NCBI GenBank assembly: GCA_029558735.1
Contig: JAKQDP010000047.1
Coordinates: 209-64,208 of the forward strand
Direction of reading: 5' to 3'
DNA from: a bacterium
Lineage (GTDB): Bacteria > Patescibacteriota > Patescibacteriia > 2-01-FULL-39-33
Length of the DNA stretch: 64,000 bases
The position numbers and the translations under genes were made by a program. How positions within the stretch are numbered: the first letter of the stretch is position 1; the number at the start of each line of letters is the position of its first letter. Below, in pieces: positions 1 through 64,000 of this stretch. The notes beneath the pieces were generated by a model. The model made no database searches. It worked only from the letters and a program-made list of their open reading frames with translations, and had not been told where the DNA came from.

Positions 1-3000
1 AATTAACTATTTGTAAATTTGCAAAACCAATTCGCAAATTACCATAATTCCATTTATCACCGCAACTGGGATTGTCCCAAGCGCAGTCGACTTCCCGGGT
101 ATTTTCAGCTCTGGCTTTAATATTTGTCACTCCTTCAGCTTGAGCGAATGCTTTAATTTCCGAATCTGATAAACTAGCCAAATAATCACTCGGCAAACAT
201 TGACTGACATCTGATTTACAAATACTGGCCACCTTAATACCGCTACCACCGTCAGGGTTGTTCTCCGCAGTATCATCAGTTAAGGCAATTAAAGAGCGCC
301 AATTCCAATTATAGCTGTCCGGATTAAGCAGGTTGCAATTGCTGGCCTGAGGAAAAGCATTATAAGTTTGATTGCTATCGGTATAGCGCATAAACAAATT
401 CTTCGGCGCGACATTAACACTGTTAATAACGCACTTCTTCTGACCCGTTTTGAATTTCCAACAATAATCATCAAAAACATTATCATTATTGCCATCACAA
501 TTAGGCTTTTCCAGTTTTCCTTCAGCGCGCTCCTCGCCCCCATCTAATTTTGCCCCCTTAACGCCATTTTCGCCGCCAACAATAATTACTCGATACCAAG
601 TATTTGACGCAAATTCATCATTATTATCAAAAGGAGTAATAACAAAACCCTCGGCCAAATTGTCGCTTGAATTATTATCCCCCATAATAATATCTTCCTG
701 CGTAATCACTTCGAGGGTTTCATGACTATAATCAAAAATCCGTAAATCGTGATAACTAATATCACTACAACTGGTCAAATCAAATTTATCATTAACTCCC
801 GAATTGCATTGTTGGACTTTAATATTATCGGCACTAACAGAACTATCCAGCATATTGCGACTGAAGCGCGCGGCAATCATCGCGTTAACACAAGCATCTT
901 GCGACTCTTTCCAGGGGGTCGGGCTTTGAATATTGCCATTAGAGCAAGATGCATCTTCAACTACAATCGGATTGGTAAAGTCATTATAAGCCCGACAATA
1001 ATCCTCTTTATTGTCATAGCCGATCATCTTGGCAAATAATGAAGCATACGGATTGGGCCGGTCATAAATTGTCTCACCTAAGGCCTTGGCGGTGGCCGCG
1101 GCATTAGCCGGAGCAACTGATAATTTATCCGATTTATCAGTAAACCACTCCCAATTATATTTTTGCGGATCAAGCAACAAACAAACATTATCTTCGCTAT
1201 CCACATCAGCCAAATAGCCGGTTAAAGCTCCCGGCCAATACATCGTATGCGGATCAGGCGAACACTCGACACAACCCGGCTTACAATTATTATCCTCTCT
1301 GGTTTGAAAGTTCCAACAATAAACCGGGTCAGAAATACTATAACTGCCATTATTAATATCATTGACATTGCAGAAACGTTTGTTTATTTTGGCTCTGTCG
1401 CTTTCATTAATGCGAAAACCCTTACCGGTCTCAGTGGTGATTCCTTGACGCAACACCACTTTATACCAAGACTTGGGCTGCAAATCTTCCGTGCTAATAA
1501 AACGAAAATAATCACTTTCTTTATCACTGTTATCACTGGCTAAACTTAGAGTACCCCCGACTTCCACGCAATTTTCGCCTTCAATATTGTCACACTTTAA
1601 AACTTTAATATTCTCACTGTTAATAGTCGCCGGATCCATCTGAGTATTGAATCTAGCGGAAATCACCACATCCAAACAAGCCAGGGGGTTGTTAATCTGA
1701 TAATAAGGATAATTTTCCGTGTTCCAACCTTCGCTCCAAGGCGTCGGACTGGGCAATTTAGCTCCCTCGGTACAACTGCGACTGCGCGTACAATCTTCAA
1801 TGGCATAAGCCTCGGGTCCATCATCATCACCGGTTATAAATGCCCAAGTATAAATAGACTGGCTGGCCGGACTGGCTAACTCGCCGGAAAGTTCGCAAGC
1901 GGAAGTATCGAGCTGACAATCACTAGTACAGCCAACTTGACCTTCACCCAAATCATAATCCTGACAGAGCACCCTGCTGTCGTAAAAAGCATAGCTATTA
2001 GAGACAATGTCACAGGCTTCTTCCGGACCCAAAATACCATCGCCGCAGATATTGGGCGCCAATTGACAAGTACAACTATCGTTATCGCAAACTAAGCCTT
2101 CCTGACAAGTATTTGTATCCCTGGCGCATAAGGCCGTGTCATAACCGCAAGGATCACCCAATTCTCCGGGACTGACTAAAAATTTATAATAATTACTGTA
2201 TTGACTGTTACTAATATTATAAACTCTGCTACTACTCCGGCCTTTGCGATTGGTCGGCACATAATCTTTCAAATTTTCTTCCCTGTCCCAATTCCAAACC
2301 GTAGTGTTATTATTATGCTCAAGCAAAACCGTGTTCCAGCTGTCGGTGTCAGCATTAAACTCCTTAGTGCTGAAATACCAGAAAAAATCACCGGCCGCAT
2401 CATTGAGAGGATAATTATTGCCGACTGAGACCACCTCATCGCCAGCTTTACCAGAATTAATTTTAATCCCCGAAGCCTCGAATTTAGTCAAGTTATAAGC
2501 GCTGCAAATGCCCGGCCGTTCGATATTATTGATGGAAAATGTTTTTGTATTGCTACCTAAACCAGAATCATTAAATACTTGGACATTATAATCACCTTGA
2601 GGCAAATTCGGCACTTCCACAATAATCTGATAATAAGTCCAGGTATCATCACAACCGGACTTTAAACTTAAATTGGCAACTGTATCGTTAAATCTGATTT
2701 CCCCGGGTTCATTGCCGAAATACCGGCCCCAAATGGTAATATAATTGCCCGGCGCGCCATTGGGAATGTCATCATTCCAAGTAGCTGGCTCATCATAATT
2801 GGTGTCTTTGTTGGGATCGTCCGCCGGTGAAATGTAAATTATTTCCGGTACCCGAGCGCAGACACAACCGCCACCAATATCACAAACACCGGTCGCGCAC
2901 ATGGCATTATCGGCGTCGCAAATCGGCGTATCAGTGTCAGCATCACAAGGATCGCCGGCGCAAGCGCCACATTCGCCACCGCAGTCAACGCCAGTTTCTC

Positions 3001-3856
3001 CTTGACTGGCGTCCTGCACTCCATTAAAACAATGAATCGGTTTAATCTTGGTATTTAAAACATTGGATTGAAAACTGTCTCCCGGCGCTGTTACTGTAAT
3101 CCGAGCCAAAAACTGGTCGCCAATATTAGAAGCTGAGGTATTCCAAGGAGCGTAAACATTGCTCACTACCTCTTGGTCGGCAGAAATGGCAAAAGCGCTC
3201 ACTGGAGAAAAATTTGTCTCACTGGCCAATCGAGAATAAAAATCCATCGCGTTAATGACGCTGCCGCTATTTTTAGCATAACCCTTGGCGTGGAGAGTGG
3301 CGCTGGCCGGAATACCTAAGGTACCCGTATAATTCCAACCGACATTAACGACCCAGCCATCGTCGCCAACACTATCATCCTTAAATCCGCCAATATACGA
3401 ATACTGACTGCTCCAATTCCAGGGAGTCGGTGGTTTTGGTCCGGCGGGACTGGGCGGATTGGCATTGGTGGCGTTAGAAATCTGATTAATCACAAAAGAA
3501 GCAATGGCAAAAGCGGAAAAAATAATTACGAGGCCAATTACGGCAGCGATAATCACCTTTTTCGCTTTAATCACTTTATCGGGATCGCCGGCCGCCGTCA
3601 TCCACAAAAAACCGCCATAAGCAATCAGTAACACAGCCAAAATACCCAAAAAACCCAAAAATATTTTGACAATATTGCCGATTGTCTCCACCAACCCCCT
3701 TGAACCCAGGCCAAAACCGGAGGCGGCGTCCAAACCATAATTATCCAAAGCATCCGTCGCTAAAGCCGCTCCCGCTAAAAAAAATAAGCCAAAAATAATT
3801 CCCGCTACTAAGCCGACTATAAGCAACCAATTGTATTTATGGATAATTTGTTTCAT
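1..3856 (-). CDS. Giant secreted/surface protein, partial. The N-terminus and start are in the window; the C-terminus lies beyond position 1. It has a signal/TM segment, a TrbC/VirB2-like pilin module, then a very long Cys-rich extracellular region.
   Basis: Hand translation of the minus strand from the ATG at 3854-3856 (MKQIIHKYNWLLIVGLVAGIIFGL...LDNYGLDAASGFGLGS...IVKIFLGFLGILAVLLIAYGGFLWMTAAGDPDKVIKAKKVIIAAVIGLVIIFSAFAIASFVINQI...) stays open to position 1. That is more than 1280 codons, and contains Cys-rich repeats such as CGGECGACAGDPCDADTDTPICDADNAMCATGVCDIGGGCVC. The ORF is missing from the track because it has no stop inside the window. Its ATG overlaps the TGA of the upstream gene (ATGA at 3853-3856). 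The N-terminus is paralogous to the 3853..6843 protein. Confidence 0.75.
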   Translation of the reverse strand, partial: MKQIIHKYNWLLIVGLVAGIIFGLFFLAGAALATDALDNYGLDAASGFGLGSRGLVETIGNIVKIFLGFLGILAVLLIAYGGFLWMTAAGDPDKVIKAKKVIIAAVIGLVIIFSAFAIASFVINQISNATNANPPSPAGPKPPTPWNWSSQYSYIGGFKDDSVGDDGWVVNVGWNYTGTLGIPASATLHAKGYAKNSGSVINAMDFYSRLASETNFSPVSAFAISADQEVVSNVYAPWNTSASNIGDQFLARITVTAPGDSFQSNVLNTKIKPIHCFNGVQDASQGETGVDCGGECGACAGDPCDADTDTPICDADNAMCATGVCDIGGGCVCARVPEIIYISPADDPNKDTNYDEPATWNDDIPNGAPGNYITIWGRYFGNEPGEIRFNDTVANLSLKSGCDDTWTYYQIIVEVPNLPQGDYNVQVFNDSGLGSNTKTFSINNIERPGICSAYNLTKFEASGIKINSGKAGDEVVSVGNNYPLNDAAGDFFWYFSTKEFNADTDSWNTVLLEHNNNTTVWNWDREENLKDYVPTNRKGRSSSRVYNISNSQYSNYYKFLVSPGELGDPCGYDTALCARDTNTCQEGLVCDNDSCTCQLAPNICGDGILGPEEACDIVSNSYAFYDSRVLCQDYDLGEGQVGCTSDCQLDTSACELSGELASPASQSIYTWAFITGDDDGPEAYAIEDCTRSRSCTEGAKLPSPTPWSEGWNTENYPYYQINNPLACLDVVISARFNTQMDPATINSENIKVLKCDNIEGENCVEVGGTLSLASDNSDKESDYFRFISTEDLQPKSWYKVVLRQGITTETGKGFRINESDRAKINKRFCNVNDINNGSYSISDPVYCWNFQTREDNNCKPGCVECSPDPHTMYWPGALTGYLADVDSEDNVCLLLDPQKYNWEWFTDKSDKLSVAPANAAATAKALGETIYDRPNPYASLFAKMIGYDNKEDYCRAYNDFTNPIVVEDASCSNGNIQSPTPWKESQDACVNAMIAARFSRNMLDSSVSADNIKVQQCNSGVNDKFDLTSCSDISYHDLRIFDYSHETLEVITQEDIIMGDNNSSDNLAEGFVITPFDNNDEFASNTWYRVIIVGGENGVKGAKLDGGEERAEGKLEKPNCDGNNDNVFDDYCWKFKTGQKKCVINSVNVAPKNLFMRYTDSNQTYNAFPQASNCNLLNPDSYNWNWRSLIALTDDTAENNPDGGSGIKVASICKSDVSQCLPSDYLASLSDSEIKAFAQAEGVTNIKARAENTREVDCAWDNPSCGDKWNYGNLRIGFANLQIVN

Positions 3857-6843
3857 TGATTTGATTTACATTTGCCAAAACAACAACCGGTTCGACCGCT
3901 AGCCGGATCAACAGTTGGATAATCTTTAGTAATCACCCAGCTACCGGAAATATCATCAGACGCGTTTTCATAGAGTGGCTGACAAGAATAATTCTCGTCA
4001 AGACAAACTTCCGCATCAGTGATTTCCGAACATTTCAAATAACCATAAGAAGCCGGATTAGGCATCCTAACTTTTACACAACCGCTGGTAATACCCTCAC
4101 TGGTATATTGACATTGACCTGAGCCCGCTTCTATTGGCCCGGCGCTGGGCAAAAAACAATTCTGAGTAATTGATTCCGCGCCCGAGCCAACCAAGGGCGC
4201 ATAAGCGGCATACAAATCCAAAATATGATGCTGTAAGTTGGCTGAAGTATAATCGGGCCAGCCATCATTATCTTGGTCATAATTGACCTTAGTCACCCAA
4301 AAACCGACTGGATTAGCGTTAACCGTCAAAGTGTTCAAAGCCAAATAACGGGTAGTCCGACTTTTCTGGTCGCTGGTTGGGCCGTAATTCCAACCCGGCT
4401 TTAAGCTGGCGCTGCGCATTAAACGATCAAAAGAAAAATTTACCGGCTGATTAAGGTTGCTGGTCATTGCTCCGCCGGTCATATCCTCGGAAACAATGGC
4501 CATAATCAGAGGCGCCTGACGATCAATCTCCGTTGACACCCAAAAACTCCAGCGAAAATTATCACCAAAACCATTAACTTCCGGATTTGATTGACCAAAC
4601 GGCGGATTGGACAAATTAAGGTCGTAAAAACTTTTTGGGCCATTAGCCAAGCCATAGACTTGACCGTTTTCCTGATAATAATCAAAGCTGCCGTTTAAAG
4701 AATTGCCGGCCAAATCAATAATACCATTGACTTCATTCAAATTGGCACCAACCCCCGGATAAAAAACCATCTGATCGCCTACCCTTCTGGCGCAACGATT
4801 ATCGCTACCGCCAACACAAGCTCCCTGCCATTGGTCGCAGCGCGGATCCGAACAAACCATCAAGTCGCTGGCCTTAATTTCAACCTGATAATGAGTGGCG
4901 ACTCCCTGTTCCGGCGCCCCGTCATACATCGGCCAACAATACATCTGGTTGCCGCAAGTATTTAGTCCACATTCAATACTGCCCCGTAAACCAACTGTGG
5001 TATAATCAGCCGATATCTCGGTGATAAAATCAGCCAAAACATCCTCAGCATCATCAAAATCGCCATCATTATTTCTATCGTATTTAATCACTATATTATC
5101 AATAAAAATTGGATTAATCGGCTCATTAAATTGAAGCTCAAACAATTGATTACGGTAAACATCCGGCTGGTCATTGACGGTCTGATTTTGGCTGGCGTTT
5201 AAACCGTCAATCTTAGTAGAAGAAAAAATGACCGACTTATTCAAAACAAAATTCAATGAGTAGCGACTGCTATTTTCGCCGACTTCTTTAGTGACAATGG
5301 AACTATCGCTTTCTTTCTTGAAAATATCGCCACTGCCGCTAATAAGCGCCGAGGTAATATTGGCCGTGGTCTTAGCGGCGTCTTGACCAATAGCAATATC
5401 GCGACCAAAAACATATTTTTTAATCACCTGTGAATCAGATAACACCTCAACATAATCACCCGGCTGATAAGCCGTCACCGCAAATTTCCAGGAATTCCCC
5501 CCCACTGCCCAGGACCCACCCTGCTCATTCGCCGCCTCAGTCAAAGAAAAAGTTAAACCATAAGGACCGATATTAATTGTCTGGCCCTGACTATAAGAAC
5601 CAGAATAATTATCCATTATTCCCGGCCAATCAACCGCAACAGTTTTACCGTCAGGTTGAATAGTGACTGTCACCTCACCACTGGCAGTACCGCCATAACT
5701 GCCGGAAATTGTGGCGCTGGGCGAGCTCGGAGCGCTAACCGGCGAAGTATAGGCTGAATTAATTTCTGGAGTTAAATTGGCTTGATTAAAAATAGTATAA
5801 GAAAATTTAGTTGCGGTCGGCGCGATCGCCGGGCTGTAACCATCCGCCTCCTCATCCGGCGCCGGTGATACACCGCTGATACTGGGCATTCCCGAGGGAT
5901 TAAGAATGGTATTAGTACTTAATATTTCCGGCGGATCAAGGTCCAATTCGCCATTAGTGACAAACGACCAGGAAAATTGGCGACCAATCAACCGCTCTAA
6001 TACTGACTCGCCATCAGCGGCCCGGCTGATTCCTTCTTTTAGGGTCACCATAAACTCCCGATTCTGCAAATCCTCAAGACCCAGATAAATTTTAGGGGTA
6101 ATAACAAAAGTCCTAGCATCAGCTGTCTGCCAAACAGTAGAGCCGACAAATTTATCAACCGAAAAATCAGTCTCGGTCTCACATAAATTATTATCCCCTA
6201 ATTTACAAACATCAATATTAAGCATGGTGTCGCCATCGCATTTGTCGCTATCATTAACATCGGCGACATTACAAATAGTCGCGGGCATAATCGGTTCTTT
6301 AAAGGTAACCGCCAGCCAAGTGTTAATCGGCACGTCGCGCTGGTTGGGAGCGGGATAAACGCTTTGAATTGGGCCGGCGCCGATGCCCCAACGGGACAAA
6401 TCATTGCCACTTCCCGGCCTCGGCCCCCAACTGCCATCACGACCGCCCCACAGCTGGTTGATAATAAACGAGACAATCGCAAAGGCGGAAAAAATAATAA
6501 TTAAGCCAATAACCGCATTAATAATTATCTTCTTGGCTTTGTCAATTTTTGCCGGATCACCAGCGGCGGTCATCCAAATAAACCCGGCATAAAGAATCAA
6601 TAACACGGCCAAAATACCCAAAAAACCCAAAATCACCTGAACAATACGAGCAATGGTTTCAATTAAATTATTAGTGCCCAGACCAAAATCGCGGGCTGTT
6701 GTTAAACCGTAATTCTCCAGTGGTCCGGAACTGGCCAAAGTGACTGTCGGCGCAAATAAAAAAACCACCACTGCCAGACCTAGTATAAGCAGGGTGGTTT
6801 TTTTATTAAATATCTTTCCGGTTAAGAAAGGATAAAAAGGCAT
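3853..6843 (-). CDS. Giant (996 aa) secreted/surface protein with an N-terminal TrbC/VirB2-like pilin module and a Cys-rich C-terminal region
   Basis: ORF track. The N-terminus has a signal peptide, then LENYGLTTARDFGLGTNNLIETIARIVQVILGFLGILAVLLILYAGFIWMTAAGDPAKIDKAKKIIINAVIGLIIIFSAFAIVSF. This two-helix hydrophobic pilin-like module is typical of TrbC/VirB2-like domains fused to large extracellular proteins. The C-terminus is Cys-rich (…CCFGKCKSNQ). Confidence 0.8.
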   Translation of the reverse strand: MPFYPFLTGKIFNKKTTLLILGLAVVVFLFAPTVTLASSGPLENYGLTTARDFGLGTNNLIETIARIVQVILGFLGILAVLLILYAGFIWMTAAGDPAKIDKAKKIIINAVIGLIIIFSAFAIVSFIINQLWGGRDGSWGPRPGSGNDLSRWGIGAGPIQSVYPAPNQRDVPINTWLAVTFKEPIMPATICNVADVNDSDKCDGDTMLNIDVCKLGDNNLCETETDFSVDKFVGSTVWQTADARTFVITPKIYLGLEDLQNREFMVTLKEGISRAADGESVLERLIGRQFSWSFVTNGELDLDPPEILSTNTILNPSGMPSISGVSPAPDEEADGYSPAIAPTATKFSYTIFNQANLTPEINSAYTSPVSAPSSPSATISGSYGGTASGEVTVTIQPDGKTVAVDWPGIMDNYSGSYSQGQTINIGPYGLTFSLTEAANEQGGSWAVGGNSWKFAVTAYQPGDYVEVLSDSQVIKKYVFGRDIAIGQDAAKTTANITSALISGSGDIFKKESDSSIVTKEVGENSSRYSLNFVLNKSVIFSSTKIDGLNASQNQTVNDQPDVYRNQLFELQFNEPINPIFIDNIVIKYDRNNDGDFDDAEDVLADFITEISADYTTVGLRGSIECGLNTCGNQMYCWPMYDGAPEQGVATHYQVEIKASDLMVCSDPRCDQWQGACVGGSDNRCARRVGDQMVFYPGVGANLNEVNGIIDLAGNSLNGSFDYYQENGQVYGLANGPKSFYDLNLSNPPFGQSNPEVNGFGDNFRWSFWVSTEIDRQAPLIMAIVSEDMTGGAMTSNLNQPVNFSFDRLMRSASLKPGWNYGPTSDQKSRTTRYLALNTLTVNANPVGFWVTKVNYDQDNDGWPDYTSANLQHHILDLYAAYAPLVGSGAESITQNCFLPSAGPIEAGSGQCQYTSEGITSGCVKVRMPNPASYGYLKCSEITDAEVCLDENYSCQPLYENASDDISGSWVITKDYPTVDPASGRTGCCFGKCKSNQ

Positions 6844-6860
6844 GGGAATTAAAATTTATA

Positions 6861-7319
6861 CTACTGATTGAGGAACTTTTTAACCAAGGGCGACACAATT
6901 TGTCCGTCCGAACGAGAACCGACTTCGGCCATGACTGCACCCATTAATTTTCCAAAATCAGCCGGCGAATGGGCGCCTACAATTTCGGCCTGACGATTAA
7001 TAATGTCAATAATTGCCTCCGGCGACAGCTGATCGGGCAGATATTGTTCCAATATTGCCATTTCTTCAGCCTCTTGCTGGGACAAATCTGACCGACCGCC
7101 TTGGTTGTAGGCTTCAATAGAATCTCTTCTTTTTTTGATTTCTGATTTTATTAAACCAACAACTTCACTATCCTCTAACTCATTTTCTTTGGCCATTCTG
7201 GCCGCTATTTTTTTATTGGCAATAGCGGTTTTAAGCATCCTCAGGGTCGATAATTTAAGCGCCGCTTTGGTTTTATATGCTTCAATAAAATCTTTCTCGA
7301 TAGTCTGCTGTAAAGACAT
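6861..7319 (-). CDS. GatB/YqeY domain-containing protein
   Basis: 152 aa, with the characteristic YqeY-like sequence (…KAALKLSTLRMLKTAI…). It is adjacent to rpsU, which is a conserved arrangement. Confidence 0.8.
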   Translation of the reverse strand: MSLQQTIEKDFIEAYKTKAALKLSTLRMLKTAIANKKIAARMAKENELEDSEVVGLIKSEIKKRRDSIEAYNQGGRSDLSQQEAEEMAILEQYLPDQLSPEAIIDIINRQAEIVGAHSPADFGKLMGAVMAEVGSRSDGQIVSPLVKKFLNQ

Positions 7320-7335
7320 TGTTCTTAATTATTTA

Positions 7336-7569
7336 TTATCTTCTGGTTGGTTCGTCAATTAATTTGCCGATTTTTTTCAAATATTCGCGTTTCTTATTAA
7401 TTTCTTCTCTTCTAGCGGCGGCTGACCTAATGGCGGTTTTATTTTTTTTCGGCTCATAATAACGAATTTTCCGGGATTGAAGCAACCGGCCACTTTGTTG
7501 CACCTTCTTGCTAAATCTCCTGGCTAACGCTTCAAAAGTCTCTCCTTTCTTTCTTTTTACCTCTGCCAC
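7336..7569 (-). CDS. rpsU: 30S ribosomal protein S21
   Basis: 77 aa basic protein; MAEVKRKKGETFEALARRFSKKVQQSGRLLQSRKIRYYEPK matches the S21 signature. Confidence 0.9.
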   Translation of the reverse strand: MAEVKRKKGETFEALARRFSKKVQQSGRLLQSRKIRYYEPKKNKTAIRSAAARREEINKKREYLKKIGKLIDEPTRR

Positions 7570-7603
7570 TTAAATTCACCTCACTTTCTAATTGATTATT
7601 TTA

Positions 7604-9031
7604 TTAATTATTATCAATCTTCAACTTATTAGTTTCTGGGGGAACATTCGCGCCATTTTCCTTATATTTCAATAAACGTTTACGAATTTCCTGTTCTGCT
7701 CGACTAAAATTAATCTCCTCTTGAATACCGCCCTCCATGTCTCGAATCAAAATAGTACCATCGCCAAATTCTTTCTGACCAAGAATTAAAGTTAATTTTA
7801 CTTTCAATTTATTGGCTAAATCCAACTGATTTTTAAGACTATCCTTATAAAAGGCTTGGGCCACCCGAAAATCCTCGCATTGTCTTAATTTTTCATATAA
7901 AACCATCACTTTCTTTTTGGCGGCTTCGCCGATTTGAGCAATAAACACATCCGGCTGAAATTCGTCTTTAATCTCCAAATCAATCTCCCTCATTTTAGCC
8001 ACAATTCTGTCTAATCCCATGGCTAAACCGCAAGCTGGCGTTTCTTCTCGCCCGCCCAGCAACTTAACTAAGCCATCATAACGACCGCCGCCGCCCAAAG
8101 CATTTTTACCTTCTTGATCATCAGTCGACCAATACTCAAAAATAGTTTTAGTATAATAATCTAGACCCCTAACAATAAACGGGTTAAGCACATAAGGTAA
8201 ATCCAGCTCATCCAGATATTCAATCACCTTCATAAAGTGTTTTTTGCAATCGTCATCAAGATAGTCTAAAACCTGAGGCGACTCGTCCTTTAATTTCTGA
8301 CATTCCTCCTCTTTGCAATCCAAAATCCGCAATGGATTAGTAGTTAATCGTTTACGGCAATTTTCGCAAAGCAATTTTGACTTGCTGCGATAATATTTAA
8401 CCAATTCTTTGCGATAATTATCCCGACAATTGGGGCAACCAATACTGTTGACCTGAATCACCGATTCAATACCCAATTCATTCAGACTATTCCAGCCCAT
8501 CAAAATCAATTGAGCGTCCAAAGCCGGATTAGCTTCACCAATCGCCTCAAAACCAAACTGAAAAAATTGGCGATGACGGCCGGATTGAGGTTTCTCATGG
8601 CGAAACATTGGCCCCTGATAGAAGAACTTTACCGGCTGACTCTGATTCAGCATCCCGTGTTGCACATAGGCGCGGACAACTGAAGCGGTTGCTTCAGGCC
8701 GAAGGGCCAACTCGTCGCCAGCCTGATCTTTAAAGGCAAACATTTCTTTTTCCACCACCTCGGTCTGCTTACCCACTCCGCGAACAAACAAATCAACCGG
8801 TTCCAAGACTGGAGTGTCAATCAAGCCATACCCATAATCAGCGGCAATTTTTTCCGCCACTTTTTTTACGGCGTGCCAATACCGTTGGTCTTGAGGCAAA
8901 ATATCTCTCATGCCGGTTACTGTGACTATCTCTCTAGTCGAGCGGCGACCACGCTTATTGATTTTATCTTCTTCGGTTTTAATTAAACCGGATTTAGCGC
9001 TATTATTTTTTGGTGTTACTTTCTTAACCAT
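7604..9031 (-). CDS. hisS: Histidine--tRNA ligase
   Basis: Class II aaRS motifs (GMRDILP…, FKDQAGDELALRPE, GGGRYDGL). There is an N-terminal extension of about 40 aa before the canonical start. Confidence 0.9.
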   Translation of the reverse strand: MVKKVTPKNNSAKSGLIKTEEDKINKRGRRSTREIVTVTGMRDILPQDQRYWHAVKKVAEKIAADYGYGLIDTPVLEPVDLFVRGVGKQTEVVEKEMFAFKDQAGDELALRPEATASVVRAYVQHGMLNQSQPVKFFYQGPMFRHEKPQSGRHRQFFQFGFEAIGEANPALDAQLILMGWNSLNELGIESVIQVNSIGCPNCRDNYRKELVKYYRSKSKLLCENCRKRLTTNPLRILDCKEEECQKLKDESPQVLDYLDDDCKKHFMKVIEYLDELDLPYVLNPFIVRGLDYYTKTIFEYWSTDDQEGKNALGGGGRYDGLVKLLGGREETPACGLAMGLDRIVAKMREIDLEIKDEFQPDVFIAQIGEAAKKKVMVLYEKLRQCEDFRVAQAFYKDSLKNQLDLANKLKVKLTLILGQKEFGDGTILIRDMEGGIQEEINFSRAEQEIRKRLLKYKENGANVPPETNKLKIDNN

Positions 9032-9040
9032 TATCGTAAT

Positions 9041-9661
9041 TTAAAAATTATAAGTTGGGGCATTAAAAACAGTCAATCGATGAAACGGCCAGCCCCTTAA
9101 CCAGGTCCGACCAATAATGAAATCCCTGGCTACCGGACCAAATGTCCGCGAATCCAAACTCTGACTCCGATTATCGCCCAATAAAAAGTATTCCCCTTCG
9201 GCCAAAACCACCTCGCCATACCCCCCCAGGGGTAATTGAGTTAAAATATCGTCAGTCAAATAATCCTCCCGAAGAGTTTGACCGTCAATAAAAACCAGAC
9301 CCTCTTTAATTTCAATTTTCTCACCAGGCAAACCAACTACTCGTTTAATAAAATACTGGCTGGGATCTTTGGGATATTTAAATACTACAATATCGCCCCG
9401 ACCCGGATCACTGAAGCGATAGCTAATTTCATCAATAATTAAATACTCATGGTCATAAAAATTCGGTTCCATGGAAGCCCCTTTGACATAGAACGGCTGA
9501 ATTAAAAAATATCTAATCGGGAGAATAATAGCCAAAGAGATTATCGTCACTTTGACCATTTCCCAAATAAAATCAACCACGGCTCTAATTTTGGACCGCT
9601 TATTGGGAGAATAATTAAAATCACCTAAATTGAGTCCCTTGTCGTTTAAAATATTATCCAC
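9041..9661 (-). CDS. lepB: Signal peptidase I
   Basis: N-terminal TM; catalytic Ser box GASMEPN, GDIVVFKYP, KRVVGLPGE, GDNRSQSLDSR. Confidence 0.88.
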   Translation of the reverse strand: MDNILNDKGLNLGDFNYSPNKRSKIRAVVDFIWEMVKVTIISLAIILPIRYFLIQPFYVKGASMEPNFYDHEYLIIDEISYRFSDPGRGDIVVFKYPKDPSQYFIKRVVGLPGEKIEIKEGLVFIDGQTLREDYLTDDILTQLPLGGYGEVVLAEGEYFLLGDNRSQSLDSRTFGPVARDFIIGRTWLRGWPFHRLTVFNAPTYNF

Positions 9662-9809
9662 ACGCTTAAAATTTATTCATAATTATATAAATTATAACAT
9701 AAAAGCAATATTTTGCAAGTTATTGTTATAACACATTTGATTGGCAAATTTCAAGTAATGGTTTATAATAAATAATGACTTAAATAATAAAGAAGAAAAC
9801 AATATACCC

Positions 9810-11321
9810 ATGGAAAAAATCGGCGTAGATTTTTTGCCGCCAGAAGAAAAAGGGTCGGCAGATAAGAAAATTATCAGCGGCTGGAAAAAAATTATTCTCA
9901 GCCTAATTATTGTGATTATCATTGTTTTGGCGGTCTTTTCCTCTTCCGTGGTTTTTTCCGATGAAAATTTAGCCAAAGAATTGTCTAAATTCAATTTAAT
10001 TGGTCAACTGGGCAAGCTGATTGGCGGCGGCGACAAAGAGTTGATCGGCGAAGATAGGGATCGCCTTAATGTTCTGCTGATTGGTATGGGCGGTCGAGGC
10101 CATGACGGTGGCACACTGGCTGATACAATTATTTTGGGTAGCTTCAAACCCAGCACCAATGAAGTGGCCATGATGTCAATCCCCCGAGATTTGAGTATTT
10201 TTACCACCAAATACGGCTGGATAAAAGTCAATGCCGTTCATGCTTATGGAGAAAAAGAAAATCCGGGTAGCGGCGGTAAAGATCTGGCTGAGGCGCTCAG
10301 TTCGCTATTAGGCGATGAAATCCATTATTATGCCACTGTGGATTTTGATGGATTTGAAAAAATTATTGACGAATTTGGCGGCGTCGATATCGAGGTAGAA
10401 AGAAATTTAATCGATTATCAATATCCAATTCGCGGCAAAGAAAATATTTTTCCCATTGAGAACCGCTTTGAAACTCTGTCAATTAAAAAGGGTCTCCAGC
10501 ACATGGACGGAGAACTGGCCCTTAAATACGCTCGTTCCCGTCACGCCCTGGGCATCGAGGGATCGGATTTCGCCCGCAGTCGACGGCAACAAAAAATTTT
10601 AGTCGCCCTAAAAGAAAAAATATTTGAAACCAAAACTTTTTTTAGCCCCCGACGCATCAATAGTTTATTAAGCGCCTATCAGGATCACATTATTACCAAC
10701 TTGCAAGTTTGGGAAATAATTCGCTTGGCTCAAATCGGCAAAGACATTGATATAACCAAAATTATTAATCAGACCCTAACCGATGGTCCAACCGGTTTTT
10801 TATATGCCGATAAAGTTAATGGCGCCTATGTTTTACTACCTAAAGACGGTAATTTTGAAACTATTAAAAAAATTTGGCAGAATATTTTTTATATTCAAGG
10901 CGAGCCAGCTTTAGCGACCGGCGACAATCTCAATCAAACTGAAAATATTCAAACGGCTACCGAGACTCCAATATTGTCCGCACCGCCTGAAACCGAAACT
11001 CCAACGCCAGTGGTCGCCGAGACTCCACCGACTAATGACTATCAAAAGGAAAACGCCACTATTGAAATCCAAAATGGCACCTGGGTAACCGGCTGGGCCG
11101 GCCAAGAAAAGGACCGACTGAAAAAATTGGGATTTAATATCACCAAGGCAATTAATGCCGTCAATCATGATTTTGCCGCTACCATTATTTATGATTTGTC
11201 CGGTCAAACCAAGCCGGCAACGGCCGCCGAACTGGAAAAACTTTACCAAACTAAACTAACTGCCGAGCGACCAATATCTTTTGACAGTCAGGCTGACTTC
11301 GTGATCATCCTTGGTAAATAA
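9810..11321 (+). CDS. LytR-CpsA-Psr (LCP) family cell-envelope glycopolymer transferase
   Basis: N-terminal TM, then an LCP core (LNVLLIGMGGRGHDGGTLADTIILGSF…MMSIPRDL…YGW…) plus a C-terminal LytR_C-like region. Confidence 0.85.
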   Translation: MEKIGVDFLPPEEKGSADKKIISGWKKIILSLIIVIIIVLAVFSSSVVFSDENLAKELSKFNLIGQLGKLIGGGDKELIGEDRDRLNVLLIGMGGRGHDGGTLADTIILGSFKPSTNEVAMMSIPRDLSIFTTKYGWIKVNAVHAYGEKENPGSGGKDLAEALSSLLGDEIHYYATVDFDGFEKIIDEFGGVDIEVERNLIDYQYPIRGKENIFPIENRFETLSIKKGLQHMDGELALKYARSRHALGIEGSDFARSRRQQKILVALKEKIFETKTFFSPRRINSLLSAYQDHIITNLQVWEIIRLAQIGKDIDITKIINQTLTDGPTGFLYADKVNGAYVLLPKDGNFETIKKIWQNIFYIQGEPALATGDNLNQTENIQTATETPILSAPPETETPTPVVAETPPTNDYQKENATIEIQNGTWVTGWAGQEKDRLKKLGFNITKAINAVNHDFAATIIYDLSGQTKPATAAELEKLYQTKLTAERPISFDSQADFVIILGK

Positions 11322-11342
11322 GCCGCTTTCCGCTCACCAAAT

Positions 11343-11378
11343 AAAAAGGCGAGACCCACTGGGGTCGCGCCTTTTTTG
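11343..11378. terminator. Bidirectional rho-independent terminator
   Basis: A-run, GGCGAGACCC / GGGTCGCGCC stem, T-run. It lies between the convergent LCP gene and the 86-aa minus-strand gene. Confidence 0.8.
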
Positions 11379-11379
11379 A

Positions 11380-11640
11380 TTACTGATCAAAAATAAAAGG
11401 TCGAGCCGGACAATGACTGCCGCCTTCACGGACAAAAACTTCAAACTTAAGCCTGAGTTTTGTCCGACTTCTTTTGAGGCTGGCAATAATCTCCCTTGGG
11501 CATAGCCACATCCCTCGCCGGCCGCCATCTTGGCACAACACTCCATCTTCAAAGATGGCCTCCGCTAAATTAGCTATCACCTCATTTGTATAGCTGTCCA
11601 ACGGTTTCAAATACCAATAATAATCTCTCTCACCCGACAT
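11380..11640 (-). CDS. Hypothetical small protein (86 aa)
   Basis: ORF track. On the minus strand there is a strong SD (AGGAGGG, 8 nt upstream) and a TTGATT-17-TATACT promoter just upstream. Confidence 0.6.
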   Translation of the reverse strand: MSGERDYYWYLKPLDSYTNEVIANLAEAIFEDGVLCQDGGRRGMWLCPREIIASLKRSRTKLRLKFEVFVREGGSHCPARPFIFDQ

Positions 11641-11732
11641 AATATTACCCTCCTAACTTTGTACTGATAAAAGTATAAGAAAAATGAGCTTCAAAATCAA
11701 GTCAATGGTAAAACAAGCCCGATTAACCGCTA

Positions 11733-11761
11733 TTGACAATAATTCTTTTATTTGTTACAAT
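11733..11761 (+). promoter_or_regulatory. Consensus sigma70 promoter (TTGACA-17-TACAAT) for the 58-aa small gene
   Basis: TTGACA at 11733-11738, an exact 17-nt spacer, TACAAT at 11756-11761. Confidence 0.7.
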
Positions 11762-11823
11762 AATAATCCATTATTGATAATGGCATCTCAAACAAGAGAT
11801 AAAAACAAAAAAGGCGTTATAAC

Positions 11824-12000
11824 ATGGCACAAAAGAAAAAAATGTCTGGGCGTAAATTAAAAACAACAGACATTGAATCTGTATTTAAAGCCCGGGGATT
11901 TAAAGTGACCTTAATTAAGGACCAAGTGATTTTGGAAAAAAATGGAATAATCAAAAAAATTCCCCTTAACCAATTGGAAAGGTTTCTCGGGTACGATTAA
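11824..12000 (+). CDS. Hypothetical small basic protein (58 aa; below the ORF-track cutoff)
   Basis: ATG at 11824, stop TAA at 11998-12000: MAQKKKMSGRKLKTTDIESVFKARGFKVTLIKDQVILEKNGIIKKIPLNQLERFLGYD. A consensus promoter lies upstream and a perfect 10-bp terminator hairpin downstream. Confidence 0.5.
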   Translation: MAQKKKMSGRKLKTTDIESVFKARGFKVTLIKDQVILEKNGIIKKIPLNQLERFLGYD

Positions 12001-12017
12001 TAACCCTAAAAACAAAA

Positions 12018-12057
12018 ATGCCAAGATTTAAGCCGAACCGCTTAAATCTTTTTTTAT
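12018..12057. terminator. Bidirectional rho-independent terminator
   Basis: AGATTTAAGC / GCTTAAATCT 10-bp stem, T7 run, with an A-run upstream. Confidence 0.8.
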
Positions 12058-13481
12058 TGCAGATACTCCAGCAGCCCTCGATAAAGCATCCTTTGATTAC
12101 TATCCTCAATTGTTAATAGTTCATTGTTGCAAAAATCGATAACCTCATCGGCTCGACCCTGCCGGGCAATCTCAAGCAAAACTGCTACCGCCAAAGAAAA
12201 TCGACTTTCTTCTTGTCCTTTCCCTCTAATTTCTTCAAATTCCTTAATAATTTCTTGAATGGTCTTGCCCAGTCTGATTCCTTCATCCAAATTATCAATC
12301 GCTTTTTTTGATATTTCCTGATACCTATTCAACGGATACCTAGTCAACGGTTCACCGGCTAATAACCTTCTCCTAATACTTTCCCTCGGTTCATCAATAT
12401 ATTGCCCCAAAGCCTGGGCTTTATCCATTCTTTCGATAAATATTTTTTGCTCCGGGCCCTTGCTAATTGGCCTAAGTAATTCTATTGAGACATTATCCGG
12501 ATAACAATTATCGGACTGATAAACCCTCCTTAAATCCAAGTCATTGTTCGGATCAATTTTAATGGCCGAGCCAAAATCAACAATTTTTAATTTGCCCTCT
12601 TGATCCAGCATAATATTTCTTAAATGCAGATCCCGATGATAAATTCCAGCCCGATGAAAAACACTGATTGCCGCTATTAATTCGCTGATTAATTTTTTAT
12701 CAAAAAGATTCCTATATACCAAATCCGGCTTTATTTTATTCATAAACGCCATTCGCTCTTTATGCGCCTCAGGAGAATCATCATTGTGCCGATATTTATG
12801 TTTAAAACCAATAAACCGGCAAATTATCTCCATTAATTCATCGGCCCCCTTCTGCTCTAGGGTGACAATAAAATTTTCATAACCAATATCTGGATAGGCT
12901 AATTCAATTTCATTTTTCCTGGTAATCAGGTACTGGCGATAAACCCAGGCCGCTAAATCGCAGCCATCCACAAAATCCATAGCCAAAATTTCTATTCGCG
13001 GCTCCTTATCATCAATATCCACGGCACATTGCTGCAATAAATCAATTGTTTCCTGATCCTTGATTTCCAAATCGCGATAAAAAAACGGCTGAGGCACTGA
13101 AACCTCCGACACTTCTGACTCTGTCAACAGCTGATAGGCTTCCGCCTGAAGATTATACTCAACCAATCCCTTGCCATTGGTATAAAGCTTGAGAATTTTA
13201 AAAGCCGATTCCTGACCGTTTTCAATAAAATCCGGTAGCGCTTGTAAAAATACCTCTTTTAAATCCTCCGGCAAATCTTCCGGACTTAATTTAAAAATTA
13301 CGCCATTATTGCCATAATTAACCATTTCTGCCGCCTCACTTCTAATGGCCAACTCCAAACAACCATCAATAATTTCTTGACTAATTTCACTGATTTCCTG
13401 ATTATTATTCTGCTCTTCATTATTCCCGATGGTATCCCCGATTGCCGATAACCCAACTTCAGAAAGTTTTTTTACCGCCAT
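12054..13481 (-). CDS. Eukaryotic-like Ser/Thr protein-kinase-domain protein
   Basis: Catalytic loop HRDLHLRNIML and IVDFGSA (DFG) motifs, with an N-terminal acidic region and a C-terminal extension. Confidence 0.7.
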   Translation of the reverse strand: MAVKKLSEVGLSAIGDTIGNNEEQNNNQEISEISQEIIDGCLELAIRSEAAEMVNYGNNGVIFKLSPEDLPEDLKEVFLQALPDFIENGQESAFKILKLYTNGKGLVEYNLQAEAYQLLTESEVSEVSVPQPFFYRDLEIKDQETIDLLQQCAVDIDDKEPRIEILAMDFVDGCDLAAWVYRQYLITRKNEIELAYPDIGYENFIVTLEQKGADELMEIICRFIGFKHKYRHNDDSPEAHKERMAFMNKIKPDLVYRNLFDKKLISELIAAISVFHRAGIYHRDLHLRNIMLDQEGKLKIVDFGSAIKIDPNNDLDLRRVYQSDNCYPDNVSIELLRPISKGPEQKIFIERMDKAQALGQYIDEPRESIRRRLLAGEPLTRYPLNRYQEISKKAIDNLDEGIRLGKTIQEIIKEFEEIRGKGQEESRFSLAVAVLLEIARQGRADEVIDFCNNELLTIEDSNQRMLYRGLLEYLQ

Positions 13482-13567
13482 AAATATTAATTCATTAATA
13501 ATAATATTATTATTATTTATTTATTTTATCTGATTATTTGAAAAATATAAAGTAAATTGCCAACCAC

Positions 13568-13596
13568 TTGAAATTAGGTTAAAATTATATTATAAT
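13568..13596 (+). promoter_or_regulatory. Sigma70-like promoter (TTGAAA-17-TATAAT) for der
   Basis: TTGAAA at 13568-13573, a 17-nt spacer, TATAAT at 13591-13596. Confidence 0.6.
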
Positions 13597-13621
13597 AAAA
13601 TTTTTTATAGTCCCCCCTAAA

Positions 13622-14974
13622 ATGACTCACTTATTGCCCCAAATAGCGATTATCGGCCGCGCCAATGTCGGCAAGTCCACCCTATTTAACCGCCTGATTG
13701 AACAAAATAAAGCGCTCGTTTCCAAGATCGCCGGCACCACCCGCGACCGCAATATTGCCACTGCCGAGTGGCGCGGCCGCCGCTTCCAGGTAATTGATAC
13801 CGGTGGCTTGGATATTAATAAAAAAAATCCCGACCAAATCAGCCAGGAAATAATCAAACAAAGCCAACAGGCCATTAATAAAGCCAACCTGATACTGTTT
13901 GTGGTTGATGCCAAATCCGGCATTATTGCCTCAGACAGCGAATTGGCCAAGGCGCTCGTCAAAAATAAACAAAAAGATAAAACTATTTTAGTCGTCAACA
14001 AGGCCGACTCTCTAAGGTGGCGTCAGCCCAGCGCGGAAATGTATAAATTAAATTTAGGTCAGCCCAACATGCTTTCTGCTGCCAATGGTTCTGGAGTCGG
14101 TGATTTACTGGATTTAATTGTTTCCCGTTTGCCGGCGGATAAAAAAATAAAAACCGAACAACCAAATAATGAAATCAAAGTGGCTATTGTCGGCAAGCCC
14201 AATGTCGGCAAGTCTTCACTGTTAAATTCCATTCTGGGCGAAGAGCGAGTGATGGTTACTGATATTGCTCACACTACTCGGGAATCGCACGATACCGAAT
14301 TTATCTATAAAAAAAATAAATTCACCTTAATTGATACCGCCGGCATCAGCCGTGACAATAAACTAAAAAATAAAAGTTTGGAAAAAAAATCAATTGATCG
14401 CTCCCTAGAAACAATCGCTAAGGCCGACATTGTTTTGTTGGTGACGGAAGTTCAGAAAAACATTTCCACTCAAGACAAAAACATCACCCAAGCAATCCTA
14501 GAAAATTCCAAGTCAGTAATTATTGTAGCGAATAAATGGGATTTAATTCCCGACAAAGATGAAAAAACAATTAATCGTTACATCGATTATTATCAGGCCA
14601 ACTTCCCTTATCTATGGTGGGCGCCGATAATTTTCGTCTCCGCCAAAGAAAATTTAAGAACTAAAAAAATATTGGACTTGATTTTAGATATCCAAGCGGC
14701 CCGATCTATCCAGTTGACAGATAAACAGCTGGAACGCTTCTTAAAATCAAAAATCAAACAACATCGCCCGGCTCGCGGTCGCGGTTTAAAAAACCCTTAT
14801 ATCTATAAATTAGAACAAGCCGCCATCAATCCGCCACGGATAATTATCTATGTTAATGACCCCAAAATCCTGCATTTTTCCTATATTCGGTTCCTACAAA
14901 ATAATTTACACCAACAGTTTAATATTATCGGCACCCCCATTCAAATTGAAGTTAAAAAATGGAAATCTAAATAA
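13622..14974 (+). CDS. der: Ribosome-biogenesis GTPase Der (EngA)
   Basis: Two tandem G domains (GRANVGKSTLFN… and GKPNVGKSSLLN…) plus a KH-like C-terminus. Confidence 0.92.
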   Translation: MTHLLPQIAIIGRANVGKSTLFNRLIEQNKALVSKIAGTTRDRNIATAEWRGRRFQVIDTGGLDINKKNPDQISQEIIKQSQQAINKANLILFVVDAKSGIIASDSELAKALVKNKQKDKTILVVNKADSLRWRQPSAEMYKLNLGQPNMLSAANGSGVGDLLDLIVSRLPADKKIKTEQPNNEIKVAIVGKPNVGKSSLLNSILGEERVMVTDIAHTTRESHDTEFIYKKNKFTLIDTAGISRDNKLKNKSLEKKSIDRSLETIAKADIVLLVTEVQKNISTQDKNITQAILENSKSVIIVANKWDLIPDKDEKTINRYIDYYQANFPYLWWAPIIFVSAKENLRTKKILDLILDIQAARSIQLTDKQLERFLKSKIKQHRPARGRGLKNPYIYKLEQAAINPPRIIIYVNDPKILHFSYIRFLQNNLHQQFNIIGTPIQIEVKKWKSK

Positions 14975-14982
14975 TCGCCATT

Positions 14983-15549
14983 ATGAAACTAATCGTCGGC
15001 CTGGGCAATCCCGGCTCCCAATATTCCCATACCTGGCACAATTTGGGCTTTAAGACGCTAGACTGTCTGCAAAACAGGCTAGCCGCTGGACCATTTAAAA
15101 TGGCAAATAAATTTCAAGCGCAAATTGCCACTAGTCGCATCGGCCAAGAAAAAATAATCTTAGCTAAGCCGCAAACCTTTATGAACAACTCCGGCCAAGC
15201 CATAGCGGCCATTGCCAACTACTACAAAATACCAATCTCCGATATTATTGTCATCCATGATGACCTAGACCTGCCGCTAGGCGCTATTCGAGTTGCCCAA
15301 AACTCTTCGGCCGGCGGCCATAATGGAGTCAAATCAGTGATTAATCACTTATCCAGCCAAAAATTCAGCCGAATCAAAATCGGGGTACAAACCACTAAGA
15401 CCAAACAAATCGCCGCCAATAATTATGTCTTAAAAAAAATCGGTTTTTGGGATGGCAAAAAAGCTAAAGCTGCCGTTGAAATTGCGGCGGCGGCGGCTCA
15501 GGAATTAGTATCCCAACCGATTGAAAAAGTAATGAATCTTTACAATTAA
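14983..15549 (+). CDS. pth: Peptidyl-tRNA hydrolase
   Basis: MKLIVGLGNPG…HNLGF…IIVIHDDLDLPLG…GGHNG. Confidence 0.92.
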   Translation: MKLIVGLGNPGSQYSHTWHNLGFKTLDCLQNRLAAGPFKMANKFQAQIATSRIGQEKIILAKPQTFMNNSGQAIAAIANYYKIPISDIIVIHDDLDLPLGAIRVAQNSSAGGHNGVKSVINHLSSQKFSRIKIGVQTTKTKQIAANNYVLKKIGFWDGKKAKAAVEIAAAAAQELVSQPIEKVMNLYN

Positions 15550-16074
15550 AAAGGCACGCCAGCAACCTCGCGGATGCCTAAGCCTTGTTCCCTTGAGCCA
15601 AGGAAACGACAAGGACTGGCGCGCCAAAACAATTACCGACTCTCCTTAAGAAAGCCGGAACAGAATATCTGGCGGGACGCTCCAGCTTAACTGGAAAAGA
15701 TTTTGCCAAAGCTTAACAAGCGTTAACAAAATCGCGCCCCAAAATGGTCGGGGTGTCTCCGGACTGGTTACCGGCGGACTCAACCTGATTGGGCCTAATC
15801 CCCCCAAGGTGGATAGGTAATCCCAATCGGGAATCGGACACCCCGATGATTGCTATCGACTACTATACTGTCGGCTAGTATATGATCTCAATCAAAAGAC
15901 TGAAATCATAATTTAGGACAAGAAAAACTGTCAGGAGGGAAACAATTTCTCTCGTCAACTAGCAGACAGAATAATAGCCGATAACAATTTCAAAGAACTA
16001 CATTGATATGATATCTTATCATAGCAAAAACCAAAAGTCAAGCCTTAAGACAAGTTGTTTAAATTAAGCAAAAA

Positions 16075-17184
16075 ATGACCACCAGCGACCCTCAGCTAGA
16101 GGACCAATATTGGTTGGCTCTCTCGCAAATAAAAAAAATCGGCCCGATTAGTTGGCAAAAAATCATTAATTATTTTCCTTCAATAGAAGCGGCCTGGCAA
16201 GCATCCGCCGAAGATTTTAAACGAGCTGGATTGGAAGAAAAATTAATTTCCTATCTGATTAGTCAGCGACCCACCTTAAACCCTGAGGCCGAATTAAGTA
16301 AACTACTGGAAGAAAAAATCAACCTTATTAAAATAACTGACCCGAATTATCCCCGACTGCTCAAAGAAATTTATAATCCCCCAGCAATCTTATATTATCG
16401 CGGCAGCTTGGATTCACTAACCAAGCCGACGATCGCCATTGTCGGCACTAGAAAAAATTCTTCTTATGGTCGCCAAGTCGCTAAAGAAATTGGCGGTCAA
16501 TTGGCCCGAGCCGGCCTCACTATTGTTTCTGGCTTAGCCTTAGGCATTGACGCTTTAGCTCACTTAACGGCCATTAATCACCAAGAGCCGACCGCCGCCG
16601 TATTGGGCTCTGGCCTAGACTGGCAAAACATTTATCCCGCCACTAATCGGCAATTGGCCCAAAAAATAATTGACGGCCAAGGCATTGTTTTATCGGAGCT
16701 CCCCCTTGGCACAATGCCAACCAAATTTACCTTTCCCCTGCGCAATCGGATTATTTCTGGTCTATCCCTGGGAACAATAGTGATTGAAGCACCCGAAAGT
16801 TCTGGCGCCTTAATCACTGCCAAATACGCCCTGGAACAAAACCGAGAAGTTTTTGCTATTCCCGGATCGATTTATAGTCGCCTCTCGGTGGGTGCTAATA
16901 ATTTAATTAAGGCTGGAGCCAAATTGGTCAATTGCCATCAGGATATTTTAGAAGAATTAAATATTAAAAGTATTGACGAAAAAATTTCCCCCCTAGCCGA
17001 CCAACCCCATGATTCAACGGAACTGATAATTCTAAATCTCCTTAGTAAGGAACCGCTTCACATTGACAAAATAGCTATTTTTAGTAAACTTAAAATTAAT
17101 TCCTTGATGAGCGCTTTGACCTTATTGGAAATGAAAGGCCTGATCAAAGATCTTGGCGGTAAAAATTACATCAAGCTAATTTAA
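16075..17184 (+). CDS. dprA: DNA-processing protein DprA (Smf)
   Basis: IVGTRKNSSYGRQVAKEIGGQLARAGLTIVSGLALGIDALAH Rossmann-like DprA core, plus a C-terminal winged-helix region. Confidence 0.88.
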   Translation: MTTSDPQLEDQYWLALSQIKKIGPISWQKIINYFPSIEAAWQASAEDFKRAGLEEKLISYLISQRPTLNPEAELSKLLEEKINLIKITDPNYPRLLKEIYNPPAILYYRGSLDSLTKPTIAIVGTRKNSSYGRQVAKEIGGQLARAGLTIVSGLALGIDALAHLTAINHQEPTAAVLGSGLDWQNIYPATNRQLAQKIIDGQGIVLSELPLGTMPTKFTFPLRNRIISGLSLGTIVIEAPESSGALITAKYALEQNREVFAIPGSIYSRLSVGANNLIKAGAKLVNCHQDILEELNIKSIDEKISPLADQPHDSTELIILNLLSKEPLHIDKIAIFSKLKINSLMSALTLLEMKGLIKDLGGKNYIKLI

Positions 17185-17193
17185 TCAACAACT

Positions 17194-19389
17194 ATGTCTA
17201 AACTACTAATCGTCGAATCACCCACTAAGGCCAAAACTATTTCTAAATTTTTGTCTAAAGATTTTAAAGTCCGATCTTCTTTTGGCCATATCCGCGATCT
17301 GCCAAAAAGTAAAATTGGCATTGATGTGGATAATAATTTTCAACCAACTTATGTAATACCGGCCAAAAGTCGAAAAACAGCCAATGAATTAAAAAAATTA
17401 GCTCAACAGGCCGAAAAAATATATTTCGCCACTGACGAAGACCGTGAAGGAGAGGCGATCTCTTGGCACTTGGCCCAAATTTTTAATACCCCCTTAGACC
17501 AGAGCCAACGAATTACTTTTCATGAAATCACCGAAGAAGCGATCAAAGAAGCCCTCAAAAATCCCCGACCGATCGACTTAAATTTAGTCGACGCCCAACA
17601 AGCCAGACGGATTTTAGATCGACTGGTCGGTTATAATCTTTCGCCTTTATTGTGGAAAAAGGTGGCCAAAGGACTTTCCGCCGGACGGGTTCAATCAGTA
17701 GCGGTCAGATTAATTGTTGAAAAAGAAAGAGAGATAGAAAACTTCAAACAACAGGAATATTGGGAAATATTCGCTGATTTTGAAACTGTTGACCAGCAAA
17801 ATATCCGGGCCAAACTGCATAAAATTGACCAAAAAAATTTGGACAAATTTGCCATCACCACCGACACTGCGGCCCAAGAAATAAACCAGCAATTAACCAG
17901 CCTAACTTATCAAATCAGCGAAATAATCAGCAAGGAGAATATTAAAAATCCTCTCCCTCCTTTTACCACCGCCTCGCTTCAGCAAGAAGCCAATCGCCGC
18001 CTAGGTTTCTCTGCCAAACAGACGATGATGCTCGCCCAACAGCTTTATGAAGGAATAGAAATCGATGGTGATTCGGTCGGCTTAATCACTTATATGAGAA
18101 CCGACTCGACTAACCTGGCGGAAAAATTTTCCCACGAAGCCGGTCACTATCTCAAAGCAGAGCTGGGTGAGAAATATCACCGCCAAAGAAATTACAAAAC
18201 AAAAAGTAAGGGCGCCCAAGAAGCCCATGAGGCAATCCGACCAACCTCAGCCACCAGAACTCCGGACCAACTAAACGGTAAGCTCAACCGCAATCAATTC
18301 CGCTTATACCAATTGATTTGGCAACGCGCCATCGCCAGCCAAATGGCGCCGGCGATTCTAGAAGCAACCACTATTGATATCGACGATAAAGACAGCCACT
18401 ACAGTTTTCGCGCCACTGGTCAAGTGATTAAATTTGACGGTTTCCTAAAGATTTACCCCAGCCAAACCAAAAACGAACTGCTGCCGGCTAGTCAAAAACA
18501 TGACCCGGTTAGTTGTTTAAAAATCGAACCAATTCAAAAATTCACTCAGCCGCCAGCTCGATATTCTGACGCCACATTAGTTAAAGCCTTGGAAGAAAAA
18601 GGCATTGGTCGGCCTTCCACTTATGCCCCTACGATCGCCACTATCATTGATCGAGGCTATGTTGACCGACTGACAGACAAACGACTCAAGCCGACCGATA
18701 TAGCGAAAATAGTCAACGATCTGCTGGTGGAACACTTTGATAATATTGTTGATTATGATTTTACCGCCGCCATTGAGGAAGATTTTGATAAAATAGCCGC
18801 TGGCAAAAAAAAGTGGCAACCCTTTATTAAAAGCTTTTATCTGCCGTTTGCAAAAAATATCAAAGAAAAAGAAACCGCCATCAATAAAAAAGAGATCACT
18901 GAAGAAAAAACCGACGAAAAATGCGAACAATGCGGCTCGCCCATGGTAATTAAAATCGGTCGCTTTGGTAAATTCTTGGCCTGCTCGAATTTTCCCGAAT
19001 GTAAAAACACTAAAAATATCAATCCCCAGGGAGAAATTGAAGACAACCAACCTAAATTACTCGAAGAAAAATGTCCCGATTGCGGCGCCAATTTGATTTT
19101 ACGCCAAGGTCGTTATGGACAATTTAAGGGTTGTAGCGCCTATCCTAAGTGTAAATTTATCAAAAAAGAAGCGACGCCCGATTTAAACATCAACTGCCCC
19201 AAGTGTCAAAACGGTAAAATCATTTCTAAAAGAAGTCGGCGGGGAATATTTTATGGTTGCGACAAATACCCTGACTGCGATTTTGCGTTTTGGGGAAAAC
19301 CCACTAAAGACCAATGCCCCAAATGCGGTTACCCGCTAACCGAAGACAAAAAAGGCACAGTTAAATGTAGTAATAAAGAATGTCAATAG
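17194..19389 (+). CDS. topA: DNA topoisomerase I
   Basis: TOPRIM N-terminus (LLIVESPTKAKTISKFL), the topoisomerase IA core, and four C-terminal C4 zinc ribbons. Confidence 0.93.
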   Translation: MSKLLIVESPTKAKTISKFLSKDFKVRSSFGHIRDLPKSKIGIDVDNNFQPTYVIPAKSRKTANELKKLAQQAEKIYFATDEDREGEAISWHLAQIFNTPLDQSQRITFHEITEEAIKEALKNPRPIDLNLVDAQQARRILDRLVGYNLSPLLWKKVAKGLSAGRVQSVAVRLIVEKEREIENFKQQEYWEIFADFETVDQQNIRAKLHKIDQKNLDKFAITTDTAAQEINQQLTSLTYQISEIISKENIKNPLPPFTTASLQQEANRRLGFSAKQTMMLAQQLYEGIEIDGDSVGLITYMRTDSTNLAEKFSHEAGHYLKAELGEKYHRQRNYKTKSKGAQEAHEAIRPTSATRTPDQLNGKLNRNQFRLYQLIWQRAIASQMAPAILEATTIDIDDKDSHYSFRATGQVIKFDGFLKIYPSQTKNELLPASQKHDPVSCLKIEPIQKFTQPPARYSDATLVKALEEKGIGRPSTYAPTIATIIDRGYVDRLTDKRLKPTDIAKIVNDLLVEHFDNIVDYDFTAAIEEDFDKIAAGKKKWQPFIKSFYLPFAKNIKEKETAINKKEITEEKTDEKCEQCGSPMVIKIGRFGKFLACSNFPECKNTKNINPQGEIEDNQPKLLEEKCPDCGANLILRQGRYGQFKGCSAYPKCKFIKKEATPDLNINCPKCQNGKIISKRSRRGIFYGCDKYPDCDFAFWGKPTKDQCPKCGYPLTEDKKGTVKCSNKECQ

Positions 19390-19482
19390 CCTAACCAGCG
19401 TCCCGAATTATCGGGGCGTTTTAAGTAACTGACCCATTTGCCAGTCTGATTAAAATATCTTACAATATTATATCAAAAGACA

Positions 19483-20967
19483 ATGAAAAAAGAGCACCTG
19501 GATAAAAAAAGAGAGAGATTTTTTAATCTAGTCGGAGAAAATTATTACCCCGATGATTTAGAACTGGTTAAATTGGCTTATGATTTCGCGGCAACGGCCC
19601 ACCAGAGTCAAACCCGAATGTCCGGTGAACCCTACATCGTTCATCCTTTAGCCACCGCTCAAAAACTGGCAGAATTAAATCTGGATGTTCCCACTATTAT
19701 CGCCGGACTGCTTCATGACATACCGGAAGAAACTGAAATTACGGTGGAACAGATAGAAAAAGACTTCGGCAAAGAAATCGCTCACTTGGTTGATGGCATC
19801 ACTAAATTAGGAAAAATCAAATATCGCGGCATTGAACGCTACGCAGAAAATCTCAGAAAAATGTTTGTGGCAATGAGCGATGATATTAGAGTAATTTTCA
19901 TCAAATTTGCTGATCGAATTCATAACTTAAAAACCCTTGCTGCCCTGCCTCCGGTCAAACAGCAACGAATTGCAACCGAATCGCTGGAAATTTACGCGCC
20001 GATTGCTGACCGCCTCGGCATGGGCCAAATTAAGGGAGAAATGGAAGACTTGGCCTTTCCTTATGTTTATCCGCAGGCTTATAATTGGCTATTAAAAATA
20101 ATTCCCCGCGAATACCGCACCAGAGAAAAATATCTGGCACAAGTCAAAAAACTGCTTGAACAAGAATTAAAGAATAATCACATCACCTCGGAAACGGTCT
20201 CCATCCATGGCCGAACCAAACATTTATACAGCTTATACAAAAAACTGCTTCGACCGGATATTAATAAAGATATTTCCAAAATATATGACCTAGTCGCCCT
20301 CAGAATTGTTCTGCCGACCATTGGCGATTGCTACTCAACTTTGGGTATAATCCATAAACTTTACAAGCCCTTTCCGGGACGAATCAAAGATTATATTGCC
20401 CAGCCCAAACCCAACGGTTACCAGTCGCTCCACACTACTGTTTTTGCCGATAATGGGCAAATCATTGAATTCCAAATCAGAACCACCAAAATGCACGAGG
20501 AGGCCGAATTCGGCATTGCCGCCCACTGGCATTATAAGGAATACCAGGGCAATATTGACAAAAAAAATACCAACTGGATCAAAGAATTAGTTAAATGGCA
20601 GCAAGAAATCAGGGACAATGAACAATTTATCAGTAGCATCAAACTTGATGTTTTTCAAAACCGAATATTTGTTTTCACTCCCAAGGGCGACGTGATTGAT
20701 CTGCCGGAAAAATCAACACCTATTGATTTTGCTTATCATGTTCACTCTTGGGTCGGCGACAAATGTGTTGGCGCAAAAATTAATAACCAAATGGTCAATT
20801 TGGGAGCAGAATTAAAAAACGGTGATATTGTTGAAATTATCACCGATAAAAATAGGCCGGGACCAAGCGAAGACTGGTTAGAGTTAACCAAAACTTCGAT
20901 GGCCAAAACTAAAATTAAATCCGCTATCAATAAAAAGAAAAAAATAACAAACCTGCTGACACGCTAA
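19483..20967 (+). CDS. Short RelA/SpoT-family (p)ppGpp synthetase/hydrolase (HD + synthetase + TGS; no ACT domain)
   Basis: HD motif HDIPEET, synthetase motif YQSLHTTV…EFQIRT, a TGS-like C-terminus. It is only 494 aa long. Confidence 0.85.
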   Translation: MKKEHLDKKRERFFNLVGENYYPDDLELVKLAYDFAATAHQSQTRMSGEPYIVHPLATAQKLAELNLDVPTIIAGLLHDIPEETEITVEQIEKDFGKEIAHLVDGITKLGKIKYRGIERYAENLRKMFVAMSDDIRVIFIKFADRIHNLKTLAALPPVKQQRIATESLEIYAPIADRLGMGQIKGEMEDLAFPYVYPQAYNWLLKIIPREYRTREKYLAQVKKLLEQELKNNHITSETVSIHGRTKHLYSLYKKLLRPDINKDISKIYDLVALRIVLPTIGDCYSTLGIIHKLYKPFPGRIKDYIAQPKPNGYQSLHTTVFADNGQIIEFQIRTTKMHEEAEFGIAAHWHYKEYQGNIDKKNTNWIKELVKWQQEIRDNEQFISSIKLDVFQNRIFVFTPKGDVIDLPEKSTPIDFAYHVHSWVGDKCVGAKINNQMVNLGAELKNGDIVEIITDKNRPGPSEDWLELTKTSMAKTKIKSAINKKKKITNLLTR

Positions 20968-20980
20968 TCGGCTAGACGTC

Positions 20981-21865
20981 TTATTCAATCCGACTGATTA
21001 GTTTAAAAATTTTTTCCAACTCTTCCTCGGAAAAAAACCTAATCACAATTTGCCCGGAAGAGCCGAATTTTTTTATTTCCACTTTAGTGCCCAGTGCCTG
21101 TTCCAATTTATCTTGCTTATCCTTCAAATCCGGGTCAAAAGAAATCTTCCGAAGATGTTTTTTGACGACAATCTCCTTGCCGGCCTGTTCTGTTTCCCGG
21201 ACATTAAGGTCTTCTAATAATATCTGCTTAAGCACTGACGCCTGATCTTGAGCTGGCAAGCCAGCCAATACCCGAGCGTGACCCTCTGACACCTTGCCTT
21301 GCTTAACTGCCTCCTGAACCGCCGAAATGGTGTTCAAAATTCTCAAGGTGTTGGCAATCGCTGATTGGCTTTTACCGACTTTTTGCGACAATTCCCGCTG
21401 ATCCAAATTAAACTCAGTCATTAATTTTTGATAAGCAATCGCTGTTTCAATCGCATTAAGATCCCGGCGTTGAATATTTTCTATCAACGCCAATTCCAAC
21501 TTTTTTTGCTCATTAAAGTCTCTGACAATTGCCGGTACGGTTTCCATTTTCAGCATTTTCGCCGCCCGCCAACGCCGTTCCCCGGCGATTAACTGATAAT
21601 GGTTGGGTTTAACTTTGGTGACGATTAGCGGCTGAATAATACCATGCTCCTTAATCGACTCTGCTAAGTCATTCAAAGCAACCTCATCAAAATCAATCCT
21701 TGGCTGATGGGGGTTGGGTGAAAGCTGCTCTACTGGCAACTCCAAAATTTCTTCCCGTTTACCGGAAAAAACCTCCCGAACCAATTCTGCCTCAAATTCA
21801 TCCTTAATTTTTTTATTGGGAATCAACGAACTTAAGCCGCGACCCAAGCCACTGGTTTTATTCAT
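20981..21865 (-). CDS. parB: Chromosome-partitioning protein ParB
   Basis: ParB box IQPLIVTKVKPNHYQLIAGERRWRAAKM. Confidence 0.9.
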   Translation of the reverse strand: MNKTSGLGRGLSSLIPNKKIKDEFEAELVREVFSGKREEILELPVEQLSPNPHQPRIDFDEVALNDLAESIKEHGIIQPLIVTKVKPNHYQLIAGERRWRAAKMLKMETVPAIVRDFNEQKKLELALIENIQRRDLNAIETAIAYQKLMTEFNLDQRELSQKVGKSQSAIANTLRILNTISAVQEAVKQGKVSEGHARVLAGLPAQDQASVLKQILLEDLNVRETEQAGKEIVVKKHLRKISFDPDLKDKQDKLEQALGTKVEIKKFGSSGQIVIRFFSEEELEKIFKLISRIE

Positions 21866-21870
21866 AAAAA

Positions 21871-22638
21871 TTAATAAGAATTAGTGTAATATAAAAATTC
21901 CCGAGCCAATCGCTCATAAGCCTTGGCGCCTTTAGATTTTGGGTCATAACTCAAAATCGTCTGACCATAACTTGGCGCTTCCGATAATCGAACGTTCCTA
22001 GGAATAACTGAGCGAAATATTTTATTGGGAAAATGATGATAAAGCTCATGTAAAACATCATTGGCTAATTTGTATCTCTTCTCATACATAGTTAAAACCG
22101 CTCCCAAAATATCCAATTCAGGCTTGATATTTTCCCTAATTAAATTAATAGTGGACATCAATTGCCCCAACCCCTCCAATGAATAATACTCCGCTTGGAC
22201 GGGAATTAATACTTGATCAGACGCCACTAAGCCATTGATAGTCAATAAACCCAAAGACGGCGGACAATCAATAATGATATAATCAAAGTCATTTCTAATG
22301 CTTAATAAATTATCATAAAGCCTGAATTCCCGCCGGTCTAAATTAACTAACTCCACATTCGCTCCCGCCAACGACATGGTCGAAGGAGCCAATTTGTAAT
22401 AATTGTGTTGAGTATCAACCAAAATATCCTTAAAATCATATGGTCCGGCTAACACCTCGTACACTCCCCGATCCAGTTCCTTGGAAACACCCAAGCCTGA
22501 GGTGGCATTGCTTTGCGGATCCAGATCCACCAAAAGCACAAACTTGCCCAGCTGACTGAGATAGGCAGATAAGTTGATTGAGGTAGTGGTTTTGCCCACT
22601 CCCCCTTTTTGATTAACAACCGAAATTATTTGTCCCAT
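21871..22638 (-). CDS. parA: Chromosome-partitioning ATPase ParA/Soj
   Basis: Deviant Walker A NQKGGVGKTTTSINLS. Confidence 0.92.
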   Translation of the reverse strand: MGQIISVVNQKGGVGKTTTSINLSAYLSQLGKFVLLVDLDPQSNATSGLGVSKELDRGVYEVLAGPYDFKDILVDTQHNYYKLAPSTMSLAGANVELVNLDRREFRLYDNLLSIRNDFDYIIIDCPPSLGLLTINGLVASDQVLIPVQAEYYSLEGLGQLMSTINLIRENIKPELDILGAVLTMYEKRYKLANDVLHELYHHFPNKIFRSVIPRNVRLSEAPSYGQTILSYDPKSKGAKAYERLAREFLYYTNSY

Positions 22639-22652
22639 ATTTTTACTTTTAT

Positions 22653-22680
22653 ATTATAACATAAAAAAAATAATTAATAA
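22653..22680 (-). promoter_or_regulatory. Putative extended -10 promoter (TGnTATAAT on the minus strand) for parAB
   Basis: Minus-strand TGTTATAAT immediately upstream of the parA start, with a weak -35. Confidence 0.4.
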
Positions 22681-22708
22681 AAATATTCCTCCTACCATCT
22701 CCACCGGC

Positions 22709-22737
22709 TTGCCAAAAATAAAAATATTTGCTAAAAT
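22709..22737 (+). promoter_or_regulatory. Sigma70-like promoter (TTGCCA-17-TAAAAT) for the tRNA cluster
   Basis: TTGCCA at 22709-22714, a 17-nt spacer, TAAAAT at 22732-22737. The tRNA cluster starts about 12 nt downstream. Confidence 0.6.
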
Positions 22738-22749
22738 AATAAACAATGA

Positions 22750-22822
22750 CGCGGGGTAGAGCAGTTGGCAGCTCGGCGGGCCCATAACCCGCAGGTCGCC
22801 GGTTCGAGTCCGGCCCCCGCAA
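22750..22822 (+). tRNA. Initiator tRNA-fMet (anticodon CAT)
   Basis: Cloverleaf with a C1xA72 mismatch and three consecutive G:C pairs closing the anticodon stem (GGG/CCC). T-loop TTCGAGT. No encoded CCA. Confidence 0.85.
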
Positions 22823-22832
22823 CAAAATAGGA

Positions 22833-22904
22833 GCCAGGGTAGCTCAGTGGTAGAGCAGTGGACTCATAAGCCATTGGTCGTGGGTTCAATTCCCACCCCT
22901 GGTA
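22833..22904 (+). tRNA. tRNA with anticodon CAT (elongator Met, or Ile2 if lysidinylated)
   Basis: Acceptor GCCAGGG/CCCTGGT, D-arm GCTCAGTGGTAGAGC, anticodon loop CTCATAA, T-arm GTGGGTTCAATTCCCAC. Confidence 0.8.
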
Positions 22905-22913
22905 CATCCAGAT

Positions 22914-22999
22914 GCCGAAGTGGCGGAATTGGTAGACGCGCACGACTCAAAATCGTGTGGACTCTGTCCATGAGGGTTCGATTCCCTCCTTCGGCACCA
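22914..22999 (+). tRNA. tRNA-Leu (CAA), class II with a long variable arm; CCA encoded
   Basis: Acceptor GCCGAAG/CTTCGGC, anticodon loop CTCAAAA, long variable arm, T-arm GAGGGTTCGATTCCCTC, 3' ACCA. Confidence 0.85.
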
Positions 23000-23006
23000 A
23001 AAAGCC

Positions 23007-23030
23007 AAAACGAGTAAATCTCGTTTTTAT
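23007..23030 (+). terminator. Rho-independent terminator after the tRNA cluster
   Basis: AAAACGAG-TAAAT-CTCGTTTT hairpin with a T-run. Confidence 0.75.
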
Positions 23031-23059
23031 TTTGACTCACATTTCTAAAAGCGACCCAA

Positions 23060-23149
23060 GGAATCGAACGGGCAGAAGCGATCCCGAGTTCTCTGGAGAG
23101 CGTCGACAGATGCAAGCTGGCGCAGCATCCGGCGCTGCCCCGGACAACG
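23060..23149 (+). repeat. Conserved tRNA-adjacent structured element, copy A (paralogue of 41381..41477)
   Basis: Shares GGA..CGA.ACGGGCAGAAGCGA, then hairpin, AGCGTCG, hairpin, CGCTGCCC(C)GG.A.C.ACG with copy B. The hairpins differ in sequence but keep their pairing. Confidence 0.6.
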
Positions 23150-23185
23150 AGACTATTTTGTCTTTAGACAAAATAGCGAGGCGTA

Positions 23186-23262
23186 ATTCCCTCCTTCGGC
23201 ACCAAACTACAATTTTCTGAAAATCCCCCAACGAGTTGACCTCGTTTTTATTGTCCATCCTT
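23186..23262 (+). repeat. Diverged direct duplicate of the tRNA-Leu 3' end (ATTCCCTCCTTCGGCACCAAA, 21/21 identical to 22981-23001) plus a terminator-like hairpin
   Basis: Exact 21-nt repeat. The following hairpin, AACGAGTTGACCTCGTTTTT, resembles the hairpin after the intact tRNA. The T-arm is degenerate (GAGG-CGTAATT-CCTC). Confidence 0.7.
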
Positions 23263-23323
23263 GTTGATTTAAATTGATTTAATTGTTAAAATATTAATAA
23301 TACCTAATTAAATAACTACTCCT

Positions 23324-23812
23324 ATGTTTGTTACCGTTCATGCCGCTGCCGCAACTATTATCGGCAAAAAAATTAGTAATTCAGCCTTGGCATTTGTCTT
23401 AAGTCTTATTTCCCATTTTATTTTGGACCTTATTCCTCATGGTGATGAAAGCTTAGGTAAAAAATTTTTAGGCATTAAAATTAAAAACAAGGAAGATTTT
23501 AGAATCCTGGCTCTATATGGCAGTATTGATACCTGTCTGTTAGCCATTTTTCTAATATTCTTGTTTAAAAACTTCAGTTTCGCCACCAATGATCACGTCG
23601 TTTGGGCGATTATCGGCGGCATCCTGCCCGATGTTTTAGTCGCTTTTTATAAAATCACCAACCTAAAATTATTAAAACCAATTGCTGATATTCACGGTCG
23701 GAATCACAGCTGGTTAATTCGTAAATTTAAGACTGATATTCCTCTAAACTATGGAGTGATACTTCAAATAATTCTTATGAGCTTGATCGTGTGGCTAATT
23801 TATATCGTATAA
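23324..23812 (+). CDS. Hypothetical membrane protein
   Basis: ORF track; several predicted TM helices. Confidence 0.55.
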   Translation: MFVTVHAAAATIIGKKISNSALAFVLSLISHFILDLIPHGDESLGKKFLGIKIKNKEDFRILALYGSIDTCLLAIFLIFLFKNFSFATNDHVVWAIIGGILPDVLVAFYKITNLKLLKPIADIHGRNHSWLIRKFKTDIPLNYGVILQIILMSLIVWLIYIV

Positions 23813-23859
23813 AAAATCTCCGCCCGACAATCGATTAACTACTGGGCGGAGATTTTTTA
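23811..23859. terminator. Bidirectional terminator
   Basis: ATCTCCGCCC … GGGCGGAGAT stem flanked by an A-run and a T-run, between convergent genes. Confidence 0.75.
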
Positions 23860-23862
23860 TTA

Positions 23863-25149
23863 TTATTTTTTTAATGATTGATAAACCTCCAGAGTTTTCT
23901 GGGCACAATTATTCCAATTAAACTCCTGGGCTCGTTCATGACCACTGATTGACAATGACTCGCGTAAACCCTCGTCAGTTAAAATGTGTTGCATTGCATC
24001 GATTAATTCCGCTTCTTTGGTGGGATCAATCAAGAGACCAGATTTAGACCCGACAATCTCCGGCAACGACGATAAATTTGAGGTAATAACTGGAGTGCCG
24101 ATACTCATCGCTTCCAATACTGGCAAGCCAAAACCTTCGTATAAAGTGGGAAAAACAAAGCAAACTGCTCGGCACAATAAAGCCAACTTATCAGCATGAG
24201 GAACATAGCCAATATACTTAATCGGATCTTGCTTCCGACGATCATCGAGTGAGCGCCGTTCACCCATTTTCTTCTTTTGTGAATCAGTCCTGACATCAAA
24301 ACCCCGCCGCCGTTCCAAACCGCTGCGCCGCCTCTTGATTCCCAGAATACTGGCGTTGGCATCGGCGATTGCCTCGTAAACCGGCTGATCCTTCCAGCCC
24401 TTGGCGCCAGCAATAATTAATTGATAATCTTCGGCTGGAGAATCATAAATCAATTTTAAATTCCGAAACGCCTTAATTAAAGAAATAATGTTTTTCCGAG
24501 GCTCAATGGTGCCCAAAAACAAAAAATAATTATCTGAAATTCCATACCGCTTTTTAACTCCGGCAAAATCAGCCTGATTAGGACAGCTCTTGCCATGGCT
24601 GATAACCCCCTCATAAACGACGGAAATTTTATCTTCTGGCACGCTGAATTCTTCAATAATATCAGTCTTGGTATTTTTGGAAACGGCAATAATCCGATCA
24701 GCTTTTTGGAGCGACCGCGGCACCAAAACCCGAGTAGAGAATATTTGTCGATTAAGAAATTTTCCCGGAAAAAATTCAGGATATTTATAGATTGCTAAAT
24801 CATGAACGGTAACCACAGATTTACCATCATAAGGTAAGGGCAAGGTATTGGCCGGCGAATGAAAAACATCCAACTTCTCCCGACTCAATAAGGCGCTCAC
24901 CAACATCTGAGAATAAGTAACCGGCAAATATTTTTTATACTGATAAAAAGGAAAGGTTCTGATAATGACATTGTTATAAGCGGAAAATTCTTTCTTATTT
25001 TTAAAGCGATCATCAAAAAACAGCACATAAATATTATCCTGATTAAGTGCTAATAGGCTTTTGACCAAATAATAAGTATAATGACCCACACCAGCCTGTT
25101 CGCCGGCCCCGGGATTTAAAATTGTTCGACAATCAATACCAATTTTCAT
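23863..25149 (-). CDS. Glycosyltransferase family 4 (GT-B), carrying an Arg/Lys-rich insertion of about 45 aa
   Basis: GT4 C-terminal motif EGFGLPVLEAMSIGTPVITSN. The insertion reads RRRSGLERRRGFDVRTDSQKKKMGERRSLDDRRKQD. Confidence 0.8.
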   Translation of the reverse strand: MKIGIDCRTILNPGAGEQAGVGHYTYYLVKSLLALNQDNIYVLFFDDRFKNKKEFSAYNNVIIRTFPFYQYKKYLPVTYSQMLVSALLSREKLDVFHSPANTLPLPYDGKSVVTVHDLAIYKYPEFFPGKFLNRQIFSTRVLVPRSLQKADRIIAVSKNTKTDIIEEFSVPEDKISVVYEGVISHGKSCPNQADFAGVKKRYGISDNYFLFLGTIEPRKNIISLIKAFRNLKLIYDSPAEDYQLIIAGAKGWKDQPVYEAIADANASILGIKRRRSGLERRRGFDVRTDSQKKKMGERRSLDDRRKQDPIKYIGYVPHADKLALLCRAVCFVFPTLYEGFGLPVLEAMSIGTPVITSNLSSLPEIVGSKSGLLIDPTKEAELIDAMQHILTDEGLRESLSISGHERAQEFNWNNCAQKTLEVYQSLKK

Positions 25150-25292
25150 ATTTGAGGGAAGATTTATAATTATTGATATTGTATCTCAACCAAGGTAAAT
25201 AATCAAATCAGTCGAATTGTTCCGCGATCCCGCTGCTCCCGCGGCTAAAAATTGCTAAAATTAGAAAATTAATATAAAATTACTCCAGATTA

Positions 25293-26420
25293 TTGCTGAC
25301 TTGTTTAACTATTACTAAACCCATGAGCGGTAAAACTAAAATTGCTATCTTCCATAATTCTTTTGACAATCTTGGCGGCGCAGAATTGGTCAATTTAACC
25401 CTGGCTGAAAAACTGGGGGCTGATATTTATACCACCAACATTAATAAAGACAAAATTGCTAAAGCGGGCTTCTGCACTGAAAATATTTTTAGTATCGGCC
25501 GAGTGCCTATTAATAGCCCATGGAAACAAGAAATGATCCACTGGCGTTTTGGGCGACTAAATCTGAAAACCAAATACGCTTTATACCTGATCGCCGGCGA
25601 TTGGGCCTTATCAGCGGCAATCAATAATAAGCCAAATTTGTGGTACGCCTACTCACCCGCCCGAGAAATCTGGGACCTGGCCGACTACACCAAGCACCAT
25701 CTTCGAAAATTGGGCCAGAAGACGATTTTTGATTGGTGGATTGGTTTAAGGCGACATTCCGATTTGCAAAATATTAAACAAATCCAAAAAATTATCGCCG
25801 TTTCAGAAAACGTTCGCCAACGAATAAAAAATTATTTCCAACGCGATTCATTGGTAATAAATCCGCCGGTCGACATTAAAAAATTTTTTTATCGGAAAAA
25901 TGGCCCTTTCTGGCTTAGTGTTAACCGTTTGGTCGCCCAGAAAAGAATCGATCTTCAACTCAAAGCCTTCCGTCAGATGCCCCAGGAGAAATTAATTATA
26001 GTCGGTAATCAGGAAAATAGTAAACTATTTAAACAAAATTTCCAACGGCTTATGAAAATAAAACCTGCTAATGTGGAAATTTTAAGCTGGGTGAGCAACC
26101 AAAAATTAGCCGCACTCTACGCTGATTGTCGAGGTTTTATCACGACCGCAAAAAATGAAGATTTCGGGCTAGCGGCCGTTGAGGCAATGGCCTCGGGTAA
26201 GCCGGTTATTGCCCCCAATGAGGGCGGTTTCCAAGAGACAATTATTGATGGCCAGACCGGAAAATTAATTGACGCCCTTGATGATGCTAACCTAATAAAA
26301 GGCATCCGCCTTATTGGTCGCAATCCGGCCGATTATAAAACCGCCTGTCTGTCTCAGGCGGCTAAATTCAATTTGGAAAATTTTATTAATAAAATAAAAA
26401 ATGCCCTCTCCTGCTACTAA
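25293..26420 (+). CDS. Glycosyltransferase family 4
   Basis: EDFGLAAVEAMASGKPVIAPNEGGFQETI. The true start is probably the internal Met at about 25323. Confidence 0.8.
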   Translation: MLTCLTITKPMSGKTKIAIFHNSFDNLGGAELVNLTLAEKLGADIYTTNINKDKIAKAGFCTENIFSIGRVPINSPWKQEMIHWRFGRLNLKTKYALYLIAGDWALSAAINNKPNLWYAYSPAREIWDLADYTKHHLRKLGQKTIFDWWIGLRRHSDLQNIKQIQKIIAVSENVRQRIKNYFQRDSLVINPPVDIKKFFYRKNGPFWLSVNRLVAQKRIDLQLKAFRQMPQEKLIIVGNQENSKLFKQNFQRLMKIKPANVEILSWVSNQKLAALYADCRGFITTAKNEDFGLAAVEAMASGKPVIAPNEGGFQETIIDGQTGKLIDALDDANLIKGIRLIGRNPADYKTACLSQAAKFNLENFINKIKNALSCY

Positions 26421-27267
26421 CGCCGCTCCGTTAGTTTCAATTATCATCAGAACTTACAATGAAGAGCGGCGACTGGCCCAATGTTTGGAGTCAATTTTTA
26501 ATCAATCGGTTAATTTTAATTTCGAAATCATTATCATTGATTCCGGAAGCAGCGACAACACTCTAAAAATTGCCGCTCGCTTTAAAACCAAAATAATAAC
26601 CATAAGCAAAGAAAGCTTTACTTATGGTCGATCTCTCAACCTTGGCTTTAATGAGGCGGGCGGTGAATTTTTGGTCTCTTTGTCAGCCCACGCTATCCCC
26701 CAACATAATTGGCTAAATCATTTAATCGCCGGTTTTGCCGATCCGTTTTTTGCTGGAGTTTACAGTCAACAAATTGCTACCGATAGCGATTGTCCTTTAA
26801 TCACCAGAATGTTAACCGCCCACCACCAAAAAATATGCCGCTCAAGCAAACCGCAGCTATATTTTTCCAATGCCGGCTCAATGATTAAAAAAAGCGTCTG
26901 GAAAAAATTTCCCTTTATTGAAAATCTGGCCGCCTCGGAAGATTATGATTGGGCAATAAGAGTCAGCCGAGCCGGTTATAAAATCGGCTATCAACCCCAG
27001 GCGATTATTAATCATTGGCACAAACCGCAGTTTAAATCAATTTACCAAAGAAATTTGCGGGAATTCGCTTCATTACTGGCTATCAACCGCAAACGATTAA
27101 TGCCTAATTTATTAATTTTGCCTGGTTATAATCTTATTCAGGATTTTATTTATATTATCGCCAATCGCCTTAGACCCGGTTGGTTGTTAAAATCAATTTC
27201 CGCCAACAGCGCTTTAATGGCGGCAGCGACTATGGCAATTATAAAACAAAATGTTTACAAATATTAA
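26401..27267 (+). CDS. Glycosyltransferase family 2
   Basis: VSIIIRTYNEE…EIIIIDSGSSDNT (GT-A fold, DxD). Confidence 0.8.
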   Translation: MPSPATNAAPLVSIIIRTYNEERRLAQCLESIFNQSVNFNFEIIIIDSGSSDNTLKIAARFKTKIITISKESFTYGRSLNLGFNEAGGEFLVSLSAHAIPQHNWLNHLIAGFADPFFAGVYSQQIATDSDCPLITRMLTAHHQKICRSSKPQLYFSNAGSMIKKSVWKKFPFIENLAASEDYDWAIRVSRAGYKIGYQPQAIINHWHKPQFKSIYQRNLREFASLLAINRKRLMPNLLILPGYNLIQDFIYIIANRLRPGWLLKSISANSALMAAATMAIIKQNVYKY

Positions 27268-28249
27268 AAAAAAAATAGAAAGCAAAAGAGAAGCCAGCTC
27301 CCTTTTTTGGTTGATACTGGTTCGACTAAAAGACGGCCTGTGGCGATTAAGTCAAGTGACTGAAAAATTTTTTAGAAAAATTGAAGCTTGCCCCTTAATT
27401 AAATTCCCTCGCTCTTCCGGCGAATTTAGCGCCGACCCGGGGGGCCGAGCGGAAATACATTCTTTGGTTTGCCATAAACATTTGGGTTTATATTTGCTCG
27501 CCGTCAAATCCTTCTTAAGATTCTATCAGCGAGTAGCGGTTGTCGCCCACGATGATGGCAGTCTGACAAACTTTGATAAAAAAATATTGACTAAGCAAAT
27601 AAAAAATGTCACCATTATCGATCTCTGCCAAGCTGACCAAATTATTATCCCTCAAATCGCCGAATTTAAAAAAATATCCAATTACCGACAGCACCACCTG
27701 ATCGCCAAGCAACTACTAGACTACCTTATGCTAGCCAAAACCGATAAAATAATATCATTGGATTCCGACACTTTATTTCTGAAACGACCCCAGCAAATAA
27801 TCGACTGGATAGAAAATAATAGTCGCGAAATCCTTTACTCTTATGAGGCGTCCCCCCGGGGACAAGAAGCATTTCTATCAACATTAAACTGCGACCTGCC
27901 ACCTAATTTTTGTGCCGGTTTTTTCTGTTTAAATCGACAAATTTTAAATTTAGAATTAATAGAACTATTGCTAAGTCGTGCCGAACCATTTGATTGGTGG
28001 ACAACGCAAAATATTTACCCGGCCCTAATCAGTCGGGCCGGTTGGGCCAATTCAACCCGGCCACTGGACCCCAATCAATATCAAAGTTGGTGCAACTTTG
28101 ATAATCCCGAACCAATTTTTCGCCACTATTGGACCAGTAATGGACTAACCTCGGAATATCTGAGAGATCTTCATCAAATCAACCGAGAATTAAAATCTTT
28201 CCAAAAAAATCCTCCGCTCCAAGCACAAATAAAAAATATCCAACATTAA
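27251..28249 (+). CDS. Hypothetical protein, possibly a GT-A-like nucleotide-sugar transferase
   Basis: ORF track; DSD motif (ISLDSDTLF). The assignment is weak. Confidence 0.45.
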   Translation: MFTNIKKKIESKREASSLFWLILVRLKDGLWRLSQVTEKFFRKIEACPLIKFPRSSGEFSADPGGRAEIHSLVCHKHLGLYLLAVKSFLRFYQRVAVVAHDDGSLTNFDKKILTKQIKNVTIIDLCQADQIIIPQIAEFKKISNYRQHHLIAKQLLDYLMLAKTDKIISLDSDTLFLKRPQQIIDWIENNSREILYSYEASPRGQEAFLSTLNCDLPPNFCAGFFCLNRQILNLELIELLLSRAEPFDWWTTQNIYPALISRAGWANSTRPLDPNQYQSWCNFDNPEPIFRHYWTSNGLTSEYLRDLHQINRELKSFQKNPPLQAQIKNIQH

Positions 28250-28272
28250 AATCAAGACTCCCTTAAAACCTG

Positions 28273-29802
28273 ATGAATTATAACTTACCCAATAAAAAAC
28301 ATCTTGTCTTCGTCGATTTAGCTATTGATAGTTTTTACTATGCAGTTAATTTGGGCGTGGCCGCCTTAATACCGATAGCCAAAAACTGTGGCTTTAAGGT
28401 TTCTTTGATTTACTTGAATAAAAAAATCAGCGCCAAAAAATTTAAAGACCGAATCAAAAGGCTTAATCCGGACCTGGTTGGTTTTTCCTTGATGTGGCCG
28501 CAGATTAACCACCTGATCAATTATTCTCAGGCAATCGCCGATTTGCCCGGCATCTTAAAAATTTGTGGCGGTCCAGGCGCCTCTTTGGCCCCGGAAACCG
28601 TCCTCAACAAAGCCGCTATTGATGGCGTGACGATTGGCGAAGGGGAAATTCCCCTAACCAACCTGCTAAAAAAAATTAACCAACATCAAGACATCTCCGA
28701 CCTTGCCGGATTTTATTGGAAAATTAACGGTCAAATTAAAAAAAATCCACCGTCAGCTTTTATTACCGACCTGTCAACCTTACCCTTCCCCGATTACAGT
28801 CTTTATCCACGTTCGTTGATTATTCAATATGAGGGTAAAAATATTTCTGCCAAGCTTACCCGCGGTTGCCCCTTTGCCTGCACTTATTGTTCCAATAAAG
28901 AGTTGTCCCAATTATATCCTCCTGGCCAACATTTTTTTCGTCTGCCACCGATTGATTACGCCATTAATCTGCTTAAAAATTTAATCCGCCAATATCCCCA
29001 AGCCGGCCAAATTAATTTCGCTGATGAAACTTTAACTGCCAATAAAGAATGGTTCAAAAATTTTTTACGGGCTTACGCCCAAAACATTAAACTACCCTAT
29101 ACCCTAATGACCCGCATGGATACTCTTGATAGTGAAACAATTAAACTAATGAAAACTACCGGCTGTTTTTATATTTGGGTGGGACTGGAAAGCGGCAACG
29201 AGTCATTCAGAAAACAATTACTCGGCCGACATTACAGTAATCAACAATTTATTGCCAATGCCAAATTAGTCAAACAAGCCGGAATTCAAATTTACACTTT
29301 CAATATGTTCGCCCTGCCCTTTGAAACGGCCGAGCAAATGGCCCAAACTGTCCAATTAAACAAAGACATCCGAGCAGACCGCGGACAATGTTCCTTCTAT
29401 TATCCCTTTCCTGGCACGCAAATGTATGAACTATGCAAAAAAAATAATCTACTGCTGGAACAGGACTCCATTCTCAACTTGACCAACTATAATAGCCAGC
29501 CCGCCATCAAGCTAGTTAATACCACTAAAGAACAATGCCTTCATTATCAAGGCCAATTGGTTAACTATTTTGCCAACCAGGAAGCCAACCCCTACTTTCG
29601 AATGGACTGGTATCGCGCTTATGAGGAAGATGGTAGCCTAAAAACCAGTCTCAGATTATCCCTTTTTTATGGCTGGGCCAAAATAAAATACGCCGTCAAA
29701 ATGACCGCGCTGATTATCGACCGGCAAATCGGCAAAGTCGGCATCTTCCTGAAAAAAAATTACCCAACAATTTATCAACGGCTCAAGAAAACTAATGATT
29801 AG
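28273..29802 (+). CDS. B12-binding-domain radical SAM protein
   Basis: CPFACTYC (CxxxCxxC) preceded by a cobalamin-binding-like N-terminal domain. Confidence 0.8.
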   Translation: MNYNLPNKKHLVFVDLAIDSFYYAVNLGVAALIPIAKNCGFKVSLIYLNKKISAKKFKDRIKRLNPDLVGFSLMWPQINHLINYSQAIADLPGILKICGGPGASLAPETVLNKAAIDGVTIGEGEIPLTNLLKKINQHQDISDLAGFYWKINGQIKKNPPSAFITDLSTLPFPDYSLYPRSLIIQYEGKNISAKLTRGCPFACTYCSNKELSQLYPPGQHFFRLPPIDYAINLLKNLIRQYPQAGQINFADETLTANKEWFKNFLRAYAQNIKLPYTLMTRMDTLDSETIKLMKTTGCFYIWVGLESGNESFRKQLLGRHYSNQQFIANAKLVKQAGIQIYTFNMFALPFETAEQMAQTVQLNKDIRADRGQCSFYYPFPGTQMYELCKKNNLLLEQDSILNLTNYNSQPAIKLVNTTKEQCLHYQGQLVNYFANQEANPYFRMDWYRAYEEDGSLKTSLRLSLFYGWAKIKYAVKMTALIIDRQIGKVGIFLKKNYPTIYQRLKKTND

Positions 29803-31153
29803 ATTGCTTCAATAATTGACGACGCCAAGTTTGAAAAAAATACCTCTTGATACGGATTGCCAAAATCAACCAATAAATTTTTAAATCAAACCAATAATAA
29901 TCAAGCCAACTAATTCCGGCGGCATAAAAGCGGCCGTTATTTTTTTCTAATTTTATTTTTCTGTCTGCCAAAAAGGGGTGAATTAAATTTCTAATCCCGC
30001 CGGGAATAATAATATAATCAAAGCGCCCAATTAGAGTCAAATAAGCAATCAGCCGATAAAAAAATCCGGCCGGCAAAATAATATTATTTTGCTTGGCTGA
30101 CAATTTGACCACTGGTTGACCGGCCGGAAAAATTACAGTTAAACTGCAATCCGAAGCGCGTTGTTTGAGCCACCGACCAATCATCGCCAATTCAGCTGTC
30201 TGACCAAAATAAGGGAAAATCACTCGCTGATCGTCTAAACCATCGACCAACTCAAAGCCGGCCTGACCATAAAAATCAATTTGTCCCAATCGTGATCGAA
30301 AAAAATCAACCACTGACCAATAAAAAGTGGCTGCCTCCAAAGAATATTCCTGATGATATAATTTTCTGGCCTTCGCTAACCAGTGAAACACCGCTGTTTG
30401 CTGTTTAGACTTAAACTGGTTGAACTTTAGACAAAAATAACAATTATTTCTCAAATTATAATATTGTTTGTCAGCCGGATCATTGATAAAATTTGGGTGA
30501 TAAACCGGAGCGGTTTTAACGGCAATAATCTGGTAGCCGTATTTTTTTAACCGGAAATAAAAATCAATGTCATAACTGCGTATAAAATAAGCCGAATCAA
30601 ACCTCAAGCCGGTTTTTTTTAAAACCGCCACCTTGACTAAATCCGAGCAAGTACTGACATAATCAACCGATTGACTGGAGAAATTAATCCTCGGCATTAA
30701 TTTGTCAAAATCAAAAAAATATCCGGCACTGATTAAATGGCTCGGATAATCAACATCATAAACAGCCGAACCGGCCACCGCTACCATCTCTGATTCAGTC
30801 AGAACAGAAAGCAATTTCTCTAAGGTGCCCCCAGCCACCACTGAATCGTCATTTAACCACCACAAATAATCATAATCTTTATTAACGGCATAATCAATGC
30901 TTAAATTTAAAGAAAAAATCGGGCCACTTTGATGATGGTTCCTAATATAATCCAAAGAAAAACCATATTGCCGATCAGCAACCAACGATTGATAATCGTC
31001 ATCAGAGCAGTCATCAATTATTAAGACGTCAAATTTCGGCCCACTAATAAGACTCAGGCTCATCAGCAACCTTTTGATAAAAGCAACTCGATTGTAGGTG
31101 GTAATAACCGCTAAAATTTTATTGCCTCTGGCCATGGTTGATATTATCTTCAA
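29792..31153 (-). CDS. Glycosyltransferase family 2 with a C-terminal extension
   Basis: VITTYNRVAFIKRLL…VLIIDDCSDDD. Confidence 0.75.
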   Translation of the reverse strand: MKIISTMARGNKILAVITTYNRVAFIKRLLMSLSLISGPKFDVLIIDDCSDDDYQSLVADRQYGFSLDYIRNHHQSGPIFSLNLSIDYAVNKDYDYLWWLNDDSVVAGGTLEKLLSVLTESEMVAVAGSAVYDVDYPSHLISAGYFFDFDKLMPRINFSSQSVDYVSTCSDLVKVAVLKKTGLRFDSAYFIRSYDIDFYFRLKKYGYQIIAVKTAPVYHPNFINDPADKQYYNLRNNCYFCLKFNQFKSKQQTAVFHWLAKARKLYHQEYSLEAATFYWSVVDFFRSRLGQIDFYGQAGFELVDGLDDQRVIFPYFGQTAELAMIGRWLKQRASDCSLTVIFPAGQPVVKLSAKQNNIILPAGFFYRLIAYLTLIGRFDYIIIPGGIRNLIHPFLADRKIKLEKNNGRFYAAGISWLDYYWFDLKIYWLILAIRIKRYFFQTWRRQLLKQSNH

Positions 31154-31889
31154 GAAATTTTTGATAATGAGTCACCACCACTGAGGGTTCGCCCAACTCC
31201 CTGACTTGGCCCCGGTCGAGCCAAAGCACCCGATCGCTATGATCTTTAATGAATTCTAAATCATGAGCAACAAATAAAATAGTCACATTATTTTTTTTCA
31301 ATTTTTTCATTTCCGAGATACTCTTCTGCTTGAAAATACCGTCGCCGACCGCAAAAATTTCATCAATTAACAATATTTCCGGCTGGCTGATTTTGACGCT
31401 GTTAATCACGATGGAAAAAACCAAACGAGTCCTCATACCGCTGGAAAATTGACATAATTTGCAATCAATAAAGCCACCCAATTCAGCCAGGTCAACTATC
31501 TGATCAAAGCATTGGCTGATCTGATTGCGCGATAAGCCCAGTAGTGACCCGGCCAAATAAATATTATCCCGCATCGTTAACCGCTCCACCAAACCAATAT
31601 CCAGGCTGATTAACGGCATCACCGACCGGCTGACCAGTAATGAACCACCATCGATTTCATAAATTCCGGCGATAACTTTAAGTAAAGTGGTTTTGCCGGC
31701 TCCATTAAGGCCGATGATTCCGATTGCTTCGCCCGGATAAGCTGACAAAGAAAAATTTTTTAGCGCCCAAAAAATCTCTCTTGGCCTTTGTCTGGAAACG
31801 GTTGCCAATAATTCAAACAATAGGGTGCCGTTACTGTGCCCTATTTTAAATTTCTTGGATACATTTTCCAATTTAATATAGTCGCTCAT
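31119..31889 (-). CDS. ABC transporter ATP-binding protein (Wzt/TagH-like glycopolymer export)
   Basis: Walker A GLNGAGKTT, signature FSSGM, Walker B LLIDE. Confidence 0.85.
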   Translation of the reverse strand: MSDYIKLENVSKKFKIGHSNGTLLFELLATVSRQRPREIFWALKNFSLSAYPGEAIGIIGLNGAGKTTLLKVIAGIYEIDGGSLLVSRSVMPLISLDIGLVERLTMRDNIYLAGSLLGLSRNQISQCFDQIVDLAELGGFIDCKLCQFSSGMRTRLVFSIVINSVKISQPEILLIDEIFAVGDGIFKQKSISEMKKLKKNNVTILFVAHDLEFIKDHSDRVLWLDRGQVRELGEPSVVVTHYQKFLEDNINHGQRQ

Positions 31890-32659
31890 ATTCTTTCGGC
31901 AAATTTGCGTTTCAAGCGATTAAAAAGGAACCAGCCGATCATCAGACAAACCAATGAATAAAAAATCGCTGCTACTCCATAACCAATTTCCAGTCGCAGT
32001 GGCATTAAAATTTGCCTGGCCAAAGAAACAAAATAATACATTGGATTAAAACGATTGACCATTATTAATCTTGGCTGATCAACAACCGTATAAAATATCG
32101 GTGTCCCCAACCAAAGCAGCCGGCAAAAAAAATTCCAAATATTAGCTAGGTCCAAGCAGTAAATTGTTAAGGATGATAGGATAAAACAAACACCCAAAGT
32201 AAAAATAGCCAACAAAAGCAAAACCGGCAAATAATAAATAATCCCGACAAACGGCAAACCCATAGCCATAACCAAAACAATCAGAATCACTAGTTCCAAT
32301 AAGTGGGAAAAAATGTTCTTAAAAATAATGGAAATGATCAGCGCTTCACGAGGAAAATTCACCGAACGAATCAATGCGGCATTATCAATAACCGCCAGAG
32401 AGGATTCTGTGGTGGCCTGCTGAAAAAAGTTAAAAATAATTACCCCTACCAACAAATAGACGGGGTAATAATCAATTTGACTTCCCAGATTATCGAAAAA
32501 CAGAAATAACAACAAACCAAAAGCCGCCAGTGGATTGAGTAGATACCACGCTAGACCCAAAAAACTGCCTTCATTTCTAATTTTGAAGGAAATTCTGGCC
32601 AACTCAAAACTCAAATTGAGACATTTTTTAATTTTATTAAAAAAAGACAACATCATCAA
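31886..32659 (-). CDS. ABC-2 type transporter permease (Wzm/TagG-like)
   Basis: Six-TM ABC-2 permease, co-transcribed with the ATPase above (the two genes overlap by 4 nt). Confidence 0.8.
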   Translation of the reverse strand: MMMLSFFNKIKKCLNLSFELARISFKIRNEGSFLGLAWYLLNPLAAFGLLLFLFFDNLGSQIDYYPVYLLVGVIIFNFFQQATTESSLAVIDNAALIRSVNFPREALIISIIFKNIFSHLLELVILIVLVMAMGLPFVGIIYYLPVLLLLAIFTLGVCFILSSLTIYCLDLANIWNFFCRLLWLGTPIFYTVVDQPRLIMVNRFNPMYYFVSLARQILMPLRLEIGYGVAAIFYSLVCLMIGWFLFNRLKRKFAERI

Positions 32660-32685
32660 TCAATGGCTTACCTCCCTTTAGCCAT

Positions 32686-33945
32686 TCACATCATAATTAA
32701 TCGTTCAAATTTTTTCTTGTCCCGATAAGGGCCAATCACCGCTAAATTTAAACGGGAAAAATCAATAATTTTTTTAGCCAGGCATTTTAAATCAGCAACA
32801 GATACGGCTTGAATTTTGGCAATCTGTTCGGTCGGCGATAAAATCCGATCAGTCATTAATTGTTGTATTGCAAACCATTGAGCCAGATTGGCCGTATCCT
32901 CCAATTCCAATGACAACTTACCAGCCAAATAATCCTTGCCCCGCTGTAACTCTTCAGAATTAATCCCTTGTTTAAGCCGTTTTAATTCTTGTAAAATAAT
33001 TTTAATCGCCTGATCAATGCGCCCTTTATCTAGCCCCGCCTGGATAATTAAATTACCGCTATCCAAATAATTTCCCAAATAAGACTTAATAAAATAAGCT
33101 AAGCCATTTTTTTCCCGAACCGACAAAAACAACCGAGAACTCATATTGCCACCCAAAATGGCGGATAATAATTTCAAAGAAGGCAAATCATCGTCGCTGT
33201 AAGAACAACCATAAAAACCTAAAGCTAATTGCACCTGCTGAGTCGGCTTAAACATTAATGCCACTCGCGGCTTGTTTTGGTTAATTTTAAATTCAACAAA
33301 AGAACCGGCTGCTGATCCGCCGGTAAAAGAAAATTTTTCCTCCAATAATGAAGGGGCCGAAGATTTATAGTTGCCCGCTAAAGCCAACACCATATTTTGG
33401 GACTGATAAAACCCCTTATAGTAATCCAAAAAATCCTGGCGTTTAATGGCTTTGATATTTTTTTTATGACCAGCAATCGAATAACCCAAAGCATTGCCCT
33501 TAAACATTAACTGCTCTAATAAATCATCAACATACATTAAGGGATTATCCTTATACATATTGATTTCCTCGATGATTACCCCCTTTTCTTTTGCAATTTC
33601 TCTGGCGTCAAATTTAGAATGTAACAACATGTCCGACAAAACTTCAACCGCCAATGGCAAATAGCTGGCATCCGCTTTGATATAATAGCCGGTATATTCT
33701 TTATTAGTAAAAGCATTGAATTCGGCGCCAATGCCGTCCAGTTCCTTAGAAATATCCAAGGCAGTCGGCCGCCGCTTCGTACCCTTAAACATCATGTGCT
33801 CGATAAAATGACACAATCCGTTATTATCGCTGTTTTCAAAACGCGAACCTACCTTAACCAATAACAAAATGGCAATTGTCGGCGCGTCAGCCAGAGGAAT
33901 GCCAACAAATTTCAAACCATTTTTAAATTCCTTTAATTGATACAT
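32686..33945 (-). CDS. M16 family (pitrilysin/insulinase-like) zinc peptidase
   Basis: Inverted zinc-binding motif HFIEH…E. Confidence 0.8.
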   Translation of the reverse strand: MYQLKEFKNGLKFVGIPLADAPTIAILLLVKVGSRFENSDNNGLCHFIEHMMFKGTKRRPTALDISKELDGIGAEFNAFTNKEYTGYYIKADASYLPLAVEVLSDMLLHSKFDAREIAKEKGVIIEEINMYKDNPLMYVDDLLEQLMFKGNALGYSIAGHKKNIKAIKRQDFLDYYKGFYQSQNMVLALAGNYKSSAPSLLEEKFSFTGGSAAGSFVEFKINQNKPRVALMFKPTQQVQLALGFYGCSYSDDDLPSLKLLSAILGGNMSSRLFLSVREKNGLAYFIKSYLGNYLDSGNLIIQAGLDKGRIDQAIKIILQELKRLKQGINSEELQRGKDYLAGKLSLELEDTANLAQWFAIQQLMTDRILSPTEQIAKIQAVSVADLKCLAKKIIDFSRLNLAVIGPYRDKKKFERLIMM

Positions 33946-35321
33946 TAATTTGAAAATTTATTATTAAAATAATTAACTAACTCCGCAACTGCCACTCGCT
34001 CTTGCTTCATGCTGTCGCGATCTCTGACTGTGACCATTTTGTCTTCTAAAGTATCAAAATCAATCGTGACACAATAAGGTGTACCGATTTCATCCTGGCG
34101 GCGATAACGCTTACCAACATTGCCATTATCGTCAAATTCACAAAAATATTTGTCTTTTAACAAATCAAAAATTTCTTTAGCCTTAACGACCAACTCAGCC
34201 TTATTTTTTAATAATGGAAACACGGCAATTTTAACCGGCGCAAGCGCTGGAGGAAATTTAAGAACAGTTCTAATTTCTCCCTCAACTTCCTCCTCGTGAT
34301 AAGCGGTGCACAAAGCCACCAAAATGCTCCGATCAACCCCGAAAGTCGGTTCCAAGACATGCGGCAAATATTTACGATTATTAATTTGATCAAAATAAGA
34401 CAAATCCTGACCGGACGCCTTGGCGTGCTGAGATAAATCAAAATCACCTCGATGCGCCAAACCATATAATTCGCTAAAGCCAAAGGGAAAATTATATTCA
34501 ATATCAACAGTCTTGCGCGAATAATGGGATAATTTTTCTTTCGGGTGCTCGAACCGCCGCAAATCTTTCTTGTCAGCCCCCAAGGCCAAGGCAAATTCCT
34601 CTTCTTCTTTAAGCCACCAATCAAATAATTTCTCCCATTTGGCCTCCGGGTCGATAAAATATTCTATTTCCATCTGTTCAAATTCTCGCAACCGAAAAAT
34701 AAAATTACCCGCCACAATTTCATTACGAAAAGCTTTGCCGATTTGAGCGATGCCAAAAGGAATTTTCACCCGCATCGAATCAATGACATTTTTAAAATCA
34801 ACAAATATTGCTCCGGCGGTTTCCGGTCGCAAATATACTGGCCCCTCAACGCCATTCATTGTGGTGGTAAACATCAAATTCAAATTCCGGGGTTCGGTCC
34901 AATTAGTTTGGCCACATTCGGGACAATTGATTTTTTTTTCTTTTAATGCCTTAGCCATTCTTGCTATATCTCCCTCTAAATCTAGGCTGGTTGCCGCTTC
35001 AATAAGATGATCTGCTCGAAACCTTTTCTTGCACCCTTTGCAATCAACCATGGTATCATTAAACCCACTAGTGTGACCGGAGGCCTCCCACAACCGGGGG
35101 TTGAGCAAAATCGGCCCGTCAATGCCCACCATATCCACCCGGTCTTGAACAAATTTCTTCCACCACAGCCGCTTGAGATTGTTCTTAAGTTCGGTGCCGT
35201 AAGGACCATAACTGTAAGAATTGGCAAAACCGCCATAAATTTCCGACGAAGGATAAATAAAACCCCGCCGCTTGCAAAAAGAAACAATTTTTTGCATCAA
35301 GTCTTCTTGTTTTTTAGCCAT
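33945..35321 (-). CDS. glyQS: Glycine--tRNA ligase (dimeric GlyQS type)
   Basis: YGGFANSYSYGPYG…, the class II core, and an anticodon-binding C-terminus. Confidence 0.9.
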   Translation of the reverse strand: MAKKQEDLMQKIVSFCKRRGFIYPSSEIYGGFANSYSYGPYGTELKNNLKRLWWKKFVQDRVDMVGIDGPILLNPRLWEASGHTSGFNDTMVDCKGCKKRFRADHLIEAATSLDLEGDIARMAKALKEKKINCPECGQTNWTEPRNLNLMFTTTMNGVEGPVYLRPETAGAIFVDFKNVIDSMRVKIPFGIAQIGKAFRNEIVAGNFIFRLREFEQMEIEYFIDPEAKWEKLFDWWLKEEEEFALALGADKKDLRRFEHPKEKLSHYSRKTVDIEYNFPFGFSELYGLAHRGDFDLSQHAKASGQDLSYFDQINNRKYLPHVLEPTFGVDRSILVALCTAYHEEEVEGEIRTVLKFPPALAPVKIAVFPLLKNKAELVVKAKEIFDLLKDKYFCEFDDNGNVGKRYRRQDEIGTPYCVTIDFDTLEDKMVTVRDRDSMKQERVAVAELVNYFNNKFSN

Positions 35322-35422
35322 AAAAAAATAAAGGATTAATTTCCTTTATTTTAGCTCAAAACCAAGGCCTTGGCAACTGGGAAAAACCACCCCGAATCAA
35401 CAACGTTCCCTTGATCGTTTAA

Positions 35423-36568
35423 TTAACTTTGAATTATTTTTTTATATTGTTCTTCTAATTGGCCGGCTAATTTGTTCCAATCAAATCGCCGCGCTGAAAT
35501 CTTTGCTTTACTGGCTAATTTTCGCCTAAGATTATCATCAGCTAAGAGACTATCGATTGCCCGAGCCAATTGCGTGCTATCATTCTTTACAATTAAGCCA
35601 TTATAATTATCAATTACTATTTCTGACGAAGCATTCCAAGGACACTCCACGATAACCGCCGGCAAGCCGCTGCCATTGGCTTCAGCCACTGCAATGCCGA
35701 ACCCCTCCAGTAAAGATGGGGAGACAAAAATTTTTGCTTGTTTCATTAAATGATAAACATCATTTAATTGAGGCAAAAAACCAAGAAAAAAAATATTCTT
35801 CTTTAGATCAAGCTCTTCAACCAATTCCATCAGCTCTTGTTTGGCTGGACCGTCACCGATTAGAATAATTTTTATTTCCGGCCGACGGACAACTAAAATT
35901 TTAATCGCCTCAATCAGCCGGGAAAGATTTTTTTGTTGGGTCAAACGACCAGCAAAAACTACATCATATTGACCTGATTGTCTAGTATCGTCATTAATAA
36001 CCGCTTCGTCAATGCCGTTGTAAATAACGGCTATATCACGAGGCCTAACTCCGACTGCCAATAATTGCCGCCGAGTTGTTTCGGAAACAGCCAAGTGCCA
36101 ATGACTTAGTTTTAAAACCATTTTTTCAATCAACCGACCGATTGTTCCTTTTAATTTTCCGGCATAAGAATACCAATACTCCCCCCAATACTGATGCCAG
36201 GTCAACACTAAAGGCGTTCGTCTAAATAAGGCTACCGCCTTGCAAGTAAAACAGTGGAAATAAACAAAAGTAGAGGCATCAATAATATCAAACCTTTCTC
36301 TTAAAAGAGGAAAAAACAACTTGAGAGAAAATTTAATCGGCCCAACTACCGTCCTAATGCCGGCACTATTATAAATATTATTATATCGACAAACGCCATG
36401 AATAATCAGTTTTTCCCGATAAATAATATCCGGACCATCCCAAAATTTAACCCCAAATAAATGGACTTCATGGTGTCGAGCTAAACGTCGAGCTAACTGA
36501 TAATTTCTGATTTCCGCTCCGCCGATGTGAAACGGATAAATCATGTCATAAACCAAAGCGATTTTCAT
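35423..36568 (-). CDS. Glycosyltransferase family 4
   Basis: EGFGIAVAEANGSGLPAVIVE. Confidence 0.8.
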   Translation of the reverse strand: MKIALVYDMIYPFHIGGAEIRNYQLARRLARHHEVHLFGVKFWDGPDIIYREKLIIHGVCRYNNIYNSAGIRTVVGPIKFSLKLFFPLLRERFDIIDASTFVYFHCFTCKAVALFRRTPLVLTWHQYWGEYWYSYAGKLKGTIGRLIEKMVLKLSHWHLAVSETTRRQLLAVGVRPRDIAVIYNGIDEAVINDDTRQSGQYDVVFAGRLTQQKNLSRLIEAIKILVVRRPEIKIILIGDGPAKQELMELVEELDLKKNIFFLGFLPQLNDVYHLMKQAKIFVSPSLLEGFGIAVAEANGSGLPAVIVECPWNASSEIVIDNYNGLIVKNDSTQLARAIDSLLADDNLRRKLASKAKISARRFDWNKLAGQLEEQYKKIIQS

Positions 36569-37200
36569 CTGAGCGGTTTAATTTGCTGATCGCTATCGCC
36601 GGCCACTTGACCGGAAGACTGCCAAAGACCAGTTAGCCAATCAGTCAACCGCTCATCGTTGAGGGGATAGTCGGACCGAACGACCCGGGTCGCCAGTTTT
36701 AGCGATTCGGCATAAACCTTGCCACTTGCCGATAAAACGAGCCGGGGAACCAAATCAGACCCAACTGACACTCGACGACCAAAATTAATCACCCGACCGT
36801 CAGTGGAAATTAATCCGGTTGCTGACCAAAAAAATAACTGCCCGGCCGAAAAAAACAATAATAGCGTCCAAAAAACCGCCGTCCAAACATAATAATTAAA
36901 CTGGCCAGACGATTCTGGCCGAGCCATTGGCCTGAGCCATTTTGGCTCAAACTGATCGCTATCGTTAGTCGTTTCCAACTCTTCCTCCACCAACCGACGA
37001 ATTGTTTCTTGCCAATCCTGATACCAAGCCTCACTAGTCAACCAGCTATCACCAACCTTAAAAGCCTTCAATTTTCCTTTTCTGACTTCCGTCAATAAGA
37101 AGGCCTCGCTGTATTTGCCGCGCCGGGCAAGGTCATTAATAGTCAAATAAGGCCGCTCGCCATCAGTAAACATCGATTCAATTGAAGAAAAATCCAACAT
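36565..37200 (-). CDS. Membrane protein with an N-terminal excisionase-type HTH (HTH_17-like)
   Basis: LTINDLARRGKYSEAFLLTEVRKGKLKAFKVGDSWL, followed by a TM segment. Confidence 0.55.
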   Translation of the reverse strand: MLDFSSIESMFTDGERPYLTINDLARRGKYSEAFLLTEVRKGKLKAFKVGDSWLTSEAWYQDWQETIRRLVEEELETTNDSDQFEPKWLRPMARPESSGQFNYYVWTAVFWTLLLFFSAGQLFFWSATGLISTDGRVINFGRRVSVGSDLVPRLVLSASGKVYAESLKLATRVVRSDYPLNDERLTDWLTGLWQSSGQVAGDSDQQIKPLR

Positions 37201-37289
37201 AAAATCGGATATTTTTTATACTCTCATTATAACAAATAATTCCGCCCTAAGTGAAGGGCGGAATTATTTATTTTTAGACAATGAATTTA

Positions 37290-37841
37290 TTATTTTTGGA
37301 AAGAGGCGTCAATCGCTTTGACTACCTGAGAATCGTTCTTCAACGCTTCCGTCAACAAAATATAGTCACGATTGATAACCATTTTATCAGTTGGCCCATG
37401 AAGTTCGTTGCCCAGCTTAATCAATGTCAATTCCTGCTGAGTTTGCTGATTCTGCTCCACTTGTTCGGCAGAACCTTCCTGAGTGGCCTGAAGCGGTCTA
37501 GTAATAACCTGCAAATAATAGATATTGGTCAACACTAATTCGCGACTGGTCACATTTTTAATTTTGCCGAAATAAACCTGACCATTATTCAAAAAAATCG
37601 CCTGCCAATCATTACTGGGCCGCATCTTGCTAAACCCGGGCAACGCCAGGCCGGTATAAGCGCCTAATACATACCATAATAACGCTACCACCAATATTAC
37701 CAATAATAACCCTCCTTTTTTTCTAGGAGCGCATTTTTTTCTCGCCAGCGTGGCTTGTTCCAGCCCCGCCGCTTCATCATTGACAATTGGTTCTTCGTCA
37801 ACTAATTCAGACATCCGTTTGTTGGTCTTTTTGTAAATCAT
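37290..37841 (-). CDS. Hypothetical membrane-anchored protein
   Basis: ORF track; a single N-terminal TM helix. Confidence 0.5.
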   Translation of the reverse strand: MIYKKTNKRMSELVDEEPIVNDEAAGLEQATLARKKCAPRKKGGLLLVILVVALLWYVLGAYTGLALPGFSKMRPSNDWQAIFLNNGQVYFGKIKNVTSRELVLTNIYYLQVITRPLQATQEGSAEQVEQNQQTQQELTLIKLGNELHGPTDKMVINRDYILLTEALKNDSQVVKAIDASFQK

Positions 37842-37903
37842 CTTTATTCTCCTTATTTTCGGACAAATCGTGCCGAAATTAATTATTTATTAATATTTAT
37901 AAT

Positions 37904-38944
37904 TTAATCTTTCGCTTCTACAATATCATTAACGACTACACTAATTGCTGTAGCAACTGGCACAGCCAGCACCACCCCGATAATACCGGCTACTCGCGCA
38001 CCGATCAAAATAGCAACCAGGGTAATAATCGGATTGAGACCCACCGCCCGTTGCATCACTTTGGGCACAATTACATTATTTTCCAAAAATTGAATTAATA
38101 AATAAAGAATCACTACGCCTAAAGCAATTAATGGCGAATGAGTCAGGCCGATAAAAACCGCTGGAATCGCTCCCAGAAACGGACCCAAATAAGGTATCAA
38201 TTCAGTCACGCCGGCAAACAAGGCCAAGACCAGTGCGTAACGAATGCCCAACAAACTCAGGCCCAACCAAACTAAAATGAAAATAATCAATGACAGCAAC
38301 AGCTGCCCCCGTAACCATCGACCGATCTTATCCTGAATCCGATTTAATAAATAAGTAAAATAAGGCTGATATTTAACCGGCAAAATTAAGCGCATCATTC
38401 TCTTCATTGCCTGCTCCTCGACAGTCATATAAAAAGTAATCACCATAATAATAAAAAAAGAAAAAATTCCTCCGAAAAAGGAAAAAATAGTATTAAACAC
38501 TCCGCCGGCGGCTACGCCAACATTAGCCTGCAGGCCGGTCAAATAACCCTGAATATTTTCACTCCAACCTTGGGTGTTGGAATAATTGCGCAAACTCTCA
38601 AAACTGCTAATGATCCGGCTCGAATAAACCGGAAAATCCTTTGACAGTTGATTGACCTCAGTTACAATCGGCGGGATAATCAAATAAACCGCGCCCGCTA
38701 GCACCAAAATTACCGCCGCATAAATCACCAATAATCCCAAGGCCCGAGGAATTTTGTTTTTTTGAAACCAATCAACCCAGGGGTCAAAAGCGGAGGCCAA
38801 AATCAAAGCGATAAAAACAGTCAGGATAATATCGCGGATATAAAAAAGAAACATCAAAACAATGATGATCACCAAAACTTTTATCAGCGTCAAAGAAGAG
38901 ATATCTACTGTCAATTTTTCCCGAATATTATTTTTGGCGCTCAT
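37904..38944 (-). CDS. AI-2E family transporter (UPF0118/PerM-like)
   Basis: Eight-TM topology and sequence pattern typical of the AI-2E family. Confidence 0.7.
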   Translation of the reverse strand: MSAKNNIREKLTVDISSLTLIKVLVIIIVLMFLFYIRDIILTVFIALILASAFDPWVDWFQKNKIPRALGLLVIYAAVILVLAGAVYLIIPPIVTEVNQLSKDFPVYSSRIISSFESLRNYSNTQGWSENIQGYLTGLQANVGVAAGGVFNTIFSFFGGIFSFFIIMVITFYMTVEEQAMKRMMRLILPVKYQPYFTYLLNRIQDKIGRWLRGQLLLSLIIFILVWLGLSLLGIRYALVLALFAGVTELIPYLGPFLGAIPAVFIGLTHSPLIALGVVILYLLIQFLENNVIVPKVMQRAVGLNPIITLVAILIGARVAGIIGVVLAVPVATAISVVVNDIVEAKD

Positions 38945-39017
38945 TGGACAAAATTACTAAAGTTGATTAAGATTAATTAAATTATACCTAATCAAGTCAA
39001 AGGCTGTCAACAAAAAA

Positions 39018-39482
39018 ATGGGAATAATTGCTAAAAATAAAAATGCCCTGTTTAACTACGAAGTTTTGGAGACCTATCAGGCCGGCATTGTCTTGAGCGG
39101 CCCAGAGGTCAAATCAGTTAAAACCGGCCACATCCAACTCAAGGGTAGTTATGTCACCATTGACGCTAACCAGGAAGTCTGGCTTATTGGCGCCTATATT
39201 TCTCCCTACAAACCGGCGGCTCATTCCCAGACGAGCTACCACCCCAATCAGCGACGGAAGCTGTTATTGAACAAAAAAGAAATTAATTCCTTAATGGGGA
39301 AAACCAAACAAAAAGGCTTGACAATTATCCCAATTTCAGTATATACTAACAAAAGATTAATCAAAATTGATTTGGCGCTGGCGCGGGGCAAAACCCGAGT
39401 CGATAAACGAGAAACCATCAAAAAACGAGAAACCGCCAGAGAGATTAATCGCGCCCTACGGTCAAAAAATAATGGCCGCTAA
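39018..39482 (+). CDS. smpB: SsrA-binding protein SmpB
   Basis: ALFNYEVLETYQAGIVLSGPEVKS…GLTIIPISVY. Confidence 0.92.
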   Translation: MGIIAKNKNALFNYEVLETYQAGIVLSGPEVKSVKTGHIQLKGSYVTIDANQEVWLIGAYISPYKPAAHSQTSYHPNQRRKLLLNKKEINSLMGKTKQKGLTIIPISVYTNKRLIKIDLALARGKTRVDKRETIKKRETAREINRALRSKNNGR

Positions 39483-39486
39483 AACT

Positions 39487-39872
39487 GGGGATGTATCGCT
39501 TCGATAGGAATAATTTAAAAATTAACAAGCCGAGGTCGGTGTTACCTCGCTAAACCTGCCGACTAAGATAAGTGCAAACAACTTATTTGCCAAATTAAAA
39601 TCTGCTTTCAGCGGATTGGCTTTGGCTCCTGCCGTTGCTTAATTTAGCTTAACGGCCATCGCCTTGCCTTAGGCCCGACGGGCAACTAGCGGTGTTATAT
39701 TATCGGGCTCGGTGATAATCCCGCCTTGAGATTATCACTTAAAACTCCAAGGCCAAGCTGTTGCCGTTTTGCTCCTTTTTACAGGCAACAGACTAAAATA
39801 AAAAGGAGCTAAGCTTGTAGTTTAATTTTTAATCCTTATTCTTAGACAGGGGCTCATTACCCCTCATCTCCA
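39487..39872 (+). ncRNA. ssrA: tmRNA (ssrA), about 386 nt
   Basis: Immediately downstream of smpB. 5' GGGGAUG pairs with 3' CAUCUCC, including the G3:U70 alanine identity pair; the discriminator is A. There is an internal ORF ending …GCUUAA that gives the tag (A)NNLFAKLKSAFSGLALAPAVA*. Confidence 0.8.
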
Positions 39873-39891
39873 CTGATAAATAAATAAAATA

Positions 39892-40455
39892 ATGCGCAGA
39901 TCCTTTAGGGGAAGAAAAAAAACCACCGCCGCCGTCAATGCTAAAATGTTGCGGGCAAACGAAAAAATCTTTGCCAGACGGCTGATGCTGATTGACGAAA
40001 CCGGCAATAATCTGGGAGAGATGTCCAAAGAAGAGGCGCTCCGCCGGGCAACTGAGGCCGACTTAGACTTGGTAGAAGTATCGCCGAAAGCCAACCCGCC
40101 CATCTGCCGGCTAATGAACTATGGCAGTTACAAATATCAACAAGAAAAAAAAGAGAAGAAACAAAAAGCCCAAAACAAAGGCGGCGAAGTTAAGACGGTC
40201 AAAATGTCTTTCCGTATTAGTCAACATGACAAAGAAATCAGAGCCAAAAGAGTCTTGAAATTTCTTGGAGAAAACAACAAAGTCCGAATAGAGATGCAAC
40301 TCCGAGGTCGAGAAAACCAACACACCGACCTGGCCAAAGAAAATATCAAAAATATGATTGACGAAATAAATAACCAACTAATAAACAAGGAAATAAAAAT
40401 CGAGCAAGAGATAAAAAAGCAAGGTAATAAATTATCAGCCGTTATAACCTTATAA
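39892..40455 (+). CDS. infC: Translation initiation factor IF-3
   Basis: …RLIDETGNNLGEMSKEEALRRATEADLDLVEVSPKANPPICRLMNYGSYKYQ…. The true start is uncertain; IF-3 genes often use AUU. Confidence 0.88.
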   Translation: MRRSFRGRKKTTAAVNAKMLRANEKIFARRLMLIDETGNNLGEMSKEEALRRATEADLDLVEVSPKANPPICRLMNYGSYKYQQEKKEKKQKAQNKGGEVKTVKMSFRISQHDKEIRAKRVLKFLGENNKVRIEMQLRGRENQHTDLAKENIKNMIDEINNQLINKEIKIEQEIKKQGNKLSAVITL

Positions 40456-40475
40456 ACATCAATAACCGTAAGACT

Positions 40476-40673
40476 ATGCCCAAGATAAAAACCAGAAAAG
40501 CCGTAACTAAAAGATTTACTGTCACCAAAAAGAAAAAGGTCATCAAAAGAACTGGCGGCCAGGATCATTTTAATGCCCGCGAATCCGGCAACACCAAGAG
40601 AAACAAACGGCGGGACAGCCAAATTGCCAAGGCCGACCAAAAGAACATCAAAAAGTTCATACCCTACGCCTAA
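40476..40673 (+). CDS. rpmI: 50S ribosomal protein L35
   Basis: MPKIKTRKAVTKRF…. Confidence 0.92.
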   Translation: MPKIKTRKAVTKRFTVTKKKKVIKRTGGQDHFNARESGNTKRNKRRDSQIAKADQKNIKKFIPYA

Positions 40674-40698
40674 TTTATTATTTTTTAAATCTTAAACA

Positions 40699-41043
40699 AT
40701 GCCCAGAGTAAAACGAGGAGTCATCCACACCAAGAGCCGAAAAAATATCCTCAAGAAAGCCAAAGGCTATAAATGGGGACGAAAAAAATTAATCAAACTG
40801 GCCACAACCGCGGTCACCAAAGCCGGCGCCTATTCTTATCGCGACCGTAAAGTCAAAAAGAGAGTCAATCGCCAATTGTGGCAGGTTCAGCTCAATGCCG
40901 CCGCCAGAGAATATGGACTGAGCTACAGTCAATTTATTGCCGGCCTTAGAAAAGCCAAAATAGAATTGGACCGCAAAGTACTAGCGGAAATCGCTAAAAA
41001 AGAGCCAAAAATATTTGCCAAGATTATAGAAAAAATCAAATAA
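40699..41043 (+). CDS. rplT: 50S ribosomal protein L20
   Basis: MPRVKRGVIHTKSRKNILKKAKGY…. Confidence 0.93.
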   Translation: MPRVKRGVIHTKSRKNILKKAKGYKWGRKKLIKLATTAVTKAGAYSYRDRKVKKRVNRQLWQVQLNAAAREYGLSYSQFIAGLRKAKIELDRKVLAEIAKKEPKIFAKIIEKIK

Positions 41044-41053
41044 CCTATCAATA

Positions 41054-41090
41054 TAAAAATCCCGGCTCAGTTGTTGAATCGGGATTTTTA
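41054..41090 (+). terminator. Rho-independent terminator of the infC-rpmI-rplT operon
   Basis: AAAATCCCG…CGGGATTTT stem with a T-run. Confidence 0.8.
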
Positions 41091-41296
41091 TATTGACTTT
41101 CCATAAAATTACTGCTAAAATAACTTCTGACGCATTAGTTGGAATACCGAATATAATCCAAATGCAGAAAAGAAATAATTAGAAAATAGAAACTATTTCG
41201 CCTTCTCGCTCAACTCGGGTAGAAAAATGGTTCCCTCGACCGAATGTGACAATTTATAATTTAAAAACGCTTGGGGGGCGTACCTGCCCGCCTTGG

Positions 41297-41376
41297 GTGG
41301 GGCTCACAGTTTGGTTACCTGTCCGCCTTTGGTGGAGAGCGCTGCCCTGTCACGGCAGAGGGTCGAAGTCCGCCCC
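41297..41376 (+). pseudogene. Degenerate tRNA-Asp-like fragment
   Basis: 41336-41360 is identical (25/25) to the tRNA-Asp D-stem plus anticodon arm (AGAGCGCTGCCCTGTCACGGCAGAG). D-loop CAGTTTGGTTA is present but interrupted by an insertion. The acceptor and T-arm are not conserved. Confidence 0.55.
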
Positions 41377-41380
41377 AGGC

Positions 41381-41477
41381 GGACGAGACGGGCAGAAGCG
41401 AAACAATTCGCCGATAGGCGAATGAGCTGAGCGTCGCTGAATGCGACCCCTGGGAGCATTCAGCGCTGCCCGGGAAC
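41381..41477 (+). repeat. Conserved tRNA-adjacent structured element, copy B (paralogue of 23060..23149)
   Basis: GGACGAGACGGGCAGAAGCGA, hairpin (ATTCGCC-GATA-GGCGAAT), AGCGTCG, hairpin (CTGAATGC…GCATTCAG), CGCTGCCCGGGAACG. This is the same skeleton as copy A with compensatory hairpins. Confidence 0.6.
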
Positions 41478-41529
41478 GTCGGGTGTAACCCGCGACCGAA
41501 ACAATTTTAACAATCAATTATCAATTTAT

Positions 41530-41607
41530 GGACCGGTAGCTCAGTTTGGTTAGAGCGCTGCCCTGTCACGGCAGAGGTCGCGGGTTCAAGTCCCGTCCGG
41601 TCCGCCA
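41530..41607 (+). tRNA. tRNA-Asp (GTC), CCA encoded
   Basis: Acceptor GGACCGG/CCGGTCC, anticodon loop CTGTCAC, T-arm CGGGTTCAAGTCCCG, then a terminator hairpin (41620-41652). Confidence 0.88.
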
Positions 41608-43098
41608 ATCGCAACAGAGAGCCCTTTGATACACTCTATCAAAGGGTTTTTTATATGCTATACTTATGTTTTTGTCTTTAAGTGTAGAGTTCAAAAGTAA
41701 AAAATTAAGTAGTTCTTGTTTTTCCTCTGATTTGGCATTTTCATAAAGTAAACTCGCCATATTTGAGAGTTCCAAAATATTTATGCCTGTTCGGTAATAA
41801 TCAATGTTAGCTTTTGTTAGCTTGCTTAATTTATCATTTAAGTCCTCAATCTTTTTCTCATATTCGCCAGCTTTTTTATTGTAATAATCTTTTGTAATTG
41901 TCCTGTCCAACCTATCCTCGTATAGTGTGTCTAAACTGCTCTCTAAACGCCGTTTTTCGTCCTCTAACGCCTCTCTGGTCTTGTCTTCGGTATTCCTCTT
42001 AAACTGCAAAGAGCCCTTTAATCCCTCTGCCACATACAATATAGTATCTTGGGAGGGCAGTTTTATGCCCTCCAAATATTTAGCTATTTGTCCGTCTAAT
42101 TCCTCCTCTTTTGCTGGCTGTTGGGAGCAATCTGTTTTGTATTTAGTGCAACTATAATAAACATATTCTCTCCCAGACGGCTTGGTTTTGCGTATAGCGG
42201 TAATATTCCTCCCACACTCCCCGCATTTCATTAAGCCCTTAAAAGTAAAATCCAAAGTGTTGTATTTAGAAAGCATTTTTTTATTCTGAAATCTATCTAA
42301 AACATTTTGGACTTTATTCCAAAGCTCTTTGGTTATAAGCGGTTCGTGTGTGCCTTTATATAACTTATCTTTCCAAATAAAATCTCCATAATAAAACGGA
42401 TTGCGTAAAATCCTTTGTGCCGTGCTTTTTGTTATATTTTTTAATTTAGTATTTTGGGGAAAATTAGCGGGTATTAACAAGCCCTCGTCTTTTACTTTTT
42501 TAATTAAACTATCAAGAGAATATAAACCAGTAGAATAATACTCAAACATCTTAATTGCCAATGTCTTATTTTTCTCATCAATCACTGGCACGCTTTTATT
42601 ATTCTGCTTTTCCAGTTTATAGCCCAGTGGCGGAGTGCTACAAGGATAAACTCCGCTTTCCGCTTTTTGAGCCAATCCTTTTTTAACTTCCTCGCTTAAA
42701 TTATCAATATAATTCTTAGCCATTAAAACCTTTATCCCGTGCATAAATTTTTGGTGGGAGTTTGCGTCTTTTCCTATCCTTTCGTTTTCCTTAACTAAAA
42801 CAACCGTTATACCGAGTTCGTCTATAATTACGTAGTCCTTAAAATTTCGGTATAAGCGGTCTGTTTTTTCTACTAATAAATTATCTACTTTTTTGTTCTG
42901 CTCTAAATACTCAACCATTTGCGAAAAGCCAGTCCTGCCAGCTTGCTTGGCGGTTTCGTCATCTTCAAACTCCTTAACAACCTTAAAACCATTTACTCTG
43001 GCATACTCCCAAAGCAGTTTTTTCTGAGCTGGTATTGAGTAGCCCTCGTCTTTCTGCTCTTTTGAGGATACTCGGACATAGATGACTGCTTGTTTCAT
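41566..43098 (-). CDS. Large serine recombinase (integrase)
   Basis: N-terminal resolvase catalytic domain (AVIYVRVSSKEQ…), a recombinase domain, a zinc ribbon (CGECGRN…YYSCTKY) and a coiled coil. The last ~30 codons are antisense to the tRNA-Asp 3' end and terminator (…GRDLNPRPLP). Confidence 0.85.
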   Translation of the reverse strand: MKQAVIYVRVSSKEQKDEGYSIPAQKKLLWEYARVNGFKVVKEFEDDETAKQAGRTGFSQMVEYLEQNKKVDNLLVEKTDRLYRNFKDYVIIDELGITVVLVKENERIGKDANSHQKFMHGIKVLMAKNYIDNLSEEVKKGLAQKAESGVYPCSTPPLGYKLEKQNNKSVPVIDEKNKTLAIKMFEYYSTGLYSLDSLIKKVKDEGLLIPANFPQNTKLKNITKSTAQRILRNPFYYGDFIWKDKLYKGTHEPLITKELWNKVQNVLDRFQNKKMLSKYNTLDFTFKGLMKCGECGRNITAIRKTKPSGREYVYYSCTKYKTDCSQQPAKEEELDGQIAKYLEGIKLPSQDTILYVAEGLKGSLQFKRNTEDKTREALEDEKRRLESSLDTLYEDRLDRTITKDYYNKKAGEYEKKIEDLNDKLSKLTKANIDYYRTGINILELSNMASLLYENAKSEEKQELLNFLLLNSTLKDKNISIAYKKPFDRVYQRALCCDWRTGRDLNPRPLP

Positions 43099-43101
43099 AA
43101 G

Positions 43102-44493
43102 CTATTTACTTTTCTCAATCAAACCCTCAACAAATTGTTTAGCTTCTTCCAACTTTTCTTTTGACTCTCTTTTTTCTTTCAAAGATAATTTGATTAACTT
43201 TTCAATCTCTTTGCTTTTATCACTCTTAGACAATTTCAATAAATCTTTTGGAATTTTTATTTTTTTAACATCTTTGGGATATAAGTGAGAGGTTTGTCCT
43301 TTAACCTGCCTTTGTATAAGCTCATAGCCAACCTGCGAACGCATAAACAAAAGTAATACATAAGGGTTAATATCCGTCTTGGCTTTTATTGTTATTATTT
43401 CCGCCACTGTAAAAACTTTTTTAAATTCATCTGGTATATAATCAACAATATCAATCTTACTGCCGATATAACTGGCTTGGTGAGCGGCACAACCCAAAAC
43501 AATATTATCTTGCTCCAATGAGTTTTTATATTTATTGGAAATTTCCTCTTTAACAAAACCTCGCTCCTCATTCTCCCAATCAATGCCATTGCCTCTTATA
43601 GCTCTAAACTTCATAATTCTATTGCCACTCTCAACATAATCATCAAAGGCGGGAGTTTTACCAATTAAAACATCTGCCACATCACCCAATAAAATAAACT
43701 CATTTGGATTTTTTTCGTATTCATTTTCAAAATAGAAAAACGGGTCAATCCTATCTAATATATTTATTTCATTATTCCACTTAACAAATGATTTTTCCTT
43801 TTTGGAAATGTCTAAATATTTATTCAGCTCTTTATTAAAAATATCAACTGTTTTTTGATAATTATCTTTTGACTTTTCTAATAAACTCCAATAAATTTCT
43901 ATTATTTCTTTTACCTTTTCTTTTTCACTTGATTTTAATTCTGGCAATGTAATATTTCTAAAAAAATTCAAATCTAAAAATGGTCTTGTGCCAGCGTGAG
44001 CCATTATCTCAATTTTTTCTTTAAATAGGTTAGTTTTCAAAAAGGCATATAAAAAATAAACATTTAATTCATTTTTTGTTCTTAAAATCATTGCATTCTG
44101 GTTCATCAGTATTTTAGGGATAACTCTTGGCATTAAAAAACATTTCCCAACAGTATTGCCTGTAACAGTTATAACTATATCAAGAGGTTTAATTCTAAAA
44201 TTGGAATATTTATCCCAAAAACCATTATCAACCATTGCCAATCCATTAAAATCAATAACATCATCTATGTCTGATACTCTAAAAATACCAATCTCTCCAT
44301 TTGGTAAATAATCGGTGCTTTTAAACGCAAAACCCTTTATATAATCAGCAAAATCAAAAACATTATTATTTGAATATTTACTGGTATTTTGTTTTTCTGG
44401 GTCGTAAAAAGAAGTATCGCCTCTTTTAGTAAAATCAATCTGATAATTCCAAAGAATAAAACAATTATTTGTTTTTACATTTTCCTTTACCAT
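43102..44493 (-). CDS. HsdS-like specificity subunit (two target-recognition domains); candidate B subunit of a BcgI-like type IIB system
   Basis: 463 aa with duplicated TRD architecture. It overlaps the A-subunit gene by 7 nt. Confidence 0.7.
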   Translation of the reverse strand: MVKENVKTNNCFILWNYQIDFTKRGDTSFYDPEKQNTSKYSNNNVFDFADYIKGFAFKSTDYLPNGEIGIFRVSDIDDVIDFNGLAMVDNGFWDKYSNFRIKPLDIVITVTGNTVGKCFLMPRVIPKILMNQNAMILRTKNELNVYFLYAFLKTNLFKEKIEIMAHAGTRPFLDLNFFRNITLPELKSSEKEKVKEIIEIYWSLLEKSKDNYQKTVDIFNKELNKYLDISKKEKSFVKWNNEINILDRIDPFFYFENEYEKNPNEFILLGDVADVLIGKTPAFDDYVESGNRIMKFRAIRGNGIDWENEERGFVKEEISNKYKNSLEQDNIVLGCAAHQASYIGSKIDIVDYIPDEFKKVFTVAEIITIKAKTDINPYVLLLFMRSQVGYELIQRQVKGQTSHLYPKDVKKIKIPKDLLKLSKSDKSKEIEKLIKLSLKEKRESKEKLEEAKQFVEGLIEKSK

Positions 44494-46430
44494 AAATAAC
44501 TCTTATATTGTTTTTTAAACTTATCCCATTCCTTCAAAATCTCTGGGACATCAGTGTCCAAAGCTCCTTGCATTTCAACCAAAAGCGGGTCTTGTTTTGT
44601 TTTCTTACCTTTCTTATCGGTTAAATATTCAATCGGTCTATCCTCCCAATCAACCACTTCGCCCTTATTGTTTCGCTTATAGGTTTTTCTGCCTCTAATG
44701 TCATATCCTATTCTTTCTATATTGGCAAAAAATATCGGGTATTTTTCTGGGAGCTTGCCGTCTTTCGGCTTTTTAATAAATAGCACACTTGATTTTACTC
44801 CCGCTCCAAACGGGACAAAAGTTTCCTGAGGCAAACTAACAACTGAAATAATCTGCACTTTATCTTTTAGCCAAGCCCTTACAAACTCGGTATTCTGATT
44901 AGTTAAATCGCCGTCTGGCAAAACTATCGCCATTCTGCCACCCTCTTTAAGCAGTCCAATACACCGCTCAATAAACAAAATATCTGGCACTTGTCCGCCC
45001 CCTTTCTTGCCTGCCAATAATTTGCCTTTCTCAAATTCACCAGTCGCTTTATCTTTTTTCCAAGTATAGCCAAAATCATAATCAGCTAAAATATTTTGGT
45101 CTGACACTTTTCCTTTTGAGCCAAAAGGCGGGTTGGTCATTATAATATCAATGCTTTCTCTGGTAATTGTTTGATTAGTATTTTTACCCAGCTCGGAATA
45201 AGGAATAAGAGCATTGGAAGTCCAAATCCCAGTGTGTCCGTCATCAATCATTACCATATACATCTTGGCGACCTTAGTTAAATCATTATCAAAATCAATG
45301 CCTTTTATATGAGTAGTCGCATATTCTTTGATATTTCCTCTTAAAATTTCCCTTTGGTCTTTTGTTAGTTCACTGTCTTTAATTGGATTGCCATTTTCAT
45401 CAAGCCAGCCACGCTGTTTTTTAACCAAGTCCCTAAAATAATTAACCGCAAACACCAAAAAGCCAGATGACCCACAAGCTGGGTCAAGCACAACCTCGTC
45501 TGGTTCTGGCTCTAACATTTCAACAACAAGTTTTTTAATCGGGTCGGGAGTAAAAAATTGCCCAGCGTCTCCCCGAAAATATGCTCCCAAGAAAGATTGA
45601 AATGCCTCACCCTTAATATCGGTATCTAAGATTGTTATATTTTCAAACTCACGGACAACATTAGCAATCTGCCTTGTTGGTATTTCTATTTTTTCACTGC
45701 CGTCAAATATGTCTTTAAATTCTTGTCGGCTTTTTGCCTCATTAAATAAATCAAAAACTCTATTTTCAAATGCTTTACTTTTTCCAGTAGCTAAAATATC
45801 GTCCCATTCTCTATCATAAATAACAAATTTACATTCTTTATCAAAACTTTTTTCATCTTGTATTTTGGCAAACAAAAGATAAATTACTTGATAAAAAACC
45901 TTTGCCTTATTGCCTGCTTTATAATTGGCGTAAATATCGTTGTGTATGCGGTCAAATTTGGCTTGTAGATTGCTTGACGGTCGCAAATCTTTTTTCATTA
46001 TCTTTTTATCGCCGTATTGCTCACCATAGCGGGGGAGATTGGCTTTTTCTTCATATCGGTCTGGCTCTTTTAGTCTTTTCCAATATTTAATTTCCAAGCC
46101 GTTTGTCCAAACTCCAATTTGAGCGGTAGTAGAATTTACATAACCCTTTAATTGTGGCTCGCCGTCTGGGAGTTTAGCGTCTGGCTCTTTGCACTCAACT
46201 ATAATATAGTGATTTTCTCGTCTGTCCTTATCTTGTGGAGACGGATAAATAACAATATCAGCTCTTTTTTTATCGTCTCTGCCCATTTGGATTGGCACTT
46301 CCAAATCAATATTTTCTTTTGGATAGCCATACTCCTCAACAAGCTGACGAGCATATTCCTGCCTGACTTTTTCTTCTGGCGTTTCGGTTATTTCCAAGCC
46401 CCTTATATAACAAGTAATTTTATTTGCCAT
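44487..46430 (-). CDS. Fused PD-(D/E)xK nuclease-like N-domain and N6-adenine gamma-class methyltransferase (BcgI A-subunit-like)
   Basis: N-terminus has D…IVECK (PD-D/ExK). MTase motif I VVLDPACGSSGFL; motif IV TNPPFG. Confidence 0.75.
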   Translation of the reverse strand: MANKITCYIRGLEITETPEEKVRQEYARQLVEEYGYPKENIDLEVPIQMGRDDKKRADIVIYPSPQDKDRRENHYIIVECKEPDAKLPDGEPQLKGYVNSTTAQIGVWTNGLEIKYWKRLKEPDRYEEKANLPRYGEQYGDKKIMKKDLRPSSNLQAKFDRIHNDIYANYKAGNKAKVFYQVIYLLFAKIQDEKSFDKECKFVIYDREWDDILATGKSKAFENRVFDLFNEAKSRQEFKDIFDGSEKIEIPTRQIANVVREFENITILDTDIKGEAFQSFLGAYFRGDAGQFFTPDPIKKLVVEMLEPEPDEVVLDPACGSSGFLVFAVNYFRDLVKKQRGWLDENGNPIKDSELTKDQREILRGNIKEYATTHIKGIDFDNDLTKVAKMYMVMIDDGHTGIWTSNALIPYSELGKNTNQTITRESIDIIMTNPPFGSKGKVSDQNILADYDFGYTWKKDKATGEFEKGKLLAGKKGGGQVPDILFIERCIGLLKEGGRMAIVLPDGDLTNQNTEFVRAWLKDKVQIISVVSLPQETFVPFGAGVKSSVLFIKKPKDGKLPEKYPIFFANIERIGYDIRGRKTYKRNNKGEVVDWEDRPIEYLTDKKGKKTKQDPLLVEMQGALDTDVPEILKEWDKFKKQYKSYLW

Positions 46431-46437
46431 AGTTTTA

Positions 46438-46623
46438 TTATTTAGTTTCTACTTTATTTAAAAAATTATTAAATTCATTCTCATCAATCCTAAACTCTTT
46501 GCCAATTTTATATGCCCTAACCTTACCCGCCTTTATATAGCGGTATATAGTCATATTTGATACTCGCAGTTTTTCTGCTAATTCTTCAACGAGATAAAAA
46601 TCTTTTTTATTTTTTTGTGTCAT
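46438..46623 (-). CDS. Excisionase-family HTH DNA-binding protein (Xis-like, or a controller protein)
   Basis: 61 aa, FYLVEELAEKLRVSNMTIYRYIKAGKVRAYKIGKEFRI (HTH_17-type). Confidence 0.7.
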   Translation of the reverse strand: MTQKNKKDFYLVEELAEKLRVSNMTIYRYIKAGKVRAYKIGKEFRIDENEFNNFLNKVETK

Positions 46624-47003
46624 AGTATAGTTCCCTCTGTTTTAGCTTTTTTAATTAACTTATCAAAATCAGCTTTTGGTATAAGCGGACAAAACTGTCC
46701 CCATCTCCATTTACCGTCAGCTCCGTTAATTTTCCCAACTATGTAATAACCAATTCTATATTCAATATCACCCTTTTTCCAACCTTTATAAGCTATTTTG
46801 CCCTCAATTTTTTCCTTTCTTAATCTTTCAATAATAAAAACTTTTTTATCAAGATTATGCTGAGGCATAAGAGTTATTGCTTCTTTTACAAAATAAAATC
46901 TGCCTTCCCTGCCAATATCTTTCATTCCAATCAGTTTATCTTTTTGCTTTTCAAATTGCTCTTTTTTCCTTTTGATAAATTGTTGAGCCGTTTCCGTTTT
47001 CAT
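46620..47003 (-). CDS. Hypothetical protein (127 aa), cargo gene
   Basis: ORF track; ATGA overlap with the downstream HTH gene. No recognisable motif. Confidence 0.55.
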   Translation of the reverse strand: MKTETAQQFIKRKKEQFEKQKDKLIGMKDIGREGRFYFVKEAITLMPQHNLDKKVFIIERLRKEKIEGKIAYKGWKKGDIEYRIGYYIVGKINGADGKWRWGQFCPLIPKADFDKLIKKAKTEGTIL

Positions 47004-47005
47004 TT

Positions 47006-47539
47006 TTAATATTTATATAAATTTTTGAAATTATCTTTGTTTAACATCTCTCTATGCATTGCAAAAAACACCTTGTCCATTTCTCTGGGAGTAATATTAT
47101 ATTTTTTTGCTAACCCTCTCATTGTCTTTAAATATTCAATCCAATTATTAACCGACATATTATTTGATAATTTAAAACCAAGTTTTTTTAACATTTCAAC
47201 ACATCTTATATCAATTATTGCATATCGCTCTGGAAAAACAACAGTTAATATCGCAGAGGCAGTCGGTATACCAACGCCAGACAAGGAACATAACAATTCT
47301 ATTTTTTTACTCTCATCATTCTCCCTAAAAGCCAATTTTGAAATTGATTTTATACTATCTTTATTTTTTAAATAATTCGGCTTTTGCCTGTTTGACTTCC
47401 ACATCGCAATAGCAAAAAAATCATCAAAATCTAAATAACCCTTTCTTTTTACTTGCTTGCCAATATTATTAAATAAAAAATATTCCAAATCATAAAACTC
47501 CAAATATTTTTTAATTTCTTGTTTTGTGAGCTTTTTCAT
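47006..47539 (-). CDS. HhH-GPD superfamily (DNA glycosylase-like) small protein, cargo gene
   Basis: LSGVGIPTASAILTVVFPERYAIIDIRCVEML parallels endonuclease III LPGVGRKTANVVL…IAVDTHIFRV (helix-hairpin-helix plus Asp). No Lys is present at the lyase position. Confidence 0.5.
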   Translation of the reverse strand: MKKLTKQEIKKYLEFYDLEYFLFNNIGKQVKRKGYLDFDDFFAIAMWKSNRQKPNYLKNKDSIKSISKLAFRENDESKKIELLCSLSGVGIPTASAILTVVFPERYAIIDIRCVEMLKKLGFKLSNNMSVNNWIEYLKTMRGLAKKYNITPREMDKVFFAMHREMLNKDNFKNLYKY

Positions 47540-47597
47540 TTTTAGTATTTATACTGAGGTAATGCTATGTTAGCATTATACCTCATTTAACAATAGT

Positions 47598-48764
47598 TTA
47601 CAACTGGATTTGGCTTTGTCTTGGTTTTATGATATTAAATTGCTCGTGTTCTGCCTTTAAAAAAGCGACTAAATTCGGTAATTTACCGTCTATATTGGGT
47701 AATTCTGCCAGTGCCAAAGCTATCTCATTTTTAATCCTCGCTATGCTCCCACCTTTGTAGTTTTCTTTTATCATTTCCCATACAGATTTTATACCAAATT
47801 TGGTAGTCATACCCACCCAATAATACAGTTCAATTTGCTTTTTATGGCTTAAACCCGACTTATCCAAATAAACTAACAACTCATTATCTTTCATTTCCGA
47901 TAATCCCACCAATCCAATAGCAGTATTATCAAAAACACTATTGAAATTATCCAGTAAAATTTGCTTAGCTAAATTACTATTTAATACATCTTTAAGTATT
48001 AAATCTTTCTTCATTTTTCCCTCCAATCTCTTACCGACTACCGACTCTAAACTTCTTTTATTTTGAATAGCCAACTCAAATTTTACCGCACTTCTTTTTT
48101 GATTTTTATTAAACTGCTCTATCAGATTTTTTTCATAATCAGTATATCCTCGCTGTAAAAGCTCGCCAATTTTATCGTATATAACATAGCCCTGAGTGGT
48201 ATTCCAAAACTTTACCCCAACACCATTATCACCTCTATCAAAATATCTATTTAAGTTAAAATCAGAGCTGGGCTTATAGTTAAATTGAGATAACTTTATT
48301 ATTACCTGTGGGGCTTTACCAAGATAAGGCGGTAATATAATAATTTTAGAAAAATCCACCCTTTTTAATATTGCCCCCTCAATACTACTAATGTCTGTAT
48401 TTATGCCCGCCTCTTGTAAATAAGCCACTGTTGTCTTATTTATCTTGTTATAATCAGACTCATCTATCTCTAATAAACTTGTTCCATAAACCGCCTTTGG
48501 AAGTGAGATTTGGATTTCCAGTGTTTCCTTTTCTTCTTGATTGCCAGATTTTCTTATTGGTCTTTTTATATAAGGAAAGTATCTTCCATTTTTATGCTGG
48601 CTTTGTGAATACTCCCAACTGTCCGCCGTGCCAACAAAAAATCCCTTTCCGCCACTGCTTCGCTTACTATATAGCTTATGGCTATCTTGTATTTTATACT
48701 GCCCAGCTTTAAGCTCCCAAACAATACTATCAATCATAACTTGCCCTCCTCCTCTAATCGCCAT
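47598..48764 (-). CDS. Hypothetical protein (388 aa), first gene of the cargo operon
   Basis: ORF track. Low-GC codon usage matching the element. No motif recognised. Confidence 0.55.
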   Translation of the reverse strand: MAIRGGGQVMIDSIVWELKAGQYKIQDSHKLYSKRSSGGKGFFVGTADSWEYSQSQHKNGRYFPYIKRPIRKSGNQEEKETLEIQISLPKAVYGTSLLEIDESDYNKINKTTVAYLQEAGINTDISSIEGAILKRVDFSKIIILPPYLGKAPQVIIKLSQFNYKPSSDFNLNRYFDRGDNGVGVKFWNTTQGYVIYDKIGELLQRGYTDYEKNLIEQFNKNQKRSAVKFELAIQNKRSLESVVGKRLEGKMKKDLILKDVLNSNLAKQILLDNFNSVFDNTAIGLVGLSEMKDNELLVYLDKSGLSHKKQIELYYWVGMTTKFGIKSVWEMIKENYKGGSIARIKNEIALALAELPNIDGKLPNLVAFLKAEHEQFNIIKPRQSQIQL

Positions 48765-49049
48765 TTTATTTTTTGTAATGTGCTATAAAATCCCAACAAG
48801 TTATATCTCGCCTCAAACACCTCCTCCTCTTTTAAATCAAACGCCTCAACGAGTCCTTTTCGTTCAAGCTCATCTATTTTATTGTCCATAAACCATAAAA
48901 TCTCCGCAAATACGCAGAGACTTTATGAGACAATACCATTTATTGTCATTTGGACAATTTTATGATATAATAAACTTGCAGTTAGTTTACGCATAAATCT
49001 TGCGTGAATTTGCACAAAAACCCCTGTTTCCGCAGGCGGTTTTTGCTTT

Positions 49050-49688
49050 TTATATTGTTATTGTTATTCCACATTCTTTTAATCGGTAGCTGGCGGATTG
49101 CTCGGATACTTGAAATTCATCAGCCAAAACCGAAATACTTTTTACTTCCTTAAATTTTTTAATAAAATAATCCTGTGGCATTAAATACATAGCCGTTGCC
49201 TTATCTGTTGATTTTTCAAATAATTTTAAAACAACTTCTGGGGGCAATGTTGAATTGCACAACAATTCGTCAAAATAATTCTGAAATCCAACATCAAGCG
49301 ACTGAATAAAATGCATTGTCTCGTGTATCTTAGTAAATCTTTGTCTTTTGAGCGGAGTCGCTATATCATAAAATATTGTTATCTCACCAGTTTCCTCATC
49401 TAACTCCCAATAACCATCTCTTGTCTCTAAAAAACCATTAAAACCTTGATAACTTATTGTATAACCAGATAAATAATTAACGATTAAATCCGTGTCCATT
49501 GGCAAGGAAATGCCATTTGGGGCGGTTTTTATTATATCGTTAATCAATCTTTTACTATAAGCAACTAATTTATTTAACTCCTGATAATATATACCTTTGC
49601 AATCCGCTGGTATTCCGTCATTATAAGACTGCCTAAGCCAATACAGATTGTCTATTACATTAGAGCTCTTTCTTGATATACTTAGCAT
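49050..49688 (-). CDS. ImmA/IrrE-family metallopeptidase
   Basis: HEXXH motif HETMHF. Overlaps the upstream XRE gene, an ImmR/ImmA-like arrangement. Confidence 0.7.
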   Translation of the reverse strand: MLSISRKSSNVIDNLYWLRQSYNDGIPADCKGIYYQELNKLVAYSKRLINDIIKTAPNGISLPMDTDLIVNYLSGYTISYQGFNGFLETRDGYWELDEETGEITIFYDIATPLKRQRFTKIHETMHFIQSLDVGFQNYFDELLCNSTLPPEVVLKLFEKSTDKATAMYLMPQDYFIKKFKEVKSISVLADEFQVSEQSASYRLKECGITITI

Positions 49689-50061
49689 ATTTCAAAACAT
49701 TATTTATCTGTTCTGGCGTATAGCCGTTGCTCCTTAATGCCTGACTTATCATCTGAAAACTTGGCTTGGCTTTATTATCTAATATTCCAAGCTCCTCCAA
49801 AAAATCTTTTAAAGTCATATCAAAGGCGTCTGCCAGTTTCTTACAAGTCATCAAAGAAAGAGATTTGAAATCACCCTCCTTTAATTTAAAGATAAAAGCA
49901 GGGGAAAGTTCCGACCTTTCTGCTAAATCACTCCAAGAGAGATTTGATTGTTGCCTTAGTTTTTCAATTGTGTTTACTATGTTTTTCATAGGTTTTTGTT
50001 TATATGGTAGATATATCACCCACCTACTATCCATTATATACCTTATTTTCACTTTTGTCAA
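49660..50061 (-). CDS. XRE-family HTH transcriptional regulator (ImmR-like)
   Basis: IEKLRQQSNLSWSDLAERSELSPAFIFKLKEG HTH_3 pattern. The start is probably the internal Met (MKNIV…). Confidence 0.7.
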   Translation of the reverse strand: MTKVKIRYIMDSRWVIYLPYKQKPMKNIVNTIEKLRQQSNLSWSDLAERSELSPAFIFKLKEGDFKSLSLMTCKKLADAFDMTLKDFLEELGILDNKAKPSFQMISQALRSNGYTPEQINNVLKYAKYIKKEL

Positions 50062-50189
50062 TAGTATTTTTCACGATAGTGAAATATTACCGCATAGCCA
50101 AAAAATAGTCAAGTTTTTTTAATTCAACGCCAAAACTACCGACTATCTCTACCCAGTTTAGAGTTCTAAAATCGTCCCGTAGCCCCCGC

Positions 50190-50232
50190 TTAAACAAAAT
50201 AGCCCGAATTTATTCCGGGCTATTTTGTTTAT
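50190..50232. terminator. Strong 15-bp perfect hairpin at the AT-rich / GC-rich boundary
   Basis: AAACAAAATAGCCCG-aatttattc-CGGGCTATTTTGTTT. Confidence 0.7.
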
Positions 50233-50348
50233 AGATGATTAAAACAAAGGGACTTGAACTTGCCTGCTGGAAAGCAGGCGGGTGGCTGATTTTGCAAATA
50301 AAAAACGGTATACCAATTTATCAAAAATTGATATACCGTGTACTCATA

Positions 50349-51163
50349 CTAGTTCATCAGCCGATCCAGCGCCCAGCACCAATCCTTGACGCCGCCGGTG
50401 GTGAGTTGGGCATGCAATAATAGCGCCTTCTTGCCATTGATAATCATCGCCTCATTGGCATAATAATCAAAGGCAGCGCTAAAGGGATCTTGATGATGAT
50501 TAAGATCAGTCACCACCGCGGCATGAGCCCCGTGCTGGCAAGCTTCCAAAAGCAAGAACAGCCCATAGGGTATGTCCAGGCCGATATGCTTGGCGATCCC
50601 AGCTTCGCCCAGAGCGCCATCAGTGGCGACCGGCAAATGCAAATCAAGCAGGGCGTAAGCAAACTGACGCTCCCTTAACGCCAGCCGCGCCTGATCAAAC
50701 CCTTCGGCCACGACCAGATTGAAATTGCCCAGTTGATTCTTGGCCGCTTGCTGATTCTCTGGCTTGTCATCGACCACAAGGATCCAGGGCAGGCCCGGCT
50801 TTTCCGCTGAGACGGCCGATTCCACCACCGAAATCGCAACCTCAGTCTCTTCCTCCAGTTTGATTCCGGAAGAAATCCGCAACAATTCCACCAGACAATC
50901 ACTGATATCCACCTTAACAAAATTCGGCAAATCCGGCAGACTTGTTTCTGCCGGCTGGCCATAATCCAAAAGAACATACTGTTTGTCTTCGCGGTATTTT
51001 TCCGCTAATTTTTGACCTTATCAATAATAATCAAATCAGCTTCCTGAAAATCCGCCACCACTTCCGCTTCCGCCAACAAAACGGTCAGTACTGTCTGGAG
51101 TGCCACATTCACCGGCTGATTTGGTTTTTCGCCGCAATCAGTATAGATTCGCAATTTTCTCAT
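50349..51163 (-). pseudogene. Response-regulator receiver (REC) domain protein apparently split by a 1-nt frameshift in a T-run (50997-51001). Parts: 51005..51163 (N-terminal, REC-like) and 50349..50969 (REC plus C-terminal domain).
   Basis: The upstream part (MRKLRIY…AEAEVVADFQEADLIIIDKVKN*, SD AAAGGAG 8 nt before the ATG) stops at 51005. The downstream frame is open from 51017 and continues …KLAEKYREDKQYVLLDYGQPAE…LPWILVVDDKPENQ…ALLDLHLP. The two frames are offset by 1 at the T5 run. Confidence 0.45.
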
Positions 51164-51325
51164 TTTAAAGAGCTCCTTTTGTTGTTTAACCAATCTTCTA
51201 AATAAAAACCATAGCAAAAAACAATTATTTTGTCAATAATTTTATCCAAATAAAAAACCGCCCCAAAGCTTAATTCGCTCTGGGGCGTCAGTCAATATTT
51301 TGGGCAATTAGTCCCGAAGTGCCGG

Positions 51326-52177
51326 CTAAGCGACGGCTTCTTTAGAAGAGACGCTGTCAGTAATGTTAAGTGCCGACTGAATCATCTTGACGCCCTGTTC
51401 AAACAAGGCGCTGTCAATAAACGGCTGGTCATCATCAACCAATTCTTCCTGACGTCTGACCACCAAATCATCAGCGACCGTTTTCGGCCGAAGCGCCAAG
51501 TCCTTGATTAACTGACAGACATTTTTGGAACCGATAATCGTCTCGATCTCCTGTTCAATCGATTCTACTGCCTGCTCCTGCCGAGCCAATTCAGCCAGTC
51601 GGCTGATTAGTTCAGCCAGGCGCTGGTCGATGAACTGGCGATAATCAATGCCGCTACCCGACATCATCACTGCCAAGGCAACATGGATATCGCCAACATT
51701 AAGCCGCTTCTCCACTTCTTCCGGATTCTCCGAGCCTCGCAGCAGTAAATTGTGCTTGCGAAAAGCGCGATCAGCAATAACCGCCGCCGCATGAACTCGG
51801 CCACTAAACCGCTCCTTCAATTGAGCAACCTGATAAATGCTGGCATCCGCCACCAATAGATCCGCATCGGCCACATCAAAGGCATTGGCGGTGTAGCCGT
51901 AGCGACTGCCATTGCTCTCCAATACATAATGGGCAAAAATATCGCCACTAGCCAACCCTTGATCAAATTCCTCGGGGCTGATGCATTTCTTGGTGACTTC
52001 CACCACCCCTGGCCGACCGGGTCGGTCAGTGGTCTTGACCACGATTTTCACATTCAGATTGTCACGGCCAAGGCGCCGGCACACTTCGCGAAGCGCCTGC
52101 TCCTCCAAAATTTTGTCCAAGAGATAATCTCGGCCGGTGGCCGAAGCGCCGGGAATCAGAAGAATTGGTTTTTCCAT
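51326..52177 (-). CDS. Guanylate-kinase-like protein with a degenerate P-loop (GASATGRD) and a C-terminal coiled coil
   Basis: Alignable to Gmk: TTDRPGRPG ~ TTRQPRPGE; CISPEEF ~ FVNHDEF; GSRYGYT ~ GNYYGT; LLLRGSENPEEVEKRL ~ RLRGRGQDSEEVIAKRM. The Walker A Lys/Ser is replaced (GxSxTGRD). Confidence 0.6.
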   Translation of the reverse strand: MEKPILLIPGASATGRDYLLDKILEEQALREVCRRLGRDNLNVKIVVKTTDRPGRPGVVEVTKKCISPEEFDQGLASGDIFAHYVLESNGSRYGYTANAFDVADADLLVADASIYQVAQLKERFSGRVHAAAVIADRAFRKHNLLLRGSENPEEVEKRLNVGDIHVALAVMMSGSGIDYRQFIDQRLAELISRLAELARQEQAVESIEQEIETIIGSKNVCQLIKDLALRPKTVADDLVVRRQEELVDDDQPFIDSALFEQGVKMIQSALNITDSVSSKEAVA

Positions 52178-52327
52178 GATACTTGTTCCTTATTGTTTAT
52201 TCCGCCACCCACCTTGATTGGCAGATTAAATGATTGTAACAAAATAATTACTGAAGGTCAACCAAATAACTTGTTAATTTTAAAAGCCGCGAAAAAATAA
52301 CTTCTCGCGGCTAAGTCACCTTGCTCC

Positions 52328-52639
52328 TTAATCTATTGGCAGATCATTATTATCAGCCAATTTAACAACCAACAGATCAGTCAGCAACTCCAAAACGGCC
52401 CAAACCTGTTCCGCCACTGGAGTGGCCGTGATCGGCTTACCGGTTTTTTTGTCGGTAATCCAAATGGCCTGTCGACTGTTTTTATGAAAAATATTCTTGG
52501 CCGAACCCACCGCCTCAAATCCATTCTGATTAATCAAAAACAGCCAGGCGATGTCATAGGTAACCGGCCCAATCAATTGATTAAACACCTCTCGACCGCC
52601 AGTCTCCCCCCACATTCGAATCATATAAAAGTCGCTCAT
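52328..52639 (-). CDS. Roadblock/LC7-like small protein (about 103 aa from the Met at 52639)
   Basis: SD AGGAGG precedes the ATG at 52637-52639. AWLFLINQNGFEAVGSAKN resembles the roadblock core (cf. MglB VFLVDKNGQLISSAGQT). Confidence 0.5.
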   Translation of the reverse strand: MSDFYMIRMWGETGGREVFNQLIGPVTYDIAWLFLINQNGFEAVGSAKNIFHKNSRQAIWITDKKTGKPITATPVAEQVWAVLELLTDLLVVKLADNNDLPID

Positions 52640-52852
52640 TTTTCTCCTCCTATCGGCCCCATTGCCGATATCATAATTTAACAGATAAAAGGTCACCGGT
52701 CAATCCTTCCCGTCGCCTCTGCAAAAAATCGCTTTTTTTGTTATAATCAAGAAAGCCCAAACCAAGCAATGCCAGCCGACCAAAACCGCCTTAAATATTA
52801 ATTAGCGAATTGGCGGCTCTCAGTCAAAACCTAACAACTTAAATAATTAGCT

Positions 52853-53695
52853 ATGAAAAAAAATTATCTCTGGCTGGGACCAATCATAGTTTTAGCCCTC
52901 GCGCTCGCAATTATTATTTTCCTGCGTCTTACCTCACCCGAAGATACTTGGCTGTGCCAAGACGGCCAATGGGTCAAGCACGGCCAACCGACCGAAGCAG
53001 CACCGGCAACCGGCTGCGGTGATATCGCCGATCGCGACCTGACTAATGACGACTCAGCTGAACGCTGTCTTAACGGCGGCGGCGACTGGCTGGCTGATTA
53101 CCAGGAATGCGAAAATATTTCCCGAGATTTATGCGAAGAATTGGACGGCCGCTTTAATGATTGCGCCTCGGCCTGCCGCCACAACCCCGAAGCTGAATTC
53201 TGCACTATGCAATGCGTAGCGATTTGCCAGCTTAGCTCCACCAACACAAATATTAATAGCTTCGCTGCTTGCGTCCAGGCCGGTAATCCGGTTCAAGAAA
53301 GTTACCCGCGTCAATGCCAGGCCGGCAACCAGACTTTTATCGAGAATATTGGCAATGAATTGGATAAATCAGATCTTATCCGGTTGGACTCGCCCCGTCC
53401 CAACCAAATGATCAATAGCCCGCTTACCATCACCGGTCAAGCGCGCGGGTCATGGTTTTTTGAAGCGTCATTCCCAGTCATTCTGACCGACTGGGATGGT
53501 AAAATCATCGCTCAAACCATAGCCACCGCCCAAGGCGACTGGATGACTGAAGATTTTGTCCCTTTTAGCGCCACTGTGGAATTTGACCGGCCGGCTGCTG
53601 GTCAAAACGGCAGTCTAATTCTCCAAAAAGACAATCCCTCCGGCCTGTCCGAATATGACGACGCCCTGGAAGTCCCGGTCTTATTTGCGGAATAA
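52853..53695 (+). CDS. Secreted Cys-rich protein with a C-terminal Gmad2-like immunoglobulin-like domain
   Basis: N-terminal signal/TM, many Cys residues, and a C-terminus (SPLTITGQARGSWFFEASFPVILTDWDGKIIAQ…DWMTEDFVPFSATVEF) that is Gmad2-like. Confidence 0.6.
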   Translation: MKKNYLWLGPIIVLALALAIIIFLRLTSPEDTWLCQDGQWVKHGQPTEAAPATGCGDIADRDLTNDDSAERCLNGGGDWLADYQECENISRDLCEELDGRFNDCASACRHNPEAEFCTMQCVAICQLSSTNTNINSFAACVQAGNPVQESYPRQCQAGNQTFIENIGNELDKSDLIRLDSPRPNQMINSPLTITGQARGSWFFEASFPVILTDWDGKIIAQTIATAQGDWMTEDFVPFSATVEFDRPAAGQNGSLILQKDNPSGLSEYDDALEVPVLFAE

Positions 53696-53734
53696 AAATA
53701 ATCCGCTTGAAAATAAATAAAAAACCGCGGCAAC

Positions 53735-53768
53735 AAAAAAATAAAAAAGGCTCGACCGCTGTCGAGCC
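53735..53768 (-). terminator. Minus-strand rho-independent terminator
   Basis: GGCTCGAC-cgct-GTCGAGCC stem with the T-run on the minus strand (the A-run at 53735-53748 on the plus strand). Confidence 0.6.
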
Positions 53769-53786
53769 CAAACGATAATGAGAATA

Positions 53787-53996
53787 CTAGTTGCCCCGAT
53801 AGGTGGGGCGATGACCAGAGCGCCTTCTGGTTATTCCCGGAGAACTTTCCTCATCCCCTTCGTCCACTGCCATCGGCCGACCAATTTCTTCGACGCCACG
53901 ACGCCGCAACGCTCGACAGAATTTGAAGGCCGAATCTTTGTCCGCCAAATGCTTGACCCGCTGTTCTCCGTTCTCACAGAAGGGTACTGCTACCAT
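53787..53996 (-). CDS. Hypothetical small protein (69 aa) in a GC-rich spacer
   Basis: ATG at 53994-53996 preceded by SD AAGGAG (8-nt spacer): MVAVPFCENGEQRVKHLADKDSAFKFCRALRRRGVEEIGRPMAVDEGDEESSPGITRRRSGHRPTYRGN. A minus-strand terminator lies just downstream. Confidence 0.4.
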   Translation of the reverse strand: MVAVPFCENGEQRVKHLADKDSAFKFCRALRRRGVEEIGRPMAVDEGDEESSPGITRRRSGHRPTYRGN

Positions 53997-54153
53997 AGTC
54001 CCTGCTCCTTCGCTTGTTTTTTCCCACCAACCTCTTAATCTTCCCAGTTGATCGGAATTCCAAACGGCGGAGCGCGTTCCCCTAATGGTTTCAATGAACC
54101 TCCTCCCTAAGTACAACACCTAAAAATAAGTCTAACACAAAAACCGTCAAAAG

Positions 54154-54190
54154 TCAAAAAAACCGTCCCGAATACTCGGGCCGGGTTTTT
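54154..54190. terminator. Bidirectional terminator (serves ppsA on the minus strand)
   Basis: A7 run, CCGTCCCGA-atac-TCGGGCCGG hairpin, T5 run. Confidence 0.75.
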
Positions 54191-54212
54191 AACTTTATAG
54201 ACTTTTGACTTA

Positions 54213-56603
54213 TTATTTATATTTTCTCCTTCCCTTCACCTTCTTCTCCTGAGTCAAAACCGCCAAAGTGGTTTTAACCACCGTATCAGGCACAAGAGAC
54301 ATGCTGTCTATACCCTCGCGCACCAAAAACTGGGCAAAATCAGGAAAGTCCGACGGCGCTTGACCACAAATGCCGATTTTGCGTTTTTTCTTTTTGGCCA
54401 CCTTGATGACTTGGGCGATTAAATTTTTGACCGCCTGATTTTTTTCATTATAAATATGAGCGACCAATTCCGAATCCCTGTCCACCCCCAACGCCAACTG
54501 GGTCAGATCGTTAGAGCCGATGGAAAAGCCGTCAAAAATTTCAGCAAACTGCTCGGCCAGAATGACATTGGCTGGAATTTCGCACATCACATACACTTCC
54601 AACCCCTCTTTGCCCCGTTTCAAGCCATGTTGTTCCATTATTTTTATCACTCGCTTGCCTTCTTCAATAGTTCGGCAAAAGGGAATCATAATTTTAATAT
54701 TCTTCAAGCCGAATTCCTCGCGCGCCTTTTTGAGCGCCTGGCACTCCAATTCAAACGCCGCTTTGTATTTATCGGCATAATAACGCGAAGCACCGCGCCA
54801 GCCGATCATCGGATTGGGCTCTAATGGCTCAAACTCATCGCCGCCGATCAAATTAGCGTATTCATTAGACTTAAAATCAGACAAGCGAATAATAACCTCC
54901 TTGGGATAAAAAGCGGCGGCAATCATGCCCACCCCCTCAGCCAATTTATCAACGAAAAAATCCGGCTTATTCTGGTGATTAACTGTCAGCCATTCTATTT
55001 TTCTCTTGGTTGTCGCTTTCTTGATTTTGGCAAAATTAATCAATGATAATGGATGGACTTGGATATAATTGGAAATAATAAATTCTTCGCGAGCCAGCCC
55101 CACGCCGTCATTAGGAATAAAAGTAAAGGACAAGGCGGCATAGGGATTGCCAACATTCATCATAATCTTAGTTTTCGGTCGGGGCAATTTTTTCAGATTG
55201 GTTTTCTTGATGCTGTATTTTAATAGCCCGCCATACACTTTGCCGATTTCACCTTCGGCGCAAGACACCGTCAGCTCTTTGCCGTTTTTTAGTTCCTTAC
55301 TGGCCCGACCGGTGCCGACCACGCAAGGTACGCCCAGTTCGCGTGACACTATGGCGGCATGACACGTTCTCCCTCCGCTGTCGGTAATAATGGCCGCCGC
55401 TTTTTTCATCACCGGCTCCCAATCCGGATCAGTCATTGGCGCCACCAATACCTCACCCTCTTTAAAAGTCTTGAGCTGATTGACATTTTTGATTACTCGC
55501 GCCTTGCCTTGGCCGATTTTCATCCCGACACTATCGCCAACAAACAACACCTTGCCGCCGGCAGCAATTTTGTACTCCTCCAGTACATTCAGATTTCTCT
55601 GCGAGCCGACTGTCTCCGGCCGCGCCTGAACAATGAACAATTTGTTTGTTCGGCCATCTTTAGCCCATTCAATATCCATCGGCCGTTTATAATGCTTTTC
55701 AATAATCATCGCCCACTTGGCCAATTGGAGTATTTCTTTATCGGACAGAGCATACCGACGCCGCAATTTTTTATCCACCAGCACCGATTTGGTCGGCTCC
55801 CCGGCCTTGTTGTTGTAAATTAGCTTCTTAATTTTGTCCCCGGCTTGACGAGAAATAATCGGCCGGTAACCGGTGGCCAAAGTTTTTTTGAAAACATAAT
55901 ATTCATCCGGGTTGACTACTCCCTTGACCACATATTCGCCTAGACCATAAGCGGCGTTAATCAGTATCACATTGTCATTGCCGCTTTCCGTATCAATAGT
56001 AAACATCACCCCCGAAGTGGCCAAATCCGACCGAATCATTTTTTGGACGCAAACCGACAGATAAACTTTCTTATGATTGAACCCCTGATCCATCCGATAC
56101 GATATCGCCCGATCAGTAAACAGCGAAGCAAAACATTTCTTAACCGCCGCTAACAGCTCCTCTCCCCCGACAACATTAAGATAAGATTCCTGTTGGCCGG
56201 CAAATGAAGCGTTGGGCAAATCCTCAGCCGTCGCCGAAGATCGCACCGCCACGTCAGTATTTTGGGTTTTATAATTGACAGATAATTTCTTATAGGCAGT
56301 GATAATCTGTTCTTGAAGATCGTCTGGCAACTCAGCCGCTAAAATAAGCTGGCGAATTTTGGAGCCGCGGTCACTCAAGTTATCCTTATTAATCCCCTTT
56401 AGTAAAGCAAAAATCGCCGGCCGAATTTTTGCCCGGTCCAAAAAATAATTGTAAGCGCCGGCGGTAATGGCAAAGCCATTGGGCAAGGCTACGCCCTTAA
56501 TCGTCAACCGGCGATACATTTCGCCCAAAGAAGCGTTCTTGCCGCCGACCCTAGGGACATCCTGAATGCCAATTTCTTTGAACCAAAGAATATTTTTGGA
56601 CAT
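54213..56603 (-). CDS. ppsA: Phosphoenolpyruvate synthase (pyruvate, water dikinase)
   Basis: N-terminus IQDVPRVGGKNASLGEM, a phospho-His domain and a PEP-utilising C-terminus; 796 aa. Confidence 0.92.
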   Translation of the reverse strand: MSKNILWFKEIGIQDVPRVGGKNASLGEMYRRLTIKGVALPNGFAITAGAYNYFLDRAKIRPAIFALLKGINKDNLSDRGSKIRQLILAAELPDDLQEQIITAYKKLSVNYKTQNTDVAVRSSATAEDLPNASFAGQQESYLNVVGGEELLAAVKKCFASLFTDRAISYRMDQGFNHKKVYLSVCVQKMIRSDLATSGVMFTIDTESGNDNVILINAAYGLGEYVVKGVVNPDEYYVFKKTLATGYRPIISRQAGDKIKKLIYNNKAGEPTKSVLVDKKLRRRYALSDKEILQLAKWAMIIEKHYKRPMDIEWAKDGRTNKLFIVQARPETVGSQRNLNVLEEYKIAAGGKVLFVGDSVGMKIGQGKARVIKNVNQLKTFKEGEVLVAPMTDPDWEPVMKKAAAIITDSGGRTCHAAIVSRELGVPCVVGTGRASKELKNGKELTVSCAEGEIGKVYGGLLKYSIKKTNLKKLPRPKTKIMMNVGNPYAALSFTFIPNDGVGLAREEFIISNYIQVHPLSLINFAKIKKATTKRKIEWLTVNHQNKPDFFVDKLAEGVGMIAAAFYPKEVIIRLSDFKSNEYANLIGGDEFEPLEPNPMIGWRGASRYYADKYKAAFELECQALKKAREEFGLKNIKIMIPFCRTIEEGKRVIKIMEQHGLKRGKEGLEVYVMCEIPANVILAEQFAEIFDGFSIGSNDLTQLALGVDRDSELVAHIYNEKNQAVKNLIAQVIKVAKKKKRKIGICGQAPSDFPDFAQFLVREGIDSMSLVPDTVVKTTLAVLTQEKKVKGRRKYK

Positions 56604-56654
56604 ATTTTTGATGATTAGCTTTTTGGTTATTTAGCTGCTTAGCTTATTAGAGAA

Positions 56655-57017
56655 TTACAAAGTGTTAATTATTTTATTTAACAACCTCATTACCTCATTT
56701 AATAAATCGTCAACAATTTTAAAATCCAAATCAACACTAAACTGCAAACGCCTGATAATTTCAATCTGTGTTTCCAGCTCTGCTCCGGATGAATAAGCGA
56801 TAAATAAAAAATGACGAAATTCGTTTTTACCGCATCTTCTCCTACCTTCGGCTATATTGGAAGGAATCGATACAGCCGAGCGCCGCATTTGAGAAGTCAA
56901 GTTATAAGTTTCCGATGAAGGAAATTTTTCGGTTATATTATAAATAGCAATCACTAAGTCCATGGCTTTCTGCCAAACAATCAAATCTTTGTAGCTATTA
57001 ATCATATTCCTATACAA
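56655..57017 (-). CDS. Four-helix-bundle protein (23S rRNA intervening-sequence protein family)
   Basis: DLIVWQKAMDLV…SQMRRSAVSIPSNIAEG… is the characteristic sequence. Confidence 0.75.
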   Translation of the reverse strand: MYRNMINSYKDLIVWQKAMDLVIAIYNITEKFPSSETYNLTSQMRRSAVSIPSNIAEGRRRCGKNEFRHFLFIAYSSGAELETQIEIIRRLQFSVDLDFKIVDDLLNEVMRLLNKIINTL

Positions 57018-57056
57018 ACAAACTAAGTAGCTAACAAACTAAGTAGCTAACAAGCT
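57018..57056. repeat. Short tandem repeat (AAACTAAGTAGCTAACA x2 plus a partial copy)
   Basis: Visible direct repetition in the ppsA-pyk spacer region. Confidence 0.6.
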
Positions 57057-57060
57057 AACT

Positions 57061-58563
57061 TCACACCTCCTCCACTTTAATTAGATTAGTTTGGCCCTTA
57101 AAGCCAAAGGGATGACCGGCCACTACGATCACTGTGTCGCCCTTAACTGCCAACTTCTTATCCAATAATAATTTTTTTATTTTCGCCAACAATGAATTAA
57201 AGGAGGCGGTAAATTTGATCAGGTGAGCTTCCACGCCCCAACTCAAACTGAGCTGATTGACAGTCATCATGGCCGGAGCAATGGCGATAATCGGCACCTC
57301 CGAACGAAAACGAGAAATATTTCTGGCAGTAAACCCCGAGGTGGTCGCGCAGACAATCAGCTTAGCATGAGCGACATCCTCGGCCAAGTCTTGGGCGACA
57401 AAACTCATTATTTGAGTAATGGAACTTAAATTCTTAAATTCGCCCTCTTTGACTTCTTGTTCATCGATTAAGCGACCCTCTACTTCCCGAGCAATCCGAC
57501 TCATTACCCGGACCGCCTTGAGCGGATATTTGCCGGTGGCAGTTTCCCCGGAAAGCATAATCGCGTCAGTGCCATCCAAAATAGCATTGGCCACATCCGA
57601 TACCTCGGCCCGAGTCGGGAGCGGATTCCTAATCATCGAATCCAGCATTTGGGTGGCGACAATCACTTGTTTGCCGGCTTTGCGGCACTTATCAATAATA
57701 TTTTTCTGAATTAGCGGCAAATCCTCAAACGGCACCTCAATGCCCAAATCGCCGCGCGCGACCATAATGCCATCAGCCGCTTCCAAAATTGAGTCAATAT
57801 TTTTGACCGCTTCCCGCCGTTCAATCTTGGCGATAATGCGCGTGTGGATACCGCCGATCTTGCCCTTGGCCGCCGGCTTCTCCAACTTAAAACCATAACT
57901 GGCGCTGTTTTTCCAATATTTTTTTTCCAAAGCAAAAATCCGCCGCCGCAATTTGATAACGTCTTCCGCCGCCTTAACAAATGACAAAGCCACAAAATCC
58001 ACCTTATTTTTAATACCAAATTCCAAATCTTGCCAATCTTTAGCGGTAATCGGCGGACACTTGATGGTTGATTGGGGAAAATTCATTCCCTTATGCGTTT
58101 TAATGACCCCGCCAGTGACCACCCGGCAACAGATCGCCCGATTCTTGATTCGCTCTATTTTCAATTCAATGACAGCATCATCAATCAATATTGACTGACC
58201 GACTTTGACCTCTTTGTACAAATTCGGATATTGAATGGGGATATACAAACTCAGCGCCTTGATTGGCACCACATAATTTTCCGGCACCAAAAACAGCTCC
58301 GCCCCTTTTTCTACAGTAATCCCCTCCGGCGCCACATCGCCGATGCGAATCCGCGGTCCCTGCAAGTCTTGCAAAACTGCAATGCTCCGATTACCTTTTT
58401 TAGCCACGGCCCGCAAGTTGTTGATGAGCAATTGATGGTGGTCATAACTGCCATGGGAAAAATTAAGCCGGGCCACATTCATTCCCGCGGTAATCATTTT
58501 TTCCATCATGGTTTTGGTTTCCGATACCGGACCAATCGTCGCGACAATTTTTGTCTTTTTCAT
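57061..58563 (-). CDS. pyk: Pyruvate kinase
   Basis: MKKTKIVATIGPVSE…NVARLNFSHG…; 500 aa. Confidence 0.92.
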   Translation of the reverse strand: MKKTKIVATIGPVSETKTMMEKMITAGMNVARLNFSHGSYDHHQLLINNLRAVAKKGNRSIAVLQDLQGPRIRIGDVAPEGITVEKGAELFLVPENYVVPIKALSLYIPIQYPNLYKEVKVGQSILIDDAVIELKIERIKNRAICCRVVTGGVIKTHKGMNFPQSTIKCPPITAKDWQDLEFGIKNKVDFVALSFVKAAEDVIKLRRRIFALEKKYWKNSASYGFKLEKPAAKGKIGGIHTRIIAKIERREAVKNIDSILEAADGIMVARGDLGIEVPFEDLPLIQKNIIDKCRKAGKQVIVATQMLDSMIRNPLPTRAEVSDVANAILDGTDAIMLSGETATGKYPLKAVRVMSRIAREVEGRLIDEQEVKEGEFKNLSSITQIMSFVAQDLAEDVAHAKLIVCATTSGFTARNISRFRSEVPIIAIAPAMMTVNQLSLSWGVEAHLIKFTASFNSLLAKIKKLLLDKKLAVKGDTVIVVAGHPFGFKGQTNLIKVEEV

Positions 58564-58584
58564 TAAATTTGTTTATGGGCTTAA

Positions 58585-58908
58585 TTACAACTTGATTGTT
58601 TTGGCCACCCAATTGCCAAAGGTCTTAGCCGTCTCCGCCAAAAGCGGCAGCTCCCATTTCTCGCCTTGCAATGATTTGATAATACCGGCAATGCAAGCAA
58701 CGGCGATTAAAAGATTTACAAACCAACCAACCAGCGGAATGAAAATAAACGGGATGGAAAGCGCAAACAGCAATAAGCCCTGATTGGCATGAAAGCGGAC
58801 AAAATTATTATTTTTCCGCGCCGCCAAAACGACCAGGCTCAACACCCATAAATAGCTGCTCGCTCCCCAAATTTTTTCTTCGACCGAAGGTTTTTTTGTC
58901 TCCGCCAT
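58585..58908 (-). CDS. Small membrane protein (DUF4870-like)
   Basis: 107 aa, two or three TM helices (…WGASSYLWVLSLVVLAARKNNNFVRFHANQGLLLF…). Confidence 0.55.
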   Translation of the reverse strand: MAETKKPSVEEKIWGASSYLWVLSLVVLAARKNNNFVRFHANQGLLLFALSIPFIFIPLVGWFVNLLIAVACIAGIIKSLQGEKWELPLLAETAKTFGNWVAKTIKL

Positions 58909-59045
58909 AAAATTTTAAGTTATTTTTATTTTTTAAAACTCAAAATATTTTTTATCACTAGAGTCTTCATACCTGCCCTCCTCATGAAAGAGCCCTCTCT
59001 ATTTTCCCCCTCCTTTAGAAGGAGGGGGGTAGGGGGAGGTTATCC

Positions 59046-59567
59046 TCACCGCTTAAAACTCAAAATATAAACCGTCAAAATCGCCACCAACGAACCAACC
59101 ACTGCCACCAGTATTGTCTCGGCAATCAAATTAAAAAATTTCCAGACCGCCACTCCCTCAAAAAACCGATAAACGGCAATTATTAATCCGGCGGCAAAGC
59201 CGGCCAAAAAACCGGCCATCGCTCCGACAGCCGCGCTGGGGCCGAATTTTCTCACCAATCTGACGCCCAACCAGAAAAAAATCGCCAACCGAAGAAGCCA
59301 GGCCACCAGCTCTTTTTGTTCAAAAAATAAACTATTGGGATAATTGATAATCAACGCCCGAAAACCGATTTCCAACACCGCTATTAATAAAACATACCTC
59401 TTGATAAATTTGAAATAAATCGTAAAATCAATCGGCTCCCAGGTTTTGGCTGTTTTGTAATCTTCCATAAATATATTATACCATAGAAACCCAAAATTAA
59501 AAAAATCAATCAGTCTCAAAGCTCCAAAGTTAACAGCCAAATTTTCTCCTGACCGACTGGCGACCAA
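59046..59567 (-). CDS. Hypothetical membrane protein
   Basis: ORF track; four predicted TM helices. The start is uncertain. Confidence 0.5.
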   Translation of the reverse strand: MVASRSGENLAVNFGALRLIDFFNFGFLWYNIFMEDYKTAKTWEPIDFTIYFKFIKRYVLLIAVLEIGFRALIINYPNSLFFEQKELVAWLLRLAIFFWLGVRLVRKFGPSAAVGAMAGFLAGFAAGLIIAVYRFFEGVAVWKFFNLIAETILVAVVGSLVAILTVYILSFKR

Positions 59568-59744
59568 TCGCTAAAACCTCAAGCGCCGCTTTTTTTAGTT
59601 AGTTTGGCAAACAAAAAAACAACCAGCCCGACTGCCCAAAAAACCAGGCCTGTCTCTCTCGCCTATTTTTACTATTAATAGCTATAGAGAGCGCCAACTC
59701 TAATGGCCTTCTTTTCGCTTGATTAAAAACCAGGCCAACCTAAA

Positions 59745-59777
59745 ATCTCCCTCCCGATTACTCGGAAGGGAGGTTTT
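59745..59777 (-). terminator. Terminator of the RRM gene (also A-run/T-run bidirectional)
   Basis: CTCCCTCCCGA-ttac-TCGGAAGGGAG stem flanked by A/T runs. Confidence 0.7.
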
Positions 59778-59790
59778 TAGTTGTCAGATA

Positions 59791-60048
59791 TTATCGGCGT
59801 TCCATAGGACGAGCTTCATTGACCTTCAATGTCCGGCCGTCAAATTCTTTGCCGTCGAACATTTCGATCGCTTTGGCCGCTTCATCGTCCGAAGACATTT
59901 CCACGAAGCCAAAACCTTTGGAGCGTCCAGTCATCTTATCAGTGATAATCGCTGTAGAGACAACTTCGCCGGCTTGAGAGAAATAATCCTTCAAACCGTC
60001 TTCGGTGGAACTATAAGAGATACCACCGACATACAATTTCTTTGCCAT
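59791..60048 (-). CDS. RRM-type RNA-binding protein
   Basis: RNP2 LYVGGI and RNP1 KGFGFVEM. Confidence 0.88.
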   Translation of the reverse strand: MAKKLYVGGISYSSTEDGLKDYFSQAGEVVSTAIITDKMTGRSKGFGFVEMSSDDEAAKAIEMFDGKEFDGRTLKVNEARPMERR

Positions 60049-60293
60049 ACTTTACGTTTTCCTTAAACAAAATAAATTAATACAAGCCGACCTTTCCTCT
60101 TTCCTAGTCCTAACGTTATTTTGTTGAGGAAATAGAAAGCGAAACTTGATGCTGTTAGTATAGCATATTCGGATAAAAGCGTCAATGGCAAAAATCCAAG
60201 CCTATTTATCAAGCGCCGACCGGCCAACACCTAAAATCGCCAAAACAAAAACCCCTCCGGTGTTAGCCGAAGGGGCGTCAAGTAAATATTAAG

Positions 60294-60731
60294 TTAAGGC
60301 GTCGGCGTGGTCTGGCCCATCAGCGCTTCAAAGACAAATTTTATCAAGGCGTAAGAGCTAAAAATAATTACAATGCCAAACACCGCCCAAATCATCATGG
60401 TTTTGCCCTTTTGAATCATGCCGGTGTCCCCCCGCGATACCATCCATAATACTCCGCCATAGATAAAGGCAATCAAAGCCAACACGCCGGTCAGTCCCAA
60501 AACTGCTTGGACGACCCGGTTGACTACTTCTTCAAAAGTAACATTTCCACCATCTCTACTAATAGGATTGGGTAATTTGGTGGAGCCCTCAGGATGGGCT
60601 GTGGCGTCTGGAACTTTCTCAGGTAATTCAGCAAATAAATCGGGTGGAGTGGCTAAAGTATTAGCAACACAAAAATTAAATAAAAAAACTAAGGAAAAAA
60701 TTAAAACAAACAAACCACGGTATTTAGTCAT
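60294..60731 (-). CDS. Stand-alone TrbC/VirB2-like pilin-like protein (145 aa)
   Basis: Signal peptide plus AVLGLTGVLALIAFIYGGVLWMVSRGDTGMIQKGKTMMIWAVFGIVIIFSSYALIKFV. This is the same module as the N-termini of the two giant proteins at 1-6843. Confidence 0.7.
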   Translation of the reverse strand: MTKYRGLFVLIFSLVFLFNFCVANTLATPPDLFAELPEKVPDATAHPEGSTKLPNPISRDGGNVTFEEVVNRVVQAVLGLTGVLALIAFIYGGVLWMVSRGDTGMIQKGKTMMIWAVFGIVIIFSSYALIKFVFEALMGQTTPTP

Positions 60732-60786
60732 AAAATAATTTTAATATTTAATTTAATATAATTATACCAAAAATAAAAACGGGCAG

Positions 60787-61881
60787 TCAATTGACTGCCC
60801 GAACATAAACCTGTCCGGCTCGGTCCAAACCGTAGATTGTGACCTGACCGTACTGGTCTACTTTAAATTTTTCCGAACCCCTTACTTGGTGTCCGGAAAA
60901 CGTAAATGGCGCCGTAGCACCATAAAATATTACTGTGCAACCGGGATAAACGATCACCCCGGTTTCTACCCGCTGACCCGGCTCAAAAGAAATGAGCTTG
61001 TCAGCGGGTTGGGTGGTATTTGAGGCCTTTTGCGGTCGCGCCGGAACTATCTTGCCGTCTTGATACTCAACGGCGTCAAGTGGCTCGATGGCCTCGGCCT
61101 CGGCCCAGAGCTCTTCTGAGTCTTTGATACCGGTTAGGGCATCCCAGACTCGAAAAGCCACAAACCCCTGGTCTTGATAGACGACCGGGGGTGTTGAGGA
61201 CAACTTGACCACTTCTTGGTCGGTCAAGCTGAGACCTTTGACAATCTCCGGCGGCTGGGGCTCGCCTTTTTCATCCAAGGTAATCCGATAAACTCTCGGC
61301 ACCTTGGACGTGGCTATTCCCCACGACTTTTTGGTCGTGGTTTTGGCCGCGGCCTGATTATTGGCTCGCGTCGTCCAATTAATAAACGACTGCGAGCGCA
61401 ACCCGGCCGACTGAGCATTCTGCGGCTGTTTGACTTGCCACAGTACCAGGAAAAATCCCAGCACTGCCAGCCCGATGGCGAGGTTTCTGGCCTTACCGCC
61501 ATAAGCGACGGCATAAGCCAGACCAGCGCCGGGTAGCAAGAATAACAGTTCCAGCACTGCGGCCTGGAACTCGCCGGGTTTTACCTTGTCGCCAAAAAAC
61601 GAGGCGACCCCGGCCGTGACAGGCATGCCGAACAACTGTCCGGCCGCCACGCGAAAGGCGATAAATGCGCCAATCGCCACGGCTACTAGCGCCAGCCGCT
61701 TGGCCATTCGCTTCGTGGCACTGTCCTTCTCATACTGTTCGCAGATTATCTCTGCGACAGCTCCGAAAAGGACCAACGCGAACAGAAACCGCATTGGGAA
61801 CGGAAGCAGGATGCGAATAATAATCGCAAACGCCAGCCCCAGTCCCAAACCAATTCCGATTTTTTTCAAAAAAGCACTCAT
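60787..61881 (-). CDS. Hypothetical membrane protein with a C-terminal soluble domain (GC-rich operon)
   Basis: ORF track; four to five TM helices followed by an extracytoplasmic domain of about 200 aa. GC is about 60%. Confidence 0.55.
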   Translation of the reverse strand: MSAFLKKIGIGLGLGLAFAIIIRILLPFPMRFLFALVLFGAVAEIICEQYEKDSATKRMAKRLALVAVAIGAFIAFRVAAGQLFGMPVTAGVASFFGDKVKPGEFQAAVLELLFLLPGAGLAYAVAYGGKARNLAIGLAVLGFFLVLWQVKQPQNAQSAGLRSQSFINWTTRANNQAAAKTTTKKSWGIATSKVPRVYRITLDEKGEPQPPEIVKGLSLTDQEVVKLSSTPPVVYQDQGFVAFRVWDALTGIKDSEELWAEAEAIEPLDAVEYQDGKIVPARPQKASNTTQPADKLISFEPGQRVETGVIVYPGCTVIFYGATAPFTFSGHQVRGSEKFKVDQYGQVTIYGLDRAGQVYVRAVN

Positions 61882-61946
61882 CTATCATCCCTCCAAGTTT
61901 GAGGCGAGTGGGGCAGTAGCATTACCACCCCACTCGCCGGACAATT

Positions 61947-62714
61947 TTACCGGAACATACCTCCAAGACCGGAGGTTAGGTTGGACAAAATATTCCCCCC
62001 CCACTCTCCGATGATATCAGTGAGGAGATCTTTATTAAACGACCAGCCACCCTGTGGCTTGGTCGCAGCCGCGCCTTCAGTCTCAGCTGTGCCAGCCGAG
62101 ACCGCTGCCCGCTTTTGCCGGGCTTTGGCGATCGCCTCCTTCAACTCGTCGAAGAAAGCGACTGGCGTATACGCCAGAGCGGCCAGAATGGACAGGAAGA
62201 AAATCGGCCAGTGCCACCACGACGGATACCACTGTACCGCCTTATCTTCCTCCTTCACTTCCGTGAAGGAGAAGCTGTCTTTCTGGCCATTGCTGACCAG
62301 AATTGCCACTCCCTTCCAGAAGTTGAAGCCTTCTTTGGCCTCATCTGGCACCGCCGCCTTGGCCTCGGCTTTGGCGTTTTTGTAAGTAGCGCTTTCACGC
62401 GCCTCACGCCAAGACGAGACTAAAATCGGCTCGCCAAACCCGGCCAAGATGGCCGAGACCAGCAGGACAATCGTGGTTGCCCAAGCGAGCAACCAACGAA
62501 TGTTGTTGTCCGACAGCGCTTTCAAAGCAAGCACTGCCTTGTCAACAACTGGCCGGTAGTCACGCCTAATAGCGACGACCACGACCGTGACCGCGACGGC
62601 GATGAGCCCGATAATGGACAGCCAATAGACCATCCACCACGAACCAACCCCGCCAAACACGCCCACAAACAGGGTAGCAACAATAAGCAGAAACAAAATA
62701 GAAAGAATAATCAT
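61947..62714 (-). CDS. Hypothetical polytopic membrane protein (GC-rich operon)
   Basis: ORF track; TM-rich, with a Trp-rich motif YPSWWHWPIFF. Confidence 0.55.
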   Translation of the reverse strand: MIILSILFLLIVATLFVGVFGGVGSWWMVYWLSIIGLIAVAVTVVVVAIRRDYRPVVDKAVLALKALSDNNIRWLLAWATTIVLLVSAILAGFGEPILVSSWREARESATYKNAKAEAKAAVPDEAKEGFNFWKGVAILVSNGQKDSFSFTEVKEEDKAVQWYPSWWHWPIFFLSILAALAYTPVAFFDELKEAIAKARQKRAAVSAGTAETEGAAATKPQGGWSFNKDLLTDIIGEWGGNILSNLTSGLGGMFR

Positions 62715-62734
62715 GGTATTTCTCCCTGCGTCGG

Positions 62735-63337
62735 CTACTTGCCGCCGCGGTTGTATTTGAAGCCGGCGGACACATTATCCCAAAATCCCTTCCACCCCTT
62801 TCTTCGACTGCTCACCTTGAATTTAGGCGGCGCCAGGGGTATGGGGTCGGCCGAGGTATCGGCCTGATTCCCACTGGCGCGGCAGAACAGCTGCCGCTTG
62901 GTCCGGCCCATTGCCTCGCTGACCTGAACGGCCAACAGCAACAGGCCCTCACTATTGGTGGCTACCGGCGCCGACCAGTCAACTGGCGCGCCGGTTTGGT
63001 CTGTCACCCTGTCAGTCGGGTGCAGACCCATGAGGACGATATTGGTCTGCTTGGCCTTGCCGTCCTCAGTAAACTGTACGGCCAGGCGATACAACGCCTC
63101 GCCCAAGGGCGAGACATTGACTTCGAGGCCGAACTTTTTCTTCTGTTCGGCCGCCGGCTTCTGTTGTCCGGGCTGTTGGCCCGGAGCCGGCTGCCCGCCT
63201 TGCGGGGCGGGGTTTCCGGCCGGTGCCGGATTGGGCTTTCCACCCGCCGGTTGAGCCGGACGGGCAATTCCACAAGCAAGACAATTCTTTGCCTTGCCGT
63301 GGTTTGTGTTCCCGCAATTACACTTCCAATTAGCCAT
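62735..63337 (-). CDS. Zinc-ribbon (CxC…CxxC) protein with a Pro/Gln/Gly-rich linker and a C-terminal domain of unknown function (GC-rich operon)
   Basis: MANWKCNCGNTNHGKAKNCLACG, then PAQPAGGKPNPAPAGNPAPQGGQPAPGQQPGQQKP, then a globular C-terminus. Confidence 0.6.
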   Translation of the reverse strand: MANWKCNCGNTNHGKAKNCLACGIARPAQPAGGKPNPAPAGNPAPQGGQPAPGQQPGQQKPAAEQKKKFGLEVNVSPLGEALYRLAVQFTEDGKAKQTNIVLMGLHPTDRVTDQTGAPVDWSAPVATNSEGLLLLAVQVSEAMGRTKRQLFCRASGNQADTSADPIPLAPPKFKVSSRRKGWKGFWDNVSAGFKYNRGGK

Positions 63338-63484
63338 TTTATGGCCCTCCTTTCTTATTTGTAAACCCGAATTGTAACGAACATTTCGGGATTTTTTCCC
63401 TCTTTCTACCCTCTTTTATCACACAAAAAAGGGTAAAATTAGAGTAAAATCACCTTTCCATTAGTTTTTTACTTGTAATATATA

Positions 63485-63513
63485 ATTATAGCACGCTTTG
63501 AATATTTTGTCAA
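63485..63513 (-). promoter_or_regulatory. Consensus sigma70 promoter on the minus strand (TTGACA-17-TATAAT) driving the GC-rich operon
   Basis: Minus-strand TTGACA (plus 63508-63513), an exact 17-nt spacer, TATAAT (plus 63485-63490). This is about 140 nt upstream of the ATG at 63337. Confidence 0.7.
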
Positions 63514-63595
63514 TAGAAGTAAAAAAATATCAAAAATAAAAAATTGGCTATAAAAACCAATAAAAAAATATAAATTTGCTGTTTAAATTGTTTTT

Positions 63596-63811
63596 GCCGC
63601 CTTTGGAAATTCAGTGACAAAATCAAGCTTTTTTGAATTTTAGTATCAAAAAACCAGCACTGAAAAATTTGGATTAAGCGAGAGGCAAAGTAGCAATGCG
63701 AACAAATCTGCCGCCTTTGGAAATTCAGTGACAAAATCAAGCTTTTTTGAATTTTAGTATCAAAAAACCAGCACTGAAAAATTTGGATTAAGCGAGAGGC
63801 AAAATGAGTTA
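63596..63811. repeat. Perfect tandem duplication of about 100 bp (two copies separated by a 17-bp spacer)
   Basis: TGCCGCCTTTGGAAATTCAGTGACAAAATCAAGCTTTTTTGAATTTTAGTATCAAAAAACCAGCACTGAAAAATTTGGATTAAGCGAGAGGCAAA occurs twice, identically. Confidence 0.85.
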
Positions 63812-64000
63812 CAAAATTTTTATTGTTTGAGACCGTCCCGAGTACTCGGGACGGGCGAGTTTAAAAATTTTGTTGGAATTTTGCCTGAAGCGCCAAATTT
63901 TTCAAAAGCTGGGAGTTTTGGCGCCACCTTTTACGGCTAAAAGGTGGCAAAAAAATAGTATAAAAACAATATCTTATTAAACAAAATTTACTTCATCTTC

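Follow-up and report, generated by a model that had tools for sequence, protein, structure and literature searches.

Integrative elements reportedly target tRNA genes at a T-loop sublocation, following the attP/attB logic of tyrosine integrases, as Williams is said to have set out in 2002. Fujishima and colleagues reportedly described archaeal tRNA introns at non-canonical positions, for which tRNA-to-tRNA transposition was proposed, and the leaders of split tRNAs. AT-rich genomes also harbour small, GC-rich palindromic mobile repeats, such as REP/REPIN sequences, the GC clusters of yeast mitochondria and the double-hairpin elements of Allomyces. On the protein side, SegB, a free-standing GIY-YIG homing endonuclease of the tRNA gene cluster of phage T4, promotes inheritance of the flanking tRNA region (PMC2330249).

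Here we describe a family of structured elements at the tRNA genes of Patescibacteria, two copies of which (A and B) lie in the window, by which we mean the whole 64-kb stretch of DNA that was analysed. The nearest known logic is that of the tRNA-targeting integrative elements, with a T-loop breakpoint and a rebuilt 3' end. In both cases the breakpoint falls inside the T-loop, a direct repeat of the tRNA's 3' part closes at or just past the tRNA 3' end, the tRNA itself survives intact, and tandem insertions occur at the same site. Unlike those elements, the present family has a whole insert of only ~150-250 nt with no integrase nearby, a conserved three-way-junction core that serves 16 isotypes, and an inverted tRNA segment that abuts this core.

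Small GC-rich palindromic repeats and the archaeal non-canonical tRNA introns are the other near comparisons, closest in the place of insertion. As in the archaeal case, GC-rich structured inserts are found in the D-, variable and T-loops of tRNA genes, and related inserts turn up in more than one tRNA of the same genome. In contrast to the archaeal introns, the hosts are bacteria, the interrupted tRNA copies are truncated pseudogenes beside an intact gene, copies of the larger architectural class (class 1, below) lie outside the functional tRNA, and neither a bulge-helix-bulge motif nor a splicing endonuclease is implied. With REP/REPIN-type repeats the family shares its short, GC-rich, hairpin-forming and multi-copy character, and its intergenic position in AT-rich genomes without coding capacity. 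However, whereas those repeats are species-specific, simple hairpins, the present family keeps a branched core across deep lineages, has invariant junction bases and is tied to tRNA genes. Small GIY-YIG open reading frames (ORFs) that abut tRNAs in element loci recall SegB; unlike SegB, these putative nucleases are only 79-100 aa long and comprise the catalytic domain only. Moreover, the structured element often occurs without a GIY-YIG ORF, and the ORF also without the element.

Two copies of one element in the window

An earlier note on this DNA had proposed that a GC-rich element occurs twice, each time between a tRNA gene and a partial tRNA copy. A single covariance model, built from 50 copies, matches the window only at 23057-23152 (copy A, 81.9 bits) and 41377-41483 (copy B, 72.1 bits), which are the two places that had been indicated. 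ARAGORN, Rfam and the repeats also bear out the setting, in that copy A is preceded by tRNA-Leu (22914-22999) and followed by 21 nt (23186-23206) that repeat the 3' part of this tRNA exactly, and copy B lies between a degenerate tRNA-Asp copy (~41297-41367) and tRNA-Asp itself (41530-41607). Both programs call tRNA-Met, tRNA-Met and tRNA-Leu(CAA) at 22750-22999 in addition to the tRNA-Asp, and two of these four window tRNAs bear the element; a tmRNA is placed by Rfam at 39487-39875. As had been claimed, the cores are GC-rich relative to their surroundings (61-66% G+C vs 41% for the window). The two copies have the blocks ACGGGCAGAAGCGA, GAGCGTCG and GCGCTGCCC in common, and a conserved 14-mer occurs exactly twice in the 64 kb. 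The features of the two loci are as follows.

22914..22999, + strand: intact tRNA-Leu(CAA), by ARAGORN and the Rfam tRNA model
22976-22999, + strand: segment S1, the last 24 nt of tRNA-Leu, from G53; repeated downstream and mirrored by the antisense arm
23007..23027, + strand: terminator-like hairpin between tRNA-Leu and copy A
23060..23069, + strand: 5' arm (AS) of copy A, GGAATCGAAC, exact antisense of tRNA-Leu 53-62; possibly extended, in degenerate form, as far upstream as 23051
23070..23140, + strand: copy A core, a three-way junction, by alignments, consensus structure and covariance-model match (81.9 bits)
23070-75 with 23135-40: copy A P1; junction AA next
23078-81 with 23098-101: copy A GC mini-helix and tandem G.A
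23082-97: variable P2 part of copy A; junction GU next
23104-13 with 23125-34: copy A P3, with loop 23114-24
23141..23185, + strand: copy A tail, made of CGGACAACGAG, the P4 hairpin (23152-23176) and CGAGGCGUA; corresponds to the purine-rich tail of most P4-containing copies
23186..23206, + strand: S2, exact 21-nt direct repeat of the 3' portion of tRNA-Leu (A58 to CCA and the next 2 nt); able to pair with the 5' arm (GGAAU/AUUCC)
23230..23246, + strand: second terminator-like hairpin, after S2
41093-41121: promoter-like site, which would put copy B in the leader of tRNA-Asp
41297..41367, + strand: degenerate copy of the tRNA-Asp 5' part (D-arm to variable loop), broken after ...GGCAGAGG and with a GC hairpin of 19 nt inserted in its D-loop (41318-41336); called a tRNA by neither ARAGORN nor Rfam
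41368..41389, + strand: copy B's own 5' hairpin P0' (GUCCGCC-CCA-GGCGGAC) and linker GAGAC, directly before P1; other class-2 copies have equivalents (GU..AC hairpins)
41390..41471, + strand: copy B core; minimum-free-energy fold equal to the consensus (z = -4.1), covariance-model match 72.1 bits
41390-95 with 41466-71: copy B P1
41398-401 with 41429-32: copy B mini-helix and G.A
41402-28: variable P2 part of copy B
41435-44 with 41456-65: copy B P3
41472..41496, + strand: copy B tail, GGGAAC and hairpin GUCGGGUGUAACCCGCGAC, whose 3' half is antisense to tRNA-Asp 45-55; kept in the deletion variant L145
41530..41607, + strand: intact tRNA-Asp(GUC), 52 nt downstream of copy B, by ARAGORN and Rfam

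Between the shared blocks, the hairpins of the two copies differ in sequence and keep their pairing. P3 reads CAGAUGC/GCAUCCG in copy A and UGAAUGC/GCAUUCA in copy B, while P2 of copy B includes AUUCGCC/GGCGAAU. When copy B is folded alone, its minimum-free-energy fold is the consensus structure, well below shuffled sequences (z = -4.1). Copy A alone folds no better than shuffles (z = 0.05), so its structure is taken from the family alignment only. The idea of differing hairpins with preserved pairing thus holds for the family covariation and for the fold of copy B, but not for copy A by itself. A similar division applies to the antisense stretches that had been seen beside both copies. That of copy A (23060-23069), the reverse complement of tRNA-Leu G53-C62, turned out to be a general and target-specific feature of the family, whereas that of copy B (AACCCGCGACC, the reverse complement of tRNA-Asp 41576-41586) is not general and forms part of a local fold-back hairpin 3' of the core.

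A conserved and covarying three-way junction

In the consensus structure the core is a three-way junction of about 70-80 nt (overall range 60-90 nt). Helix P1 (consensus GGGCAG/CUGCCC) is followed by the junction AA. P2 starts with a GC/GC mini-helix and tandem G.A/A.G pairs, and then continues as a variable helix that is often branched. After the junction GU comes P3, which starts with CG/CG and an A.G mismatch, continues as a 7-bp variable helix and stacks straight onto P1 with zero linker between them. The tail after P1 is YGGRAN, and in most copies it goes on into the variable hairpin P4 and a purine-rich strand (GAGGCGGA-like). The junction purines are near-invariant.

In the metagenome alignment, which was fitted to the model and in which folding of single-stranded DNA (ssDNA) would yield the same signal, 95% of the cells are paired and 16 of the 20 pairs show double changes. 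None of 500 shuffles reached the observed score, and sliding the partners brought the pairing down to 28-39%. The first search pattern fixed 25 core positions, so their invariance in that scan is by construction, and this bias is relieved only partly by the second scan and the model matches. Among copies that were not selected by pattern, P1 has the compensatory variants GGGUCG/CGACCC (locus L057) and CGCCAG/CUGGCG (L151 and L156), and the mini-helix has GU/AC for GC/GC. The core is a conserved structured element in which every helix has been compensatorily changed beyond what relatedness explains, and the covariation that had been read from two copies stands up to the shuffle and sliding controls. 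G.U pairs outnumber A.C pairs (32:12 and 18:4), and this strand bias points to the tRNA sense strand as the one that folds; RNA and ssDNA both fit.

An apparently uncatalogued family of Patescibacteria

A gapped pattern with 25 fixed bases returned 62 stretches from representative genomes, of which ~45 were real and the remainder chance matches in GC-rich coding DNA. A second scan, in metagenomes, fixed the 5' half only and returned 67 stretches; ~60 of these hold the whole core, the unselected CGCUGCCC included. The covariance model added diverged copies that the patterns had missed. After deduplication, 85 unique copies remained on genome and metagenome contigs. The genome- and metagenome-wide search for the skeleton that had been suggested in the earlier note thus brought to light many further copies, besides the covariation described above.

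The record labels are mostly Patescibacteria (Saccharibacteria, Moranbacteria, Kerfeldbacteria, Buchananbacteria, Doudnabacteria and others), and across these deep lineages the core is strongly conserved. The few other labels belong to bins of metagenome-assembled genomes (MAGs) in which the neighbouring genes are Patescibacteria-like, and we therefore treat the family as Patescibacteria-specific. At gathering score, Rfam 15 recognised only the tmRNA and the four tRNAs in the whole window. With E-values up to 10, sub-regions of 281 nt and 311 nt gave only two chance matches, both outside the core, and in 15 further loci no Rfam family covered any core. The viral, phage and plasmid collections, IMG/VR among them, held zero copies by the strict pattern and blastn, and a looser pattern found only chance matches in GC-rich coding DNA of viruses. 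A full-text literature search found no description of the motif, nor was an earlier account of such miniature elements in Patescibacteria found in the literature. The family is apparently uncatalogued.

Linkage to tRNA genes and two architectures

At least 200 nt of upstream sequence was available for 74 copies; in 53 of them a tRNA on the same strand ends no more than 150 nt upstream, and none has an opposite-strand tRNA within that distance. The adjacency to tRNA genes that the window had suggested, and that was to be checked for every copy, is therefore a property of the family though not of each of its members. In Patescibacteria the element is found almost exclusively where an intact tRNA gene meets a broken copy of the same tRNA. 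The tRNAs next to the element belong to 16 isotypes, and the core lies in the sense orientation in 84 copies and is inverted in one (L049). The core is not a diverged tRNA segment, since the same core stands at 16 isotypes and the Rfam tRNA model does not cover it; ARAGORN and the Rfam tRNA model match the flanking genes and the partial copies, never the core. This disposes of the thought that both window copies are merely diverged copies of a flanking tRNA segment.

Class 1 comprises 66 of the 85 copies, copy A among them. Its order is intact tRNA, spacer (often with a terminator), 5' arm, core, tail with or without P4, and S2. The arm is exactly antisense to the local tRNA over 8-19 nt and, read backwards, always starts at G53 (or T54); it tracks even unusual T-loops (GTGC.., e.g. 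GTGCAAATCC). S2 starts at tRNA position 54, 56 or 58. In most class-1 copies the direct repeat starts at tRNA positions 54-58 and measures 17-26 nt or more, mostly running to the 3' end of the tRNA or 0-6 nt past it. In the young-looking copies L013, L028, L040 and L010, one long palindrome extends from the T-loop over the terminator into the arm. Since the T-loop-to-3' segment exists twice, as S1 and S2, the tRNA stays functional and the element rides in sense orientation in the tRNA transcription unit. Expression as RNA is uncertain for many class-1 copies, which follow a terminator and lack their own promoter.

A three-way comparison showed that the arm agrees with S1 and not S2 at 10 sites, with S2 and not S1 at 1 site, and that S1 and S2 agree against the arm at 13 sites. 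These counts indicate that drift affects the arm and S2, S1 being constrained by its role in the tRNA. The comparison of arm, S1 and S2 showed no compensatory upkeep of the arm helix, which may thus be a relic rather than a functional part. The part of S2 that pairs with the arm had fewer mismatches than the distal part (2/281 vs 39/449), figures that are biased because S2 was anchored by an exact seed in its proximal part and on which we do not rely.

Class 2 consists of copy B and ~15 others. Here a GC-rich hairpin that starts with GU and ends with AC stands directly before P1, and the element interrupts a partial 5' tRNA copy after GG, with the intact tRNA a few tens of bases downstream. 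The break lies in the D-loop for tRNA-Lys, Met, Asn and Ala, and in the variable loop for tRNA-Asp, Gly and Val. In both classes an extra helix always abuts P1, namely the element's own hairpin in class 2 and, in class 1, the arm with the tRNA T-loop-to-3' segment, so that in class 1 the tRNA itself supplies the outer strand of this helix, from its 3' part. Both classes are compatible with a single plan of helix, three-way junction and tail. A second core type, a much simpler hairpin, occupies the same architecture, which argues that this architecture does not depend on the three-way junction.

Two further comparisons gave null results. An encoded CCA is not enriched on element-bearing tRNAs (29/49 vs 46/81), and a search of the distal arm for a 'memory' of a former host tRNA gave weak and noisy matches, the tRNA-Glu-like arm in the window being unconvincing.

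Apparent turnover of copies

Several copies per genome occur. In one Saccharibacteria genome, the cores at tRNA-Thr and tRNA-Arg are at least 93% identical while arms, tails and repeats differ, which could reflect gene conversion or recent movement. Tandem arrays of two to four units, containing tRNA fragments only, are present at L011, L024, L045, L047 and L060, and units without an upstream tRNA at L005, L009, L048 and L050. S2 decays and S1 stays intact.

The window loci themselves show loss or absence in relatives. At the copy A locus, a relative (L074) with the same synteny of ParB, ParA, tRNAs and ORF has the ORF directly after tRNA-Leu and no element, and a closer relative (L071) has a remnant of only tRNA, terminator, arm and GGCA. 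For copy B, five conspecific contigs with an identical L20 gene carry an identical element. In a sixth (L145), the pseudo-tRNA and most of the core are missing through a deletion of 230 nt; AGCGCUGCCCGGGAAC was kept, and the loss of copy B left the tRNA in place. In relatives at 83-89% L20 identity, the element lies either upstream (L154) or downstream (L151) of tRNA-Asp.

Neighbouring genes

Clustering of the ORFs within 3.5 kb of the copies revealed no recurrent integrase, recombinase or transposase and no linked reverse transcriptase; the recurrent clusters reflect housekeeping synteny around particular tRNAs. A large serine recombinase beside copy B is specific to the window strain. Separately, the tRNA-Asp of the window is an integration hot spot.

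The sole recurrent neighbour proteins are small GIY-YIG ORFs of 79-100 aa. Within 880 kb of loci they had 24 matches, 18 of which (14 unique) lie at most 320 nt from a core and on the same strand, usually in the order GIY-YIG ORF, tRNA, element, which amounts to an enrichment beside element-bearing tRNAs; the window has no GIY-YIG ORF. Ahead of several of these ORFs stands a 5' fragment of the same tRNA, which breaks off in a loop and bears small GC hairpins. Four independently fetched GIY-YIG homologues all abut a tRNA and none of the four has the element, so the GIY-YIG cassettes and the element share a habitat and do not form an obligatory unit; they may share a mechanism. A composite unit of GIY-YIG ORF, tRNA and element fits only the two tRNA-Gln loci L033 and L102. 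This model was rejected: elsewhere the break points mismatch, and the independent homologues lack the element.

Possible nature of the element

Among the interpretations offered in the earlier note, that of a mobile tRNA-associated family gained ground through the many isotypes, the multiple copies per genome, the arrays, the decaying repeats and the remnants. We consider the chances about even that both stretches are copies of a non-autonomous mobile element which targets Patescibacteria tRNA genes and whose folded core is a cis-acting module. Such an element would enter tRNA genes at exposed loops, and the core would be recognised, or used catalytically, during insertion. The folding strand, being the sense strand, would most simply be a read-through transcript of the tRNA promoter. 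The element would depend on a nuclease or recombinase acting in trans, for which the small GIY-YIG nucleases that crowd the same tRNA loci are a candidate family. Against mobility counts that no transposition intermediate, no clean recent pair of filled and empty sites and no mobilising enzyme was identified.

A repeat that stops where the tRNA does is compatible with an element which carries a tRNA 3' part of its own. Neither this model nor an RNA-based mechanism accounts for the renewal of the arms at 16 isotypes. A DNA-based mechanism, in which a folded single strand or small circle recombines at the T-loop, is the best fit to the extent of the repeats. A strand-displacement or fold-back model for the order S1-antisense-S2 predicts repeats that reach the palindrome centre, and we downgraded it because most repeats stop at the tRNA end.

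It is possible, if unlikely, that the core instead represents a novel type of small RNA, catalytic or guiding, with tRNA loops as its targets. Under this reading the junction would be catalytic, the T-loop-complementary arm would act as a guide, and the element would be inserted or released, as RNA or as DNA, through cleavage and ligation at G|U steps in tRNA loops (G19|U20, G46|U47 and G53|U54), and would so move between tRNA genes and rebuild the tRNA 3' end; an ~80-aa GIY-YIG nuclease without its own DNA-binding domain might be the partner. The fold is suggestive here. As in the hammerhead and other small ribozymes, there is a three-way junction, tandem sheared G.A pairs extend a helix, and a few invariant junction purines stand among variable, covarying helices. 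The ends of the class-2 inserts are brought together at the P0'/P1 junction, the insertion points all lie after GG in loops that are single-stranded in the folded tRNA, the arm is complementary to the target, the orientation inside tRNA transcription units is always sense, and the G.U excess is strand-specific. Yet the hammerhead core (CUGANGA, GAAA, NUH) is absent: the three junctions consist of AA, GU and no nucleotide at all, a GC mini-helix flanks the G.A pairs and Rfam gives no match, and known ribozyme models fail to match at E-values as high as 10. Splicing need not be invoked, given that the interrupted tRNA copies are partial pseudogenes; a linked reverse transcriptase is lacking; the decay of the arms goes uncompensated; and the simpler second core type argues that the junction is not essential in this architecture.

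The folded core could also be a recombination site in ssDNA or a miniature integrative module, comparable to the attC sites of integrons or the attP hairpins of CTX phage, a reading that we hold to be improbable. Here the element would circularise and recombine with the tRNA T-loop via a trans-acting recombinase or nuclease, and would bring along the tRNA 3' part and a terminator. The class-1 order (tRNA 1-53, S1, terminator, arm, core, tail, S2) is the product expected when a circle of S, loop, AS, core and tail integrates at the T-loop; the direct repeats, which begin in the T-loop and finish 0-6 nt past the tRNA 3' end, resemble integrase att cores; and classes 1 and 2 are circular permutations of the same parts. 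The tandem arrays, the one inverted core and the long near-perfect S1/antisense palindromes (L013, L028, L040) agree with it as well. On the other hand, integrases or recombinases are not recurrent near the copies, the viral, phage and plasmid collections hold none, and the retargeting of the arms to 16 isotypes goes unexplained. The orientation bias of 84:1 means that there is no flip-flop. Finally, with an arm end of ..YCGAAC and a T-loop of GTTCGAN, the attC boxes R'' (RYYYAAC) and R' (GTTRRRY) are not matched, because the fourth base violates the consensus in both.

A host non-coding RNA that is not selfish, co-transcribed with tRNAs as a processing, stability or regulatory module or as a 3'-end decoy, would explain the very strong conservation of the core across deep Patescibacteria lineages and its sense orientation inside tRNA units. 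It would also suit copy B, identical in five conspecific contigs and putatively placed in the tRNA-Asp leader, and an antisense arm that could pair alternately with S1 or S2 in a switch-like manner. However, only some tRNAs per genome are occupied (two of four in the window), copy B is deleted in a conspecific contig that kept the tRNA, remnants, arrays and decaying arms occur, and in many copies a terminator separates the tRNA from the element. The patchy occupancy, the deletion polymorphism and the pseudo-tRNA contexts make this reading less likely, and we give it little credence.

That the copies are inert scars (att remnants) of past phage or island integration at tRNA genes, devoid of conserved function, is very improbable, for although direct repeats of the tRNA 3' part from the T-loop are present (23186-23206 in the window) and a large serine recombinase adjoins the hot spot at the window's tRNA-Asp, no recombinase is shared among the ORFs within 3.5 kb of the copies, the repeats are only ~150-250 nt apart, viral collections hold zero copies, and a covarying core common to 16 isotypes and many lineages is not expected of scars.

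If the reading as a non-autonomous mobile element is correct, a widespread family of miniature elements colonises tRNA genes in the streamlined genomes of Patescibacteria without killing them. Its architecture, a conserved branched fold flanked by inverted and direct copies of the tRNA's own 3' part, is unusual. Such a family would account for stray partial tRNAs, pseudo-tRNAs and assembly breaks at Patescibacteria tRNA loci, and would offer a sequence-defined system for how small structured elements choose and rebuild their targets. It would equally make the core a strong candidate for a new functional RNA, possibly a catalytic one, and at ~70 nt it is easily tested in vitro. Should the catalytic or guide reading hold, ultra-small bacteria would harbour a protein-independent or minimal-protein mobile RNA element.

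Comparison with catalogued families

The element fails the defining tests of the Rfam families, tRNA, the hammerhead, group I introns, attC and an att remnant with integrase. As regards IS200/IS605-type miniature elements (PATEs) and omega/reRNA scaffolds, no TnpA, TnpB or IscB ORF lies beside any copy and the HEARO and IS605-orfB models are unmatched; the partial tRNA duplications would not be expected of IS200/IS605-type elements. TIGR-Tas arrays, with 36-nt units and box C/D-like repeats, are unrelated. The group I introns of tRNA genes resemble the element in having the same hosts and the same target genes and perhaps in being selfish RNA-type inserts. These introns, however, are ~200-250 nt long, lie in the anticodon loop of a functional gene and match the Rfam model Intron_gpI, whereas the element is never inside a functional tRNA and Intron_gpI has zero matches on any core. 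The same model does detect the true intron at L058, a locus that carries both a group I intron and the element.

Variant cores and the copy A arm

A second, simpler core type (GGGCGC...GCGCCC) was found that lacks P2 or is cut down to a single hairpin, and that has the antisense T-loop arm, the YGG tail and the tRNA 3' repeat in common with the full element. In addition, the single-stranded junctions of one subfamily have changed in a correlated way, from AA..GCGA..GAGCGU to CA/UA..GUGA..GAACGC, which hints that the two junction strands make a tertiary contact. A single copy has its core inverted relative to the adjoining tRNA-Tyr, and the antisense 3' end of the tRNA is present on either side as direct repeats.

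Variant cores at the genome and metagenome loci (L-numbers) compared with the window
Second core type: L046, ~5190-5260; L024 and L011, between full cores; L137, downstream end
Junction variants: L151, 2263-2377; L156, 4288-4395; L060, 7649-7750; L079, 8778-8879; L087, 5295-5386
Inverted core: L049, 111-184

In copy A, the element beside tRNA-Leu, the arm region (GTTCGATTCCTTGGGTCGC, window 23051-23069) read in reverse is closer past position 62 to the 3' part of a tRNA-Glu(UUC) than to that of tRNA-Leu. This weak signal could be the trace of an earlier host tRNA.

Small GIY-YIG ORFs beside tRNA genes

At several loci, tRNA genes are directly adjoined by small GIY-YIG nuclease ORFs of 79-100 aa. 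Upstream of the ORF there is often a partial copy of that tRNA's 5' part, which breaks off within the T-loop, the D-arm or the anticodon loop. Fourteen unique GIY-YIG ORFs lie at most 320 nt from an element core. Beside the four independently fetched GIY-YIG homologues the element was absent in every case, and a tRNA adjoins all four.

Examples of small GIY-YIG ORFs (others exist)
L033, 1664-1912; L102, 10562-10837; L051, 545-793
L022, 3551-3829; L129, 1624-1911; L156, 3927-4298

The tRNA-Asp region and other elements

Features around copy B, the element beside tRNA-Asp (window coordinates)
39018-39482, smpB
39487-39875, tmRNA gene (Rfam, 134 bits)
41318-41336, 19-nt GC-rich hairpin insert CCUGUCCGCCUUUGGUGGA in the D-loop of pseudo-tRNA-Asp, the degenerate 5' copy of tRNA-Asp
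41566-43098, minus strand, large serine recombinase ORF (Resolvase, Recombinase and Zn-ribbon domains)

The gene order in the window is smpB, tmRNA gene, infC, rpmI, rplT, copy B. The 3' end of the recombinase ORF overlaps tRNA-Asp. Judged from sequence comparison, the tRNA-Asp 3' end is an integration hot spot of larger elements, because the window, L146 and L145 are near-identical upstream of tRNA-Asp and wholly different directly after it.

Three loci (L023, L100 and L154) carry a 29-nt insert at the same position as the 19-nt D-loop insert, and hairpins like GUCCGCC-N3-5-GGCGGAC recur at many junctions of element loci. Selfish or structured elements of other kinds were also present at three element loci.

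Other elements at element loci
L058, 5549-5765, group I intron, located in the tRNA that immediately precedes an element copy
L011, 164-298, LOOT RNA
L009, 2834-3511, LAGLIDADG-like ORF near a tRNA-His remnant

Taxonomic titles of element-bearing contigs

Several element-bearing MAG contigs are titled as non-Patescibacteria phyla: 'Gammaproteobacteria' (L005, L009, L017, L023, L035, L037, L048, L055), 'Acidobacteriaceae' (L015, L018, L049) and others (L019, L030, L038, L057). The sequence of these contigs is AT-rich, and the ribosomal proteins they encode are similar to those on Patescibacteria contigs, which suggests mis-binning or mislabelling.

Follow-up and report, generated by a model that had tools for sequence, protein, structure and literature searches.

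An integrative element with a large serine integrase at the 3' end of a tRNA-Asp gene in a Parcubacteria-like bacterium

Gene content of the locus

We analyzed a stretch of 64,000 nucleotides (the window) from a Parcubacteria-like bacterium of the Patescibacteria. The nearest named relatives of the host's GlyRS are from Falkowbacteria, Buchananbacteria and Moranbacteria. The features below lie in or beside an AT-rich block that begins at the 3' end of a tRNA-Asp gene; coordinates are those of the window.

41530..41607 (+): tRNA-Asp(GTC), by ARAGORN and Rfam (71.1 bits)
41566..43098 (-): large serine recombinase (Int), integrated form, 510 aa, by Pfam
41602..41605: attL crossover block CCGC, from comparison of the four att sites
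41606..41630: putative attP P' half-site, in int codons LCCDW
41606..50189: mobile element, 8,584 bp, 33.3% GC, ends fixed by empty-site contigs
41620..41652 (+): element-borne substitute tRNA-Asp terminator, hairpin 41622-41646 plus T6, missing from the empty site
43102..44493 (-): specificity subunit, 463 aa, two target-recognition halves (PADLOC, NCBIfam)
44487..46430 (-): fused nuclease-methyltransferase, 647 aa, HSDR_N_2 and N6_Mtase (Pfam, PADLOC)
46438..46623 (-): HTH_17 excisionase-family protein, 61 aa, TIGR01764 'excise' 2.3e-13, above cut-off
46620..47003 (-): 127-aa ORF of the variable region, no family match
47006..47539 (-): helix-hairpin-helix, glycosylase-like protein of the variable region, 177 aa, weak matches only
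47598..48764 (-): rolling-circle replication initiator (Rep), G2P/Phage_CRI family, homologues match PF05144
48734..48889 (-): orf51, conserved 51-aa ORF upstream of Rep, gene call in L003 and L005
48890..49049: control region, palindromes 48894-48927 and 48929-48947, hairpin 49015-49045
49050..49688 (-): ImmA/IrrE-type metalloprotease, 212 aa, Pfam Peptidase_M78 30.6 bits (cut-off 22 bits)
49660..50034 (-): XRE-family HTH repressor, 124 aa, HTH_3 and HTH_26 above cut-offs
50033..50061 (-): sigma-70 promoter before xre, TTGACA-17-TATAAT, 12/12 consensus matches
50087..50185 (-): leftover coding segment of the excised-form Int tail, GLRDDFRTLNWVEIVGSFGVELKKLDYFLAMR followed by a stop
50186..50189: attR crossover block CCGC, from comparison of att sites
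50192..50230 (+): native tRNA-Asp terminator, perfect 15-bp hairpin, host-derived

All ten ORFs of the element are on the minus strand, as a first-pass annotation of the sequence had stated, and its reading of an XRE/ImmA pair, an HTH protein, BcgI-like A and B subunits and a large serine recombinase holds at the domain level. Of the three genes it had left as unknown, one encodes the G2P-family replication initiator. The backbone conserved in relatives consists of XRE-ImmA, orf51, the G2P-like Rep, the Xis-like HTH protein and Int. The element's own Rep copy scored below the Pfam threshold, but 14 of 30 homologues matched PF05144 (best 8.7e-9), and Rep stays beside XRE/ImmA in relatives; translation probably begins at the ATG at 48737, which gives 379 aa. 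The start of xre is uncertain, with 124 aa taken from gene calls on public contigs and an ATG at 49989 also possible. The orf51 product is 48-64% identical in L016, L017, L019, L020 and L026. The 61-aa HTH_17 protein is the best conserved of the backbone (64-84% identity among close relatives having both Rep and Int), and in L019 and L022 its gene immediately precedes int, with or without cargo. This synteny makes it a probable recombination directionality factor, and it is also similar to MAD1 of the methylation-associated defence system.

The control region carries promoter-like sites on both strands, the predicted GACAATA/TATTGTC palindrome (48929-48947), and a terminator-like hairpin after immA at 49015-49045. 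It had been given as 285 bp, but that span includes orf51, and the true intergenic region is ~160 bp. The cargo is a restriction-modification pair, in which the 647-aa protein resembles the BcgI A subunit (Pfam N6_Mtase 9e-34, HSDR_N_2 1.7e-25; PADLOC MTase_II 9e-108) and reaches 446 bits with NCBIfam MAD2 against a cut-off of 720 bits. Its 463-aa partner matches PADLOC Specificity_I over two stretches (1e-21) and NCBIfam MAD5 below cut-off (1.5e-19). The helix-hairpin-helix protein has matches to Ogg-HhH (2.6e-4) and NF002305 (3.4e-9), both below cut-off, and the 127-aa ORF matched nothing in Pfam, PHROGs, NCBIfam or PADLOC and is not conserved in relatives. Int matches Resolvase (1.6e-25), Recombinase (1.9e-13) and Zn_ribbon_recom (2.1e-10), all above cut-offs, and its catalytic R-V-S residues and four Cys are invariant. 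Its AlphaFold model (pLDDT 88.5) has a long helical hairpin at 350-454.

Empty, occupied and excised forms

We found the element to be missing precisely from six contigs (L001, L004, L006, L007, L009 and L010) and carried at its full 8,584 bp, with 100% identity, by three independent assemblies (L002, L003 and L005), with a 97% variant at the same site in one further assembly. The alleles with and without it come from near-identical genomes, where the first-pass annotation had advised looking for an empty site, and they share a common flank haplotype. Because the same 8,584 bp is present or absent precisely in otherwise identical genomes, chance does not account for the drop in GC, the overlap of an ORF with the tRNA or the insertion. 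The element averages 33% GC versus 43%, and ranges from 25 to 40% per 500-nt window. The AT-rich character noted earlier is real, but the reported jump to ~60% beyond the right-hand hairpin is confined to one 200-nt window; the right flank has 37% GC for 116 nt and then a gene at 53.5%. That hairpin had been taken as the right boundary, and while it is present as described, the element ends at 50189, three bases earlier.

All four attachment sites, attB (empty), attL, attR and attP, were seen in public data, and the only sequence identical across them is CCGC. The lack of a direct repeat of the tRNA end had suggested an atypical mechanism. Serine integrases normally have a short block of identity with dissimilar arms, so an identity limited to CCGC is what a large serine recombinase would leave. 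Within this block the central dinucleotide may be CC (41602-41603), to judge from the dyad symmetry of the arms. The P' half-site has TCGCAAC at half-site positions 6-12, conserved in an alignment of relatives as CCA(A/G/T)TCG(C/G/A)AAC, and the P half-site is the first ~25 nt of the remnant at 50087..50185, with the pattern CGGGAC, 5 nt, then TT(A/C)G(A/C)AC. The distal motif is shifted by 5 bp between the attP and attB arms, which is canonical for serine integrases. In one relative (L017) the reconstructed attP came out of frame. For half-site logic we used Rutherford et al. 2013 (PMC3783163).

Tyrosine integrases classically target tRNA 3' ends (PMC4383910), and there is an imperfect 17-nt similarity between the tRNA end and the right end of the element (GTCCCGT..CCCGC). 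Both would suit a conventional tRNA island moved by a tyrosine integrase between long tRNA-derived direct repeats, with the serine recombinase a mere resolvase or invertase passenger. We regard this as extremely improbable, and the data already contradict it: a tyrosine recombinase domain was found in 0 of the 10 ORFs with Pfam, PHROGs or NCBIfam, identity at the junctions is only 4 bp, and attP lies within the serine recombinase gene, which encodes the full large-serine-recombinase architecture and always adjoins the tRNA in 55 loci.

An 8,558-nt contig (L096) was 100% identical to the element, circularly permuted, and spanned the exact attP junction. The same junction would arise from a chromosomal tandem duplication of what is now a fixed island without excision; L096 falls 26 nt short of the full circle and has no terminal overlap, and tandem arrays of related elements with attP-like inter-element junctions exist (L097). 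We nevertheless find this very unlikely. In the same sample (ERZ27257442) a chromosome contig, L007, runs across the unoccupied attB, extending 10 kb on the tRNA side and about 3.9 kb on the other, and the 510-aa Int, hence attL, is recorded from other samples but not from this one. Moreover, L096 crosses the junction for thousands of bases without a break where host DNA would branch off, empty and occupied alleles carry one flank haplotype, and a related element of 11,194 bp (L026), whose int is in the attP form, closes into a circle through a terminal overlap of 55 nt. The attP 27-mer had no match in the JGI metagenome or IMG/VR collections. From these assemblies we infer recombination, excision and replication. 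With empty, occupied and attP-junction forms all seen, the earlier proposal of an integrative element at tRNA-Asp whose serine recombinase reads antisense into the tRNA is borne out as to mobility, and the immobile block with identical boundaries that it had weighed against itself was not what we found.

The shared end of int and tRNA-Asp

Bases 41530-41605 of the tRNA gene are host DNA, while the last two bases of the encoded CCA (CA, 41606-41607) are element DNA; the empty site reads ...GGTCCGC/TTAAAC and the occupied site ...GGTCCGC/CAATCG. In empty-site contigs L001, L007 and L009 the native terminator starts 2 nt after the tRNA, and the insertion has moved it 8.6 kb away. The terminator now adjoining the tRNA, at first read as the tRNA's own, is therefore the element's. 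Additional G-U and A-U pairs on its flanks lengthen the hairpin (-14.9 kcal/mol), and the terminator lies antisense within the int codons KKPFDRVYQRA. A hairpin with a T-run followed the tRNA in 28 of 56 family loci, 27-62 nt past its end (37-43 nt in 26 of these), versus 33 of 1008 control windows (3.3%, p = 5e-23). A fixed-register covariation test of the terminator hairpin did not rise above its controls.

The int gene shares 42 nt with the tRNA and, in antisense orientation, traverses the hairpin and T-run at 41620-41652, so that residues 500-510, the last 11, and the stop codon are antisense tRNA-Asp; the earlier description of an antisense int end stands apart from the ownership of the terminator. 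Since the 3' end of int contains attP, recombination alters the gene product, from 531 aa when excised to 510 aa when integrated. The 531-aa form predicted from the element ends has an exact match, P0126 on contig L096. The last ~35 int codons are one piece of DNA holding the terminator (KKPF...QRA), the P' half-site (LCCDW), the crossover (R) and the P half-site (GLRDDFRT).

It is possible, though we doubt it, that the tail swap is functional, the two forms differing in activity, stability or directionality so that the integrase senses its own integration. In the tyrosine integrase of the Myxococcus phage Mx8, integration is reported to give int a new 3' end and to change integrase properties (reviewed in PMC6070905). 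Here the motif GLRDDFRT(L/M)(D/N)W has a pN/pS of 0.18-0.27 with six Leu and three Arg codons in use, and the crossover falls directly after the last confidently folded helix (486-494, AlphaFold). The frame is also open for 16-31 codons past W in 10/10 diverged attP arms (off-frames, median 10), but this test was not significant (p = 0.076). The tail itself is modelled at low pLDDT (39-69), and integrated-form tails range from 3 to ~30 residues with no common sequence. The conserved codons also coincide with the P half-site, and selection at the DNA level would therefore explain much of the signal, including the 'synonymous' changes among AGA, CGA and CGC. We judge that conservation at the int end mainly reflects constraint on the DNA from the att half-sites and the terminator.

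Life cycle and integrase family

Taken together, we consider it highly probable that this is an 8,584-bp integrative element moved by its serine integrase at the 3' end of tRNA-Asp and self-replicating by rolling circle. The large serine recombinase would move it in and out of the tRNA terminus by attP x attB recombination, with a proximal CG(G/C)(G/A)AC motif recognized at equal offset in attP and attB arms and a T-loop-like GAAC motif lying 5 bp farther out in attP. The crossover falls on the last acceptor-stem bases or the discriminator, and the tRNA body therefore stays host-encoded. Behind it the element contributes the CA that completes CCA, together with an intrinsic terminator of its own that is predicted from sequence to take over from the native one, now left at attR. 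XRE/ImmA may control a rightward operon of orf51, Rep, the Xis-like HTH protein, cargo and int; the HTH_17 protein may serve as excision factor, and Rep may copy the excised circle.

Phage-inducible chromosomal islands have a similar layout, in which a terminal int is combined with an XRE/ImmA switch, a replication initiator and an Xis-like protein. The 8.6-kb size fits such islands (relatives are 5.4-11 kb), and no conjugation or mobilisation genes were found with Pfam, PHROGs or NCBIfam. Still, we think it unlikely that the element, instead of being autonomous and plasmid-like, is a phage satellite or decayed prophage whose transfer requires a helper phage. Capsid, terminase, packaging and interference genes were not found in any library (PHROGs, NCBIfam), the attP pattern matched nothing related in IMG/VR, the closest integrase of a cultured phage is 30.5% identical, and the circular form assembled with no sign of a helper.

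The integrative element belongs to a large clade of integrases, spread over many phyla, with this same use of tRNA 3' ends. Of 80 homologous loci from a wide range of phyla (39-72% identity), 55 have an int whose reading frame terminates within a tRNA gene in antisense, and these tRNAs are Asn, Gln, Asp, Arg, His, Glu, Ala, Ser, Trp, Ile and Pro. Among 111 full-length database homologues, tails antisense to a tRNA occur in at least 66 and attP-type tails in 7. To our knowledge, serine integrases have been thought not to target tRNA genes, and we found no published description in the literature of any that do. The clade is a large and apparently undescribed group of tRNA-targeting serine integrases.

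Boundaries and attachment sites at tRNA-Asp

ARAGORN and Rfam agree in placing tRNA-Asp(GTC) at 41530-41607. An exact-match query with ribosomal protein L20, encoded next to the element, led us to near-identical genomes in several metagenomes and two NCBI assemblies. Some of these genomes have the element block and some lack it, and the flank haplotype is the same for occupied and empty alleles. Comparison of the junctions placed the element at 41606-50189, a length of 8,584 bp over which three independent assemblies are 100% identical.

Sequences at the empty and occupied junctions; a slash marks the junction.
Empty site (attB): ...GTCCCGTCCGGTCCGC/TTAAACAAAATAGCCCG...
attL: ...GTCCCGTCCGGTCCGC/CAATCGCAACAGAG...
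attR: ...CGTCCCGTAGCCCCCGC/TTAAACAAAATAGCCCG...

The first-pass annotation had proposed an integrative element at tRNA-Asp, and this is confirmed and sharpened by the presence in public data of empty, occupied and attP sites, so that all four att sites have been observed. The right boundary had been placed at a 15-bp hairpin (50192-50230), which is instead the native tRNA-Asp terminator and lies 2 bases after the tRNA in empty genomes. GC does rise past this hairpin, to 53.5% in the flanking gene, but the value of about 60% originally given is only a local 200-nt peak; the element has a GC content of 33.3%, versus 42.6% in the remaining window. CCGC are the only bases common to both partners. 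Whereas in tRNA/tmRNA islands of the Islander class a displaced piece of the tRNA forms a direct repeat, the element leaves no such repeat but 4 identical bases within an imperfect 17-nt similarity. The missing direct repeat had been taken as a sign that the mechanism or boundary may be atypical; serine integrases, however, exchange at a 2-bp centre and need no more homology, and a 4-bp identity block is ordinary for them.

A hairpin with a T-run at 41620-41652 is borne by the element and missing from empty sites. The native tRNA-Asp gene has no encoded CCA (GCTT...) and the occupied gene has one (GCCA...) in which the CA is element-derived, so the element turns tRNA-Asp into a CCA-encoding gene. 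Among the four tRNA genes of the window (positions concerned, 22750-22999 and 41530-41607), CCA is natively encoded only in tRNA-Leu and is lacking from both tRNA-Met genes and native tRNA-Asp. At the native terminator, compared with the same place in L004, L006 and L010, near-identical strains carry two quite different hairpin alleles, AAACAAAATAGCCCG... and AAAAAAACATCCGC..., and all occupied sites carry the first.

Within CCGC, the symmetry of the half-sites points to CC (41602-41603) as the probable centre. Counted from there, the P, P' and B arms all have CG(G/C)(G/A)AC at positions 7-12, with CGGGAC at 7-12 in both the P and B arms, while GAAC lies at 15-18 in the tRNA (B) arm versus 20-23 in the attP (P) arm. 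In the model of LI integrase by Rutherford et al. 2013 (PMC3783163), attP and attB do not differ in the offset at which the recombinase domain binds, and the zinc-ribbon motif of attB is 5 bp closer to the centre. The arms of the element fit this model, the proximal motif keeping its offset and the distal motif moving by 5 bp, and its attP arm looks like an antisense tRNA T-arm with five bases inserted. The same arm pattern recurred in a relative, L019, and in a distant Asn-targeting pair (attP in L029, attL in L034). The attP reconstruction for another relative, L017, came out of frame. A variant element occupies the same attB in GCA_029562875.1 (L008, 10908-12664); it is 97% identical, with 47 mismatches over 1,758 bp, and encodes integrase P0127, which suggests that more than one element lineage uses the tRNA-Asp attB.

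The host is Parcubacteria-like, judging from the relatives of its GlyRS. A tmRNA gene at 39487-39875 (134 bits) lies directly downstream of smpB and upstream of infC-rpmI-rplT, an ordinary neighbourhood that confirms the housekeeping context of the insertion site. Just upstream of tRNA-Asp there is a 248-nt GC-rich (about 56%) insert at 41218-41465, single-copy in the window and missing from strain L006. It includes an exact 26-nt copy (41336-41361) of the tRNA anticodon arm (41552-41577) as well as the T-arm-like GGTCGAAGTCCGCC. It matched no Rfam family and folds better than its shuffles (z = -3.7); a degraded copy of a tRNA, a small mobile insert and an RNA of unknown kind are possible readings. 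Nearer the tRNA, 33 nt upstream, lies AACCCGCGACC (41487-41497), whose reverse complement is identical to GGTCGCGGGTT at 41577-41587, in the variable/T-stem region of tRNA-Asp; this site is found in strain L006 too.

Gene content and the excised form

The substantial ORFs over 41566-50061 lie without exception on the minus strand.

Genes of the element, with window coordinates and strand.
41566-43098, minus: integrase, 510 aa; Pfam Resolvase, Recombinase and Zn_ribbon_recom, each above cut-off
43102-44493, minus: specificity subunit, type I-like, 463 aa
44487-46430, minus: HSDR_N_2 nuclease and N6_Mtase fusion, 647 aa (Pfam)
46438-46623, minus: HTH_17 / TIGR01764 excisionase-family protein, 61 aa
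46620-47003, minus: 127-aa ORF, function unknown
47006-47539, minus: 177-aa ORF, weakly helix-hairpin-helix, glycosylase-like
47598-48764, minus: 388-aa ORF, putative G2P-like Rep, through PF05144 matches of its homologues
48734-48889, minus: small conserved 51-aa ORF (orf51)
49050-49688, minus: ImmA-like Peptidase_M78, 212 aa
49660-50034, minus: XRE HTH, 124 aa

The HTH_3, HTH_26 and Peptidase_M78 matches were all above Pfam cut-offs, and xre and immA overlap by 29 nt; the two make up an ImmR/ImmA-type regulatory pair, in which the protease may cleave the repressor. A perfect sigma-70 consensus promoter precedes xre, and a 160-bp control region holds palindromes. Over the GACAATA/TATTGTC palindrome, two promoter-like sites stand face to face (48943-48971, plus; 48949-48920, minus), and the plus-strand site, with 11 of 12 matches and a TG, would read antisense into immA and xre.

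The putative Rep was recognized through its relatives: PF05144, which covers the N-terminal domain of G2P, the rolling-circle initiator of filamentous phages, is matched by 14 of 30 aligned homologues of 30-57% identity (best 8.7e-9), while the window protein itself has no direct match. Such a Rep could nick DNA. The G2P likeness raised the idea of an inovirus prophage, which was set aside as PHROGs gave no coat or Zot-like genes. PHROGs matched none of the ORFs to the virion structural, terminase/packaging or lysis families that would be expected in a temperate phage, and searches of Pfam, PHROGs and NCBIfam found neither the relaxase, conjugation or type IV secretion domains of integrative conjugative or mobilizable elements nor, in any of the ten ORFs, a tyrosine recombinase of the Phage_integrase type. 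We read the element as integrative and rolling-circle plasmid-like, with a BcgI-like restriction-modification pair aboard. It resembles the ICEBs1-type ImmR/ImmA elements and the phage-inducible chromosomal islands in having an XRE repressor beside an M78 metalloprotease, a divergent control region, and a small size with modules for Xis, Rep and Int; unlike them, it lacks relaxase, conjugation and packaging genes and has a putative initiator of the filamentous-phage G2P type and a serine recombinase integrase.

As predicted from its genes, the cargo has the BcgI-like type IIB layout, with HSDR_N_2 and N6_Mtase in the A subunit and a separate specificity subunit that matches Specificity_I in two stretches. 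BcgI-like type IIB and MADS systems share this plan of an N-terminal nuclease fused to an N6-adenine methyltransferase and a separate two-lobed specificity subunit. The best NCBIfam models for the cargo were MAD2 and MAD5. In contrast to true MADS, however, the scores fall far under the equivalog cut-offs (MAD2, 446 versus 720 bits; MAD5, 70 versus 400; MAD1, 29 versus 80) and mad3, mad4 and mad6-8 are absent from the element by NCBIfam.

Close relatives of the Patescibacteria type keep the backbone XRE - ImmA - orf51 - Rep ... HTH_17 ... Int, and the stretch from HTH_17 to int varies. HTH_17 is the best-conserved protein among these relatives (64-84% identity), and in the smallest elements it abuts int, which speaks for a role as Xis/RDF and not as a regulator of the cargo. 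On this synteny we propose HTH_17 (46438-46623) as a candidate directionality factor. The notion that it is a MAD1-like controller of the cargo was dropped, as cargo-less relatives keep the protein, with its gene immediately upstream of int. Related elements are 5.4-11 kb long and often have defence genes.

When the ends are joined, int reads on into 50185-50087 and encodes a protein of 531 aa ending GLRDDFRTLNWVEIVGSFGVELKKLDYFLAMR, versus 510 aa ending TGRDLNPRPLP in the integrated form. The predicted 531-aa protein is present exactly in an ENA assembly (P0126, by exact-sequence cluster look-up). Its contig, L096, is 8,558 nt long, 100% identical and circularly permuted, reads across the attP junction as predicted and is complete but for window 47131-47156. 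The sample is ERZ27257442, in which a chromosome contig (L007) spans the empty attB; the 510-aa form is recorded only from five other samples. No exact match to a 27-mer across the attP junction was found in JGI metagenome contigs or IMG/VR.

A free circular state is the simplest reading of L096. The main alternative is that its junction comes from a tandem array, and such arrays probably occur among related elements: in L097 (1-21440 of a 50,724-nt contig, JGI 3300037067), the integrase P0066, which has an attP-type tail, comes before another block resembling an element. The longest contig of P0055, a second integrase, with a tRNA-type tail, is also 50,724 nt, so L097 is probably a tandem array. 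Its cargo consists of defence genes (EcoRI-type methylase, AAA_15 ATPase, DUF2130, GmrSD and DndB), and elements of this kind seem to be defence-gene carriers. For the circular reading there is a parallel in L026 (CAYSEN010000019.1, 1-11249), from a Saccharibacteria MAG bin, whose 55-nt terminal overlap gives a closed 11,194-bp circle. It has genes for XRE, ImmA, orf51, Rep, HTH_17 and a 529-aa integrase of the attP form, and on its sequence it is a complete episomal relative.

An integrase family with coding sequences ending in tRNA genes

The window integrase has the architecture and att sites of a large serine recombinase. It matches PF00239 above cut-off (1.6e-25), with R9-V10-S11 invariant in 44 and in 103 homologues, as well as PF07508 and PF13408 above their cut-offs, with C292, C295, C317 and C324 invariant. 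In the AlphaFold model, residues 350-397 and 403-454 form long helices that pair with each other. A sequence search of solved structures gave a match confined to the catalytic domain, and cultured phages and sequenced plasmids held no relative above about 30-32% identity. Database homologues number in the thousands, the closest 120 being mostly from Patescibacteria.

At least 66 of 111 full-length homologues end in ...W-(acceptor stem)-D(S/L)NP..., the translated antisense of CCA, acceptor stem and T-loop. The attP-type end ...GLRDDFRT... occurs in seven of the 111, and most other full-length homologues stop no more than a few codons from W. A scan of one genome per species yielded more than 586 relatives, from which 80 loci were kept. 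At 55 of these 80, the int ORF ends within a tRNA gene of the opposite strand, which it enters via the tRNA 3' end. The tRNAs targeted are Asn, Gln, Asp, Arg, His, Glu, Ala, Ser, Trp, Ile and Pro, and the host labels include Patescibacteria, Alpha- and Deltaproteobacteria, Acidobacteriota, Planctomycetota, Armatimonadota, Omnitrophota and others. By sequence comparison, an int gene ending in a tRNA is a signature of a widespread integrase lineage. In the cultured Novosphingobium resinovorum strain Shazo N (L056, 10001-11614), the int ORF runs through an entire antisense tRNA-Pro, and this isolate is a possible experimental system.

A hairpin with a T-run follows the tRNA end in 28 of 56 loci (window counted). 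The distance is 27-62 nt downstream, and 37-43 nt in 26 of them, which puts the structure inside the last int codons. Control antisense windows within int had a hairpin and T-run in 33 of 1,008 cases (Fisher p = 5e-23 versus the loci). This per-sequence test replaced a fixed-register covariation test, in which the terminator hairpin was not above controls because the register of the stem shifts between relatives. The near-invariant KKPF (AAA AAA CCN TTY) is the terminator T-run and stem start in reverse, and the conserved C(C/S)DW corresponds to the P' half-site together with CCA. These coincidences suggest that much of the conservation at the int C-terminus is probably imposed by DNA and RNA functions.

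The exchanged C-terminus and the place of the element among known systems

Phage Mx8 of Myxococcus offers a precedent for the exchange of integrase tails: its attP lies within the int coding sequence, and integration makes a new int 3' end (IntP to IntX). Its attB overlaps a tRNA-Asp gene too. Mx8 Int is, however, a tyrosine recombinase of a 49.5-kb phage, its identity block is long, and the C-terminal piece exchanged is much larger. The Mx8 integrase altered by integration stays active with changed properties (review PMC6070905); its attP-in-int arrangement is also described in PMC4383910. By analogy with Mx8 the tail swap in our element may have a function, although we think this rather unlikely.

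The attP-form motif has a pN/pS of 0.18-0.27, as a functional tail might, but the conserved tail codons coincide exactly with the P half-site. The frame stays open for 16-31 codons beyond W in 10 of 10 attP arms though the sequences diverge, yet the open-frame contrast was not significant (p = 0.076). The AlphaFold model places the crossover directly past the last confidently modelled helix, whereas the 531-aa tail is low-confidence in that model and integrated-form tails are arbitrary in length and sequence. Large serine integrases directed at tRNA 3' ends are found across many phyla. On the fullest reading, which we put forward tentatively and regard as doubtful, they would be a specialised clade, each member packing attP, CCA and a tRNA terminator into the last ~35 int codons, and the C-terminal rewrite at each integration (here 531 to 510 aa) would act as a sensor of the episomal or integrated state, biasing toward integration on the circle and toward excision or quiescence in the chromosome.

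The archaeal integrases of the SSV1 type likewise have attP inside int, a tRNA target and an integrase ORF across attP (PMC4383910). They differ in being tyrosine recombinases whose int is split and inactivated, while the element swaps only the extreme C-terminus and leaves the folded protein intact. Islander-class islands, with tyrosine integrases, share the tRNA 3' target, the restoration of the gene by element sequence, an int that adjoins the tRNA, and a cargo that is often a defence system. The phage large serine integrases (phiC31, Bxb1, A118/LI, TP901-1 and SPbeta SprA) have the same three domains with a coiled-coil insert and the same short att sites with few bases common at the crossover. 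Unlike these, the element targets a tRNA 3' end and not a protein-coding gene or intergenic site, its attP falls within the int reading frame, and a terminator for the target gene lies antisense within its int.

According to the Islander paper (PMC4383910), tRNA genes are not among the known targets of serine integrases. An IME review and the 2026 ProBord survey draw the same contrast, giving RNA genes to tyrosine integrases and other sites to serine integrases, and the largest systematic survey of large serine recombinases (Durrant et al. 2022) nowhere mentions tRNA. Our own non-exhaustive search of the full-text literature found no published description of tRNA-targeting serine integrases. 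The chemistry is that of a canonical serine integrase; it is the target class and the gene-embedded arrangement of attP, terminator and CCA for which we found no published description. The standard view, in which tyrosine integrases use tRNA genes and serine integrases use protein-coding or intergenic sites, is contradicted by the element and at least 55 related loci.

Island finders will overlook the entire class if they require a tyrosine integrase or a repeated tRNA fragment. Because every genome contains conserved tRNA genes, integrases of this type could open up natural landing sites in bacteria that are difficult to engineer. The serine-integrase lineage keeps the tRNA unbroken in a different way, by crossing over at the last tRNA bases and supplying the CCA and, antisense in int, a terminator, so that overlapping constraints act on one stretch of DNA, which encodes protein and also contains two recombinase half-sites and an RNA terminator. 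For Patescibacteria, such integrases offer a first way into mobile DNA and towards possible vectors.

Follow-up and report, generated by a model that had tools for sequence, protein, structure and literature searches.

In this study, we analysed the three-gene block at positions 50230-52700 of a 64-kb stretch of patescibacterial DNA (the whole stretch is referred to as the window). The ORFs and motifs cited in the original prediction, including an ORF of about 103 aa that starts at 52639 behind an AGGAGG Shine-Dalgarno sequence, were found at the places given there. All three genes lie side by side on the minus strand; in the order of transcription, the block contains the following features.

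52646-52651, minus strand: AGGAGG Shine-Dalgarno sequence of orf103, 6 nt before the ATG (read directly)
52328-52639, minus strand: orf103, a 103-aa species-restricted ORFan (ORF list)
52286-52311, minus strand: GC-rich hairpin followed by TTTT after orf103, terminator-like (GCCGCGA...TCGCGGC TTTTA, read directly)
52233-52261, minus strand: promoter-like site upstream of the GK-like gene, TTGACC-17-TACAAT with an extended TG (promoter scan)
51326-52177, minus strand: gene for a 283-aa protein with the guanylate kinase (GK) fold, member of the 'G-R-D' clade (ORF list)
52127-52150, minus strand: Walker A codons G10-A-S-A-T-G-R16-D17, with Arg for the canonical Lys (sequence and alignment)
51259-51287, minus strand: intrinsic-terminator-like hairpin after the GK-like gene, 11 pairs, 8 of them GC, with a T-run (terminator scan)
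51208-51236, minus strand: promoter-like site of the receiver-like gene, TTGACA-17-TATGGT (promoter scan)
50349-51162, minus strand: frameshifted gene for a 271-aa orphan response regulator, N-terminal alpha/beta domain plus receiver (comparison with the relative P0011; PF00072)
51009-51013, minus strand: A5 run, where a deletion of 1 nt breaks the frame of the receiver-like gene (comparison with intact alleles)
50305-50339, minus strand: terminator-like hairpin after the receiver-like gene (terminator scan)

Each gene of the block has promoter-like and terminator-like sites of its own; the hairpin after orf103 was missed by the terminator scan because its loop is longer than 8 nt. An Rfam scan of the block revealed no riboswitch or leader. 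Judged from these predicted sites, the three genes appear to be separately transcribed units.

Origin of the block and of its low-GC neighbour

The block had been described as about 60% GC and as horizontally acquired. Computed directly from the sequence, its GC content is 47.6%, no 500-nt window within it exceeds 53.4%, and its genes individually have 44.9%, 51.9%, and 50.9%. The native right flank (52701-64000) has 46.7% GC and the whole window 41.4%. GC3 is 0.51-0.60 in the block genes, 0.53-0.54 in the genes for PEP synthase (PPS) and pyruvate kinase (PK) in that flank, and 0.32-0.37 in the genes of the adjacent island. As the GC content of the block is close to that of the native flank, the block is not compositionally anomalous, and its low-GC neighbour is the anomalous part. 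The sharp compositional jump noted beside the island is real (33% to about 50% GC at approximately position 50186); it arises because a low-GC element has been inserted at a tRNA gene.

41530-41607, plus strand: tRNA-Asp, whose 3' end is the integration site (Rfam scan and junction reading)
41606-50185, no strand: low-GC (33%) integrative element of 8.58 kb (absent from locus L010; junctions read)

The segment 41606-50185 is missing in the same-species locus L010, which is otherwise 98.7-99.6% identical to the window (collinear with 33083-41605 at 99.6% and with 50186-62171 at 98.7%), and the empty site and both element junctions were read at base level. Profile searches showed that the island encodes a large serine recombinase with Resolvase, Recombinase, and Zn_ribbon domains; an HSDR_N plus N6_Mtase protein, an HTH protein, and an M78 peptidase protein are also encoded there. 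The segment has all three marks of a genomic island, namely absence from relatives, atypical composition, and a mobility gene at its border. It is therefore true foreign DNA, a serine-recombinase element inserted at the 3' end of tRNA-Asp. None of these marks, absence from close relatives included, applies to the block, which is present and syntenic in the same-species loci L010, L011, L012, L013, and L017 and in L010 directly abuts tRNA-Asp. The block is native and was not horizontally acquired.

orf103 is a species-restricted ORFan

The 103-aa protein had been taken for a Roadblock-like protein. Neither its 103-aa nor its 122-aa version matched any Pfam family, Roadblock/LC7 (PF03259) included, at E values up to 10, and a phmmer search of the PDB returned no Roadblock chain. 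Its sole match among 5.8 billion proteins was itself, and tblastn found it only in the same-species loci L010-L013 and L017. A single-sequence AF2 model, built without homologues for an alignment, had a pLDDT of 41, too low to be usable, and Foldseek gave nothing below E 2.6 for it. The GC contents of its three codon positions (0.49/0.35/0.51) are similar to those of the native PPS and PK genes. By the profile and homologue searches, orf103 is a species-restricted ORFan, and the Roadblock assignment is not sustained. Small ORFs flanking the GK-like homologues in loci L004, L007, L008, and L009 were compared as possible relatives of orf103 or of the receiver-like gene and found to be unrelated; one of them encodes ribosomal protein S16.

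The receiver-like gene is frameshifted

The receiver identity of the third gene was supported, whereas its reading as a simple intact gene was not. Positions 51013-51009 carry an A5 run where the intact allele P0011/L017 has A6, and the resulting premature TAG (51007-51005) splits the gene into pieces of 52 and 206 aa. A6 is present in L013 as well as in L017/P0011; L010 and L011 have A5 as in the window. The intact protein P0011 has 271 aa and is 97% identical to the window copy. It seems unlikely that the A5 run causes transcriptional slippage or programmed frameshifting, since it is too short and no canonical slippery heptamer is present.

All 17 members of the receiver family matched PF00072 at E<=0.01 (best 1.8e-7); the window copy covers only the N-terminal half of the profile and, at 19.8 bits, stays below the gathering score of 30.2. 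A profile of the family matched PDB receivers at E 1.7e-8 to 1e-6, the best being the ABL plus receiver region of RcsC (2ayx, E 1.7e-8); the alignment of the 271-aa family with it covers the receiver as well as the N-terminal alpha/beta region. No family member matched the Pfam RcsC-ABL profile at E<=0.01. Residues D132, D133, D174, T219, and K260 (P0011 numbering) are invariant in the family alignment (A2) and correspond to D67, D68, D109, T154, and K195 of the 206-aa piece; this DD, D, T, K set is the canonical one of RcsC and CheY-like receivers (PF00072). In contrast to RcsC, the 271-aa family is stand-alone, without a kinase or output domain, and it differs from both RcsC and CheY-like receivers in that a loop is inserted after beta3 and the motif VVTDLNHHxDPFSAAFD is invariant. 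On this sequence comparison, the third gene is a frameshifted copy of an orphan receiver protein whose DD/D/T/K residues are intact.

The 283-aa protein has the guanylate kinase fold and an arginine Walker A

The 283-aa protein contains GASATGRD (residues 10-17), TTDRPGRPG, EEF, GSRYGYT, and LLLRGSENPEEVEKRL exactly as quoted earlier, and the likeness to guanylate kinase and the atypical Walker A seen in these motifs were borne out. Comparison by hhalign with an alignment in which 13 of the 14 members carry PF00625 gave 99.8% and E 1.4e-28 over 151 columns. The predicted structure (pLDDT 89.5, pTM 0.87) comprises the core, NMP-binding, and LID domains of the GK fold, and its best 50 PDB matches in Foldseek were all guanylate kinases (E about 1e-10). 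Both comparisons were needed because PDB sequence searches, with the single protein or with a profile of the GK-like alignment (A1), placed GKs on top at only E 0.08-0.5. Against Pfam there was no match to Guanylate_kin (PF00625) at E<0.1, and the NCBIfam gmk equivalogs, which have cut-offs of 318 and 263 bits, gave 19.1 and 16.6 bits, respectively. The best NCBIfam match was PhnN, ribose 1,5-bisphosphate phosphokinase (TIGR02322, E 1.6e-6; 28 bits against a cut-off of 156). A search of the three proteins and a 70-aa ORF with PADLOC, Pfam, and NCBIfam revealed no defence system; PhnN, Gmk, and Response_reg were matched below threshold. PSRP/DUF299, the PEP synthase regulator, was considered as the identity of the 283-aa protein and rejected, the fold being clearly that of GK. 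Taken together, the protein is a GK-superfamily member with the GK core fold and an atypical Walker A.

The original prediction had called this P-loop crippled, which the conservation pattern contradicts. The motif reads GASATGRD instead of GxxGxGK[ST], and S12, A13, G15, R16, and D17 are invariant in alignment A1. G-R-D is present in all core-clade representatives (P0030-P0036), and more distant relatives have GK[STD] or similar. The LID arginines R140, R147, and R158, the Walker-B-like D111, and R52/R55 are conserved across members that are 35-50% identical; R147 is kept in all but one of eight aligned sequences, and the others are invariant.

The clade nevertheless departs from Gmk/GUK1 (PF00625) in several respects besides the replacement of G-K-[ST] by G-R-D and scores below every Pfam and NCBIfam threshold. 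In the model, an inserted helical segment of about 60 residues separates the LID helix from the last strand. S34, E69, S80, and D100 of yeast GK, which we take to be its guanine contacts, align with K48, A82, Y95, and S113, a provisional assignment from a low-scoring HMMER alignment and no superposed structure. E. coli PhnN presumably has an Asp after its Walker Lys (GKD), as the 283-aa protein has after Arg; the latter differs from PhnN in the Lys-to-Arg change, in its score, in being about 100 residues longer, and in that the neighbours of the GK-like genes are glycolytic, with no phn operon context. Compared with the GK-like domains of MAGUK proteins, which are eukaryotic non-catalytic scaffold domains, the G-R-D family is much closer to true GKs and keeps the LID and phosphate-binding arginines.

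Distribution and gene neighbourhoods of the G-R-D clade

The GK-like protein had nine word-index matches among 5.8 billion proteins, and its family had 53 representatives among 1.84 billion proteins at E<=1e-3. The gene was found in 6 of 185,579 species genomes, all of them MAGs titled Patescibacteria-group or unclassified 'bacterium'. MAGs with a G-R-D gene include GCA_035400025.1, GCA_028703545.1, and those containing JAIOOW010000002.1, CAYVFG010000001.1, and CAYPQU010000001.1. The taxonomy of MAGs with homologues also places the window, indirectly, in Patescibacteria. The G-R-D clade is thus a rare, Patescibacteria-restricted branch of the guanylate-kinase superfamily. JGI names one homologue guanylate kinase and two PhnN; a literature search returned nothing relevant on this family or on natural kinases with an Arg Walker A.

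Upstream of the GK-like gene, the window contains two genes of PEP metabolism.

54213-56603, minus strand: PEP synthase, 2 kb upstream of the GK-like gene (ORF list and locus comparison)
57061-58563, minus strand: pyruvate kinase, 4.9 kb upstream of the GK-like gene (locus comparison)

The order in the window is PK-IVP-PPS-x-Gmad2-orf103-GK; three genes lie between PPS and the GK-like gene, including one in the opposite orientation. The block is situated between this PK/PPS cluster and tRNA-Asp. Elsewhere, enolase (eno) precedes the GK-like gene on the same strand in L031, L032, and L029; L020 and L024 have GK, eno, and PK in this order on one strand; GK and eno are convergent in L009; L001, L018, and L023 have PK(reverse)-GK(forward)-MBL(reverse)-eno(forward); and L004 has iPGM-eno-x-S16-GK. 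No glycolytic neighbour was found in the P0035-like clade (L021, L022, L025-L028, and L030) or in L007 and L019. The G-R-D clade therefore lies repeatedly next to enolase and pyruvate kinase, across several gene-order arrangements; typical gmk neighbours are different.

Three relatives (P0038, P0039, and P0053) are fused to a NUDIX domain (E 1e-17 to 1e-22), while P0030, which belongs to the core clade, has a fused region that matches HIT weakly; these fusions would point to nucleotide-type chemistry for the family. A 1-nt deletion (window position 51815) in the GK-like gene of the sibling strains L010-L012 suggests that the gene is dispensable, or else an assembly error. A tblastn search with yeast GUK1 and E. 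coli Gmk detected no canonical gmk in the window or the fetched loci, which represent small parts of the genomes.

Discussion

The block had been proposed to be a horizontally acquired signalling or polarity module in which a Roadblock/LC7 protein, a GK-like P-loop partner, and a receiver protein act in the manner of MglB, MglA, and RomR. Our results make this extremely improbable. The GK-fold and receiver identities were correct, and the genes are neighbours on one strand; one relative of the same species, L017, carries intact copies of all three. However, the likeness to MglB-MglA-RomR of Myxococcus is superficial: genes for a small, a P-loop, and a receiver protein lie next to one another. 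The block lacks a Roadblock signal, a Ras-like GTPase, and an operon structure, and its genes show no conserved co-occurrence. The target of MglB, a GAP with a Roadblock domain, is a Ras-like GTPase and not a kinase with the GK fold (PMC9481161; PMC11016934). The 103-aa protein has neither a Roadblock match nor a homologue beyond its species. The triad co-occurs only in the same-species loci L010-L013 and L017; beyond the species, GK-like homologues (more than 20 loci) and receiver homologues (L014-L016) never neighbour each other, and the original prediction had itself named a lack of co-occurrence elsewhere as evidence against it. The separate promoter-like and terminator-like sites, the frameshift in the receiver gene, and the syntenic, native state of the block all speak against such a module. 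The three genes form no signalling system.

The block consists of three native, separate genes, and we consider it probable that the second encodes a GK-fold phosphotransferase coupled to the PEP node. In this reading, the 283-aa protein would be an active phosphotransferase on a phosphorylated substrate other than GMP, for example another nucleotide or a sugar phosphate, and a plausible role would be to supply an NDP or a phospho-intermediate to PEP-driven substrate-level phosphorylation. The coupling is suggested by the recurrent position of the clade beside enolase and pyruvate kinase and by the PEP synthase and pyruvate kinase genes in the window. A change of the Walker A Lys to Arg usually lowers phosphotransfer in engineered mutants, so the G-R-D clade could be a binding protein and not an enzyme. 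Such a protein might, by analogy with MAGUK GK-like domains, be a non-catalytic sensor of a nucleotide or phospho-metabolite that modulates enolase or pyruvate kinase. The loss of the canonical Lys and Ser/Thr, the persistent linkage with both genes, and the precedent of a GK converted into a binding protein (PDB 4f4j, by its title) are consistent with this; nevertheless, R140, R147, R158, D111, and R52/R55 are conserved as is typical of a catalytic site, and Arg and Asp could still contact phosphate and Mg2+, so that we regard a purely binding function as unlikely. It is quite unlikely that the protein is the divergent housekeeping guanylate kinase of the lineage (GMP + ATP to GDP + ADP), linked to pyruvate kinase through NMP to NDP to NTP phosphorylation. 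GK is by far its closest fold, the LID and phosphate-binding arginines are conserved, one homologue is so named by JGI, and the search for a canonical gmk in the 64-kb window and the fetched loci was negative, although it covered only small parts of the genomes. The replaced Walker Lys, the residues K48, A82, Y95, and S113 aligned with the guanine contacts, and the missing Guanylate_kin match argue against it. Moreover, gmk is near-universal while this family is found in so few species genomes, and a frameshift in sibling strains is unexpected for an essential gmk.

Within the preferred reading of an active phosphotransferase at the PEP node, a bolder proposal is that the G-R-D clade represents a new class of P-loop phosphotransferase, with Arg for the Walker Lys, that catalyses a hitherto unassigned step into or out of the 2-PG/PEP node of Patescibacteria and forms a conserved functional unit with enolase and pyruvate kinase in their reduced genomes. 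This we hold to be rather doubtful. Candidate activities would be kinases acting on glycerate, ribose phosphate, ribose 1,5-bisphosphate, or a non-guanine NMP, and the phosphoryl donor might be an unusual one.

In summary, the proposed Roadblock-GK-receiver system is not borne out, and this correction prevents a spurious system from entering the record. The finding that stands is a Patescibacteria-restricted branch of the GK superfamily, so far unannotated, in which a Walker A Lys-to-Arg change has been naturally fixed and which has stayed linked to enolase, pyruvate kinase, and PEP synthase through several changes of gene order. The clade is a natural experiment on what an arginine P-loop is able to do. 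Since the central and nucleotide metabolism of Patescibacteria is minimal and poorly understood, a kinase-like partner of the PEP node is a testable candidate for a missing or unusual step in these bacteria.

A native block beside an integrative island

The block at 50230-52700 holds a 103-aa ORF (orf103), a 283-aa guanylate kinase (GK)-like gene and a receiver-like gene. The ORFs lie where the original prediction placed them, with orf103 starting at 52639 behind AGGAGG.

Features of the block (all on the minus strand)
52639-52328, orf103, 103-aa ORF
six nt ahead of the orf103 ATG, AGGAGG Shine-Dalgarno, read from the sequence
52177-51326, 283-aa GK-like ORF, ORF read
51162-51005, receiver-like 52-aa piece, frameshift product
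50969-50349, receiver-like 206-aa piece, frameshift product
52703-52675, weaker promoter-like site, consensus match
52261-52233, promoter-like hexamers, consensus match
51236-51208, promoter-like hexamers, consensus match
52311-52286, terminator-like GC hairpin and T-run after the orf103 stop
51287-51259, terminator-like hairpin
50339-50305, terminator-like hairpin

Judging from consensus matches only, each gene appears to have its own promoter-like and terminator-like sites, and the three would not form an operon. The sharp compositional step beside the island is present, from about 33% GC at about 50186; the GC content of about 60% claimed for the block is wrong, since we measured 47.6%, with a maximum of 53.4% in any 500-nt window and 44.9%, 51.9% and 50.9% in the three genes. 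The GC-richest part of the window (60787-63337, 55-63%) lies outside the flagged block; its genes code for membrane or secreted proteins that are rich in Ala/Pro/Gly and for which no family was detected, a TrbC/T4SS-pilin gene adjoins it, and near 63250 GC falls sharply to about 32%.

Comparison with the same-species locus L010 (MAG GCA_035400025.1) matched 33083-41605 at 99.6% identity and 50186-62171 at 98.7%. These two segments directly abut in L010, so the window has 8,580 extra bases (41606-50185, 33% GC). At the empty site, L010 has ...ggtccgc/ttaaacaaaa...; the window has ...ggtccgc/caatcg... as its left junction, at the tRNA-Asp 3′ end, and ...cccccgc/ttaaacaaaa... as its right junction, with a short CCGC microhomology at both junctions.

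Features of the island
41530-41607, tRNA-Asp, whose 3′ end is the insertion site
41606-50185, integrative element, 8.58 kb, 33% GC, absent from the 99%-identical L010
41566-43098, large serine recombinase, beside tRNA-Asp
unknown protein, 463 aa
44487-46430, HSDR_N+N6_Mtase protein
unknown protein, 388 aa
Ogg-HhH-like protein, 177 aa
49050-50061, M78-peptidase/HTH pair

In codon-position GC the three block genes are like PEP synthase (PPS) and pyruvate kinase (PK); the island genes have a GC3 of 0.32-0.37. The block is native and its low-GC neighbour (41606-50185) is the insert. Given the synteny in L010 and the codon-position GC, the horizontal acquisition ascribed to the block fits the island instead.

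Other genes were noted in the window. A gene for a Gmad2-domain secreted protein (52853-53695) adjoins orf103, and three further lineages have Gmad2-like sequences within about 6-7 kb of their GK-like gene (L018 14496-14828, L023 15752-16084, L024 183-383). Between PK and PPS, 56655-57005 encodes a 23S rRNA-intervening-sequence protein (PF05635, E 2.6e-36), and L009 has a second such gene close to its GK-like gene. Directly after SmpB (39018-39482) comes tmRNA (39487-39875; Rfam 134 bits), which ARAGORN missed.

The three genes are not a signalling system

The assignment of orf103 to Roadblock/LC7 found no profile support: Pfam gave no match with E as high as 10, the PDB gave no relevant one, and among 5.8 billion proteins the sole match of orf103 was itself. 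The single-sequence AF2 model had low confidence (pLDDT 41), and a fold search with it gave nothing. Nevertheless, orf103 is probably a real gene: a Shine-Dalgarno sequence precedes it, its codon-position GC is native, and even the error-rich L013 assembly shows no indels in it.

The receiver-like gene appears to belong to the receiver family, PF00072 being matched by all 17 aligned homologues (best E 1.8e-7), although it is not a simple gene in the window. The homologues are about 270 aa long, and P0011 (97% identical) reads ...IIDKVKKLAEKYREDKQYVLLDYGQ... where the window has GTC AAA AAT TAG. The window is one A short in an A-run (A5 at 51013-51009), which splits the gene into 52-aa and 206-aa pieces. 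Across the alignment, the DD pair, phospho-acceptor D, T and K are all invariant, as is VVTDLNHHxDPFSAAFD directly after the conserved Thr; canonical receivers have neither this motif nor the loop insertion that follows beta3 here. The best PDB match of the family profile was the RcsC ABL+receiver fragment 2ayx (E 1.7e-8), the alignment reaching the N-terminal domain. Based on the PF00072 matches, the invariant residues and the extent of the 2ayx alignment, the protein is predicted to be an orphan receiver with an N-terminal alpha/beta domain. Two unrelated loci (L014 1-606, L015 1-779) carry a gene for an RsgA-type GTPase some 5-6 kb upstream of their receiver-like homologue, possibly by coincidence.

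Besides the window copy, the A-run frameshift breaks the receiver-like gene of L010 and L011. The window keeps an unbroken GK-like gene, whereas loss of one nt (G at 51815) disrupts it in L010 and L011, and L012 has a frameshifted copy too; L017 has both genes intact. Either true decay of the genes or errors of assembly could explain these reciprocal single-base frameshifts in near-identical strains.

Apart from the window, only the same-species loci L010-L013 and L017 have the three genes side by side, L017 with all three intact (98, 283 and 271 aa). Around the GK-like homologues of other lineages (L001-L009, L018-L032) orf103 and the receiver gene are absent, and around the receiver-like homologues (L014-L016) the GK-like gene is absent. 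Among these loci adjacency is confined to one species, an outcome that the original prediction had itself named as speaking against its reading. MglB is a Roadblock-domain GAP that acts on MglA, a Ras-like GTPase whose GEF is RomR/RomX (PMC9481161, PMC11016934). In contrast, the block lacks a Roadblock profile match, a Ras-like GTPase and any conserved co-occurrence; none of the defining features of the proposed MglB/MglA/RomR likeness is seen. The three-gene signalling system is not real.

A rare GK-fold clade with an arginine Walker A

The 283-aa ORF contains every motif quoted in the original prediction, including the Walker A G10-A-S-A-T-G-R16-D17. It had no match in Pfam, and its NCBIfam matches (PhnN 1.6e-6, Gmk 8e-4) were far under the cut-offs; the family profile gave E>=0.08 against the PDB. 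Membership of the GK superfamily was established instead by profile-profile comparison and fold: the alignment of eight family members matched a GK alignment of 14 sequences (13 of which match PF00625) with 99.8% probability (E 1.4e-28, 151 columns), and the AF2 model built from the family alignment had pLDDT 89.5 and pTM 0.87. In its secondary structure, three helices inserted at about residues 175-235, ahead of the final strand and helix, account for the added length.

The family has very few members. A word index gave 9 matches; a search of 1.84 billion cluster representatives gave 53 at E<=1e-3, 16 of these reaching E<=1e-30. It occurs in 6 of 185,579 species genomes, five of them titled Saccharibacteria, Paceibacterota, Andersenbacteria or Patescibacteria group and one an unclassified 'bacterium' MAG.

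The atypical Walker A GASATGRD is present as described; "crippled" does not apply. G-R-D is invariant in all core members (the eight aligned plus P0030-P0036), and in the more distant relatives P0038-P0051, mostly about 290 aa, the residue after GK is S, T, D or E; the arginine is therefore a fixed, derived character of the clade under purifying selection. Residues were mapped by a low-scoring HMMER alignment to the functional residues of yeast GK.

Yeast GK residues, family counterparts and roles
K14, S15: R16, D17; Walker A
R38, R41: R52, R55; phosphate binding, after a one-residue D51 insertion
Y78: Y93; phosphate binding
D98: D111; Walker-B-like
R131, R135, R146: R140, R147, R158; LID
S34, E69, S80, D100: K48, A82, Y95, S113; guanine contacts, all replaced

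From this low-scoring alignment, the phosphoryl-transfer apparatus looks kept and base recognition does not.

Linkage to lower glycolysis and possible function

Grouping of loci at 70% identity gave eight G-R-D lineages, five or six of which have enolase (eno) <=1.7 kb from the GK-like gene, in five different arrangements.

Glycolytic neighbours of the GK-like gene
L031, L032, L029: eno->GK, same strand; called-gene gaps 59-104 bp in L031 and L032, eno 0.9 kb upstream in L029
L020, L024: GK->eno->PK, same strand
L009: GK and eno convergent
L001, L018, L023: PK<- GK-> MBL<- eno->
L004: iPGM<- eno<- x<- S16-> GK->

In the window lineage, PPS is 2.0 kb and PK 4.9 kb away from the GK-like gene. 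No such neighbour was found in two lineages (the P0035-like clade and L007/L019) or in L033, the one Lys-type NUDIX-fusion relative inspected. We estimate the chance of eno lying within two genes of a given gene in a genome of about 1000 genes at well below 1%. That the linkage lasts through rearrangements argues for functional coupling of the clade to the PEP node. NUDIX domains are C-terminal on the Lys-type relatives P0038, P0039 and P0053 (E 1e-17 to 1e-22), and the core member P0030 (431 aa, beside enolase in L031) ends in a weak HIT-like domain; such fusions suggest that the chemistry involves nucleotides or sugar phosphates.

The GK-like protein shares a superfamily with Gmk and PhnN but misses the thresholds and lacks the motifs that define either family, and is a variant that is neither. 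The lack of a canonical gmk in the window or loci, which are fragments of genomes, favours a divergent true Gmk, a reading that we consider quite improbable; a non-catalytic sensor or regulator also seems unlikely. Because the eno/PK linkage survives rearrangement and NUDIX and HIT fusions occur, we favour an active phosphotransferase that would act on a non-GMP phospho-substrate and may work with PEP-driven substrate-level phosphorylation. A literature search found no description of such a clade. The remaining interest of the block lies in a rare, enolase-linked GK-fold clade of Patescibacteria with an arginine in its Walker A.
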